A stretch of 64,000 nt of DNA from Leptogorgia sarmentosa (lineage: Eukaryota): positions 17,856,001-17,920,000 of the forward strand of contig OZ210885.1 in assembly GCA_964658305.1 (NCBI GenBank). Reading direction: 5' to 3'. Shown here piece after piece: positions 1 through 64,000 of this stretch. A program made the position numbers and the translations under genes. How positions within the stretch are numbered: the first letter of the stretch is position 1; the number at the start of each line of letters is the position of its first letter. The notes beneath the pieces were generated by a model, which was given only the letters and a program-made list of their open reading frames with translations, ran no database searches and had not been told where the DNA came from.

Positions 1-589
1 TGATATTTGTAGCGATCTATGGGGAAACAGAGTTGGTTGCTTTGAGAAACCAGCAATTGGTATAGATCCAAAGCAGGTAAATAGCTAATACTGATCAAGT
101 ATAATCAAACTGTACTGTACTCCACCAAAGTCAGTGTTGTTTTATCATTAACTGTGGGTTCAATGGACATGCATTTCTGTTGCCGAACCACAATGTTCCA
201 TCAATAGTCCCACCCGAGTACAAAACGAACAGCAATGTATATGTCGAGGATTGTGATTCGCCGCATGTCCACCCAGTTTCTGGAACAACTGATCGATATA
301 TTTTGGGAGACAGGTTCCATTCGTCTTCAAATCCACACAAGTCACCTTTATGCGCTTATCATGACATAAATAAAGCTAAAATGCTCAAGCTAACTGTGTG
401 ATTACCATAGTATGTGTCTTGCGTAGTATGTGTCACCAAAGTTTTGAAACACATATTTTGTTTAATTATCTCATGGACTTTTACCAAAATGAACAGATCG
501 TTAAGGCTCAAGAACGAAATATTTCTAAACAGTTAAAACAAGACCAGAAACTTGTTCAGGATCATATGTTGCGTTTTGTAATACATTAG
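1..589 (+). pseudogene. 3' fragment of a KDZ/HMGXB3-like transposase-derived ORF (degraded)
   Basis: Frames 180-401 and 398-589 join by a frameshift into ...HPVSGTTDRYILGDRFHSSSNPHKSPLC...LRSMCHQSFETHILFNYLMDFYQNEQIV. The DRFH motif and spacing resemble the C-terminus of KDZ-type transposases. Likely GT donor at ~77. Confidence 0.4.
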
Positions 590-651
590 TTTTGTGTTTA
601 ATTAATATAATAGACAGCTGGTCAGTGAGCTGGTTCTGGTTGCCCTTCTGA

Positions 652-874
652 AACCTTAAACGATGAACTATGAGCGTGCAATGGATGCTGCTTGTCGATT
701 ATTCAAAGCCATTAAAGGTGGACAAATCAGGTTAGTAAATGACTAGCCCGTATTTTGCCGTGTTTACTAGCTATATTCTTTGGAATTGTTGTAATGCAAA
801 ATACCCTTGGTTTGTGACTCCAAATGGACGTTAACCAGCATCCTTTGCACGCTCATAGTTCATCGTTTAAGGTT
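652..874. mobile_element. MITE, PIF/Harbinger-type
   Basis: 39-bp TIR AACCTTAAACGATGAACTATGAGCGTGCAATGGATGCTG (652-690) vs reverse complement of 836-874, 1 mismatch. 3-bp TSD TGA at 649-651 and 875-877. Confidence 0.85.
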
Positions 875-1233
875 TGAGGTTTTGAAAAACATCTTTCTGT
901 GAATCAGATGTAAATATTCTTCGGTTCGTATTATACTATATTAAAGTGTCACTGAGACGAAATTTTTCCCTTCTATTTTTATTCCATAATTGTAAAGTAA
1001 ACCTACGTATTAGCTTCTGTTCGAAGTTTTAGGTCGAAATTCTCAAAGGCGGCGGAGTTATGACAAGTTGAAATTCCGAATTTGCCGTCCGCCATTAAAT
1101 TTTTTTCAAAGCCATCAAAACGGAAGTGTGACGTCATTTTCTTAACACAACAAAGTCTCATGTTGAGAATTATATGGGAGCGCATAGTATTTTAATACAT
1201 GTGAATTATTTAAATTTAAATTAAAAACACACT

Positions 1234-4200
1234 ATGCCCTAACGCGCTGTGTTGTACAGGACTGTAGCAACGAATCAAATGCTACTGCAGGGATATCCTT
1301 GCATATAAGTCCAAAAAATAAAACGGCAAGAGCAAACTGGGTTCGATTTGTTCGGACTAAGCGTGCGAATTTTAACCCGCCAGACGAGACTCGCTTTATG
1401 GTTTGTTCTGAACACTTTTCCGCAGATAGTTTTCAACGTGCGTACCATATACAAGGAGTAACGCGTCGCCTAAACTTGGGAGCTATACCAACTGTTTGGA
1501 AAGCCAAATTTTCGGACGAGGACGAATTTTCACCAAGACAGCGTCGTAAAGTAAGTAGGTGTACATTATATTCATGTACAATAAACAAATACACTAAGTT
1601 CATGTATTTAATTTATTTTTACTTTACTGCTAAGATTATAAAAGATATTCTTCAAGAAGATACAAAGAGTGAAAATTCGTTGGAAAATAGCGACATTACG
1701 GTAAGCCAGAAAACTGCCATATAATAATGATGTAAATTATGGTATGTAATGATTGTTGCACAATTCACAATATATTGCAACTTTGTTAGGTTTCAAGTCC
1801 TACCAGCAGCTCACACTCTGATGCACTGGTAATGACTCCTGATACAACACAAAATGAGGTAAAATCTACTTCTTTATAGTATCAGAATGTAGCATGAATG
1901 TCACAAAAAAACGTAGTAGAATAACAATGCGAAAATCTGAGCAAACTACTTTCTTATCAAATAGGAACTTCATGAGCTGGTTCAATGTAAGCCCTGCAAG
2001 GATAAAGAAAACTCAATCCATGAATTGAAAAATAAGATCAGCCAACTGGAAAAAAAAATGACAAAGAACCAAGCAAGATGGGTTGATGCTTTTCAAAAAT
2101 TAGAAAAAGAAACTAATGAAAGCAAATGTAGTAAGTATAAACACAAATTATTCTACTTATTTGCTGCTAATAGTGTGTACTTTAAATTTGGTGAATTATT
2201 TTGACCTAAATTACTTTTAATTTGTGAAAGATGATACCAAACATACCAGCTCTCCAAATGTTGTGGAGGAGTTAATGGAGGAGATGGAGGAACGGAACGA
2301 GGTGTCTGGAGAAGACCAAATGGATTGTGATGATGAAGCCCTGGATCCAACTTGGAAACCACAGCAGCTGCAAAGTGAATACGACAAGGCTGCTGATGAC
2401 AATGACTCACAACCAAGAGCAGAGTTAGTTGAAATGAGCATAACAGTGATAACCTATAAGATTGAAATACACTTTGATAATTGCATTCACATGCTTTATG
2501 TATTTTAAGGTTATTATATCAAGGAAAGAACAAGAGAGAAGAACCCAAAGGCATTGTTTTCCTTTCACAGTTGCTGTTACTGTTTCAACATTGCCATAAA
2601 TGTTTCTCTTCAAAACCCCGTGTATCTGTTGCTCGGTCTGGAACCATGCTCACCCTTGAATCAAAATGTAATTTCTGTAATGATACTATGACTTGGAAGA
2701 GTCAACCTCACCTTGGGAAATTTCCTGCTGGGAACATCCTGTTAAGTTTTGCAATTCTTTCTGCTGGTGCATCAACAACAAAAGTACTTCGAGTCTTTAA
2801 GCATATGGGTCTGTTAGGATATAATGAAGTTACTTATTACTACCATCAAAGGCATCTCCTCTTCCCATCAATTGTTAAATACTGGCGTTCCTATCAAAAA
2901 AAAATTTTGGAGTCATTAAATGGTAAAGAAGTCATATTGGCTGGTGATGGAAGACATGACAGCATGGGGCACTCTGCAAAATATGGGACCTATACCGTTT
3001 TCTGTTGTACCGTTGGGTTAATTATCCACATTGTACTACTCCAGGTAGCACTGCATTGCACACCAATTATGTTGATAAACACTTTCAGTTATAGTTACAA
3101 TGAGTATACATTGTATTTTTAGGCAAACCAGGCTGGCAGCAGTTCTGCGATGGAAGCTCTTGGACACCAGAAAGCTGTAAAATTTTTATTAAGCACTGGA
3201 TTAATCATCACTGCTTTCATATCTGACAGACATGCAACTATCACAAAGTGGATGAGAGAGGAGTGCCCAAAAATTTGCAAGACATTGGGGAAACCTGTGA
3301 TTAAGCATTTCTTTGATTTATGGCACATTGGGAAAAGTAAGATTTATCAAATAATTGTGTTCATTGAATAGCCCTGTCTGATACTACAAAATGTTAAATA
3401 TAATAGACAACATTTTTACCTAGAAATTCAAAAAACCCTTATAAATTTGGCCAAAGATAAAGAACTTGAAGTTATCGGCAGATGGAGAAAAGCGTGTGTG
3501 CGACACTTTTACTGGGCTGCGACATCAACTCATTCTGGAAATGGAGAAGTGAAATGGGCTAAATTTGAGTCCGAGATGTGCCCATAGTGATATAATAAAG
3601 CCACGTGTTTGGTTAACTAAGGGTAAGGGTATAAAGCTGGTAGGTAAACCATATATTGATCCATCAAAAATTTAACAAACCTGTTGGATGTTTTTATGGT
3701 AGGATCTTTAGCCCTGGAGAAAATGAAAGATGCTCTTTGTTCAACCAAAATGGTCAAGGCTGTCAAACAGGCATCATCTATGGCCCAGACTAGTTGTCTT
3801 GAGGGATATCATTCTGTGGTTAACCAATTCTCACCAAAAATGACTCATTTCTCATACTCTGGAATGCTTTGTAGGTGAGCTGACCAGTAAATACAATAAG
3901 AATGACTATGTAGTTCTCTTTAGTGTAAACACTTTTATCATTTGATAAATTTTGTAGGTCCATTCTTGCTGCATTACATTTCAATTATAACCTGCGGCAT
4001 GAGAATAAGCTAGACCAGAATGGACAACATCGCCTTCGAGTTACCTACATGAAATACAAAGAGGGTGAAGGAACAGTTCGACATTTACGGGCAAAACAAG
4101 ACTTTTGTATGTTTGATATCTCCAATAGCCATTTTGGAATAAAGCTGCTATAATGTTCTAATCAGTAATCATGTATTGTATCCTACTTTATCTAGCTTAT

Positions 4201-4610
4201 GTATCAGACATTTATGAAGAACTTATCACAACCCCCAGGGAGGAACTAGAGAAAATTGAGCAGGAACTAAAGGAAGAAAACCCTGGTCCTCTTCATTCAA
4301 TGCTGCCTGAAAGACAACCAAGACAAGAGGCGATTGATTTGTTTCGTGCTCGTAAGAGAAAACTTAATTTTGATTGCCCACCAACATGTACAGGTAATAT
4401 TTGTACTCGCTGTGCACACATAAATTAAAGTCACACCCATAATATTAACTATAAATGTTGTTTATTATCTTAGAAGCCGAACTTCAGGCATTGTTAAAAC
4501 CAACAAAAGCCGCTCGAGGAAGGAAAACACCGAAATGTTCAAGATGTGGAAACCTAATGAAAGGACACAAGAGAGGGGCTTGTTCAGGATTACAAACCAC
4601 AGATACCTGA
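1234..4610 (+). pseudogene. Kolobok THAP-DDE transposase, multi-exon, slightly damaged
   Basis: THAP motifs CVVQDCSN...W...VCSEHF...GAIPT. Catalytic-region motifs GDGRHDSMGHSAKY, SDRH, FFDLWHIGK, QTSCLEGYHSVVNQFSPK. C-terminal CSRCGNLMKGHKRGAC; stop at 4608-4610. The ATG at 1234 is out of frame with the THAP, and there appears to be a deletion near 3570. Confidence 0.85.
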
Positions 4611-5485
4611 TCAAACATCTTCGTCTTCCTTGAAGCCTTTATATTCCTGGTTTTCTGAGTTGGGGAATGCTTTTCTTATGGCATTGTAGCAACATGAAGG
4701 CAACGGAAGATGTCTGGAGCTCCCTGTAAAATCCCATACAAGCCGCACCAATTGCCTGTAAGATACTGCGCGTAAAAACCTGTAAATATATATTTATCAC
4801 GTTAACATACAAACAATTTTTTTCATGAAAGTTACCATTCCAAAGCTTACTCTGATCTGGTCTTTTGTCCTTGTTGAAACACAGAAGCATAGCTCCTGTG
4901 CCCCTTTGTCTTCAACCCCAAAGCAGCATGCTCCAAAACCCACTCATTCAAAACAACCTCGTTAAATCCTGGGTGTTCTCTGATGCATTTCTTTTCGTCT
5001 TCTGTTTCGAAGCAATACATTTTGTCGCGACATGCCTGGATTTCCATACAGCAACGACACTCTTCATGTTTCACTACCAAATCTAGTGAACAGTTGCCAC
5101 ACTCACACCTATATAAATAAATACGTAAAGTATGTAAATATCGAACAAACGCCCGTGTTACACTTCGTATAAAATCATACCGCGAATGTACTTTCTATCC
5201 CTATTTAAACAAGTAGATGTTAAAATACACTTACCAAGAAGCAACCTCAATCTCAGCATTAAAGCGCCGTTGCAAAATGTTTTCATTGTGCTGTTCTTCA
5301 GCGACAGCTTGTTCGTACTGCGCAATTTCTTCGGGTGAAGCAAGAGGGTCGATATTGTCATCGTACGGGAGAACTTCTGATCCAGATTCGCCCGAATTTG
5401 CGGTAAAGTACTCCGACGAATCGCATGATGACTCTGTTTCACTCCACGAGTCAGACGAACAACTAGATTCTACTAAATTCGACAT
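4611..5485 (-). CDS. KolX accessory protein (P2X7 C-terminal-like Cys-rich domain), 3 exons
   Basis: Exons ~5485-5234, ~5109-4850, ~4781-4611: WCECGNC...ECRCCMEI...CIREHPGF...FLRAVSYRQLVRLVWDFTGSSRHLPLPSCCYNAIRKAFP...EDEDV*. Confidence 0.85.
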
Positions 5486-6081
5486 CTTAAAAAGGCCCTG
5501 TTTACTATAAGCGCAATGGCGATTGTGTCGTGTTGCGTACTTGTGTTAAGAATATGACGTCACAACCTCTTGCATGCCAGTGTCAAAAATTTTAATGGCG
5601 GACGCCAATTTAACCACTTTTGAAGGCTTATATCTTTTGAACTATATGCTCAAATAAACTCAAATTTTAAATACTGGTTAATTACATATATCTAAATCAG
5701 CTGCATGTAAAATTTGTTGAAAATTCAGAGGTCAATTTTCGTGTCAGTGACACTTTAAAATGCACCTTAAAATTTGCAGCTAGTTTTGTGACTGCAGTAT
5801 GTTTGAAGAATGCACAAAACATATACTATTAATCATCATGATTAGTTTAGTAATAAATTGAGATAAAGCCTACTTGTTTAATAATAGCACTTATTCAGGT
5901 TTCATAAGGCTATTGTTTTTACCAACAACCTTCATTTTGAAAACATCAATATCATCAATGCAAGGCTTGGTGGTAGGAACAAGAGCAATAAGTGCTATTG
6001 CCTTCTGCAAGGCAGGAACTTTAAGTAGCAATATATTTTTTAACTTACACATTACAGTGCATACATCTCTTATTGTTCCAC

Positions 6082-6972
6082 TTAATCCATATCAAACACC
6101 TCTTCTTCATGCTCATTTTCAGTTTCACCAATCACTGGAAAGTGCATCAAGAGGTTTTTCTTGTGCCATGACATCCAGGTTTTGAACTTTTCCTTGTTCA
6201 ATGTGTGGGTGGGGTCATGGGAAATCCCTTTAAAGGATTCAAATGATCGTTCATCATCCTTCTTGAATGGCCTTAAGTCTCTCAAATCTTTGTTAATGAT
6301 TGCTTCATCACTGGCTGATGACTTATGTGAGTGTCTGGAAGATTTCTGGTGGATGTTTACTTGATGCTCAAATGCATCAACAATATTTGTCACACCTCCA
6401 GATCCTTGCTTGCTCTAGAAATAGCTTGCTCTGTTTTGTTTGCACCCATTGCTTTGATCAGCTTCTTCATCTCACAATTTCTGTTCTCTTGGAACAGGTC
6501 AATCTCGATGTTGTTTCCGGCGCCGCCTTTCCAATTAACTGTAGCTGCCCATTTGCAGCGATGTGCCTCTGCTTCTGATAGCAGCACTTTGCTTTGCAGG
6601 ATGTTGATCAGCATCTCAATTGAAAATTCATTGAAGCCAGGTGTGGCAAAGAAATGGTGCAGCAACTGTTTCCTTAGGATGAGCAGGTGCTCACCATTGC
6701 CTGTGGAGACTGCATCCTTAAAGTCAACCAATATTAAAAAACATTTGATGACATTGACAGAATAGCTCCAAACACCGTCTGCGACCTCTCCATTTCCACC
6801 AATGAAAACAAATTCGTCAATGAATTTATCCAGCATGCTGGTAATGTATTGTTTCCGGTACTCTTCTGTTAGAACTTCAACACTATGAGGATTGTTCGCT
6901 GTTGGTTTGTGTTTTGTGCTGTCCATTTGGAAAAATTCCAAAAGGGCTTCAATGACAAAACACTTTCCAACA
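6082..6972 (-). pseudogene. DUF6589-like putative transposase, 3' exon relic
   Basis: Motifs FKDAVSTGNGE, EFSIEML, LLSEAEAH..KW...VNWKGGAGNNIEIDLFQENRN. Frameshift near 6392. Splice acceptor at ~6973; upstream exons are replaced by a LINE. Confidence 0.55.
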
Positions 6973-6981
6973 CTGAAAAAC

Positions 6982-8115
6982 AACACTGAATTGAATATCA
7001 CAGTAAACAATCTCCAAATAGAACAGAAAAGTGTCGATAAATTACTTGGAATAAAAATTGATGAACAACTTAATTTTGGCGAACATATTCACGATACATG
7101 TAAGAAATTAAACGAAATTTGCCACTAAATGAGCTGAAGCTGTTCTATAATGCGATGATCAAACCAGTCATGTTATATGGTTCCTGTGTCTGGAGCACGT
7201 CTTCAGAATATGTAGACCATGTTTTAAAATTTGAAAAGCGAGCTGCGCATGTAATACTTGATGTGGGCAAATACGACAGGAGCGCACATCTATTTGAAAT
7301 TCTTGACTGGTTGCTGCTACCTGATGAAATAAAATTACAGAAATGTTGTATGTGTTATCCAAGTGTGTTAGTGGTAAATCACCCAGCTATGTGAACCAAC
7401 TTTTTACTAGAACCTCGGACGTTACATAGTCGAGCTACAGAGCATAGTAATCTTAATTTAGTCTGTCCACGTTTATCATAGGGAGACTGAAGGTGTACGA
7501 ACTTTTCAAATAAGTGGTACTAAATTGTGGAACACTATTCCTATAGATACTAGGAAAAAAGAGACATTGAGCTCTTTTAATTCTTCTTTAAAGAAACATT
7601 TAAAGCTCAAACATTAATTGAGACGAATTACATTTTATATTTTCATATCTTAATATCTTACTATTAGTTAGCTATATGTATATACCAGGTGATCTCGATA
7701 CATGGAAAAGGACTGGGACTAGATGTCAAATAGAAATCCATTTTTCGACCGAAACAACCGAATATCTCTCATAATATACTTTATTTCGATTCCATATTTT
7801 CGTCAGAGCTATAGTTCTCATAACCAAACATAATTACAAAATTTCAAGTAGTTTCGTACAGAATAACGAAAGATATAATCGTGTGAATATAGCAAAATGG
7901 ATTTCTATTCGGGCAACCTTTTCTGAGCGCTGATTGGCTGAAACACGAATACGAGATCACCTGGTATACATATACATATTATTTTATATTTTAGTTTGTA
8001 GTCAGAAATGTTTAACTCTGTATCTAATTTAGTTAATTACTGAGGGCCACATTTTAATCAGCGTAAGCTGTCAAGTGTGACCCTCATTAAATAAAGTTGT
8101 CAATCAATCAATCAA
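6982..8115 (+). mobile_element. 5'-truncated non-LTR retrotransposon (CR1/L2 group) 3' end
   Basis: KLLGIKIDEQLNF..HI, KLFYNAMIKPVMLYGSCVW, KRAA.VIL, KLWN.IP (frameshifted). AATAAA followed by a (TCAA)n tail at ~8090-8115. Confidence 0.8.
7681..7968. mobile_element. MITE nested in LINE 3' UTR
   Basis: Perfect inverted repeat TATACCAGGTGATCTCG (7681-7697) / CGAGATCACCTGGTATA (7952-7968) in TA-rich flanks. Confidence 0.75.
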
Positions 8116-8929
8116 ACTGGCTGGTAATTGGCTTGCTGGTTTCCTTCAGCATTCGCTGCAACTCTTTGATTAGCAATTTCATCTTTATTTTCATTTCCGT
8201 CAACATGATCAATATCATCCTCGGCACGATCATCAAAATTTGATGAAGTTTGAATATCAAAGTCATATGAAATTTCTTCTCCAGAAATATGAATGCAAAC
8301 AAATTTATGAGAAACAGGATCATATAATTTATATCCTTTCACACCTTCTGGATACCCCATGAAAATCGAATTTCTAGATTTTGCATCCAGTTTCTTTCTT
8401 TGATTGTCAGGGATATGAATGTATGTAATACATCCGAATACGCGTAAATTGGACACATCAGGTTTCTTTTCGAACAAGCATTTGTATGGAGTGATGTAAT
8501 TTAAAGCTTTTGTTTGCCTGCAATTTCACACGTAAACCGACTATTGACTGCTTCAGCCAGAATTTGGGCTGAAAGCACAACAAGCAGAACCTTTTCCTTT
8601 ATGTTGATTACCATCTCTTTGTGAATTGTTAATTCGTTTAGGACAGTCTTGAGCAAAATGTCCTTTTTCTTTACACTAATGACAGGTCCCTTGGAATTTC
8701 CGACCAAATTTAACTTCATTCCTCCTGTCATTTCACTCTTTCAACACATATCTTCTTCTACTGTTCCATCGTTGGGCAGAATATGCATCTTCCATTTTCT
8801 TCGAATCAGTAATTTTGTTAGAATCATTTAATATTCAGTTTCAAAAGTGATTTTCTCCTCTCCAACAGCATCTAACATGGTAATGAGTGGCTTCAATTCA
8901 TCTGGTAAACTCACAAGCAAAGTCATAGT
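8116..8929 (-). mobile_element. Ty1/Copia relic (gag, zinc knuckle and integrase C-terminal fragments)
   Basis: TLLVSLPDELKPLITML (gag), CH.CKEKGHFAQDC (knuckle), KPDVSNLRVFGCITYIHIP..QRKKLD.KS...IFMGY....KGYKLYD (Copia integrase SH3-like). Large internal deletions. Confidence 0.85.
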
Positions 8930-9315
8930 TACGGTGGCCCACAACTGTCATGTCATTTGCAAACCAGTCTTGTCAAATGCAACTCATTCTGGTCAAGAGC
9001 AAAACACTCGCATCAAAAGCAAATCATTTCCGTCAAAACCAAAACACTCCCGTCAAAACCAAAACACTCGCTTTTAATTTCGTCATAATTTCGACATGTA
9101 ATAAAGTGAATAACCTTGCACAGAACAAACAGATATATACACAATATTATTTTACAACACAACAACATTGTAGGCAACTGTGGGCAACTGCCGTACCCGT
9201 AATGCTTTCTACTTATGACACAATGGTCTTAACAGTTGTACTTCGGTAGAATGCGTTAAGACATTCTAGTCGTGCTAAAATATTCGCGATTTATCACCAC
9301 CCAATTCAGGGCATC

Positions 9316-12280
9316 CAGGGCTCGAAATAGCGGCCTGCCAATGGCCAAAAGCAGGCCATATTTAGGAAATGGCAGGCGGAAAAAAAATTAAACTGCCAAA
9401 TCAAAAATGAAATGGCAGGCAAAATTCTGTGTAAAAAGTAGAAATACAAATAGAAAACACAAAGTCAAATTGAATAAAATTACATTGTGTTATTTGCTGG
9501 CGCATACTAATGTCCTGCGGTATACTAGATCCCAGGCTACATTCGGGACCGCCATTAAATATACAAAAACAAATGGCGTCCAATTCTTCTGCAAGAAATA
9601 TTAGAAAATCTACTGTTTTGAAATGGAAAGTTGGGAATTGGCTGGAAATTGTAGACTCTAATAGGCACAAAGGTGAGGTTTGGGTAACTTCTGTGCGATG
9701 CAAACTGTGTGCAAAATATGAAAAGAAGCTAACAAACACACGAAATTTTAACTTTTCATGCTGTCGTGGTACAACAAATGTGAAGCTAGATGCTGTGAGA
9801 ACCCACATGAATGGGGAACCACACAAGCTTGCATTAAAGTTGGAGGATGAAGAGATGTTTAAGACAAAGCCAGGTCCACTACCTGCATATGCTCCGACAC
9901 CACTGGGAAAGGCATTTTTTAAGCTAAACGAGAATGAGAAAGTAAGAATCAAGAAATTGATTGAAATAGCATATGTTGTTGCCAAAGAAGAGATGCCATT
10001 CACCAAATTTGTTGCCATTGCTAAGCTAGAGAAATGGCATGGGGTTGAATTGGGCCAAACATACCTAAACGATCATGCATGTGCAGATTTTGTTGACGCT
10101 ATAGCTGAAATATATGAAGAGGAATTAAACCAGGTTCGTGTGCTTTTGATGTTTTGACATTTAGGTTCAATGGTTGTAATTAAGTGATATTCCAGTCTCC
10201 AGATTGCACACACCCCTTGTCCTTGTGAACTCCAAAAGGGATATGGTGACTCTTTACTTTGCAAGTTTTAAGTCTAAATATTTTTAGTTGTACTATTATC
10301 TGTATTTTTTAGATGTTGAAAAGAGTACATTACTACTCAATCCTTGTTGATGGCAGCACAGATGCTAGAAACAAAGAAAAAGAGGTCATCTACATCCTCT
10401 ATGTGGATCCTGACACTGGAAGGCAGAGGCTCCGCTTTTTCTTTCTTCAAAAGGTGGAACATGCAACTGCCACAGATGTACTATCATTGATTAAAAAAGC
10501 CTTTGAACAACATGGAGTAGATTCACTTAAGGAACACACTGTGGGTTTTGGTGCTGATGGTGCAGCTGTCAATTTTGGAGTGAGAGGAGGTATTTGTGCA
10601 CTCTTGAAGGATGATGAAGGAATTGATTGGCTAGTCACAGTACACTGTGCTAGTCATCAGCTTGAGCTGAGCATAGCAGATGCTTTAAAATCAACAGTGT
10701 TCTCAGATATCAATGAAATGCTTCAGAATGTTTACTCCTTTTACAAACGAACTCCGAAGGAAATGGTACAGTTGGTAGGATTAGGAGAGGCCCTGGAGAT
10801 GGCAGTTTCAATGCCTGTGAAGGCAAGTGGAACCCGTTGGCTAGAGCATAAAATCAGGGCAATGAATTGGATAAGCAAGAATTATGGTGTTCTTATTTCC
10901 CATCTCAACCATCTTACAGAGGATGAATCGTTTACGAGTGCGGACAGGCAAAAATTTAAGGGAATGTATACCAAATACAGAAATGCAAAGTACCCTTTGT
11001 TTGTTCAGTATTTCATTGAAATTCTTGTGCCAGCAGCAGAGTTGAGTCTTATCTTTCAGCGCGAAAAAATTGATGTAGTAGAAGCAGTACGTGCAGTGAA
11101 GAAGTTTTTTCGCATCATGAACAAGGTAAGTGGGTCCAGTGAAGTTGTCTTCACTACTGGTCGTGTGAGTAATTTCTTCAGTAATCTGACCAACCAAGAG
11201 GAGCAATTTATTTACAAAGATGTCAACTTGAGTCACATTGAACAGGCAAAAAACAGCCTTCAATCAGCCAATGACAACATCCTCTCTACTATCATTGAAT
11301 GTTTCAAAGGAAGATTTGATGATATTACTAATACTGACAATCTGTTCAATGCTCTTGTGAAGATTTTAGACACTGAAGTCTATCCAGAACAAGGACTTGA
11401 TGATGCTTATGGTAAAGGTGAAGTGAAGTTGGTAATCGACAGGTTTTATGACTTACTCAGTGCAAATGGTTGTGATGTCATGAAAATTGAATGTGAGTGG
11501 GATGAGCTGAAGCAATTGGTTGTGACAACTCGATTAAAAACCATGACATATGTTGATGTCTGGGCAAAGCTTTTCAGTTCTTCAAAGATAGAATCTCTGA
11601 GCAACATCCTACATGTTGCTGAAATTCTCCTGGTTGTTCCAATCAGTAACGCAACTCTTGAGCGTATGTTTTCAACAATGAATCATATCCACAGTGACTG
11701 GAGAAATTGCTTAGGAGAAAAGAGGGTTGAGAATCTGCTAAGAATTTGGGAGGAAGGGCCTGCACCAGGAAAATTTGATGCACAACCAGTGCTTGCAAGA
11801 TGGAGTGAGAAATGTGCCACACAACGAAGGCCTAATGTGAGGCCAAGTGGGTTGAGAGCATCTGGTTCTAAGACTAAAAGAAAACTGCCTGAATCTCAGG
11901 TTGTTGAAACTGTGAAGAAGCTACTAAAGGACTCAGAGTCAGATACAACAGAGCTACATGTAGACATGTCTTCAGACAAGACAGACACTGAGTTTGAGTC
12001 TGACTGTCAACCTGTGATCTTGTAGATGTTAGTAGTGACAGTGATGAAATCGAGAACTAATCGTCAAAATAAGTTGGTATTTAAGTTGACATTATTTAAG
12101 TTGTACATTTAGTAAAGTTAACGTTTATTACAAGTTCATTTGGTTTTGTTGACAAATATACTAGGTAACATGCTATAAACTTTTGGCAGTTCAAAAAAAA
12201 AATGGCAGACGAAAAATTACTTGGCCTGCCAAACAAAAATTAAAATGGCAGGTCATATATTTTTTCTATTTCGAGCCCTG
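9316..12280 (+). mobile_element. hAT transposon (ZNF862-like transposase), apparently intact
   Basis: Perfect 15-bp TIR CAGGGCTCGAAATAG. Flanking duplication GGCATC (9310-9315 / 12281-12286). Subterminal AAATGGCAGG repeats. Confidence 0.92.
9573..12025 (+). CDS. hAT transposase, 2 exons (9573-10133, 10313-12025), ~757 aa
   Basis: Phase-0 GT-AG intron 10134-10312 joins the ORFs in frame. Motifs SILVDGSTD, GADGAA, HCASHQLEL, GTRW, NATLERMFS. No stops. Confidence 0.88.
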
Positions 12281-12310
12281 GGCATCTTACAAAAGTAACA
12301 AAAGATCGAG

Positions 12311-15300
12311 ATGTTTTGCCAAAAATTGTGGGACTTCAATCTCGAACGAAGCAAAATATTGTTTTAAATGTGGTGTTGGTAAGTGTATTTTTATTTACAA
12401 ACTGTTTTCTTTCTGAAATGGGACAGTTTGAGATCAATATTATTATGTAAATATTGATTATGTTTAATATAATATTAATATTTACAAAATGTTTTTACTT
12501 TATTTAATCCTTAGTGACTCCCAAAAGAGCAAATGTAGACGCTGAGAAAAGTCTGTGTGTCACATAAATATATTTTTAAACTTTTTATGCACTTTCAATA
12601 ATATTTAATACTTAGATAGCCCACTACATAAATTTTGTTATGCACAATGACAATGCAGTAGTCACATGTTTCCAGCATTGAACTCTATGCAATCTGGATT
12701 GATAACTTCATATAAACATGCCCATACAATGGCCCATACTTGCCTGATGCAAAGATGGCAGACTCAAAACTCGATGTTTTGCAAGCTTGAATCAGAATGC
12801 ACATTATAAAAAGCACTGATGCTTTTTCTTTTAAAAGGATAGTATATAATATTCCCAAGCTCTTTCTAGAAAGCCCAAAACCAAAAAAAGCTAAACATTT
12901 TTGTGTGCTTTTTTAGTCGATTTTCGTTTTATTTGCTTTATATTTCTACAGTAAAACAATTTTTGCAAGTTTTATGCATGTGGGTGATTTAATTGAAAGT
13001 ACTGTTGTCCTACTATGCTTTAGATAAAATTTGAAATCATACAAGAAAGAAGTGATGAAATTTATCATCACTTTTTCGTTTTACGAAGACTAAGAAAAAA
13101 TGTTTTAACTAACCCAACTCCTGAACCATTACCCTAAACCTACTGTTAACAATTGACATATAACTAACCCAAACCCCCACCAACAGGGGCGTAGCGAAGG
13201 GGGGTCCAGGGTGTACCCCCCCCCCCCCCAATGTTGTCTGTCAGCACAAATTACACTTCTGTCAGAAAATTTGAGGCGAGAGTTAGGTCTTATACAGATA
13301 ATTATAAAAATTGTTGGACAATTTTAAAATTTCTCTAAAACAAAACCACGAAAACTTCGAAAACCACGACCAAACCACACCTACGCCACGCCCATTTTGT
13401 TGGCAAAGTTGAGGCACATACCCCCCCCCCCAATCACATAGCCTTCGCTACGCCCCTGACCACCAATTGAGCGTTGCTAATCCTTATCCTAATTATATTA
13501 CCTGCAAAACATAAAAATTTGTTCCACTCAAAATTTTTTTACTGACATTGCAATGGAAGGGTTGATAAAATCATCATATCAATTCATCCTCTGATTGCCT
13601 CAAGTTGTGCAGTTTCATGAAATTGAAAAATTTCTGTTTTAATGGATTATCGATTGCATATGCAAAATTTTCAAAAGATTGAAAATAGTACAATTCATTA
13701 ACTGCTGAAGGACAAAGTTTCAAAACAGGACTCTGTAAATCTTTCGATTAACACATATGCATGGCAAATAAATTTTTGATACCCTTAATAGTTGTATCAA
13801 TTTTCCTTTCATATTAGGTGTGGCAGGATTTGAAATCATTTAAAATAATGCATACAAGCGAAGAAAGTTAAAAATGTATTACGGTAATACAAAATGTTGC
13901 ATTATCTATTTTTATTGCCTAATTAGATCAATAAGCCAGTCCAATAACATCTACTTCAACTACTCCCTCGGCTTCATCGAGTAGCACCACTGAAGTGGGA
14001 TTGAAATCATTCACTGAGTATAAATCATCCAAAGGAAAGCAGTGGAAATCAAGAGTGACTACGAAATCGAAAAAAGATAAAAATGAAGAAGTTGTTATTC
14101 AGGTGGGATTAATAGAATGGAATTATTGAGAAAGAAGATTGAAACCAAAGAGAGGCAAACGAATGGCCTTGAGAGTTTTTCTGAAAGATACATATGCTAC
14201 AATTCGTAAAAAAGCAATTGAAAAGTGGAAAAATTACCATCGAGATCTGTACGGCGAGGATAAAGAATACCTTTTAACATACGAAGATGGCAATGAAGCG
14301 CGGTTTTTACCTGGGACTCATTCATTTTTTTACTTGAAAAGCTACAGAGAGGAGATTGGAAAGGATTATAGGAGAATTATATTTTTCCTGTGCACCCAAG
14401 AAGATCAAACTACTGCAGAGAAAAGTAAAACATTTGATTATGCAGAGGCATCATCTGACACAAGCGAAGAAAATATGGGACTCGAAAGTCATAAATCATA
14501 TGATGAATGAAGAACTAGCCAGACAGCTTCAATCCGAGTATGACATTGAAGTCACAGAAGAAGTAATTGATTATTTCAATAACGGTGTACCTGAACTGCA
14601 AAATGTAGACAACGCAGAAGATTTACAAGATGATAAGCAAGATGACGTATCACTGCCTGAAGTAGTGAATATCGATGAAGTGAACATCAAATCTCACTGA
14701 TTTCATTCGAGCTATGGCAAGGAAAGTAGATGATTCTAATCAGTTTTTTCTAGTCATAAGAAGAAATGCAACATTGTCTAGAAAGCTGAGTATGTGGCAG
14801 CGACAAGCTACAAAGAAATCACCAGAAAAACTTTTCGTGTATGTTTTACGGGGGAGATGGGTATAGATTCTGGTGCTTTGTCCAAAGAGTTTGACTCAGA
14901 CTATAGATGAGATGGGAAAAACAATTTTTCCTAATGGAAGTCTCACTGACTCCATGCTTAACGTTCATAATGGCAGCTTTAAAACATGTGGCCAAATAGC
15001 GGCAGTTAGCATTGGCGAAGGAGGGCCCCCGCCAGCTTTTTTAGACGAATGTGTGTTCAATATGCTCGTGAATCCAAAAGCTGTGGACATGAACGATTTG
15101 AAAGTCGATCAATATTTTACACAGACGGAGAAGTGTAAATACGAATCGAGGTAAAGTGGATGCCAATTACGTGGTTTCCCTTTTCAGTCCTGTTCATTCT
15201 CCGGAAGGAACATCCCGACGGCATATCGAAGAGCAAATTGTGGATTGCTTTCAAGATTTTCTAATACAGCTAGAAGACAAAGTATCTGGGTACAGTGAAG

Positions 15301-15641
15301 CAATTGCATGGAAAAACCAAGATGAACAAGACGAAAGCGTGGCATGTGGGAGTGATGAACATCAAGAATGCTTTCAGTCTGCAGATCTTACACCAGCTGG
15401 AATATTAGGATGGCTTACAGGTCAAAAGCATGTGCCAATTAATGGTGAAAATCTGAAAATAACTATTCAGTTTAATCACAATTGTATGGAAACAAATCCC
15501 TCCCATAAGATCTGTTTCCCAGTGGTTGGAGTGTGTGGTCGTCAGATCACTTTTCCCGTCGTCCACATGAAAACTAAAGAAGAATTTAACAGTGTGTTCA
15601 TGACTGCAGTCAGTAAAGGACAAGCGTTTGCAAAACCTTAA
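12311..15641 (+). pseudogene. Zinc-ribbon + HECT E3 ubiquitin ligase (G2E3-like), degraded
   Basis: Exon 1 MFCQ.NCG.SISNEAKYCFKCG (12311-12378, 1-bp frameshift). HECT motifs FTGEMGIDSGALSKEF, ILGWLTGQ, FPVVGVCGRQITFP...GQAFAKP*. Several stops, frameshifts and an internal deletion near 15150. Confidence 0.8.
13184..13458. mobile_element. Non-autonomous hAT MITE in the HECT gene intron
   Basis: TIR CAGGGGCGTAGCGAAGG / CCTTCGCTACGCCCCTG. 8-bp TSD CCCACCAA / ACCACCAA (7/8). Confidence 0.85.
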
Positions 15642-16114
15642 GAAGAGAACATCAATGATTATTTGACAGGACTGAAGCATTGATATCGTTGTGTTTGTTT
15701 ACCATTGCAGATAGAGAAAGACTGTTGAAAGCATCATGATCAATCACATTCTGTTTATAGAACATTGCTGGTTTCACTAACTAAAGTAAATTTTTAGGAG
15801 GTTTTGCTGTATCCAGTAAACATTGCTGTTTGCGCACAGTACTACACCAAATTCAATGAACATACCCGAAGCAAGAATACTAGCATATGTAGAACTGTGA
15901 ACTGCTTCAGTAGTCTGTGAATTTTCCTTGTTTCACACACCAAATTTCAGTAATTTCAGTTTCTGTGAATGAAATATTATATTAATATTGAAAGATTGGT
16001 CGTTTGATTTTCTCAATTTTTTTCATTTTACATTCAGGCTGCGCCAAAAACTTTAGGAATGTAGGAAAACTTCCTAGTTGTCATATTCGGCATATTGTTT
16101 ATTTTTTCACTCCA

Positions 16115-16177
16115 CAATCTAGTACCCTGAGCCTGCGATCTTCCAAACGAAGATCGCAGGCTCAGGGTACGAGATTG
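16115..16177. mobile_element. 63-bp hairpin mini-MITE
   Basis: CAATCTAGTACCCTGAGCCTGCGATCTTC-caaac-GAAGATCGCAGGCTCAGGGTACGAGATTG: 29-bp arms with 1 mismatch. Confidence 0.7.
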
Positions 16178-16729
16178 GTCCAAACAAGCCACTAGAGCCA
16201 GTCTTCTGCTCGATTTGGAAATGGCCAATTCTCGGAAAGTTTTTTGGCTCAAACTGTTGTCCACCTTTAATAAACCCCCGGATGTGCATGTACGTCACAA
16301 ACGACACCACAGACGATTTTCCTGCATGTGTTTGATCAATATAATACCTTGAATGTCAAATTAGTTGAAATATTTTCAACGTCTTGTCTTATTGTTACTT
16401 ATTAGACGCGAACTTCTAAAAAGGTCCGGGACATGTTCCGACAAGAAACTTTCAAAAAATAACATGTTTTCGCGCATTTTGAGGGTGGTTTTTAAAAGAT
16501 TGGATCGTTTCGAAAGGAAACCTAATTTTAATTTGCAACAGTGTATGAGGGGCAAAGATTTTTGCCTTTTGTAAAGAGTATGCTGTCTCACGCTTGATAT
16601 GAAAGATCACAAACTAAAGTTTTTGGTGGGTGGAGTCAAAACGCCGATGACGTTTCACCTGGCCACATTTCATCACATGTGTCAATTTTAAACGCCATCA
16701 TTAACATTACCAAAAAATCCCTTTATTGA

Positions 16730-17421
16730 TCGACATGTGTAGCAGCCATCGTAGCATTGTGAATGCATGTGTCGATAACCAGCATTAGGGAAATCTTGCT
16801 GAATATCTCTTATCACTCTATCAAGTTCGTCCTGTGAAATGTCTGTCATGCTTTGCCTTACAGATAACCCAAATGTGCGCATTTGCCTAGAAATGGTACT
16901 CCAAGAGTAAGAGCGATGTCCGCTACGCTGACATGGTAATTTAATAAGTATGTAATTTGTTCTGAACTAATACTAAATCGTGGTCGCCCTCCTTGACCAG
17001 ATGATAATGTCTCTGACTGGAAAGACAATGACTGCCTGTTATCGAAGTTGTAATTTCGAAGGAGCGTTAGAGTATTTGTTATCAAACGCTCTATCTCGTT
17101 TGTCATCAAATTGATGTTGCATAAACAAACCAAATGCACTAACAGCTGTTCCAGGCGAAAAATTATACTGTCTACACCATCTACATCCAAGTCTCCATTC
17201 GATAATTGCTGTATAATATCTCGTATTGCCGAATGACATATTGTAGAATGATGTACAGCGCAATATTTCTTGCCGACTGTGTGTATCGGAATGACAAATT
17301 ATGTATCAGAATAACAAAATCTATTGCCGAACGGCAAAGCATACAAGATAATCATATACGACGAATAGCATTTTGTTAAACAAAACATACCATCGAATAT
17401 TGACACTAAAAACGGATCATA
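16730..17421 (-). mobile_element. End of another IS3EU-type element with transposase N-terminus (relic)
   Basis: GRPRFSISSEQITYLL....SVADIALTLGV / ISQDELDRVIRDIQQDFPNAGYR is homologous to the HTH region at 33726-33400. The minus strand begins TATGATCCGTTTTTAGTGTCAATATTC at 17421, similar to the terminus at 29766 (TATGGCAAGCCGTTTGTAGCAATATTC). The catalytic core is missing. Confidence 0.7.
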
Positions 17422-17444
17422 GATCTTGTCTTCCATTGCAATGC

Positions 17445-17700
17445 GGCATTTATGCATTATGATTTCTATAATGGAAACTTGCCAAAAATATTTGATACAT
17501 TTTTTACTTGTGTAAAAGAAAAACAATCATAATACCAGATTTGCTTCAAGATTGACTTCTCTATTCCAAAAATAAGAACAAATTATGGAAAATTTAATAT
17601 TCGATTTTTGGGCGTAAAGGTATGGAACGAAATTGATGATGAAATAAAGAAACTTAAACCATCAAAATTTGAAGTTGAGGTGAAAAAATGTCAATGTCAA
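17445..17700 (+). mobile_element. CR1/L2-group LINE 3' fragment
   Basis: FYNGNLPKIFDTFF...NTRFAS...IPKIRTNYGKFNIRFLGVKVWNEI, a typical LINE ORF2 C-terminus. Confidence 0.7.
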
Positions 17701-17713
17701 TTATGAAAGCTGG

Positions 17714-19070
17714 TTGACAAGTACTGAACCAGAAACAGTTTCTAGTGAACATGGTAATGGAAGTTCCAATGGCTCAGATGAAGATGAAGTAGAAATACCT
17801 GCTGGCATTACAGACAGCATGCTAACTGCTCCTGATTTTGTTGATGATAATGAAAGACAAGGAATATACAACTTTGCCCCTGGAAAAGGTAATAGACCAC
17901 TGAGTATATTTAGAGATCAGTACTCTGAAGAAATTGCTTACCCAGGAATATTCTTGGACCAGAAAAGACCAGATGATGAACAACAATTGAAAAGTGTTTA
18001 TTATTATATAGCAAGTCAGAATTAAGACAGTTTGATCGAGGAGCTGCAATGTGTGTAGAAAGACATTCTTTAAAGCAAAAAAATTACAGATGAAATTGTT
18101 GTTGGGGCAATCCCAAATTGCTTTCAGGAAATGTAAATTAGGAAATGGAACACTCGCTGTTGGACAGTTGAAAACACCAGAAGGCTTAGAAAATTTAATT
18201 TGTCATGATGGTTTTAAATTCTTGAGAGCTTTAAGAGGCTCACCACATTACTTTTGAAACAGTAAAAAGGGATTTGTTTGCTACAATTCGACAATTACGA
18301 CCGGCATCACTGTTTTGCAGTATTCCTCTGCTGAGACAAAGTGGATCCATTTGTTAAGAATCCTTGGTAAACCCACCGACCACAAAGATCATAGTGATGA
18401 AGATTTAATACTCCCTTGAAAGACTTTGAGTGACAGTGGTCCTTTAGGAAAAGTGAAGGATTGGTTTTACAATGGAGGCTCACCTCACATACATATGCTG
18501 ATATGGCTTGAAAATGCCCCGTTATTTGGTGTGGACAAAGATGACGAAGTACTTGCATTATTTGACCAAATAATAACTTATAGAAAGCCAGACAGTAACC
18601 TGAAATTGCTTAAATTGGTTAACAGGCAAATGCACAGGCATTCGCATGCATGCCGAAAATTATGAAAAATGTTTGTAGATTTAACTATCCACAACCTCCG
18701 ATGAGGTCTACCCAGATACTTTATCCACTTGATGATGATACTTCTCAAAATATGGTGAAAAACAAAAGGATTGTGGAAGGACATTAAAAATAAACTGAAT
18801 GATCTAAAAGAAGGTAAAGACATAACATTTTACAAAATTCTAGAAGAGTTAAATGTTTCAGAACATGAATATATCCTTGCTATTCGATCATCTATTAACT
18901 GTCCAACAATATTTCTGAGAAGAAATCTGAATGAATTGAGAATTAACAACCATATTTCTGCATGTCTCCATGCTTCCATGCATGAAGAGCTAATATGGAT
19001 ATCCAGTTTGTTCTAGATGTATATGCTTGTGCCATGTATATTGTATGATATATTTCAAAAGGTCAAAAAG
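17714..19070 (+). pseudogene. Helitron/Helentron Rep (HUH) fragment
   Basis: APG.G.RPLSIFRD..SEE.AYP, LRGSPHYF, ATIRQL.P, GSPHIHMLIWLENAP (HUH motif), QMHRHSHAC, DIQFVLDVYACAMYI..YISK. Many frameshifts. Confidence 0.88.
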
Positions 19071-19501
19071 TAATGTTTGATTTTGAGCAACGTTGTGGTC
19101 GTACTGATACAAGAACGATATAATTGGAAACCTGATAGACCATTCTTGATTTCCATATACAATTTATTTCGGTTGCTTCAGTAATTTATAAACAGCAGCC
19201 TGTCAAAGTTGGATTCGAATTTTTTTATACACATTGGAGGGGCTTTCCGGCGTTGTGTACCATAACTTGTGGCTTTGAAGGTCCACGGTTAGTCGAAGAC
19301 TGGTTAAGCTAGTTATACCACGTGACAAATTATGTTATTGTTCAGTGTTTTGACAGGTCACATGATGCGTTCCCTGCATCAAATTTCAATCGCTTTACTG
19401 GAGTTTAGAGATTTATATAGGAAAAGTGCATCTAAGAAATCAATAATAGAGCGATTCTTTTCATTTCTATCGGGGTTTTTTGCTGGGATGGCAACTTAAA
19501 C

Positions 19502-22209
19502 ATGCCTGGCGAAATCTGTGTGTTTTATGGATGTCCTAGCAGCAGAAAGCATGGACTTTCCTTCTTAAAAATACCGTCAGTATGCGCCGGCGAGAGTGAA
19601 CACACAACAACACTGAAGGCCAGCGCCAGAAAAGAATGGCTAAATATCATCCTACGGACGCGAGAGTTGACTCCAGAACTAAAGACACAAATTGACGTTG
19701 GAAATATCTATTTGTGCGAACTTCATTTCAAGCCAGAGTGCATTCTAACAAGTAAGTATTTGTACTGCATTTTCTGCAACTAATTATATTGTAGCATAGA
19801 GCAATGAGCCCATTCATGAATATGAAATTAGGTTTTACAACTCTAAATATAGCTTTACGTTGTATATGACTTTTATTTAAGATCCTAAAAGAAAAAGTTT
19901 GGTAACTGGAAGCATTCCAACCAAGCAACTGCCTGAAAACCTCATGATGTTCCAGCCTAAATACGACAGACTCTTGTGCGGAATATACAAGACCCAGACG
20001 AAAGTATGCCATCAACGTCGTTCGAATGCCCCATGGAGTCACGATTGAGTCTCGAAGATCTTCGAAGCCGCCTCGAATTCGCCAATTCCAGACACCCATA
20101 TTATTTACACTGAGAGGAAACGGCACGTAAATGGGCCTGAAGATTGCAAGACATTGCTAAATTTAGTGGAGAATTCTCTGATTTGCAATGGCTTGCCACA
20201 AGATGAAAATACCAAATCAGTTGTGGTTGATCCAATTTCTGATGTCGATTGTCTCAGTCTCTATTGCATTCTGAAAGCAATTTCCAGAGCAGTGTGACTT
20301 TCCGGTCTCCAGGATGTGAAACCATCATGGTAACTGAAAGCCCTACAGACCAAATATCCTGTGATCCCTGTGCCAAAACCCTTACCAATCTTGAGAGAGC
20401 TGCTAGGAGAAAGAAGGTGATAAAAGTAAAACTCCACTTACATCATGCAGCTCTGAGAAGTTAGTGGCAACTGTGTAGGCATCGAGACTGGAATGTAAAC
20501 AGTTGGAAGGCAGATTGAAAGAGCTCGAGGGGCGAATAAATGATGACGGTGTGGGAATAAGTAGTGGTTTGGACAATGACATTTTGAAAATCATGGGTGG
20601 GCAAAATCTTGATGCAACCCCACACATGAAATTATTTTAGGAGCAGCAATTAAAGCTCCTAAAAAGTGAGAAATTTGGACGGCGTTACCATCCTCAAATC
20701 ATTCGGTTTGCTCTCTCTTTACATGGAAAGTCTCCTGCTGCATACCGTGAGCTTAGAGACAGTGGTGCTCTCATTCTGCCAAGTGAGCGTGTCTTAAGGG
20801 ACTACAAGAACTATTTTAAACCAAAGGCAGGACTTAATGTAGAGAATATAGAGAACCTCAGCCAAAAGGCATCCTCACTCAGCGGAATCCAACGTTATGT
20901 TGTTTTGGTTATGGACAAAATGAAAATACAGTCCAACCTTGTATTTGACAAGCATTCTGGGGACTTAATTGGCTTTGTTGATCTTGGTGATCCAATGACC
21001 AATTATGCAAGTCTTGGTGAGAAAGATGTGATGGCAACCCATGCCCTGGCATTTCTGCTAAGAGGTATGTGCAGTGACCTCAAACATGTCATTGCATATT
21101 ATTTTACTGAAAACGGTTGCCTCTTACCAGTTAATGTCAATCTTCTGGAAAGTTGTTGGTGTTCTTGAATTATCATTGAACCTTTGGGTCTGTGCTGCCG
21201 TGAATTATCATCGAACCTTTGGGTCTGTGCTGCCGTGAATTATGGAGCATCGCCAAACCGGAAGTTCTTTGATCTCATTCAAAGTTTGTTGCTGATCTGA
21301 ATTGTGATGTGGTCCACAAGGTACACAACATCTTTGCCACGTCAAGATTCATATTCTTCTTTGCTGATGCCTGTCATCTAATTAAAACTGCTCGGAACTG
21401 TTTATATAACTCTGGCTCTGGTTCCTGCAGTCGACTGATGTGGAACAATGGGCAATATCTACTTTTTTGCCACATTGCAGATTTATTTTACAGTGATCAA
21501 GAGTTTGCTTTCCACACGTTACCAAAGCTTTCTCTTGATCACATTGTGCTAACGACGTATAGCAAAATGAAGGTGAAATTGGCTACCCAAGTTCTAAGTC
21601 GGTCGCTTGCCATTGCATTGGAAGAAAGTGGGAAAGATGAAACTGGTGGTACTGCCCAATTTTTTAGGATGATGAATGATTTCTTTGATTGTGCAAATGT
21701 GAGGTCTTTGACTGAACATGTCAGGAAAAGAAATCATTTCATCAAACCCTATGAGTCACAAGATGATGAAAGATTTACTTGGTTGAAGGATGTGTTTCTG
21801 AAATTCCCTGATGAATGGCAAGCGAGTACCAGGCTACAAGAGGGGAATTATTCACCTGACGACAGAGGAAAGATGTTCCTGAGTCTTCAGACCTACAGAG
21901 GTTTGAAAATTTCTGTTCATTCGCATATTGAGGCCATTCAGTTTTTGCTCGCTGAAAGGTTTCAATATGTACTCAGTGAACAATTTTTGCAAGATGTGCT
22001 CGAGGACTATTTTGGACATCAGTGAGCTACAGGCGGACGTTCAGACAACCCTACAGCCCAACAGTTTGGATACAACGACCTCACAATTGCCGCACAAAGG
22101 GATATATGCACCTGTTCTGAGAGGGAATGTTGGCGGGAGGTATGAGAAAAAGAAATGGTTTCAGGTCAGTGAAGAGCCAGTGCACAAAAAGAGAAAACCA
22201 AAGAAGTGA
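19502..22209 (+). pseudogene. THAP + P-element (THAP9-like) transposase
   Basis: THAP MPGEICVFYGC...W...LCELHF. Motifs SPAAYREL, LPSER.L, MDKMKIQSNL.FD, FADACHLIKTARN, KMKVKLATQVLS, QDVLEDYFG. Stops, frameshifts and a 35-bp tandem duplication (21167-21236). Confidence 0.9.
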
Positions 22210-22870
22210 CATTATTATGGGGGAATAATTGTTGTATTATAAATCTGTTGTTTCTGCATAAGATTTCATTCAACAAATTTCAGGTCCTATAATAATAAAC
22301 CTGTCTGATTTGCACAATTTTCATGTCGACTGATATTAAAGGTCTGATGTTTGTTGCAATGACTGAACATTGGGTTTTCTTCTTTGGGATTTTGCAACCA
22401 TTTCCCTTTGATATTTATCCTTTATATCTTGTATACTGCACTGTGTAAAAGTGCCTGAATAAGCCTGGCCAGCCTATTGGAGATTCCATTGGAAATTTGT
22501 AGAATATATCCACAAAGTATTTTTTGAAAGTTGCAAAATTCCATTGAAAAACTGTTGAGCAATTCTCGATTATTAGTACTGCAGATATGGTCTACCTGAA
22601 GTTTTATACTGTCCTATATTTTATACTATATGGTCTGCCTGGGATTGTACTGTATGGTTTCTTTGCATTTGAAAGAACAGATAGGCAGTTGCACAGTAAT
22701 TTGGACCCAGTTAATTGTTACTTTACAAATGGCTTTCACTCAAAGATGCCTGGGACATAGTAACATTAATTAGAATTTTATTGCTATTATTGATTCTTCT
22801 TGCTAATATAACTTCCGATTATTATGGAAATTACTGTAAACAAACAGCAGCAAGGGAAGACTCTTCTAAT

Positions 22871-25800
22871 CAGGGACACCGGAACGGCGGGGGCAGCGGG
22901 GGCGACTGCCCCCCCTGCCTTTTCTCAAGGGGGGCCAGGGGGGCAGAAGTGCCCCCACTCAGCCAAATACAGGTATATTCTATTACTACACAAATTTAAG
23001 CTACTCAGTATTATTTTCTAAAAGGCTAAAATTATCTGCGCGCACACGCAACCTAATCTAGTCAACCATAACCATATCGTTGTCTGTCTTTGATGTACGT
23101 CTATAGCTTAACATTACTAATGACACAATTAAAATTCATTACTGACGACACCAAGTACCGAGCTTTGTCCTAACCGCTGGACTGTTTAATTGTGGATTCT
23201 AGTGCGAATTGCAAAAAACTCGAAAAATATGTAAATTAAATAAATCGTCTCGAGCCTTCCCTGCAATAAACCTGAATCCTGATACAGTGATACGATTTTG
23301 ATCTTACAACAAGACAGAACAGTTAGGTGAGAAATTATTATAAGTGATAAACTACTTCAGACTGGCGAGGTAATGGGGAGGTAATAGACTAATAGTCTAA
23401 TGGTGAAATGAACATTGTCATTGAGGTTACAGTGTGCCTAAAGACAAAGTTCGTGACATCGTGTATCGTATGTCTGAATGCCAAGAAAAGAACGGAATAC
23501 AAAAGCTGCTGTAAAATCTCTCAATGAAGCGGCTGCTAAGCCTGGACAAGCGAAGATAACATCGCTTTTTACTTCTGAAAGGACAAGTCATAGAACTGAA
23601 TCATCTGACCATACTAGTAGTAGTAGTGAGGTAAATCTATCAGTACCAGAACAGTCGTTTGACATTGGCGAAAAAGATGATCAATCACAAATAGTGTCAC
23701 AAAGAGGGATAGACCAAAGTTCAGTATGTGTGCAAGCGACGCCGATATGGGTAAAATGTGGGAATGATTTTACATTGGCAGATAAGGAACGAAGCGCGAA
23801 AAATGGGCGATATTTTCAAGGAGAATGGCTCGAGCGACACAAGTGGTTATCTTATAACAGGGAAAAGAATAAAGCATTTTGCCAAATTTGTGCTACTTAC
23901 CCTAACACTGATAAACAAAAAAGCGTATTTGGTAGTTTTGAACTCGGGTTCAGTAACTTGAAAAAAGGCCTTGAACGATTCAAGGAGCACGAAGAAAGCG
24001 TAGCCCATAAAGCTGCCTATGCTGCCACAATACCGAAAGTGGGAGAACAAAGCTCTATTGCCTCAACTTATAATACGATCAGTCTAGGAACGCAACAGCT
24101 TCGAAGACAAGGATTGATTTCCCACCTGCAAACTTTGAAGACACTCTTATGTCAAGGAGTGGCAATCAGAGGAAACACTGACTCCGAGTCTAATATTTAT
24201 CAATTCAATGTTGACAAAGCCATCAACGACAGAGGACTGAAATTGCTTATTGACGAAAATCGCTACGTAACAGCTCATGACATCTTAGAAGAGCAAAAGC
24301 GGGCACTTGTTCTGAGGGCTCGAAAACATTAGCTAGATGAAATTTTGACAAAGGAGTTATTTTCAATTCTTGCAGATGAATCATCAGATATATCGAAGAC
24401 GGAACAGTTATCTTTCTGCGTGAGGACCTGCAACGCCAATTACGAAGTGTCGGAAGACTTTGTTGGGGTTTTCGATTGTTCCCAGGGTGTTTCATCTGAA
24501 TCATTATTACATTACACGAAAGATATTCTCCTCAGATGTGGCATGGATGGTAACAGAATGGCAGCCATGGGATTCGACGGGCTGCAGCGATGAAGTCCTT
24601 AGCAAGAAAGCTTCAGGCAGATGTTGCACCAAATGCAATCTATGTTCATTGTTTCGCTCATTGCAATGAGCTCATTATAAAGGACACCACAAAACAGTCA
24701 AATTTGCTGTCCACATCGCTTGACCTATGCCAATCACTTTACGCCATTGTTGGAGCCTACCCAAAACGTATTTTGCTGTTCGAAGAAATACAAAGAGATA
24801 TCCAGAGCGAAGATGACACCGAGGATTACAAAGTTTTACGACTACAGAGTCTTTCCGCTACAAGATGGACAACAAGGGTAAAGGCCGTTGATGTGATCTT
24901 CCAGAAGTTGTCAGAACTTCGCAAAATGCTGGAAACGCTAGAAATTGATCCATCCGTTACTGCTGACACCAAAGCAAGAATTCGAGGAATTTTAAGGGGA
25001 CAATTATCCTCATTGGAAATTATCTTTGGATTGAAGGCTACAAGTAAGCTTGTTGGTTTACTGGAGAAGTTGTCCAAAGAACTCCAAGCAGTTGATATTT
25101 CAGCCGAGTATGCACTCTTTTCTATAAGACATGTTATCCGAAGATTCCACGAAATGAGATGCGAAGAAGAGTTCGAACACCTACTGCAGGATGCTAAAAC
25201 GATTCCCGATATTACGGAGAGCATGGACGCAGTTAGACAAAGGAAAATCCCCAGATGGATGATGGGTGAAGAGATGATGCTTACAGAACGTCTTCATGGA
25301 TGAGACGCCAGCGTCTATGATTCAAGAAATGTATGAATGCGGAGGTTGTATTACGAAGCTATTGATGCAATTTTAACAAGCCTAGGAGAGAGATTTGAGC
25401 AAGAAGATCTAGCGCTTCTTACAAGCATTGAGAGAATCCTGCTGACTGCGACGAAAGAAAGGGGAGTCTCGCTAGCGGGGTTGACCACATCTCTAGTTAA
25501 TAAAGACAATCTGGTGAAGCAGCTAGAGGATCTACCGACAATCATTAGCCTTTACAACATAGAACAGAAAAAAAAGCTAAGCGAAATCACCCGGATTGCC
25601 ACAATTGCGCAGATTTTCAATGCTATTCCGTCAGCGAAGAAACAATGCCCGGAGATCCACCAACTAATGATGCTTTATTACACAGTGCCTCTTGCATCTG
25701 CCTCCTGTGAGCGTACGTTCAGCGCCATGCGCCGGCTCAAGACCTGGTTGCGGTCGAAAACTGGAGGAAATCATCTGAACGACATTATGTTTGCCAACAT

Positions 25801-26155
25801 TCAAAAGCGGCACATGGATATGGTTAAAATAGATGCCGTAGCAAAAGATTTCACTGAGAGAAACGAGAGAAGGATGACCTATTTTGGGAAATACGAGAGA
25901 GCGTAATGACGCGCGTTTTGTTGTTTATTATGTCGATCGTCGCTTAAACATAGCTAGTTGCATTTTCATATTTTTATATTAAAGATTTAAACTATCAGTC
26001 GTTTTACTTAATACAATAAGTTACTTCACCAATAAGAGTGTAATACTACAAACATTGTTAGTTTACTGTACGTGGCAGCAGTCAGCAAAAAAGTAACAAA
26101 GTGCCCTCCGGCGGGAGTTGCCCCCCCTTGCCCTTTTGTTGTTCCGGCGTCCCTG
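22871..26155 (+). mobile_element. hAT transposon (TTF zinc finger, ZMYM1/THAP12-like transposase)
   Basis: TIR CAGGGAC(A/G)CCGGAAC. Perfect 8-bp TSD CTTCTAAT (22863-22870 / 26156-26163). Confidence 0.95.
23478..25906 (+). pseudogene. hAT transposase, disrupted
   Basis: FQGEW..RHKWL.Y......FCQIC, SILADESSDISKTEQL, GFDG, VHCFAHCNEL, TRW, ASCERTFSAMRRLKTWLRS. Broken at ~24330, ~24590 and ~25300. Confidence 0.9.
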
Positions 26156-26339
26156 CTTCTAATTCCTGATGGAGGGCCTTCGCTCGAAATGCTGAATCTT
26201 TCTATCATTTAGGTAGTGAGTGTTCAGTATCACTGTAAACATGTTTTCCATAGTAGCAATTGATATGCTAGGCATAAAGTGTAATGTAAATATAAATATT
26301 AGAGCACAGCAAATGACTTTCATAATAAATAATAAAATT

Positions 26340-26417
26340 AACTATATACATTGTCCACACAATAATAAACCATATACATTGTCCTCACAATAATAAACTA
26401 TATACATTGTCCATACA
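26340..26417. repeat. 28-bp tandem repeat, ~3 copies
   Basis: Unit AACTATATACATTGTCCACACAATAATA. Confidence 0.8.
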
Positions 26418-26432
26418 GCCTATGTTTTTAGT

Positions 26433-26849
26433 TCAGCTGATCTTTTCAAGTCCTTTCGCAATGATTTTTGCCTGATTTTTTCTCTCTTTAATCTTATGTC
26501 TGGTAAGATAGTCCCTTGCATATGAAAATGATCTGACCTTTAAATACAATTTAATTACATTTTCTAAACACAGTTTTTGTGTGGGACTAGTTGTGTTCAC
26601 ACCAGCAGAAAGAACAATATTCTCCCACAATGATTTCACCATAGGGGATTCCAACGTTGAATTGCATATGTCAACTGCAATATTTCTTAAGGTCGCTTTT
26701 GACTCGGAAACATGATTTCGAAAAGCTTTCTCAGCTTCTTCCAGAATCCCCACTAAATTCCCTGACGGATTAACAAGCCCACCTCTAGTACGAGAAGAAA
26801 TGAAACTGGACATACAATCTTGCGACTTCATATCCGTTTTGTCTGCCAT
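26433..26849 (-). pseudogene. Second, convergent ORF of the P element, resembling the P-transposase C-terminal domain
   Basis: FISSRTRGGLVNPS...AEKAFR...LENVIKLYLKVRSFSYARD. It lies inside the P TIRs. The upstream part (to ~26959) is degraded. Confidence 0.6.
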
Positions 26850-27669
26850 TACTTGACTCGCGATTGCCCTGTAAGGTTTTACATGACAATGATTGTAATT
26901 TGATCTTCCCGCTAAATAGGATCATCACCGGATGTCACCACATGCAGAATAGAAGCCATAATAACAAAAAATAATATTTCAAATGAAATCCAGATTTAAA
27001 AATCACGCAAATTTTGCAAAGTTTTTTGTTTCACCCTATTGTTTGTATAGAATCACTCCTTGTGTGATGCAGGGATCGCATCATGTGACCTTTCTTTTGC
27101 CGATCAACATCATTTTAGAGACTCTTTGAAGTCTGCCGACTAGCCTAACCAGTCTTCTTCGGCTAACCGTGGTAGGTCATAATACTCATAATACCCATAA
27201 GACTAACTGCAAACAATGTTGAACAATGATATATAGCTATAATCTGGGTAATTTTTGCTTAAAAATTGAAAGGACATCGGTACACTACGGAGTTTCCATT
27301 GACTGACAGAGTTAGATTTTTGATTTTGAAGAAATATATAAGCGATTTTAAATTGTGCTGTACAGGTCCGTACTAATCGGCATTCACAATATTCAAAATT
27401 AGTTGGATAACCAAAGCAGTTAAAACCACTAAAGCTCCGTCAGTTCGTATCACATCGCGACAAGATTTTGCACAATGATTATCAGGGATAAGTTAGATTT
27501 ACGTTCTAATTCGCTACGCTCAAACGAACGTAAATTATTTTGCCCTTTCTAAACTGGAGATAACACAATACACAGTGTGTTGGCATAGGCTCAGGCCTAT
27601 TGAAAAAGCGGTTTAATTCTTTCCTTAAAACTTCAAATTACAGTTGCGACACACATTTGAAACCACTCT

Positions 27670-28120
27670 TTAGAGTCCTAATTGTCCTGTTATTTCCAAA
27701 CGTTTTTGCACGCTTTCTTGAATATACATGTCCTTGGCGGCAGAAGACTTCCAGCGCCTGTGCAGCTTTAGCAACCTTTCAGAAATGCTTGGATGTTGAG
27801 AATTGCTGCAGTGGCTCCCCCAGATCTGAGGCTGTGTAATCCGTACTGCGAGGAATCGTACCCCCCAGGCTTTCTAGTCCTTTGAAGATTTCTCGACACC
27901 TTGTATATGATAGCTTACTGCCGTACAATCTGTAAGCGCTTTCCGATTTGAACCATCTTAGTGGCCTGAACAAGTGCGAAGAGGAAGTGGGATCGACGTT
28001 GCCTGCTTGAAGGTATCTCTCTAAAACTGAAACTGGACAATACTTGTTAGCAAGACGTTTTATAAAGACGTGATTGCCTTCTCGGTAAACGTCAGTCTTG
28101 GACCGGGGAATAAATATACT
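27670..28120 (-). pseudogene. Tyrosine recombinase C-terminal half of a DIRS/Ngaro-like retroelement
   Basis: PRSKTDVYREG, CPVSVLERYL, LSYTRCRE, GLHSLRSGGATAA, RWKS..AKDMYI. Truncated by the LINE tail at 28121. Confidence 0.85.
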
Positions 28121-29765
28121 TATAGATAGATAGATAGAAAAACTTTATTTAAACATGTTGACCCCGTCAACCTTAGCTGATTTCCACGGGGGACGTGTGC
28201 AAAATGTCTTTACATAATTATATAAAAGTAGGTCTATACTGTAAGAACACAATCTAACCATTTACAATGAACTAAAAAAGGCAATTAAGCTATGTACAGG
28301 AAATCCTCTATTTACATACATGCATGTACTTTATTTCGTTTATCTTTTCAAATGTCAATGCAGGTTGGATTTTTTTCTGAAAAGAATTAAGGGATGTGCT
28401 TCCCCTAATTTCTCTTGGAATTGAATTCCAAAGGAATGCATCATCATACATAAAACTTTTTTCATATTATTTGTACGTGGTTTTGGTAAGTGAAGACCAC
28501 TTGAAATATCCCGGAGGTTATAGTTTGTTAATTCACTTTTATACGAAAATAGATTAGTGAGTGAATTTGGACCCACATTATTTAAAAGTTTATACATCAT
28601 TTTCGCCTTAGTTTTTTTCCTATCAGCCTTAAGAGGTTCCCAGTTTAGCTCACCTAAGGCAATAGAATGATCGACATCATTGTTAAGATTTGTGATGATT
28701 CTAGCAGCTCTGTTTTGAAGTTTTTGCAATCTTTTTGACTGCGTTTCACCGAATACATCCCATACTTCACAGCAGTATTTGAAATATGGGTATATAAGTG
28801 CATTGTATACAGAGAGAAGTGTTTCTCTGTCAGCAAAATCTTTTAAACGCCGAAGGGCAGAGATTTTCTGGCTGTTACCTTCTTGCAAATATTTTCCGTG
28901 TTACTATTCCAAGATAGGTACTGGTCAATTATCACTCCTAAGCTTTTACACTCTTGAATCTTTTTAATGTTTAGATGAAAATCTGCAGTGCCTTTAATCA
29001 TTGGTTTTGAGCCAATTAATATAAATTCTGTCTTAGCCACATTCAAGCTAAGTTTATTGGCTATCAACCACTTCCTAAGGTTTTCCAAATCAGAATTTAC
29101 TGCATTTTCAAGTTCAGTTATAGACTGGCCTGAAGCTGTTAAATTTGTATCGTCAGCAAATAGTCGAGGCTTTGTTTTGTTTAGACATTGAGGCAGATCG
29201 TTAATATATAACAAAAACAGGAGTGGTCCTAGAATAGAGCCTTGTGGTACTCCACATTTAATTGCTCTATCTGATGAAATAAAATGTTTAATTTGGCATA
29301 TTTGGTTTCGATTTGTTAGATAAGACTTGAGTAAAGTCAAAGCTTGTCCTTTTATTCCACAGAGCTCCAATTTTCTCAATAAAATTTGATGATCAATAGT
29401 GTCGAATGCGTTTTTTAAATCAATTAAAACTACCAGGTTAAATAATTTCCTGTCCAAATTAACATACCACTCATTGGTACAGTCCAATAGTGCTGTAGTA
29501 GTGGAATGAGATTTTCGAAAACCAAATTGACAGTCACTAAGAATTCCAAATTTTGTTAAGTAACTATGAAGTTGATCATAGAGAATTCTTTCCATAATTT
29601 TGCTAATGACAGGTAGAACTGAAATTGGTCTGTAGTTTTCTGGTAGGTTACGTTGACCATTCTTAAAGATAGGTGTAACTCTAGCCATTTTCCATTCATC
29701 AGGAAAAGAGGACTGAGTAACGACTTGGTTAAAAATATAAGTTAACGAATCTGAAATAACAGGTG
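28121..29765 (-). mobile_element. CR1/L2-group LINE, RT and 3' end
   Basis: NYRPISVLP, QFGFR, IDLKNAFDTIDH, GVPQGSILGPLLFLLYINDL, FADDT. Frameshifted C-terminus; AATAAA and (CTAT)n tail at ~28121-28150. Confidence 0.93.
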
Positions 29766-29827
29766 TATGGCAAGCCGTTTGTAGCAATATTCAGTAAACT
29801 GATATTTAGTTTAGTTCAACAAAAATA

Positions 29828-29950
29828 TTCAACATTCAACTAAACGCATTCAATTCAACATTCAACTAAACGCATTCAATTCAACATTCAACTAAATGCA
29901 TTCAACATTCAACTAAACGCATTCAACATTCAACTAAACGCATTCAACCA
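29828..29950. repeat. 21-bp tandem repeat in left TIR
   Basis: Unit CAACATTCAACTAAACGCATT, about 5 copies with small insertions. Confidence 0.85.
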
Positions 29951-30019
29951 ATTAACATTCAGCAAGTCATATGTGAGCCTACATGAAGTACTGGCAAAGG
30001 TTGATAAGTCAACAACAAG

Positions 30020-32248
30020 ATGGCAAGTCTTCAACAACTGTCTAAGTGCCTGAATGATGCTAGTAATCTAATCAATACGATGTTAGACAATGATACTCAG
30101 CCGCAGCAGCCTGCCCTCGCACCTTCACAACCAGTTCCACGATCAGAAAGACCAACAGAAGCTGTTAATGTGCCCTCTGTGACACAGAGGGAGTCTGTCA
30201 GAGCGACAATTAACTCGGCAGTACAACATGCACGATTAATGATTGGAGAGTCATCTTCAAGGGGTTTGTGTTCGCGATTGAATAGAAGAGAGCGGCTTCG
30301 AGTGACAAGTTCTAAACCATCCAGTACAGCGACAAAAAAACCTCGTCTGGAAAAGAAAGTTTTTGAGTTCGTTTTGTTTCACATCGAGGATTGTGATAAA
30401 AATGATACTGATACATGGTTGTTTTCGGAAAGTATGGTTGCAATACGTGGGTTTATTGAAATATCAACAACAGCGAGCGAAGAGGACATACGAACGGATC
30501 TTTGTAAAGCTATTCAACTCAAATTTCCAATGATAACTAAGAATGACTTCGAATTTGTGAGGGCCAATCGACGGAGAATTACGAAGCCTGTAAGCTGTAA
30601 TGAATACAACTACAACCAGGTCAAGCTACTTGCTGGCCAAGGGTGTATTTACTTAAAGATTAAAGATGGTTTAGAGTGTTTGTTCGTCGAAGAAGAACCT
30701 GGAGATGATGCATTTGATTTTGAGAAGGAAGGTAAGCAACGATTTTTTATCTCTGCCTTTGGTGACATTGTCTAAATCCTGTGTTTTAATCAAATAACTA
30801 TTTTTAACATCGTGCAAATTCATATCTACATTGTACACAACCACTATATATAATTTATAAGGCTGCAAAGAATATTTTCACATTAATATATTTAAGCTCC
30901 CATTCAATGTGAGATGAATACTACTGGCCACTGGGAACATCCAGTTGCTCTGAAGTAATGTAATACCACCCGCTTAACATGGGCATTGTTGATTTCATAA
31001 ATATATGCTAATGTTGCTTTTTAAGAAAAGTCCAAAGAAGAGTCAACAAAAGCTGTAACTTCAGGCCTTTCTGCAGCAGCAACCTCCACCACAGCATCCT
31101 CTACTTCTACAGCTGGCAACAGTCATCAAGTGTTACAGCAACGGTTATCAATTTTGCCAACTAACACCGTATCATCACTGTCTGGTAGCTCTCCACCAAA
31201 CCTTGTTCTGGAATCAGCACAACATGTAGATGTATTATCACTTACACCACCTGTTAACAGAAAAACTGCAATTTCTGACGTTGCTGCTGACTGTGTTGCC
31301 TATTGTAAAGAACACAACATCTTTGACCCAATTGAAATTCTTCAACATGCACAAAACTGTATTGTGACAGGAAAGCCACTTAATGGGTACACAGGTGATG
31401 AAGAATCTCTGGATGGTGAGTCAAACTTCATCCTCATAAGCTGTGAAGATGTCCTTGCAACTGCTTTAGATGAAGTAAGTGGCATTGAAAATCCTCAGTT
31501 ATCACTTGAAGTCTCTTTTTACGGGGAAAATGCTCAGGATGCAGGGGGGCCAAGAAGAGAATTCTTCAGGTTGTGCCTTCAGCAAATAATGGAGAAGTAC
31601 TTTGATAATGGACTGAAGGAGCACATATCTGAAGACTACAAAACTCTGGGCCTTATAATGGCACTATCCGTCTTGCAGAATGGCAAGATACCTAGGTTTT
31701 CAGAAGAATTGCTACAGGAGATTTTCATTTCTGATGTCCCACAATCTAGGTGCGTGGCTAATCTCCGAGAAGGATTTAACATGCTGGGCTTGGGTGACAT
31801 TGTAAAGAATTTGCCAATGCTTCTTCATCTTTTTCGTTCCTCAAATGCTGCTGCCTTAACAAGGAGAAAGTTAATGCACATGCTTACACCCATATTTTCG
31901 GAAGATGGATGTAACGCACGACCCTTTGAGAATGAAGCCTATGCAGCATTTTCCACATATACACGAAAGGCAGCTGGTGGAAAACGGGGTAATGTTACAC
32001 TTGAACACATATTACAATTTGTCTCTGCAACAGACCAGGAACCACCTCTTGGCTTCTCCACAAAACCAAGTATTGTCTTTCCATCTTCCACAACATCAGG
32101 TGCATGGTCATTTATACCAACCTCCAACACATGCGCTAACATGCTTCATTTGCCATGTCCAACAAGTGAAATACCACTTCCTAATGAGGAAAAACTCTTC
32201 GAGGTGTATGACATGGCATTTTGCAATGCATACTTTGGGAAACATTAA
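30020..32248 (+). CDS. HECT E3 ubiquitin ligase (G2E3-like), 2 exons (30020-30731, 31026-32248), ~644 aa, open
   Basis: A phase-1 GTAAG..AG intron joins the ORFs in frame. HECT motifs VSFYGENAQDAGGPRREFF, ILQFVSATDQEPPLGF, PTSNTCANMLHLP (catalytic Cys), terminal YFGKH*. Confidence 0.88.
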
Positions 32249-32487
32249 GTGTGATTCCAGTGATAGTTACTATACAAGTAGTTACTATCCAGTATACTTA
32301 TTTACATTATAATAAGTTAGTAACATTGGACAAAAGTATACCAATTTCGGAGGAACAAATAACTTTTGTAAATTGCGGTTGTAACAAAACTTTTGTCGTT
32401 TTATTGCTTTTACGTTCGCTGTGCCTTTTGCACCACAATATATTCATACGATGTTTGTTCATTTGTATTGAAATGACAGGTCTGTTT

Positions 32488-34038
32488 TTACTGCTCTGTG
32501 GGAGCATAATTACCTAACAGATCTAAAACCTCTTCATAAATATCAATACCCATTTGCACAGAAGGCATCAATGGATCTATAACTTGCAAAAGCTCTGCTT
32601 CAATCTCGTTTGCATTTGCAATGCTTAGTGGTTCTACAACAATATTGTTGTTGCTATCTTCAAATGGGGGTGGTCCATGAGGATCATACCCATAAAACTC
32701 CACATTCTCTGGTACATTGTCAGGTCCCCCACTTGATAAAGGATTATCTGGATTCATCATGTTGTTTACCCACATCTGGTATTGTGACCAATTTCGTGCA
32801 GTTCGCATTTTGTGATGATTGAATGCTTCAAGGTATTCCTGCAGAGCTTGATTGATTCTTGGGAGAAATACGAAATGTAAGGCAAACATATGAAGAGAAT
32901 TGCTCGTGTCAAGAATTCCTGAATCTTCCATACCGTAAAATACATAATAGTAATAGTGACAGACACATCGAAACACATCACGCCAAAGCCGCTCGATTCT
33001 CTGGTTATGTGTCGATGGACCAGCTATGAAACTTCCCTGATCGGCCCCCCTATTTTCAACCATTGCTTCACAAACCAGAACGTTCTCCACGCCATAGTCT
33101 ACTCAAATACGTGAAGGCCAAATTCCTCCATCCCTTTCAACAGCACTATGAAACAAATTGAGGACAGTAGTAGCTAGATTATTTGCACTGCAGTGAAGAA
33201 AAATTATTCTTCTCGAAAAGCCATCAATGCACCCATGTATGACCAGGCTCCACCTTATTAGCGAGTGATGTCCATCTAAGTGCCACAGGGAGTTTGCCCA
33301 TGGTACCTGGTAGCATCTACGGTAAACTGCAGCACCCCACCTTAACGCAACATTGGCCGGGTCAATTCTTGTTATACTTGCACGGAGTCGTCTCCTTGGC
33401 ACATGAATTCCAAGGGAACGGAGATAACCCATTAGAAAAACCTCTCCAGTGGTTCGTCCATGACGATTAATATAACCTCTAATTTTCTCATCTATTTCTG
33501 CATCAGATAGGTCACTGAAAGCACTCACATGATATAGTCCGTATTCCTGAACCCTTCTGTAAATAGTCCACCTAGAGACACCCAACAATCTGCCAATTCT
33601 TTGCTTTGAGAAACCCAGCTCCAAGAGGTCTTCTAACATTTCTGGCTGAATTAGGAATGAAGGTCTACCAGGTCTTCCCGTTTGACTAATATTACATCTG
33701 AGTGAGGTCACATTTGTTGGCCTCAACGACAGTTCAAGAGTGTGTCACTGCAAATTTTGCGAGATAGTTTCAAAGCAACCGGCGAGCAACTCCCACTGTT
33801 GTTGGTCATCTTCATTAGCTTCCTCGAGTATTAATCTTAACAGACTTATAGTTTGATCGAGAACGACAAGAAGGGTTCGTATTCCACTTACATTTCTGCT
33901 GTCATTATGGATAAGATAATCGGTTTTATCAAGCAGTGATAGAAAAAACAAGGGCAACTCTTCCTCGACATTGAAATCGTTTATTCCTTCTTTTAAATCT
34001 CGATTAATGTCCAAAACTTCTTCTGTTAAAACAGCCAT
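32488..34038 (-). pseudogene. Integrase-core DDE transposase, one reading frame with two in-frame TGA stops
   Basis: GRP..IQPEML, IGRLLGVSRWTIYRR (HTH), WHLDGHHSL, IDGFSR, RI*VDYGVEN, STHNQRIERLWRD. Stops at 33745-33747 and 33103-33105 with no frameshift. Confidence 0.9.
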
Positions 34039-34169
34039 ACTTCACCATTTTTGCCAACTGTTATTGTTTGGTGGGAGCACCTTTTTGGTAGTACTTCATG
34101 TAATATGCATTATCAACCTTTACTGGTACTTCATGTAGGCTCACATATGACTTGCTGAATGTTAATTGG

Positions 34170-34321
34170 TTGAATGTGTTTAGTTGAATGTTGAATGCGT
34201 TTAGTTGAATGTTGAATGCGTTTAGTTGAATGTTGAATGCGTTTAGTTGAATGTTGAATGCGTTTAGTTGAATGTTGAATGCGTTTAGTTGAATGTTGAA
34301 TGCGTTTAGTTGAATGTTGAA
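34170..34321. repeat. 21-bp tandem repeat in right TIR
   Basis: Unit TTGAATGCGTTTAGTTGAATG, about 7 copies; reverse complement of the left array. Confidence 0.88.
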
Positions 34322-34415
34322 TATTTTTGTTGAATTTTGGCCGTTGAACATTGAATTTTGGTTGAACTAAACTAAATATCAGTTTACTGAATATTGCTAC
34401 AAACGGCTTGCCATA

Positions 34416-36367
34416 TGATGTGTTTGGATTTTTTAACACTGTTTGCCAACACCTTGAGAACATGAACTATTACATCAGCGGTTGTTCTTTCTGTTGGATG
34501 CATTCCTATAAAATCTTCATGAGCGATAAGATCTTCATCAACCCAACATATGCATATTACAAGTTCTTTATTTGACACATCAGCAGTCTCGTCAGCCATA
34601 ATGGTGTAAAAAATTGAACTCCGTATATTCGACGCAATTTCTCTTGAAATCCTAGGGGCCATGACCTTTAAAAGAAGATATTATTTTAACATCACAAGAA
34701 AACGAAATACATAGTACTCAAATATCGAACTGCCAAATGAATAATTATATGTAAATGAATCGAAAAAGGAAACCTGTATCATTTCGTTTTGGATGTAGGG
34801 TGAGGTAAACTTGTTGTGCTTTCGTTTCAACCATTCTACTATTTCTTGATCTTCCTCTGCTCTTACTAAAAGCATTTGATGGAAATTCGAATTTTGCTCG
34901 GATCCATATTCCTGGTTCCAGTTTCCTCTAAATGGCAGCGACTGCCGAGCTAATAATATAATCAATTATTATATTATTACGGTAGTAATTTTGTTTATAT
35001 ATTAATTCAACTAAAATTTATAAATATAACAGTGAAATTTATTAGTATCTGAAAATATAAACAAACAGTAATTTAAATTACGCACCTAAGTACCGCACAT
35101 TGGATAGAATTTTTAGTAATACTTTGCGGCTAGATTCCTTTTCTTTCTCATATTCTGATGATAGAACAGAGCCAATATCTTGTCCTAAAGTTGCATATTG
35201 ATACCTTTCTGTAGCCTCCAAATGACAATCAGATTGTTGGTGCTTATAGAATCCGCAATTTTTCTCACAAGCCTTTTTCCAGTTTTGAAATCCTTCTGTC
35301 ACAAATGTTTGCTCAATTTTTGATGAAGTTATCAAATTCTGCGAGGCAGCTTTAATGCAAGTAAAACAAAATGCAGAATCATTTACCACATCGTAGTGCA
35401 GCCATGGAAAACGATCAAACCAAGAACTTTGGAACGCTCGCTTAAATAACTTGTACTGGGTCTTTGGAAAGGTGGTATTGTTACGAGGTTGATAGGGCTT
35501 TATTAACGATAAATTGTTCCTGTAAAAAGATGTCCTTGTCATAAAACAATACCTGAAAATATATATAATAAGCAATACTTTTATATATAATTGGAAAGAC
35601 ACAAAAACTCGGTTACCTCATCTCGACTATATTTTTGTCTATGGCTTCAGCAAAGTTTCGACCATCATTTTGCGACTCGGCTTCATGCCCAGGCATTTCC
35701 ACTATAGTATCACTTGAGCCTTCTGCTTGGTCTTCTGACGTCGATGGCAATGGTAAGCCACCCATCAATCTCTCACTTTGAAATATACATAATTCAGGCT
35801 TTAAAAGGACTACTTTTATAAAAAAAATTTATTACCGTAAGGACATATTAAAATCCTTCGAAAAGGCTTACCTGTGTGTGTTTTCAGAGCTTTTATTTTT
35901 AAAAAACGACAAAATTGACATTTGGTTTCTCGAAGACATTACTCAAACGTATAAATTGATCATCTGATCATTATATCGCGGCACATAAAATGGAAATTTT
36001 CTCAAAAGAGATTAAAAACGAATTAATGGTTTAATTCGCCGTTACAATGAATAATTACTGAGCTTGTAGCGATATACTTCATGTAGTCGTAATGTAACAT
36101 GACAAGATGAGGATTTTTAAAAAACAATGTTTTTCGCTTTCGTAATTGCTCATATCTAAAATGAAAGATGGCTGCCAACAAGAGTGCAAAGTTCTACTGT
36201 AGTTAAGTAGCAGAAAAAGATTGGAAATACAATTCTTCTCTATTTATTAGAATTATGTAGCCACTTATAATTAATCAATCGTCAGCATTTTAAAGCTTTA
36301 TTATTTTGGTCACAAAGTCTGCAAAATTATTGCGGGGGCTGCAGCCCCCCCGGTGGCTACGGCCCTG
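34416..36367 (-). mobile_element. 5' half of an intron-containing hAT (ZMYM1-like transposase)
   Basis: Terminus CAGGGCCGTAGCC at 36367. Motifs FQSSWFDRFPWLHY....DSAFCFTC, LARQSLPFRG, FTSPYIQNEMI, IMADETADVSNKE. Ends abruptly at the IS3EU TIR. Confidence 0.88.
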
Positions 36368-37603
36368 TCTCGCGATTCTACACATCGTTCGGCGAAGTCC
36401 AAAAGAGCTTTGCGCTCGTCGGAACAGTCCAGTCAGGCTACAAATAGCAAAGAAATGCTTCGTACCATCCTACATACTGTTTCAGAACTTAAATCTGACA
36501 TGCTGCTCTGTAATAACAGAATGTCCGAGCTCGAACATACGTTTGCTAACGCCAATATGCCACATTTGGACTCCGACATGCAATCGACCCTTGAGCGGGA
36601 CGAAGACACGCTTTCTATTACGGCGGGAAACGACGCCTCGTCAGTTTATGACGATTTGACTTCTCAGTCACCAACACAGGCTGTTAAGCCACCAGAACAG
36701 GCTACTAAGCCACCAGAACAGGCTATTAAGCCACCAAATGTTTCTATTCCGGTTTCAAGCGGAATTCCAGTGCCACATGAGCCATGACATGGACACAGAG
36801 GACGCCATAGCGCCTAGTAAACAACAATACCAAGCCTCGGAATCGGGCGAGGTCAGTGGCAGTGAAAGACAGTCGGGTTTGTATGACCCAGACGCGGTTC
36901 AGACCTCATGGTCCCCCTCGCAAGCTTTTCATGTCTTCCTAGAAAAGAATTTTCGCAGGAAACTCTTGTTTGAGCATATCTGCGAGATTTTAGAAGAGCA
37001 ATCTGTCCCTAACGTCGACGTTCTTTTCGCCCCGACTCTGGACGCACCGGTATTGTCTCACGTTTCCAGTCAGAACAAAAAATTTGTGCAAGAGTGCGAT
37101 AAAGAGCTCGTGGTTGTCCAACGGGCGCTATTAAATATCACAGGGCCATTATGTACCCTACATGATCGTTTGGAACACCAGGTTCCTGTCAGCCCTGACG
37201 ACCTTAAGTTGATTGTACAGCAGTCCCTGTGCCTTTTGGGTTCGGCAAACACCCAACTATCGGTACTTCGGCGCAAGAAAGTACTCACGTCTATAAACAA
37301 GTCAAAAATCGATTTGGCAACCCAGCCAACGCCAAGCGATGGCTCTTCGGGGACGATTTCCCTTCCATTGCGTCCAAAGAGGCGGAACTCACTCGAGGTC
37401 TAGCAAAAAATTTAGCGCCTTCGGGGCCCAGGATCATTACCCCAGGGCCCAAACGTCACAGCGGTAATGCCAGCCCAGGTGCCTTCAACCCAGCCTCTAA
37501 GTACAAAGCGCAAAACAAAAGAGGCCGGTTTTTTCGTTTCCCCCCGTATCGGCCCCAACGGCCGCCAAACTTCCACACCACCTCAAACAGTGGCAAGGTC
37601 TGA
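36368..37603 (+). pseudogene. DIRS ORF1 (gag-like)
   Basis: APTLD, QRALLNITGPL, SLCLLGSANTQLSVLRRKKVL, WLFGDDF. Frameshifts near 36780 and 37320. Confidence 0.75.
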
Positions 37604-39400
37604 CATCAGACCCATTTATTCTCGAAATTGTTACTGGTTTAAAAATTCCTTTTCGTTCGGTGCCGGTTCAAACGACACCTCAAATTTCTCAACCGCGTTG
37701 AGATTCACAGACATTAATGGATCAGGAAATCTCGAAACTGTTAGCAAAAGGGGCAATTTGCGCAGTCCCCTTCACGATGCAGGCCTTTTACAGTCGCATA
37801 TTTCTTGTCCCGAAGAAGGACGGCGACATGAGACCGGTCATAGACCTCAGCTCCCTAAACTAGTTCATCGAAACTCATCATTTTCAAATGGAACATCTTT
37901 GCTCCCTAAAAACCCTGCTACAAAAGGGTTACTACATGACAAAATTGGACCTGAAAGACGCATATCTGTCAGTGCCAATTCAAAAAAATCACTCAGAGTC
38001 ACAAAAGTATCTTCGCTTCTGCTGGAAAAGCGAAACATACCAGTTCAAGGCCCTCCCATTCGGCCTGAACATAGCTCCGATGATCTTCACACGTTTAATG
38101 AAACCGGTTGCAGGTTTCCTCAGAAAACGGGGTGTTTGCTTGATCATCTATCTCGACGATATACTGATAATCGGACCATCAGCGCAGGAGGCGACCCGCT
38201 CCACGATCATGGGAATGGCCCTCCTGGAGTCTCTAGGTTTCACACTGAACCGGGCGAAATCCATTCTGACTCCGACTCCAACGATTCAGTTCTTAGGTTT
38301 TTCGATCGATTCGAACACAATGAGGGTCTCCTTACCGTCCGAAAAGATAACCAAACTACACAAACTGTGCCGTCAGCTAGTGTCCACCACAAACCCAAGC
38401 TAAGGAGCATTGCCCAACTCCTGGGGCTATTAGAATCTTACCGCCCGGCAATTTGGAAGGCACCTCTGCACTTCCGCTACCTTCAAGCGCTACTTATTCG
38501 TGGTCTTCTGAACTCCAACCACAATTACGAGGCGGAGGTTTGTCTCTCCAACAAACAGACGTTGGAAATTCAATGGCGGCTGCAAAACATCACCAGTGTC
38601 AACGGCAGCCCAATTGTGACTCCCCCGCCAGACATCACGATATTCTCCGATGCCTCGAAACAGGGCTGGGGGGCGGTCTGCAACAATCACCAAACCAACG
38701 GGAAGTGGTCGGCCACGGAACGATTATTACACATCAATATTCTAGAATTGAAAGCTGCCTTTCTAGGCTTGAAATCCCTCCTACGCAATCACCGCTCCAT
38801 GACAGTGTCATTGAACATGGACAACTCCACTGCAGTGGCATATGTAAACCACAAGGGAGGGACCCATTCAACACTGCTCCTAGAGGTAGCCTTGGAACTG
38901 TGGGATTGGTGCATTCAGCGAGAACTGTATGTCATAGCCCACCACCTCCCAGGGAAGAACAACATACAAGCAGACCTGCAATCCAGGGAGTTCCTGGACA
39001 ACAGCGACTGGATGATAAATCCAACAATCATCCGACTGTTCCTGACGGGCTGTCGAACCGACCTCTTTGCCTCCCGCCTGACACGCCAACTACCGAACTT
39101 TATCAGTTGGAGGCCAGACCCAGAAGCCCAATACGCCGCGATGCTTTCACGGTGAACTGGTCGGGTCTTGCAGGATATGCCTTCCCACCATTCAACCTGG
39201 TGCCCTTTGCTCTGAAAAAGGTCCAGTCCGACCGGACAGAAATAGTCCTAGTAGCTCTGGTTTGGCAAGCTCAACCCTGGTGGCCGCTGCTACTCAGCCT
39301 ACTCGTACAACAGCCGTTCCTACTACCGAACAACAAAGACCTGCTACAGGATCCGGCAGGACTCATCCAATGTACCCACGCCTGCATCTGGGCGTATTCC
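37600..39400 (+). pseudogene. DIRS reverse transcriptase / RNase H / methyltransferase-like ORF
   Basis: YSRIFLVPKKDG..RPVIDL, KLDLKDAYLSVP, YQFKALPFGL, YLDD, FSDASKQGWG, HINILEL, MDNSTAVAY, DLFASR, YAFPPF, WQAQPWWP. Several frameshifts and stops. Confidence 0.92.
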
Positions 39401-40366
39401 GCATCTCGAACGACGATACCAGGCAGAAGGCCTTCCTTCACACATTACCAACTTACTCATCTCAGCAGCTCGTAGTTCCACACGCAAAACCTACGAATCT
39501 AGCTGGCAGCGTTGGAGCCGCTGGTGTTCTACACGACAAATTAATCCGATTTCAGCAACTTTGAGCAATGTTCTCACATTTTTAGCCGACTCTTTCGATT
39601 CCGGTCTGCAATACCGCACTATCAATGTTTTGAGATCCGCCATCTCGTCAACCCACCATCGAATTGAGGGCTACCCAGTGGGACAACATCCATACGTGAT
39701 AAGTTTAATGCGGGGAATACTCAACAATCGTCCACCCAAGCCCAGGTATTCTTACACCTGGGATGTTCATACGGTTACAGGTTATATTAAACAGATGGGA
39801 GAGAACTCCACCCTCAAACTAAACAGCTTTCTACAAAACTGGCACTGCTTTTTGCGATCATGTGTCCAAAGAGAGTATCCTCTTTGGCAAATCTAGATCT
39901 TACTCATCACAGACTTTCCCCAGAAGGCCTCACTTTTACCTTATTCACCTCTAAGACAACTCGTCCAGGGGAACCAGTCACGGCGTTCTATACACAATTT
40001 CCAGACGACAAAAGGCTTTGTCCAGTAGCATGCTTTGAGGAATACATCTCGGTTACGGCGAAATATAGGAACAGTACGATAAGCCAGCCTAACAAATTGT
40101 TCCTCTCGTTCATCAAACCTCATAAGCCGGTCACCTCCGCCACTATAGCGCGTTGGATACGTTCATTGCTGGGTGACTCGGGTATCGACACAGAGATCTT
40201 CGAGGCACATTCAGTAAGAGGTGCGACAACGTCAGCCGCAGCTAACGGAGCTGTCCCACTAGAAGACATTTTGAAGATGGCAAACTGGTCTAAAGAATCG
40301 ACTTTCAGACAATTTTATTATAAACCAGTAGTCACGACAAACTTTGGTCGCGCAGTATTAACATAA
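39400..40366 (+). pseudogene. DIRS tyrosine recombinase
   Basis: YRTINVLRSAISS.H, RPPKPRY..TWDV, KRVSSL, LCPV, TIARWI, AHSVRGA, ANWS.ESTF.QFY. One frameshift near 39825. Confidence 0.9.
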
Positions 40367-40455
40367 GTCACCAGACATGATTCGTTTTGATTGTTGAAAT
40401 AAATAAATCAGTTCATATTGGTAGATGCGATTACGCAATTATAGTGTTAAACTCT

Positions 40456-40840
40456 ACCACTTGTATTCTCATATATTTCGACCGGAGTTCCTGAAATATA
40501 ATTCGAATTATACTAGGGCTGTCTTACAGCCTGCAAGTATAATTTAGGTTATATGAGGGAACGAAGAGAGAAATATATGACACCCTTCCCTATACCCACC
40601 CAAAACGTTCATCTCAGGGTTAAACAAGCCACAGGTGAATTATGGGATGGGTCAGTTCAGGGGGGAGTGAGTAGTTTTTTTTCAGGGGGTTAAGGTGTTA
40701 AAATGTGATGTGAAGCACGGATTGGTAAGGTCATACCACTTGTATTCTCATATATTTCTCCCTTCGTTCCCTCATATAACCTAAATTATACTTGCAGGCT
40801 GTAAGACAGCCCTAGTATAATTCGAATTATATTCAGGAAA
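40456..40840. repeat. DIRS internal complementary region and 3' terminal repeat
   Basis: ~40490-40580 is the reverse complement of ~40752-40840. ACCACTTGTATTCTCATATATTTC is directly repeated at 40456 and 40735. Confidence 0.85.
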
Positions 40841-41670
40841 TTTCACGAAATTTCAAGCAGACAACAAGAAATTTCGTAATTCAATTGTGGAAACACTGAT
40901 TTATTCAGACAGCGGTTAGCGAGGGAATTCGTATGCAGAATGCCAACAGCGTGTCGCGACATGTATTCCAGACACATGTGCATGTTATTAAAAAGGGAAC
41001 TTGTATACACATATAAAAAAGGTATAATTTTCAGTGAAAGACTGTGTGTGTGTGTGACTTAAAAGGATGTGTGACAGTAGAATAAATGTCAAATATTGAG
41101 GCGAACATGTATTGTCACAATCAGTAACCTTGACCCGAACCACTGTTCTGACCCTGACCTATTTCGATATTAAATATATCTGCCCATATATTGCAAAAGG
41201 GCCAAAGTTTTATTTTCAAACATTTAAAATATGAACTCTTATTTTTAAACATCTATATTCAAGCTTATATGAATATTTTTTATTTAATGTAGCGCGACAA
41301 AGCTAACAATGTGTGTTGTAATAATGGTGTAGCGTTACAAAGCTAACAAAAACATGTGTACTTATATGTAGCGATACAGGGCTACGAACGTCACAGAGGG
41401 AGTGATTATTTTAAACCTGTATATTTAAACTTTTTTATTCAAGCTCTTAATTTTAAACTCTTATATTCGAACTCTTATTTTTAAACTCTTATATTCGAGC
41501 TTTTATTTTTAAACATTTACATGCAAAAATAGGACTGTGTAAAATGTTTTGTTATTGAGCACTACCGCACTTTTATTTGAGCATATGAGCATGTGCTTAG
41601 GAGCAGTTACTCTTTTTATCGTATGAGCATGTGCTCACAAATCAACCTGCGAATAGGTTTCGTAAAAATA

Positions 41671-41758
41671 TCCTTCGAGCTGGGTTCGAACCAACGACCT
41701 AGGGATTACAATTGAATACATCTACAGTCCCTCGCTCTACCAATTGAGCTACCGAAGG
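41671..41758 (-). tRNA. trnY: tRNA-Tyr(GTA) with 15-nt intron
   Basis: CCTTCGGTAGCTCAATTGGTAGAGCGAGGGACT-GTA-G[ATGTATTCAATTGTA]ATCCCTAGGTCGTTGGTTCGAACCCAGCTCGAAGGA. All stems pair, the intron is at canonical 37/38, and a T-run lies downstream. Confidence 0.93.
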
Positions 41759-41812
41759 ATCAGATGATAAGTTATGAACTTCATTGCCTATTATAATACC
41801 CACATTATTGAA

Positions 41813-41900
41813 TGCCGTGAGCAGGAATCGAGCCTGGGTTATTGCGGCAATAAATCACAACTAGTAATTTACTAACGTATTACTCACTAAAGCCACCATG
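41813..41900 (-). pseudogene. Degenerate tRNA-His-like sequence
   Basis: The 3' half GCCGCAATAACCCAGGCTCGATTCCTGCTCACGGCA resembles metazoan tRNA-His. The 5' half and anticodon are degraded. Confidence 0.45.
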
Positions 41901-42388
41901 AATAGGGCCTTATGAGCATTGTCACAAGTGCTCAAAACCTTGACCCGAACCACTGTTCTGACCCTGACCTATTTCGATATTAAATATATCTGCCCATATA
42001 TTGCAAAAGGGCCAAATTTTTATTTTCAAACATTTAAAATATGAACTCTTATTTTTAAACTTTTATATTCAGGCTTTTATTTTTAAATATTCAGGCTTTT
42101 ATTTTAAATGTGCGTAAGGATGTGGCACGACAAAGCTAACAATGCGTGTTGTAATAATGGTGTAGCGTTACAAAGCTAACAACTTGTAAACATGTGTACT
42201 TAATATGCTACGAACGTCACAGAGGGAGTGATTATTTTAAACTTGTATATTTAAACTATTTTTATTCAAGCTCTTATTTTTAAACTCTTATTTTTAAACA
42301 TTTATATTCAAGCTTTTATTTTAAATGTGCGCGACAAAGCTAACAATTTGTGCGTAAGGATGTAGCGATTAATGAGACAATGATGAGG

Positions 42389-42396
42389 TATAAAAG
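42389..42396 (+). promoter_or_regulatory. TATA box upstream of the GRF zinc-finger ORF
   Basis: TATAAAAG, 50 bp before the ATG at 42439. Confidence 0.45.
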
Positions 42397-42438
42397 AAGT
42401 GATATGCTGTTCATTCTCATACGCCATACGCTATAGAG

Positions 42439-42945
42439 ATGGAGTGTCTACATGGAAAACCAGCATCACGTTCAACTACAAAGAAAGGATCCTTTTGGTT
42501 TTGTGGACAAAACCCTGGCTGTGGTTTTATCTGTGTTGAGGACGAAGGCTTTTTATTTCAAAAAGCCATCGCAACGTGGAGAAGCACTAATTTGGAACAG
42601 CCTATATGCGAGACTCATCGAAAACCTGCAAAGTTTCGCGTGGTTAAGGACATGTTGAAAGAGAGCTTTAGCAGACCGTATTTCACATGCGCAATGCGCG
42701 ACGATCCGTGCTCCCTATGGATATGGGCTGACGAGAACCATGTTGAGAAGCCGAATTGTTATCACGGACAGCCGTGCGCCATGAGAAAAGTGAAAAAGCA
42801 AGGTCCTAACACAGGGCGAAGGTTCTTTCGCTGTTCCAATGAAACATCGTGTGGTTATTTTGAATGGATACCTGAAGAATCGTTGAAACCGCATAGCGTT
42901 GAAGAACCTTTTATACCGTCGTTCTACAACCCTTGTCAAAATTGA
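42439..42945 (+). CDS. Triple GRF-type zinc-finger protein
   Basis: Three C-x-H...F-x-C...C repeats; the third is canonical (CYHGQPC...VKKQGPNTGRRFFRC.....CGYFEW). Intronless, 168 aa. Confidence 0.85.
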   Translation: MECLHGKPASRSTTKKGSFWFCGQNPGCGFICVEDEGFLFQKAIATWRSTNLEQPICETHRKPAKFRVVKDMLKESFSRPYFTCAMRDDPCSLWIWADENHVEKPNCYHGQPCAMRKVKKQGPNTGRRFFRCSNETSCGYFEWIPEESLKPHSVEEPFIPSFYNPCQN

Positions 42946-43565
42946 AACATTTATAGAACATTATGTAGCTAGTTAATTTGGAACCGTTTAAACGCATAGA
43001 GTACAGCTGATTTTGTAATGTTCTAAGTACATAGTAAAACGTATTTGCAAATGGTTTTAAATATATATTTGAAATGCTTCACGATATCATGCTCATTTGA
43101 TTTTGTCCTTGGGAAAGATGGATTTAATTTTAGACAAACTGCAGAACAACAATGTAGAAATTGACATAAAAACCTTATCATATTATATCAAATATTTGAT
43201 TGAACAACACGAAGGGGCGTATGGGAACATGGTGCGGCAAGTAAATCGTGAAAATATTTCGGAGGTTTTTTATCAGATAAAAGTCGTTAATTTTGGTCGT
43301 GGTATGAGCCTAAGGCTTACTTGTCCTTAATTTATTTGATGAACGCATCCGAGGAGGTGACTCGAGAAGCTGTTCGTTTAGTGGTCCCACCTATGAAGAG
43401 TTTTGACTTTTCGGCTTACAAGATTGAGGATGATTTGTTTTCCAGACTGAGATCCTTTATTGGACGTATTTTTAATTAAATAGATAAAATTCCATGTAAA
43501 TTTTTTCAATAAAGTGTTATAAGAGTGTACGTGTGTGTGAATTTAGATCCATTTTATTATCTGCA

Positions 43566-43634
43566 ATGATGGACGTACGATTTAAAACGCCTGCTAACTT
43601 TTATATTTGCGGTCAAAGTCAAAGTGGAAAATCG
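43566..43634 (+). pseudogene. Polinton/Maverick packaging ATPase, N-terminal piece (Walker A)
   Basis: MMDVRFKTPANFYICGQSQSGKS, cut immediately after GKS by the element starting at 43635. Continues in frame at 62000. Confidence 0.9.
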
Positions 43635-44216
43635 TACCAAGCCCCATAAGGGCCATGAAAATTCTTACTTTTTTCAATGCCGATTTTTTTCCAATTCCGA
43701 CTTTTTTTTGAAATTTCGACTTTTTTGGAAACTCCGACTTTTTTAAACATTTTCCAAATTTCAAAAATATATCCCGACTTTTTCAAAATTCCGACCCGAC
43801 TTTTTTAAAAAATATCCCGACTTTCTTAATATTCCGACTTTTTTCAAATATATTCCGACAATTTTCTTGAACCAGTGTCAAAGATGGACGGCGGGGCGAA
43901 AGCAACAGAAGCTGAACAGGTAAATATAATATATTGCGCCTATTTGAATTGTTTATATACGTATGTTTATATATTGTTTATATGTTCTGACTGTAAGATG
44001 AATTTATTGTAATTAGAATTCCAATAGAGTGAATAGACGTGTTGAAACAAAGGAGCATTTCGAATAAATCAATTCAAAACATTCGGAGTACTGTATATAT
44101 ACTGTTGCACATGTTGTAATAAGCTCATATCGTTTAGTGTTTACATAATTTTTTGTTGCTTTGTTGTAAGTTGCAACTTACATAAGACGCAAGTTCTACC
44201 ATTTTGGTCTATTTAT

Positions 44217-44397
44217 ACCATAGGCAGCCCAGTGATCTGGGGTTTTATTTATGTTAACTGAGGTTGAATAGGGCTATTTCGTCATCCTTAGTTGTTTATA
44301 TGCGTGCGCCGACAATACGGTCACTCGCGTATGTAATTAATAGTATAATAATTGTCAATTATATAAATAAAACCCCAGATCACTGGGCTGCTATGGT
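44217..44397. mobile_element. MITE in intron 1 of the HECT gene
   Basis: ~34-bp TIR ACCATAG(G)CAGCCCAGTGATCTGGGGTTTTATTTA / TAAATAAAACCCCAGATCACTGGGCTGCTATGGT. Confidence 0.8.
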
Positions 44398-44782
44398 CCG
44401 ACACCGGACCTTATTCTTCTACGGTTATAGGTCCGACAACCTTAAGTTAACCTTAAACCTAACTCTAACATTTAAAAAATAACTCCAACCCCGACCATAA
44501 GGCTGACCCTAACCTTAGAAGGTGGAAATGTTTGAAATTTGAGAAGGAAAAAAACAAAAAAAATAGAAATTGTACTAGAAATAAAATAAAGACTGCACAC
44601 GGGACTCTAACTCGCGACCCACGCTTGCGAGTAAGTTGTGACACAACCACGCGTCAGGGGGCGCTTTATCCACTACGCTGCCGAGGACCAACTTCTAAAT
44701 CATCAAAATTCATTGTATATATAGCAAACAGTTGAAATATAGACAAAAATAATTTATTTTGTCGGACGAATAACCACTTCCT
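44394..44782 (-). mobile_element. Possible non-autonomous Helentron (DINE-like) with an internal tRNA-derived segment
   Basis: Terminal hairpin GGTCCGacacCGGACC, subterminal inverted repeats GGTTATAGGTCCGACAA / TTGTCGGACGAATAACC, TAACC(C/T) microrepeats, and A/B-box-like motifs at ~44600-44686. Confidence 0.45.
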
Positions 44783-47700
44783 AAAATTAAAATGCATTTT
44801 GAAAATTACATCGCCAGTAGTTGTCAGTGGTAGACTTATAATGCTGTTATGCTGTACATACTGTAGGAGCCACTACAACATTCGCATCTGTGCATCATGC
44901 ATGTTGTGTCAGATATCTCCCCATTTGGCCGGAATTTGTATGTCTGATCGATACAGCACCTGCAGCTGCTCATGTTGTAAATATTACATAAGAATGACAT
45001 AAAACATGGCAAGTGATCATGATGCAGATAGTTCTTGTTTAGTATTAACTGCCTTGTTACAATAATTTGACTTCCAGTATAGTAGTGTATTGGTATTAAT
45101 ATATATGTAATAATTTAATTTTAAAACATATAGGTGAAAAATTTCCTTCTCTCAATCGGTGTAGCAGAGGATGTTGCTCAAAAGTTTGAGGATGAAAAGG
45201 TGTGAATATGTCAAATCAATTTTCTATTATGTCTCCAGATATAGTTTTCACGATGTTAAAATTTTATTGAGGGTCCTTTTACCCCATGAGGGTGAAATAA
45301 TTCTTGTTAGTTTTATTTAAGATCCAATTTGAGTTTTCCCATTCAGATAATCCCCATTGTTATATAACTATTTGGGTCTGCTGGATTTTTTGTTCATGTA
45401 CCTATTATATTGACATAAAAAATTGGTAGTGAAGTATAAGCCTTAGCAAAGTAGAATGAGTGCTTTAAGACTAGTGTAAAATTTAGCAAAGCACCAGTGA
45501 CATTTTCTTGTAGTAAAGTAGTAAAGTGTTTTAGTTACAGAAATAAATTATTTCAATTTTAGATGACGTATAGTGCTGTAATGAAAGCAACAGATGAACA
45601 ACTAAGTAAATCTCTTTGTCTGACAAGACTTGGTGACCGTTTATCCTTGCGATCATTCTGTGAGAATCACTCTGAAAAAGCGTCTGGATGTTCAAACAAC
45701 GACAGTGAATTACGCAAGAAAAGACTGACAGAAGAACTAGCGAAAAAACGAAATAAAAAGAAACATACTGTACAGTCAGTTCAAAAAGGACAAAGCGTCT
45801 CAACAAAGAGTACAAGAAAAGTTGAACTTGAGTCCAAAGCAAGGTAAACGTTTCAAATTAATTAGAATGAAAGAAGGTGGTGGAACACGTATTGTAGATA
45901 TTGAGAAAACTGCAAACAAAGAGGAAATTATCAAAATTGCTAAAGGATTGTTCTTTCCTGATGGAAAATCAAGTTTTGGAAATGTTAGCGAAATGAAACT
46001 TGACTTGTTTAACTTCAAGAAAGAGAAGGTCTGCTCAATGCCTATGGAGGGTGAAAATGTTCCATTTACCTTGGGATTATACATTGATCATTTCAAATTA
46101 TCAAAGGTGAGGCTGTATCTGTCAACAATGCAAGAAGAAAACAACACTGACAGTGATCATGATTCTGATCATGACTCTGAATTCTCCGACAGTGTTTTTG
46201 AGCAGTCCCCCTTTGATGATCTTATGGTCCAACCACCTGAATTTGCACATACAATAACAGATCCACAGTCATCAAAAAGTAATACCCAGGACATTTTAAT
46301 TGGAACATCCAAGGAACGAGAAAAACTTAAAACCTTGATTGAGAAAGCATATGAAGAGTCCTTGCTAGCTGATCAAGCAAGATCTTCTGAAATGCCAGAT
46401 AACCTAGATGGTGTGTGTGAGCAGGTTGATGATTCTGCAGATGAATTAAGAAATACCGGAGCTGGACGGTTGCCAGAGGAACTGAATGTTTATGATCCCC
46501 ACTACATTGTGTCAGTAAGGCATCTTTCTCTTGGTGTGGTTACATGTTTATTTGCGTTAACAGATCTTATGTTTTCCGTCTATGACTGGGTAGGGTCGTT
46601 ACATAGCTCGCCAAAGTATTTTCAGCTATTCAAGTATTCAGGGGGCTGTGTATCCCCGCAAGAAAGCATTAGCTGCGCTGACAAATGTATGTTAACGATG
46701 GTAGAGTGTGACCATCCAGTGGTGTTTTCGTCTGATGAGGAAGATGTGATTCCCAAAGGCTTCGGACCATTATTGAGTAGTAGTTTCATTGATAATGCCA
46801 TAAGTATGGATCCAATTTCAACAGAATGCCCAGCAGTGATTATGGTGGATGATGATAAAGATGAAATGAAGAGTAATGGAAACAGTACTGAGTAAGTATA
46901 ATGCTATGATTGGCCAAGTTTCGAACAGATACTGTACGCCTTGAGCCGTATGTTTTCACGCCAAAACATTACCATACTGATAATATAATCACAATTTGTT
47001 TGAGCAGAATTGGTACAAAGTGAAGTAATTTGTTTTTACAATAGATATACGCTTGCTTTTGAATCATTTGTTATATGTTTCGCATTTATTAATGCAATAA
47101 GATACGTGTGTACATTCCAAACACCTACTATCCAAATACGCCCAAAACACTCGTTCAGACAAAGAAGCATTTCCAATTTGTATGTTAACTAAGGTAGGAG
47201 ACCCAGTGCTTTCCCTTAAGTAGATTGCAAAAATGCCAAATGTTGATTTTGATCCAATATTCTGAATTTTTTATATATTACAGGGAAGCTACCTCGTTGA
47301 AAGTAATTGGTTTAAGATACAAGCGACAGCAAGCTCTTGAAATACTGGAAAGAATGCCGACTATCACGATTGAAAGAAACACCATTGTTCCTACGTTACT
47401 TGAGCTTTACAAGACAAACTCGCTTTCGCTGAAGTTTGTCAATTTCATCATCAAGAATGAATTAGCTCAGGACTTAGATGGTGTAAAGCGTGAAATATAC
47501 TCCATCTTCTGGGATGAAATTACAAGTCTGTATTTTGAGGGAGGAAAGAGTGTGGTACTGCGGGTTGGTCCTGATGTCACCGATGAACTATGCACTATCC
47601 TTGGGAGAGCTATCATCCACACCTTTCTTATTACTGGTATATGGCCAATACAGATTTCTAAATTGTTTTCCATTGCGATATTGGTTGGCGAAGAATCACT

Positions 47701-48659
47701 AACTAATGACAATTTGCTTGATGCATTTCTCGAATACGTTCTTGAGTACGAGGCAATAATACTTCAGAAAGCTTTAACTGAAGCGGAAAGCGGTTCAATA
47801 ACATTGCCAACTCAGCAGCAAGTTTTGGATGTACTTGCTCCGTTTGGTTTGAGATCTTTGCCTACACACACCAACATCAAATCGTTGTTGGTGAGTACAG
47901 CCAAGTGCGAGCTGGTCCAGAAAGTTAATCGATCTATCAACAAATTTCGAGAAGGTTTGCTCGACATGGCCTTGGGTATTAAATTGTTGCTGATGTTAAG
48001 AAAGAAGATGTTCTTCAACTGTATGACGAACTTTGTCCTTCTCCAGAGAAAGTGCTGTCCTTGATTAGAGCTGATGTCGACGGTATGCTAACTAAGTCGC
48101 AAGAAGAAGTGTATCGCCATTTAAAGCGATATGTCAATGCGGCTGACATACCCACACTGAAACGTTTCATGCGTTTTGTCACCGGTAGTCATTTCTTAGT
48201 AGCCAATGAAATCAAAGTTATTTTTCATTTGAGCATAGGACGCTTGCCATGTTTGGTCGCGCACACGTGTGGATGTACCGTAGATCTACCTGTTGGAAGC
48301 TACACAGGATTTGTTGACTTCAAGTAATCCAACTTCGTTGTGTTTTGTTGGCACAATTCCGTGAGACAGACTCAGGTCAACGCAAGAAAAATGCATGGTT
48401 TCCTGATCGTATGTGAATATCAAAATTGTTATAGAAATTTACAGTATGTATTCCCACTGGGGGCTTTGCTAAACAATGCCTCTAAACAGGAACTAAGCCT
48501 ATTTACATATTCAGAGAGACCAAGCGTGTTCACAGAGTGGAACGACAAGCATAAAAACTCGGAAATAGGCAGTTTTTTCATCACTTTGCCACAAGGACGG
48601 GCGGACGGAGGACGAGGTAACTTTTTTGACTCACAACGTGTTGCAGCCGAGCCTTTGCC

Positions 48660-51021
48660 ATGGCACACGCCCGACCACAACCAGTCAATGTAGAAGCAGT
48701 GTTACATGATGAATATTTAGCTCAAGTACAACATCAACAAGGCGACGTAGAACAACCAGCTGTTCAACCACCACAAGCTCAACCACCGCAAGCTCAACCA
48801 CCGCAAGCTCAACCACCGCAAGCTCAACCACCGCAAGCTCAACCACCGCAAGCTCAACCACCACTAGCTCAACCACCGCTAGCACAGCCACAGGTTTGTC
48901 GAGTATCTATACGTTAATTCAGGGGTTTGCTTATTTCCCGGTAGCTTCACTCCCTTGCTTTTTAGACCGACAGATACCAGTGTTGTAGTTACATAGCTAC
49001 CCTTGTTACCAGATATATATTATCGCGCATTCAGGCTCCTCGGCGGTGGTATGATGTTCTTGAGCTGTCTGTTCATCGAGAGAGGCTTTCTTAGTACGCT
49101 TCATATTCTGTCCACGACGGGATTCTCGTGTCCAGTGCTTGCGAAGGTCATACTGTCTGCGGGATTGGCTGTTTGTATCTAAGAAATACGCCTGAGTAGA
49201 TTTAGGATGATTTCTCTACAAGTTTTACTTAACTTTAGAAGCTTCATATTCATACCTTTTGTTTTGTTGTTTACGTCGCACTTATAGTCACTCTGTCCCT
49301 ATAATTATATACATATTATATATTACATGTATTTCGTATCGCTCGTCTCTACCTTCAGTTTATCTCTGAGATCTTTTAAACTAGGTTAGTACCTTCTAAT
49401 GTGTTCCTCCTTCTGTTGAAGCAGAATCGGTGTTTCCCTGTAAGCAGAATTTAGTGTCACCATATCGGAGCAGAATTTATGGCGCTTTTATGAGAGTTCT
49501 TCATGATTTGGTCAAAATCGAATTTACAACGCCTTTGTTGAGCCAGAATCCGTAAGTTTTTGTCGAAACTGAATTTTTCGTTGCTTTTGTCGAAGTAATA
49601 CGAGTGCTTTTGTTGAAGCTGAATTTAGTGCTTTTGTCGAAACTGAATTAAGTGCTTTTGTCGAAGCTAAATTAAGTGCTTTTGTCGAAGCTAAATTGAG
49701 TGCTTTTGTCGAAGCTAAATTGAGTGCTTTTGTCGAAACTGAATGTGTGCTTTTGTCGAAACTGAATGTGTGCTTTTGTTGAAACTGAATTTATAGTGTT
49801 TTTGTTGAAACTTGATTTATTGTGCTTTTGTCGAGGCTCAGTTTATAGTGCTTTTGTCGAAGCTCAGTTTATAGTGCCTTTGTCGAGGCTCAGTTTATAG
49901 TGCCTTTGTCGAGGCTCAGTTTATAGTGCCTTTGTTGAGGCTCAGTTTATAGTGCTTTTGTCGAGGCTCAGTTTATAGTGATTTTGTCGAAGCTAAGTTT
50001 ATACTGCTTTCGTCGAAGCTAAGTTTATTCTACTTTTGTTGAAGCTCAATTTCAGTCAATGCTTTTGTCGAAGCCAAATCTATAGTGCTTTTGTAGAAGC
50101 TGAAATTTCTATGGTGCTTTGGTGGAAGTTCAATTTTAGTCGGCTTTTGTCGAAGCTCAATTTATAGCACCTTTGTCAAACCTGAATTTATAGTGCTTAA
50201 CTTATTGAATCTGAATTTATAGTGCTTTTGTCGAAGTTGAATTTATTATCCTTTTATTAACCTTCAATATTTATAGTGCTTTTGTCGAAGCTAAATCCTA
50301 TAATCCTTTTCATGAAGCAGGATTAATAGCGTTTTTTATCTAAATATAATTTATAATATAGTAAGCTTGTTAAAGCATAATTCCTACTGCTTTCGTTGAA
50401 GCAGAATCAACACTTGCATGTGGTTGAAGTAGAGCTATTCTTTTCACATTTCTTATATACAAGGGATATTATATATTGGAATTTTCTTTCCTATAGCCCC
50501 CTACGTTAGAGGAATTACAACAAAAAATCGAAACCTTACAAAAACAATCCAACGCTCAAACAGTAGCAGCTGCTCTGAATACACTACAAGGAGAACTCAG
50601 GAAGCCAAAGGGAATTTTTGATCCTCATACTGCCTTAGCTGCTTTGGAGAATCTAGTGGATATCTCGCGAGACAACGGAGACCCAATAGCACCTAGATAT
50701 AACATTATCTATAAACAGTCTCGTCCCTTACTATACAACTCACACTTCCAAAACGTACTTATGAAGCTTTTGGGCGACAAGGAAGATGTGGAAGTCGCCA
50801 AAGTTATTGAAAAAACATTGCGTCAACGACGATCTCCGACACGGTCCTCCCCTCAAGTTCCAGAATCTCCTACCTGGTCCCCACGATTTCGCCCATATTT
50901 TACCAGTAGATCCCAAATGCGCTGCTTCTACTGTAATGCTGTGGGGCATTTCGCCAGGGGATGTCCTTCAAGACCACTCCGCCGTTCTAGTGGCGCGGGT
51001 ACACCGAATACCCAAAGTTAA
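48660..51021 (+). CDS. gag-like protein with CCHC knuckle, predicted 2 exons (48660-48893, 50497-51021)
   Basis: (QPPQA)n exon ends CAG|GT. Acceptor TTTTCTTTCCTATAG| resumes in frame as PPTLEELQQKIETL...CFYCNAVGHFARGC. ~252 aa. Confidence 0.65.
48765..48893 (+). repeat. 15-bp coding tandem repeat (QPPQA)
   Basis: CAACCACCGCAAGCT, about 8-9 copies. Confidence 0.9.
49550..50410. repeat. Diverged minisatellite, 22-27-bp unit, roughly 30 copies
   Basis: Consensus close to GTGCTTTTGTCGAAGCTGAATTTATA. Lies inside the predicted gag intron. Confidence 0.9.
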
Positions 51022-51539
51022 CTGGTGGATAGTTAATATAGAGTTAATAAAAACTTATAAGAGTGTGTAATAAATTTATTCCGTTAGTCCAGTTGACTTT
51101 ACTTAAACTAAACAGCTAAACACTTAGTCATACAACATTTTCCAGTAGGAGTCACATAAAATTACCTAATTAAAATTATCTTTGTAAAAAAAAAAAAAAA
51201 AGAAAAAAAAAAAAAAAAAGAAAAAAGAAGAGAACAACAAATTACATGTCATAATATATTCAACACATGCCCACTACTTCTTTGCTGCTTATTAGGCTCT
51301 CTACCAAGAATTTGACACCGCAGTTCAAGATGCCCCACACAAATGCGATGGTGCAATTCCTTAGGGGAATCGGATATACCATTTAGTCCTCTTCTGTCGC
51401 CTCACCATGTTTCCGCAGGACACGTCCATCCATCTCCAACGTGGTTACGCTTCTGTGACCCCAACACCTTCGTTTCTGGACAGTTGCACCAGCATGCCCC
51501 GTTTTGGGAAACAATTTTGCAGAATTCTTCCAAAAAGTC

Positions 51540-52714
51540 GTGGAGTTCTTGCGGGCTAAATATTACAAAATGGCGGCTGATATAGGCGCGAGCTAAAGAG
51601 TGGTGATGTGTTTGTCTGTTTGATCATGGATTTTGTTTCGCATGAATATCCAGATAAAAAGAAATATGTTCGCAGCGACGAGTGACTTTAGTGAAATAGA
51701 GGTTAATTTATGAGCGTTTACGCCGTTTAAAACACTATTTATACTAAGGAAATTTATACCCAAAAATATCATGACGCAAATTGCAGACATTGGCATTGCT
51801 TTTAAAGATATTAATTAAAGAGGTTCGCGTTCGCTATGCAATTTAGATCATCAAAGCAAAAATATCATAACGCAATTTATGCAATTGAACACAGCGAATA
51901 TTTAAGGTTATGAAAGAGTTTAATGTCTTGACACAATTGCGCGTATATTTTCCATATGATACTTTAGCGCGATACTTCAGCGTGTCAGTACTGTCGCACT
52001 CACACACTGTACATGTTTGGATTGCCCGCGGTGTCATTGTGATCACGGAATATCTACTATATTTTGACGCTTCGCCATACGGAATGGTTGAAACATTCAA
52101 TCCCAGGAAAATAGATTTCGTAGCTTGTAATAAAACGGGTTTGTGCGTTTATTAAGCGCGAGACAAAACAAACAAAATCATATATAGTTTCAAGTATTCT
52201 GTTTTGAACCTACGCGTACTGCGCATACCGATCCTACATACACTTTAGCGTCTACGCAAATGCGCATCAATGGACGGAATATATTGTATATAAATATATT
52301 ATTATGATACGGTATTGAAAAGGGTAAATTTGGTTTTTAGAGAGCCACATTTTTCACAAACAATCGCAAAGCGCTGTGTCTATTTTAAAGACGCAATAAC
52401 ATAAAACGCGATATCATATGTCGTCAAGTTTCAATTCCTTATGCAATTTGATATATGATCGCGGGAATTCCGGAAGGCGAGATAGTCATGAAAGCTTATA
52501 TCAAGTATTGAATACGTCTCTGCACAACTTCACGTCTTGCCTAGTATTTTTTTGTGCTATTCGCCTATTCCCTAGCAGTAAACCATTTTATACATGCAAG
52601 ATCGCGTAATAGGGACAGATAAGATGTGTGTATCGAAAAGCTGAAAACAAATAAGACTTGATCATCAAGCTACATAGGCGCAACCTCACATAGGCGCAGA
52701 TACATGTACACTTT
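51540..52714. mobile_element. Non-coding insertion of unknown class interrupting the RT gene
   Basis: RT-like coding sequence stops near 51535 and resumes at 52715. The insert has repeated (C/T)ATAGGCGC motifs near both ends. No TSD was found. Confidence 0.55.
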
Positions 52715-54352
52715 GTGTACCTATTTTTAAATCTTTGGATCAAAGACCTCCCGTTTTCGTTGGACAAAGTTACTGATCTTCCTCGTTATGTCGAGGAAAA
52801 TCATTACCAAACCGTAATGGACGATAAGAGCGGCTACGACCATGTTCTGCTCACCGATCGCAGTCAAACGTTTTTTGGCCTCGCATGGTCGGGTTGGTAC
52901 TTCTGCTATCGCACCATCCCGTTCGGCTGGAAAGCAAGCGCCTATGTTTATCACACGATTGGTCTCCAAGCAACTAGTTACGCACGCTCCCACGGTGTCC
53001 CTTGTTCCCAACATATAGACGACAGGCACCTAGGCCAGCTTCGCATAAAAGCCGAATACCGTAGTGCCCCCTTACCTTCCAATTGGGCCCTGGCTCTGGC
53101 GGCAGCATATATTATGTGTTACCTGCTTATACATCTTGGTTATTTCATTGGTTTGGAAAAATCTATCCTAGTGCCACGACTCGTGATCCCTTTCTTAGGC
53201 TTGCTCTCCGACTCCACCAAACAAGCATTCCTGTTACCTGAGGACAAAAAACGCAAATTTATTTCACTTCGCGAGTCTATTTTACAGAAGAAAATGGTTT
53301 CACTCAAGAACTTACAAAAATTAGCAGGGAAAATCCTTTCACTCTCTCTCGTTGTCCCAGGTGCACGTCTATATACTTCCTCTATCTACCAAGCAGTTTC
53401 CCGGCTGCACTTTTCAACGCGGCCAGCCCCCATTAAGGGTTAATTACTCAGAGAAATTCAATCTTGGCGATTCCTAGACACCTGGAGTGGCCATCTACCA
53501 TGGCGTTCAGAATATCATTTGCAGTTGAGCCTTTCCTCAGATGCATCTAGCACAGGTTGGGGTGGAATCATTAACTTCCCAGACCAGCCACCTGAAACCG
53601 TTAGGGACCTCTGGGACACCAATGACCGCTCACAGCCTATTTGCGTCCGAGAGGCAAAAGCGCTATTCCATACGCTTGTCGCGGCCGGTTCCAGGATCGA
53701 TAATTCCTGTGTTGATTGCCACGTCGACAATCAGACACTTATACATTGCTGGAATCAAGGGAGGGTCTAAGAATCAGGAACTCAGTAATGTTTTGAAAGA
53801 CTTATTTTCTCTTTCGCTGAACCGCAATTCTCAATTGGTCTTTTTGCGTCAAAGGAAAACCCCTCCGATACTCCCTCTCGCACACTGTCAGATTTAGATT
53901 GCACCCTCGTTCCGTTTCCTTGGCGTCTAATACAACAAGCCTTTGGACCCCACACTGTAGACCTTATGGCTCTTCCCACCAACGTAATGCTTGACCAGTC
54001 TGGCAGTCCTTTAAGATTTTTCTCGCCTTTCCCGACCGCTACTGCAGCGGGAACCAACGTCTTCTCACAGCAACTAACTTCGGAGAACGCCTATGTGTTC
54101 CCTCCCTTTGTCCTTATTGGCCCGCTCCTGAAATTCCTCCTTTTGCAGCGCTGCTCCTTTTCCATGGTCTTGCCCGATATCTCACCGCGTAGATACTGGT
54201 GGCCTTTGTTGACAGGCCAATGCAATGCCGCCTTTTTGTCAGGTAAAAAAGGCGACAAAGATATCCTGCTGTTCCCTACCAAGGATCTTCCTACCTTCAA
54301 TACCCGTCCACTTCTGTGGGATTTATGGGTCTTCCGCTTCACTCATTGTTAA
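52715..54352 (+). pseudogene. RT / RNase H / MT-like ORF of the DIRS-like element
   Basis: DDKSGYDHV, TIPFGWKASAYVYH, HIDD (variant of YIDD), SDASSTGWGG, ICVREA, VDNQ, DLMAL, YVFPPF, WWP. Frameshifts present. Confidence 0.88.
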
Positions 54353-56843
54353 CGTCGCAAGTTCCCCGTGTGTGGAAGCCTGCGGAACGTTGCCCTGCGT
54401 GTTACTACCCCAATGATGCTGGTTTTCAGTTTTGTCAACGATGCGGTTTCCGGAAAGAGATACCTCCTAATTTACTTGATAATCGAATAGAGTTGGATTT
54501 ACCAGCCATTAACGCTCGCCTCCAATCTTTAGACTCATTGCGCACCCAAAAACCATATCAGCATCAAACATCTCGACTCCAACAGGAATTAGAAACCTTT
54601 TTAGCTTCTCTTCCTCTTCCGAAAACTTTGGTATCCACTTCCCCCGAGGATCTGATTCGTTTTCTGATCTGGAAAGACAAATCAGGAAAAACAAAAGTGC
54701 ATATAGACCCCTGTCGTTTTTTTGGATCTAACAACAGACGTACGAATTGTACATGTTCCTCCCGACTCGCGGCCGGCACCATAGAAAACTATATTGCCAA
54801 GCTCAGAACGATCTTTTCTTCAATTGGGCCAATGGAGTCAGCAGCCAGTTCGTCGTCTTTCACTCCTGGCAATCCAGCTAACCATCCACGTATCTACCAC
54901 TACCTGAAATCCATACGCGAAGAACAAGCACAAGCCAGAGTTACACCAAAACAAGCAGTGCCTTTATTCTTCAACAAATTTCTTGCGTTATCCTCCCATA
55001 TTAAAAAGTCTTTACTACAACCTGGTATCAATCCAACATCCTGCTTCATATATGCTCGAGACCTCGCATTCTTCTGTTTGGACTTTTATTCCGGAGATCG
55101 AGCCTCCGATCTGGGTCGACTTAAAACTCACGATGTCTTGTGCCTCCCGGATAATCAGGGTCTGTTATTTCGCCATACCTTTGGGAAAACCCTCCGCGGA
55201 CAACATACCCACATGTTTGCTGTCAAGCCCTCTGCCTCCCCTTCATGCCCGGTAACCAATCTTAGGTCATACATTCTCCTCTGCGATCGCATGAATATCA
55301 ACTTACGACATGGTTTTCTCTTTCGCACCACTGACAAACACGGATGTGTCACCGATGCTCCTTTCCTCGGTTCTGCAGTCACCAACCGTTTGAAGAAATA
55401 CCTCGGTCAGCTCCACCTTGATGATGGCGAAACCGCTCATAGCTTTAGGGCCGGCTGTTCAAATACCTTATCCCTTCTCGGCGCATCTCAGGAAGAGGTC
55501 GCAAAACATATAGGTTGGAGAAGTGTCTCCACAGCTGCCTACTACACTCAAACAGATGCAGTGATGAGTCCAACCTCCACCTCCACAGTCCTAACGGACA
55601 GTGTGATTCCTATCGATCCTATGCAACCACCACCCGCTCATCAGCTTGGCGCCCTATTATATCAAAAATATCAAAAATATCATAACGCAATTTATGCAAT
55701 TGAACACAGCGAATATTTAAGGTTATGAAAGAGTTTAATGTCTTGACACAATTGCGCGTATATTTTCCATATGATACTTTAGCGAGATACTTCAGCGTGT
55801 CAGTACTGTCGCACTCACACACTGTACATGTTTGGATTGCCCGCGGTGTCATTGTGATCACGGAATATCTACTATATTTTGACGCTTCGCCATACGGAAT
55901 GGTTGAAACATTCAATCCCAGGAAAATAGATTTCGTAGCTTGTAATAAAACGGGTTTGTGCGTTTATTAAGCGCGAGACAAAACAAACAAAATCATATAT
56001 AGTTTCAAGTATTCTGTTTTGAACCTACGCGTACTGCGCATACCGATCCTACATACACTTTAGCATAAAATAACATAAAACGCGATATCATATGTCGTCA
56101 AGTTTCAATTCCTTATGCAATTTGATATATGATCGCGGGAATTCCGGAAGGCGAGATAGTCATGAAAGCTTATATCAAGTATTGAATACGTCTCTGCACA
56201 ACTTCACGTCTTGCCTAGTATTTTTTTGTGCTATTCGCCTATTCCCTAGCAGTAAACCATTTTATACATGCAAGATCGCGTAATAGGGACAGATAAGATG
56301 TGTGTATCGAAAAGCTGAAAACAAATAAGACTTGATCATCAAGCTACATAGGCGCAACCTCACATAGGCGCAGATACATGTACACTTTGTGTACCTATTT
56401 TTAAATCTTTGGATCAAAGACCTCCCGTTTTCGTTGGACAAAGTTACTGATCTTCCTCGTTATGTCGAGGAAAATCATTACCAAACCGTAATGGACGATA
56501 AGAGCGGCTACGACCATGTTCTGCTCACCGATCGCAGTCAAACGTTTTTTGGCCTCGCATGGTCGGGTTGGTACTTCTGCTATCGCACCATCCCGTTCGG
56601 CTGGAAAGCAAGCGCCTATGTTTATCACACGATTGGTCTCCAAGCAACTAGTTACGCACGCTCCCACGGTGTCCCTTGTTCCCAACATATAGACGACAGG
56701 CACCTAGGCCAACCTCCACCTCCACAGTCCTAACGGACAGTGTGATTCCTATCGATCCTATGCAACCACCACCCGCTCATCAGCTTGGCGCCCTATTTCG
56801 TTCGAGAAACAATCTGGAAGGGTTTTCGTTAGCATTCCCGTAA
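54316..56843 (+). pseudogene. Tyrosine recombinase with N-terminal zinc ribbon; natural C-terminus displaced by a duplication
   Basis: CPAC...FCQRCG, DRASDLG, FGKTLRG, CPV, HSFRAG, HIGW...AAYY. The natural end ALFRSRNNLEGFSLAFP* lies at ~56790-56843, after the inserted block. Confidence 0.85.
55570..56797 (+). repeat. Local duplication: copy of ~51857-53037 between 89-bp direct repeats
   Basis: ~55672-56711 nearly matches 51857-53037 apart from a ~140-bp deletion. 55570-55658 equals 56709-56797. Confidence 0.93.
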
Positions 56844-57456
56844 CTTTTTCTTAGAATTTAGCATTTCAGTTACATTTCATCAGTGTATATTTTTGAGTAT
56901 TGGAGAGAAGGAACCATACTATACTCTGGAAATTGTACCCGAATTTACATATACTTTGAAATAAAGATTCATTCCCATACAGTTAAGCCTGGGCACAAAA
57001 ATTATTTTTCCCCACTCTTAATTCATTCCAGCCAGGCATTGTGCGGCGAAGCGAACAGTGGGAATATATTCGTTTTGGTTTACTCCTATAGATCAAGGAA
57101 ACAAGACGTTTACATGTGCCTTTCTTGCGATGCCACAACTTGCCCTCTCGTTTAATCAACTTTAGACTAAAAAAATGAAAGCCCCATTAAATCAACGATT
57201 GAATAAATCATTTGTTGTTATTAATTACTGTCAATTCACAATTGTGCTATAACGAGTGCCTTGTACGCGCTAGTACTAGTTCCAGTTCATTACAAAAGAT
57301 GTGATTGTAGATTTCCTCTAATATATACATATAGTGTGTTGAAAGTATTCACGTGTTTCTAATTTGAATAACAAAATTTTTTTGAACATCCACTACTTTA
57401 GAACCTGTTGGGAGCATCATACTTCACTTTTGATTACTATTAGAGGTAGACCAGTT

Positions 57457-58731
57457 TCATATATTTTCAATTATATGTATAAGCTCGACATACAACTGTT
57501 CTGCCTCTTCGACTGTGGTTGGCATTTGCAGCCTATTTTCCCTCATTATAATTGTAGCCAGCTCGTTGAATTCTGGTTCACAGCCATTTGGTGGATTTTG
57601 AAGACAGCACATTTCTTCTGCAACTTCCATGTCTGCCGCATTTGTTCTTGTCTTGTAATCGCGAGTGTTGTTTACCTCTGGGAGAAAATACAAAGTATCC
57701 GGCCGACCGGACAGGGATTCGCTGTTGATGCTCGGTCTTATGCAATGAATATTCCAGTGCCGGGCAACTTTATACAATTCATCTCTGATGATGTTATTAT
57801 TGCAGAACGTCAGGCACTGCTTGTCTATGATTTGTTCATCACGATAAATCCCCGAATCTCTGAGATCCTTGAAATATTTAATCCACCAGTCAGAACTGCT
57901 TCGTCGTAACTGAGACCACCACGCTTCGATCCTTTGATTCGACGTTGACTTTCCATACATAAAACTTTTGTCCCCGGCAAAGTCGTCGTCTGCAGAAAAC
58001 CGAAAGAATCGCTGCATTGCGGCTACATGCACGTTTTCAGTCCCACAATCCGCACGAACTATGCGGGGGGCTCCACCGATCTGACGAACATAATTCAAGT
58101 AGTATTGCCCTACTACACTTGGATCATTGTTGGAGGGGCCAACCTCCAACCACAGGACTCGGCGGCTGTAACCATCCAGGGCACCGTGTATGCAGAAGCC
58201 GAATGGCTTCAGCTTGTCGTAACCATCAATGTGCCATATGTAATTGGGACCTTTCACCTTGTATTGCTGTCTCTTCAACCGGTGCCTCAAACGCCTTTCA
58301 ACTCCTTCTGGGTCCAAAATTTTTAGAATCTGACGAACCGTCTCTCTGTCTGTAACTAATTTATGGTCCACCGTCAGTCTTTGATGCATTGCTCTGTACC
58401 CTATTGAGCTACCGATTCCGTGCAACTCCGTTTCTATCACAGACGCAACCTGGTATATTGAACTATATACCTTTCGACATCGCAACCCCATCGATTGTTT
58501 TATTCGTTTCAACTGGCGAAGGCTAAGTATAATTCCATGGAAGTTTGAAAGGAACACCAAAATTTCTTCATACGGGAAGCGAAGATGAAAGTACTTTCGT
58601 ATCAGACTTTCCCGAGAAGCTTCTTCAAGTTCAGAAACTGGTAAGTAATCATGAAGAGTAATGGCGAAACATGTCGTCGCGATTATAGTTAGGTAAACTA
58701 CGCAAATACAAGATAAAAAATGGACAGCCAT
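57457..58731 (-). CDS. Integrase-core DDE transposase, intact, 424 aa
   Basis: Clr5-like/HTH N-terminus (LIRKYF...YEEIL.FL...HGI.LSLRQLKR), GYRAM, GPNYIWHIDGYDKL, LDGYSR, RADCGTEN, STSNQRIEAWW. Confidence 0.92.
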   Translation of the reverse strand: MAVHFLSCICVVYLTIIATTCFAITLHDYLPVSELEEASRESLIRKYFHLRFPYEEILVFLSNFHGIILSLRQLKRIKQSMGLRCRKVYSSIYQVASVIETELHGIGSSIGYRAMHQRLTVDHKLVTDRETVRQILKILDPEGVERRLRHRLKRQQYKVKGPNYIWHIDGYDKLKPFGFCIHGALDGYSRRVLWLEVGPSNNDPSVVGQYYLNYVRQIGGAPRIVRADCGTENVHVAAMQRFFRFSADDDFAGDKSFMYGKSTSNQRIEAWWSQLRRSSSDWWIKYFKDLRDSGIYRDEQIIDKQCLTFCNNNIIRDELYKVARHWNIHCIRPSINSESLSGRPDTLYFLPEVNNTRDYKTRTNAADMEVAEEMCCLQNPPNGCEPEFNELATIIMRENRLQMPTTVEEAEQLYVELIHIIENI

Positions 58732-59114
58732 GTTCCTACGATTGAAAGGGTATAATGGCCAACATTTCGGGGGGGGGAGAAATGGAAAAAAGTCGGAATT
58801 TCAAAAAAAAAGTCGGAATTTCAAAAAAAGTCGAAATTTCAAAAAAAGTCGATATTTGAAAATAAAAGTCGGAATTTCACGAAAAAGTCGGAATTTGAAA
58901 AAAGAAGTCGGAATTTCAAAAATCGGGATGAAAATAAAGTAAGAATTTTCATGGCCCTTAAGCCTAGTTCTCATATGTCGCTGATGGTCTGCGACTATCG
59001 GCGATGCGTGAAGACGACTAGTTCTCATATATCGCTGACGGTCGCCGACCTTAGTGAGCCGATGGTCTGCGACAATGTGAGTTTCCTGGCGGGAAACTCC
59101 GCGTTTTCAAAAAC

Positions 59115-60452
59115 ATGGCGACCATTGATATACATGTGATCTTATCTGCATGTTGTCAGTTGATATTGGCCCTTTTGAGGAAAAAGAGGTCACTTCTATT
59201 GACGAGAAAACCCAGAAAAAGACGATTTTGGGTTAGGAGAATGTTAAAGCAAAGAAAACAACATAGTCAGTATCATATTCTTGTCGAAGAATTGCGATTA
59301 TACGACAGAGAATATTTTTTCAAGTATTTAAGGATGAGTCCCGAGAGATTACAGAGGCTTGTTGAACTTGTTGCTCCCTTCATAGCCAAAAAAAAATGCC
59401 GAAGCCGAGAAACACTATCGCCTGCAGAAAGGTTGGTGGTAACTATTCGTTATTTGGCAACAGGTGACTCCCAGCAGTCCCAAACGTTTAATTTTCGTCT
59501 CGGCAACAGCACTGTTTGTAATATTGTGAGGCAAACTTGCCAAGGTATTTGGGATGCTTTAAATGAATCCTTTCTGAAACCTCCGAAGACCGCGGGTGAA
59601 TGGAAAAAAATTGCACAGGGAATGTTTGACGATTGGGACTTTCCAAATTGCTTGGGTGCCTTGGACGGAAAGCATATTGCAATTGAGTGCCCGCCAAATA
59701 GCGGGTCTGAATTTTATAACTATAAGAAATTTTTCAGCATTGTTCTGATGGCGATGTGTGATTCCAAATACTGTTTTACACTGATAGATCTGGGAGCAAA
59801 TGGCAGGGAGAATGATGCACATATTTTTAACAACTCAGACATGTGTCGAGCAATTGTCAACAATGAATTAGATATTCCTGGCAGTAGCTTTATCAGAGGT
59901 CACAAATTACCATATGTAATTGTTTCTGATGAGATCTTTGGCCTTAAGCCTTGGTTGATGAAGCCATATGGTGGTAATGGTTTGCTTCAGGAAGAGGAGA
60001 TTTTCAACTATCGACTAAGCCGTTGTCGCCGTACAATTGAGAACACATTTGGCATCCTCTGTGCACGGTGGAGAATATTTAGACGTCCTATTAGAGCAAA
60101 ACCTGAAACTGTTGATGTTATTGTAAAAGCATGTGTGTGTCTTCACAATTACCTGCGGCTTACTTACAATGCCCACTATGTGCCAGTAGGCTTTGTAGAT
60201 CATCAACATGATAATGGTGACATCATTCCTGGTGACTGGCGACAGATGACTGTTGAAGATACTGGTGCAATGCAGGCCTTAAGAGTTGGAAGAGCCCACA
60301 ACAGATACTCTTTTGATGCAAATGCAGTCCGAAAAAAATTCAAAGACTATTTTGTCAGCCGAGAAGGAACTGTCCCATGGCAGACGAAACATGTTACCAG
60401 TGTGGGAGAACAATTACCAGTACCCGAGGCAATTGAAATCGAGCAAGAATAA
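59115..60452 (+). CDS. Harbinger (HARBI1-like) transposase, intact, 445 aa
   Basis: FKYLRMS, TIRYLATGDS, GALDGKHI, FYNYKKFFSIVL, VSDEIF, FNYRLSRCRRTIENTFG, LHNYL. Confidence 0.95.
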   Translation: MATIDIHVILSACCQLILALLRKKRSLLLTRKPRKRRFWVRRMLKQRKQHSQYHILVEELRLYDREYFFKYLRMSPERLQRLVELVAPFIAKKKCRSRETLSPAERLVVTIRYLATGDSQQSQTFNFRLGNSTVCNIVRQTCQGIWDALNESFLKPPKTAGEWKKIAQGMFDDWDFPNCLGALDGKHIAIECPPNSGSEFYNYKKFFSIVLMAMCDSKYCFTLIDLGANGRENDAHIFNNSDMCRAIVNNELDIPGSSFIRGHKLPYVIVSDEIFGLKPWLMKPYGGNGLLQEEEIFNYRLSRCRRTIENTFGILCARWRIFRRPIRAKPETVDVIVKACVCLHNYLRLTYNAHYVPVGFVDHQHDNGDIIPGDWRQMTVEDTGAMQALRVGRAHNRYSFDANAVRKKFKDYFVSREGTVPWQTKHVTSVGEQLPVPEAIEIEQE

Positions 60453-60950
60453 AAGAAGACAGAAGCAGCATAAGAGAACAATTATTAAATACCAATTACT
60501 TTTCATGATTACATAACAAGTTTAATTCAGAGTTTATAAGATCTCAAGAGATCATTTTAAAAATACATTATATAATAACTTACTTGCAAGTAAGAACATG
60601 TTAACTAATGTAAACAAAAACAGTTAAAAATTACACATTATAGCAAATACTAATTTGATCATACACAAACAATAACTTTTTGAATTTCCTCTCTATGCCA
60701 TGTTCTCATTGCAATCTAAGATTGTGCATTAACTTTTTGTGTATGACTGTTCTGGCAACTATTTTAAAGCAACTAGCCTAGCTTTAACAGAACTGAGATT
60801 GTGCAGAAAGCTGTTTCTGTAACAGTAACAGTAAAAACTAACAAAAAATGTACATGGGTAGTGTATCACACTGGAAGTCCTTTTCTAACCAAATGTTTGT
60901 TTGTTTAATGGTGCAAAACCAGAAGTCATGCCAAATGCAGAAATATCAGT

Positions 60951-61808
60951 CTAGGAATTTCCATATTCAATTTGAAAGAAAATGTTTTCAATTGAGTTTC
61001 TTACCATAGCTTTTTTCTGTGGACTTAGTCGTCTCAGTCTTGGTGCTAAACTTAGACAAAATAAAGACTCTTCATCCATTTCATGGGCAGCATGTTGCTT
61101 GTTTTGTTGACCTAACAACTCTAATGATTTGTCAAATCTTTTCATTGCTTCTTTTATTTGATCTTCAGTATCCTTTAATTGTATTTTTTGAGATTTCTTT
61201 GCTCCTATCCAATTTAATCCTCTTTCTATACTTTGACTTTATATGCTGGTCATATGTTTGGCTATTTTCTGGGTCATCATTATCTTGAGCATTCAACAAA
61301 CTCTTATTTTCCACTTGACTTACTTTTTCGTTATCTGAAACTAAGGATAATTCATCCGTGGCATCAACACTTAATTCGAACTCGGTGTTGCTGTCCATGT
61401 CTGACAAAGATCTCCCAGTACTAGCTTCTTCAATGGCTGATACATTTATGTTGCACTTTCACGAGTTTTTATATGAGTTATCAGCCACCTAAGATGTTCA
61501 AACCGAGGATCAATACCGCCAATATCAGATAAACCAGATCCAGATTTTCCTTTTGGCTTAGATAAGTACCTTGTAAACGATGTACGAATTGTTTTGTATC
61601 TCCGTTCAGCTTCCTGTGTTGTTGTGTTCAGCAATCCAGCTATCGCCTTCCAACAGTTTTCTTTCTTCCTTTTATCGTGAAAATCTTTGCTTTTTTTGTT
61701 GTATATCGTTGGAAACTCTCGAATCAACTCCATGAAATCGATATCACTATCTATTGCCGATTTGGCAATAGCAACAAGCCTAGCCTCTCGCTCATCTTGA
61801 TCCGCCAT
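60951..61808 (-). pseudogene. Harbinger MADF/Myb-SANT + BESS accessory protein, two frameshifts
   Basis: FMELIREFPTIYN...KENCWKAIA...RYKTIRTSF (MADF) and DEESLFCLSLAPRLRRL..QKK...R (BESS). Frame breaks near 61450 and 61170. Confidence 0.85.
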
Positions 61809-61999
61809 CTTGAATTTCTTGTCGGCGACTGTCCCAAAAAACAAACTTTTTTGTTTGTTGCGACGCTGTCGCTGATGCTCGCCTCTCGTCGGCGATATAG
61901 CTTTATAAATGTTCTCATATATCGCCGATGTTGCCAAACGCTCATCGCAGACTATCGGCGACATATGAGAACTAGGCTTTATGGGGCTCGGTAAAATCG

Positions 62000-62566
62000 T
62001 ATTTAACACGCTGCTTGTTACGCCACGTGGGGGAATTGTTTGACCCTGCACTTACAAAAGTAATATACTGCTATGGAGAGTATCAAAAGGAATTTGACCA
62101 ACTTTTTCCTAATGTTGAGTTGGTAGAAGGTTTTCCAAACGACATTGGCGAACTAACAAAAGGTCACGACAACTCTTTACTCGTACTGGACGATTTGATG
62201 TCTCAGTGTTCTAACGACTCTCGCGTTGCGGAGTTGTTTACGCGTGGTTCGCATCATCGTGGAATATCTGTGTTGTATTTGACACAAAACTTATTTCCAC
62301 CTGGCAAATTATCCCGCACAATCAGTTTGAATTCCCACTACATGGTTATATTTCGAAACCCGCGCGATTCGTTGGGCATTACCACATTAGCAAGGCAAAT
62401 GTTCCCCAAACACACCGATTATCTTTTGGAAGCATTTCGTGACGCAACGAGTAAACCCTACGGCTATTTGCTCATTGACTGTCATCAGTTAACTCCCGAA
62501 AGTATGCGTTTGAAAACCAACATTTTACCCGGGGAACAACAATTCGTTTACGTAAAGCGTATTTAG
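62000..62566 (+). pseudogene. Polinton/Maverick packaging ATPase (A32/FtsK-like), C-terminal piece
   Basis: YLTRCLL...VIYCYG, Walker B LLVLDDLM, FTRGSHHRGISVLYLTQNLF, RTISLNSHY, FRNPRD, PYGYLLID. Reconstructed length 211 aa. Confidence 0.93.
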
Positions 62567-62601
62567 AACAAGGTACATTATCAAACTTAGTCATTATTAG
62601 G

Positions 62602-62928
62602 ATGTCGAAGCGCATGAGAAGAAGTCTTCCCTACTTGCAAATTTTTGCAGTGTGTAAACCAAAACTGCGCCAGGCAGTTATTGAACATGCCCCCGCTGAA
62701 GTAATTTTGGCTATTTGCGAGTGTTCGCTAAACATGCTTAAAGGGGTCATCCCTTTGACACCGCGTCAGAAATGGGCGTTATCGCGTTATAAGAAACATC
62801 TCCGTGCTTTAGCTGATAAAAAAGTATCCAGAAAGCAAAAGAAGCGTTATTTAAGTCAGAACGGAGGAGGTTTATTAACATCCGTTTTACCACCTGTTTT
62901 AAACGCACTAGGGAATTTGTTGGTATAA
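62602..62928 (+). CDS. Small basic Maverick/adintovirus-type protein
   Basis: AICECSLN.LKG..PL...QK..L..YK..LR.LA, then QNGGG followed by a hydrophobic helix (possible adenain-type cleavage site). Directly downstream of the ATPase. Confidence 0.7.
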   Translation: MSKRMRRSLPYLQIFAVCKPKLRQAVIEHAPAEVILAICECSLNMLKGVIPLTPRQKWALSRYKKHLRALADKKVSRKQKKRYLSQNGGGLLTSVLPPVLNALGNLLV

Positions 62929-63340
62929 TGAAAAAGGCAAGACGAATGGCACTGGTGCCCGAGGAAATGTTGGATAAATTTGAACGAAAGCAAAAATTGG
63001 AAACCTCTCCGATTATTTCGAATCTTTTGCAAAGCGATAAACGTATGTCGGACATTCTTGAACGTTCGGATTTGGCCGACGACGAGAAGCAGAAACTGTA
63101 CAATATGGACATGCAATGTTTTTTGGAATTGCGGCAACAGAAAAACAGTTAAATGTGCCCGAAGATCTCGTTAGAAATGACGACCGATGGAAACAAGTGG
63201 GTGAAACGAATTCTACCCAAACACGGCGATTGGGAGGTTTTGGCAGTCCACGAACTGGGGGTTTTGGCAGTCCGCCGTCCACAAGCTCATTTCAACCAAG
63301 AGAAGAAAGACGCGTACAAGAACAGTGGATAAACTATTAA
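62928..63340 (+). pseudogene. Next Maverick ORF, internally deleted or frameshifted
   Basis: Overlaps the previous stop (TAATG). ARRMALVP...DKRMSDIL....L.DDEK.KLY; ends QEQWINY in another frame. Confidence 0.5.
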
Positions 63341-64000
63341 TTTTTGTTACTTTGTTATATGAATAAATGATTTGAAAATATTTGTTGTTGCCGTTTTTTA
63401 TTTGATAAAACCCCACACATTGTTTTTCTTACAAATGATTTTATAAATGCAATAAGTTTACAACAATGATTAAGGCCACTAGTTGGCTGTTTAAATCTAA
63501 AGTGAGCTTGAATAAAACGAAACACTTTTTTATCATTTAATTCGGAATCATTACTAAACATCTGCACGATTTTTTTCATGCTAACACCTCATGCTCTATG
63601 ACTAAGATAAAATCATAGGTAGCCCAACGCACACATGACGTAACATCCAGTAGTATAATATGACAAGGTTGGCAAGTAAACAATAATATGACTCGCTACC
63701 GCTTAAAACAAGGCGAAAAAATCAACCTCTTGGGAACAAACTTCGCTAAAAAATAGCAGCCCCTAATTCTAGGATAATATTACTAAATATGTACAACGTT
63801 CTTTGCCAACAAAACGTGTGAAAAAGTCGGAAAAATACGAAAAGTTTCTCTTAATTTGCCGTGTCTCGATGCTGGATGCCTGTTGCCGTGCAAAAATTAC
63901 CGTTTGAAATTATGAATACGCGATCCTATTGGTGGGCTGTTTTGTCGGTTTATTTATAACCAAACGAATCGCGTATTCACTTTTTGAAATGGCGATTTTT

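Follow-up and report, generated by a model that had tools for sequence, protein, structure and literature searches.

A defective IS3EU/GingerRoot transposon of Leptogorgia sarmentosa with a shortened HECT gene convergent to its transposase

Introduction

IS3EU/GingerRoot transposons have been described by Kojima and Bao (2023; PMC10045372) and by Cerbin et al. (2019; PMC6839031), and IS3EU elements are said in excerpts of another paper to encode two proteins (PMC10853768). The term HECT is absent from the main texts of four papers on these elements (PMC10045372, PMC6839031, PMC12730594, and PMC10853768) and from two supplements, and Repbase entries may name it. One candidate report of IS3EU together with HECT (PMC3520738) was rejected, its match being the word "trophectoderm". 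A pairing of IS3EU with HECT was not found in the literature searched, outside of which lie Repbase entries and subscription papers.

In HECT ubiquitin ligases, the N-lobe's small subdomain carries the E2 site, and one passage of the same source places this site adjacent to the large subdomain (PMC3077247, excerpts). The HECT of the class-IV host protein G2E3 has been reported as non-functional (Grau-Bove et al., 2013; PMC3673628, excerpts).

Here, 64,000 nucleotides of the L. sarmentosa genome (assembly GCA_964658305.1, contig OZ210885.1, positions 17,856,001 to 17,920,000) are analyzed; this stretch is called the window, and all coordinates are counted from its first letter. The preferred reading, to which we assign a probability of roughly 45%, is that the element at 29766-34415 is a defective IS3EU/GingerRoot copy whose shortened HECT protein likely lacks the E2-binding subdomain, likely carries ubiquitin on its Cys, and may act on the transposase of the same element.

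Structure of the element

The element is bounded by inverted repeats of 61 nt (29766-29826 and 34355-34415) that are 98% complementary and both begin TATGG; together with the subterminal 21-bp arrays they reach 30007 on the left and 34110 on the right (Table 1). As the original prediction had it, these repeats surround two convergent genes, a HECT gene on the plus strand and a transposase on the minus strand. The proposed IS3EU identity is also upheld. The ends are of the TAY..RTA type (TATGG..CCATA at 29766/34415, as well as TACC..GGTA at 43635/61993 in a second element), the integrase core is of the rva_4 type (Pfam PF24764, with its two halves scoring 138 and 92 bits) with the DD34E triad D255, D314, and E349, and the motifs resemble by eye those of IS3EU-1_CVi in the supplementary alignment of PMC10045372.

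Two expectations fail at this copy. The transposase is of the predicted integrase-core DDE type, but its frame is interrupted by in-frame TGA codons at 33745-33747 and at 33103-33105, the latter falling between the catalytic residues D255 and D314. The expected 6-bp target-site duplication (TSD) is missing, with CAGGTG at the left end and TGATGT at the right, and is seen instead at the second element. On its left side the element abuts a LINE reverse-transcriptase frame, and on its right a hAT-like coding region. Because the transposase has two stops and the ends sit in unrelated flanks, the element is a defective cut-and-paste copy of the IS3EU/GingerRoot class that is unable to move on its own; the unrelated flanks point to rearrangement after insertion. 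The terminus at 34415 is joined to other flanks in contigs of X1 (four) and X6 (two), among which there may be left ends. Open transposase frames are found in the relatives L002, L004, and L006. Programmed read-through of the TGA codons was rejected: 19 of the 20 loci aligned have Arg at the second site, and the first is occupied by varied residues.

The layout recurs at 43635-61993, as predicted, with unrelated repeats, an open transposase, and a divergent HECT gene, but this HECT gene is frameshifted. The AAATCG duplication is a perfect 6-bp repeat and the only TSD among the IS3EU elements of the window. The HECT protein has a SAM-like start (judged by eye) and a UBX-like region that serves as a lead only, the transposase shows no SAM, and the HECT gene stops beside nested retroelements. 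No homologs of this HECT protein were found among longer proteins, nor any PDB match. For the relic that had been placed at 8930-17421, the frameshifted HECT gene, the partial transposase, and a candidate end at 17421 stand, whereas the start does not: position 8930 has no match to the 17421 end, and 8930-9197 resembles a separate small element. No left repeat matching the end at 17421 was found. No alignment to the middle region of the first HECT protein was obtained for those of the second and third.

Table 1. Coordinates of the elements and genes identified in the window
Feature	Position	Strand	Remarks
Left terminal inverted repeat (TIR)	29766..30007	+	61-nt core from TATGG; 21-bp subterminal array 29827-29948; extension to 30007
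HECT exon 1	30020..30731	+	N-terminal helical region, then conserved ~110-aa middle domain (30353-30685)
HECT intron	30732..31025	+	Phase 1, GT..AG
HECT exon 2	31026..32248	+	Linker rich in Ser and Thr; short HECT domain at about 31307-32245
Short link	31727..31765	+	13 residues where solved HECT domains have a ~80-residue segment
Catalytic-position Cys	32132..32134	+	PTSNTCAN motif
IS3EU-type DD34E transposase	32488..34038	-	516 codons; N-terminal helical domain, HTH region, rva_4 core; two TGA
Right TIR	34110..34415	-	Terminates CCATA; 21-bp array 34169-34322; no TSD
Second IS3EU element	43635..61993	+	TACC..GGTA ends; TSD AAATCG at 43629-43634 and 61994-61999
Second-element HECT gene	45100..48327	+	Exon limits approximate; long-type HECT, 230-aa motif spacing; frameshift near 48000
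Second-element transposase	57457..58800	-	Open 447-codon frame; motifs like Repbase IS3EU-1_DR / IS3EU-1_CGi (by eye)
Harbinger transposon	58961..61978		Nested in right TIR of second element; TTA duplication
Third, relic element	12313..17421	+	HECT (+) frameshifted, about 12313-15641; transposase (-) 5' part only, about 16700-17298

Pairing of the two genes across related loci

Related loci were drawn from the best 80 of 251 matches, a set biased to the clade of the window element. Within these best 80, an IS3EU transposase is present at 25 of 78 HECT loci, always downstream and on the opposite strand; where the locus extends 1.5 kb or more downstream, the convergent transposase is present in 24 of 30 cases. 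No plus-strand transposase match was found at the HECT loci examined. The paired loci of this set fall into 13 clusters at 80% nucleotide identity. In the remaining six of the 30, the HECT match contains stops (four loci), a frameshift (one), or neither (L051). Four loci (L003, L006, L019, and L052) have one and the same 28-bp terminus on the far side of the transposase; in L005 it precedes the HECT gene, and the flanks all differ. Both genes of L004 are open, at 590 and 524 aa. L055 has no 6-bp TSD, the other related loci do not include both ends, and no related locus was found in viral contigs.

Selection acts on both genes. dN/dS is 0.00-0.63 for HECT in the 14 of 19 pairs that are unsaturated, in keeping with the constraint expected by the original prediction, and 0.08-0.57 for the transposase. 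The shared descent that it anticipated is seen in part: over 16 elements, the distance matrices of HECT and transposase are correlated (r 0.47, Mantel p 1e-4) and the trees have 5 of 13 splits in common, but they disagree at supported nodes (L029 and L021/L053), so either the genes are sometimes swapped or partial alignments mislead. With its recurrence in 13 clusters and its common terminus, the combination of transposase and HECT gene is supported as a standing architecture under purifying selection rather than a one-off capture, as had been proposed.

The shortened HECT domain

The two HECT exons join into a 644-aa frame without internal stop (30020-30731 and 31026-32248, GT..AG), and the product matches the 642-aa database protein P0136 along its whole length at 81% identity. 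The exon-exon join was not seen in contigs of X20, a set only guessed to be RNA. Pfam recognizes the HECT domain at 26.6 bits (cut-off 23.9), and a Pfam scan found no PHD or RING fingers in the window HECT gene or in 30 full-length homologs. The N-terminal parts of the homologs differ widely and include SAM, C2HC zinc fingers, and UBX-like regions; the few named homologs are annotated as "uncharacterized" or "leucine-rich repeat-containing DDB_G0290503". The conserved middle domain gave no match in Pfam or PDB sequence searches and only unnamed clusters in the Atlas; a ubiquitin-like beta-grasp fold is our guess from its sequence.

The predicted model of the HECT domain has the bilobal HECT fold (pLDDT 85.6) and aligns with HUWE1 (6xz1) over 270 residues with Z 20.5 and rmsd 3.5 (VIA-align). 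The full L004 HECT protein folded from a single sequence reaches a pLDDT of 36.5. The catalytic Cys is kept in 44 of 45 close homologs and in all 42 non-gap rows of diverse homologs (27-65% identity). The Phe four residues before the C-terminus is retained in the window protein, and 39 of 40 non-gap homolog rows have an aromatic residue (Phe or Tyr) at this position. The residue preceding the catalytic Thr-Cys is Asn instead of His in 25 of 42 homologs.

The HECT gene had been described as intact. This holds for its open, spliced frame and PTSNTCAN motif, but the domain itself is ~80 residues short in the N-lobe, as is the whole clade (range about 70-90). All 84 proteins that contain both motifs, among 221 examined, have an inter-motif spacing of 101-179 aa, compared with 237 in E6AP and 247 in AREL1. 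The 272 residues of the model cover 350 of E6AP, and the link that replaces the segment is 9-14 residues long in 44 of 44 homolog rows. Judged from the aligned ranges, the missing segment is very probably the E2-binding small subdomain. With ~80 residues absent at the place of this subdomain, the short HECT clade is unlikely to use a standard E3 mechanism. To our knowledge, there is no known way in which a HECT domain lacking its E2 site is charged.

Relation between the HECT protein and the transposase

SAM is found on both genes of L055, on the transposases of L017, L044, L049, L050, and L059, and on the HECT genes of L036 and L043. It is found on neither gene of the window element, L004, or L006. 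The match of SAM with SAM and of helical with helical spans two clades and amounts to about one independent change, and the second window element, with a SAM-like start on its HECT protein but no SAM on its transposase, departs from it.

A complex model of the L004 HECT protein with the L004 transposase scores 0.48, against 0.00 for the best of three controls; its runs share at least 30% of contacts with a partner pLDDT of at least 62, and no interface is given. In the benchmark, the mark was reached by 51 of 78 solved pairs and 2 of 108 mismatched pairs, and scores at or below 0.60 included only 5 of the 78 solved pairs and yet all 4 passing mismatches (of 180). The L004 score is a weak pass, since this range is more often wrong than right. 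The model hints weakly that the HECT protein may dock on the transposase.

The preferred reading can be laid out as four steps. The HECT protein would, with high probability, have lost the E2-binding small subdomain. Its Cys would still make a thioester, for which the odds are slightly better than even; the thioester would need charging by a non-standard route, for which the likeliest stand-in would be the conserved middle domain or a host partner. The third step, with about even chances, would be binding of the HECT protein to the transposase by N-terminal modules that match, a helical one with a helical one in the window clade and SAM with SAM in the sister clade. Finally, and more tentatively, the transposase or the transpososome may be marked for removal or turnover after strand transfer. 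Among the roles first proposed, action on the transposase draws weak backing from the complex score and the matched N-termini, and degradation of host silencing factors finds no support here. A broader version is doubtful: that the animal IS3EU clade might possess a minimal HECT enzyme without the E2-docking subdomain but with the active site kept, charged with ubiquitin by an undescribed route, docking by co-evolved N-termini on its own transposase, and marking the spent transpososome for disassembly.

Alternative explanations

The short HECT protein could instead be a non-catalytic scaffold or decoy. Its partner would be the transposase, ubiquitin, or a host E3, and its effect would be to protect the transpososome against the ubiquitin system of the host. 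We regard this as rather unlikely. The E2-docking segment is absent from every one of the 84 measurable homologs, the hairpin region ahead of it is also ~13 residues shorter than in E6AP, and the non-functional HECT of G2E3 provides a precedent (PMC3673628, excerpts). A dead domain, however, would be expected to lose both the Cys and the -4 aromatic, and both persist, the Cys in all 42 non-gap rows at 27-65% identity.

An active ligase directed at host factors, such as silencing, chromatin, or DNA-repair proteins, would account for the wide N-terminal variety, which is of the kind seen in substrate-binding modules, and for the persistence of the open HECT frame beside a dead transposase in the window copy. 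Ubiquitin-pathway enzymes occur in other transposons (PMC9741609, excerpts), and TET/JBP and alpha-kinase genes in fungal IS3EU (PMC12730594, excerpts). No result indicates any host target, though, both the complex score (a weak pass) and the match of the N-termini favor the transposase, and the charging problem persists, which leaves this explanation unlikely.

An ordinary E2-dependent HECT E3, with the missing segment supplied by an unseen exon or dispensable, is very improbable. The HECT fold and catalytic residues are retained and the second window element has a HECT of normal length (230-aa spacing), but the short link lies within one continuous exon in the window gene and in the intronless HECT gene of L004, helix 151-159 of the model passes directly into helix 166-176, and the E2 site belongs to the small subdomain (PMC3077247, excerpts).

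That the HECT genes are captured host fragments carried neutrally, Pack-TE-like as with GingerRoot in Selaginella, where 29% of copies hold host gene fragments (PMC6839031, excerpts), is compatible with the partial congruence of the trees but already largely refuted by the convergent layout fixed in 13 clusters (among the best 80 of 251 matches) and three window elements, by whole open genes with dN/dS below 1, and by the common terminus.

Significance

If the pairing is general, many of the divergent HECTs modelled as genes in corals and molluscs would be transposon genes, and the size of the ubiquitin system as counted in these animals would change. Such models form 219 clusters at 50% identity with E <1e-30 and 3437 with E <1e-3, the latter including ordinary HECTs. 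This transposon superfamily is little studied, and its second protein would be identified as a HECT. A natural HECT with its Cys but no E2 site puts to the test whether the chemistry of HECTs depends on that site, and the intact two-gene element L004 offers a route to studying the disassembly of eukaryotic transpososomes. ClpX acts on the Mu transpososome, and by analogy the HECT protein would, under the broader and doubtful version above, be a self-encoded eukaryotic counterpart.

Comparison with known systems

The window domain shares with E6AP, HUWE1, NEDD4, AREL1, and UBR5 an extended N-terminal helix, the large N-lobe subdomain, the C-lobe, the Cys, and the -4 Phe (Z 15-21). Unlike canonical HECT E3s, to which it is 15-22% identical, its clade is ~70-90 residues shorter in the N-lobe and mostly has Asn in place of His before Thr-Cys. 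G2E3, GL-Metazoa, and GL-Bikonta (class IV), compared by description, are likewise highly divergent HECTs in varied domain arrangements; G2E3 has PHD/RING fingers, which are absent from the window family. The available parts of the paper on class IV HECTs make no mention of transposons ("transpos" occurs 0 times; PMC3673628).

DNA transposons with ubiquitin-system parts are also exemplified by Helitrons with VTD/OTU deubiquitinases (PMC9741609, excerpts) and Zisupton with an F-box (PMC12062965, excerpts). These domains lie inside the transposase polypeptide and, according to the same excerpts, remove ubiquitin or adapt to SCF, whereas in the window element the active site is of the ligase type and belongs to a gene of its own.

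Closest to the elements of the window are IS3EU/GingerRoot transposons, which share the TA..TA ends, the integrase-core DD34E transposase, and, at the second window element, the 6-bp TSD. The TAYGG..CCRTA ends of rust-fungus IS3EU (PMC12730594, excerpts) are matched by 29766-34415. The window elements differ in that the second protein is a HECT, and 29766-34415 also in its dead transposase and lack of a TSD. In rust-fungus IS3EU, a gene for a protein-modifying enzyme is likewise opposite in orientation to the transposase; there it encodes an alpha-kinase or a TET/JBP dioxygenase, and here a HECT protein (Kojima, 2025; PMC12730594, excerpts).

Structure of the main element

At 29766-34415, the original prediction saw a transposon whose TATGG repeats enclose only two convergent genes, a transposase gene and a spliced, open HECT ligase gene. 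The repeats, which 21-bp arrays lengthen on their inner sides as far as about 30007 and 34110, stand, as do the convergent genes and the open HECT frame, but two TGA codons interrupt the transposase frame and a target-site duplication is absent at the element's ends. Contigs, in which rare variants get dropped and which may represent one same locus, cover the second TGA in three sequence runs of this species (X1, X5 and X6) and the first in X1 and X5, with no listed change at either; thus, the visible copies in this species share the defect. One X1 contig lacks 354 bases of HECT exon 2 (31434-31789), and contigs from X1 and X6 lack 263 bases of the transposase (33462-33726), so there are deleted copies or alleles. 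On the left the element is flanked by a LINE reverse-transcriptase frame, uninterrupted there in other contigs, and on the right by hAT-like sequence; rearrangement after insertion would be the simplest reading of these unmatched flanks. The HECT protein is 81% identical over its full length to P0136 (642 aa, named for Paramuricea clavata). Named relatives come from corals, an octocoral and a mussel, which makes a cnidarian host probable. The intact metagenome relative L004 carries the same gene without an intron.

Coordinates of features in the window and, in the last row, in metagenome locus L055
Feature	Position	Strand	Details
Main element, inverted repeats	29766-29826 / 34355-34415		61 nt, 98%; each arm begins TATGG
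Main element, HECT gene	exons 30020-30731 + 31026-32248	plus	644 aa, no internal stop
Main element, transposase gene	34038 to 32488	minus	PF24764 integrase-core; D255, D314, E349
In-frame TGA codons	33745-33747; 33103-33105	
Second element	43635-61993		TACC..GGTA ends; perfect AAATCG duplication
Nested Harbinger	58961-61978	
UBX-like region	46300-46760	
P-loop ATPase frame	43500-43634; 61994-62930	
Tyrosine-recombinase retroelement(s)	48330-56800		26-bp array, 49558-50296
Partial tandem duplications in these	51843-52249 = 55657-56064; 52395-53037 = 56069-56711		second pair at 100%
Small element	8930-9197		TACGG..CCGTA ends; 20-bp array; TSD not seen; may be a non-autonomous IS3EU-type derivative
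hAT transposon	9307-12283		570-codon open exon; PF05699 + PF25431; just upstream of relic HECT gene
DIRS-like tyrosine-recombinase retrotransposon	36660-40366		overlapping frames; label by eye
TIR element	19352-27094		30 nt, 93%; P-element/THAP9-like transposase relic, nested hAT; labels by eye
TIR element	938-5761		THAP and Mutator-like/KDZ-type frames; labels by eye
Transposase fragment	6082-7088		label by eye
SAM at starts of HECT and transposase genes, L055	2627-3160; 7542-7811	+; -	

Other elements in the window

The same layout had been proposed elsewhere in the window. It is present in the second element, which has cleaner ends (45/55 terminal bases match, with the nested Harbinger set aside) and an open transposase frame, but its HECT gene is frameshifted and the relic third element has no demonstrable left end. 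The second element's HECT is of normal length (motif spacing 230 residues) and its transposase differs in type from that of the main element; thus, long and short HECT types both occur in IS3EU. Its HECT gene also holds a UBX-like region, with a helix of FAF type ('AYEESLLADQ') ahead of it. The top Atlas matches of this region are all UBX (best score 0.87), while a Pfam scan of it was negative; as a lead only, it would suggest p97 recruitment. Tyrosine-recombinase retroelement sequence lies inside the second element. The host of the insertion is a P-loop ATPase frame, presumably Polinton/Maverick-like from its motifs, whose gene was broken and is followed by a small basic ORF.

Generality of the pairing

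An alignment of 45 HECT homologs gave 251 metagenome matches, the best 80 of which represent 78 loci. Among these, 25 loci (13 clusters) hold an IS3EU-type transposase, downstream and on the opposite strand in 25/25; no plus-strand transposase matches were found at the HECT loci. Where at least 1.5 kb follows the HECT match, 24 of 30 loci from the best 80 are paired, and the six unpaired HECT matches include four with stops and one with a frameshift. The opening 28 bases of the main element's TIR are also present past the transposase in four loci (L003, L006, L019 and L052), with differing flanks, and ahead of the HECT gene in L005, again in another flank. The transposase frequency, cluster number and shared TIR start bear out a fixed architecture rather than a one-off capture. 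Eight contigs (L026, L027, L031-L035 and L040) carry one decayed L004-family copy at about 99% identity, apparently one old insertion met many times.

The expected agreement between gene histories was partial. Across 16 elements (L062, for lack of alignment, and redundant loci left out), HECT and transposase distances correlate (r 0.47, Mantel p 1e-4), as shared descent predicts for linked genes, which is no proof of co-evolution. The trees have 5/13 splits in common but supported conflicts at L029 and L021/L053. The two-gene architecture is real, general and under-described, and the window example is a dead copy.

A shortened HECT domain

The HECT model (pLDDT 85.6) retrieves HECT domains alone among the structure matches listed (Z 20.5 with HUWE1, 21.2 with UBR5). 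Its fold resembles those of E6AP, AREL1 and HUWE1, but the domain is shorter. The GGP motif and C-lobe LxF are 155 residues apart, compared with hand-counted spacings of 237 (E6AP) and 247 (AREL1); among 221 proteins examined, all 84 with both motifs have spacings of 101-179 (150-159 in 72). Against E6AP, the profile aligns to chain residue 126 and resumes at 289, with 95 profile positions against 163 residues, and structurally 272 model residues cover 350 of E6AP and 310 cover 382 of HUWE1. Helix 151-159 passes straight to helix 166-176 through a link of 9-14 residues in 44/44 rows. These ranges and the general HECT fold suggest that the missing piece is exactly the E2-binding small subdomain. 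In solved HECT domains, that subdomain hosts the E2 site (PMC3077247). The description of this HECT as intact thus holds for its frame and cysteine, not for its length. That the probable E2-docking segment has been lost throughout the clade while the active site is kept is a feature that a specialist would not expect.

Outside the HECT domain, a middle domain of ~110 aa is conserved in two subclades (HHalign 86%, E 4.7e-6); it had no match in Pfam or PDB searches, and its pattern allows a guess at a ubiquitin-like fold. N-termini differ: some homologs have SAM and C2HC zinc fingers, and the main-element clade has helices. In L055, SAM opens both proteins. SAM also starts the transposases of L017, L044, L049, L050 and L059 and the HECT genes of L036 and L043, and is on neither gene of the main element, L004 or L006. 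The matched N-termini are no more than a hint, since they represent about one independent change.

Possible roles of the short HECT

A catalytic, transposase-directed role, broadly defined, is the preferred reading (probability roughly 0.45). The short HECT would be a dedicated transposase partner whose cysteine would still be in use and charged by a non-standard route; the transposase or transpososome would then be marked for removal. Disassembly specifically is a more tentative prediction. The cysteine is kept in 44/45 close homologs and 42/42 non-gap rows of a diverse set, with Phe or Tyr at -4 in 39/40 rows. Set between this retained site and the missing segment, a non-catalytic scaffold or decoy appears unlikely.

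For the intact L004 pair, the complex model scored 0.48 (shared contacts at least 30%, partner pLDDT at least 62); the best of three controls scored 0.00. The calibration mark was reached by 51/78 solved and 2/108 mismatched pairs, but scores of 0.60 or under comprise 5/78 solved pairs and each of the 4 mismatches (of 180) that passed; in a eukaryote calibration, 39/65 solved pairs lacking a similar complex passed, as did 2/126 unrelated pairs. Docking of HECT on its transposase is a weak prediction. A ligase acting on host factors, to be judged beside this docking, is somewhat less probable than a scaffold. An ordinary E3, with the HECT fold but the short GGP-LxF spacing, is improbable. Neutral cargo can be set aside as very improbable: HECT dN/dS is below 1, at 0.00-0.63 in the 14 unsaturated of 19 chosen, non-independent pairs, similar to the transposase (0.08-0.57).

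Relation to known transposons

Ends and transposase motifs place the main element in IS3EU/GingerRoot, as published descriptions define that superfamily (PMC10045372, PMC6839031, PMC12730594); the TSD length that agrees with it is that of the second element. IS3EU is described as coding for two proteins (PMC10853768). DNA transposons that carry conserved proteins of host origin, with a suspected part in regulating transposition, are mentioned in a meeting report from 2012 (PMC3520738). The available portions of these five sources name no HECT, and the pairing appears in no paper of the literature searched, Repbase entries aside. The HECT pairing is a novel variation within a known superfamily: rust-fungus IS3EU members carry an alpha-kinase gene opposite the transposase (PMC12730594), whereas the main element carries a HECT gene in that orientation.
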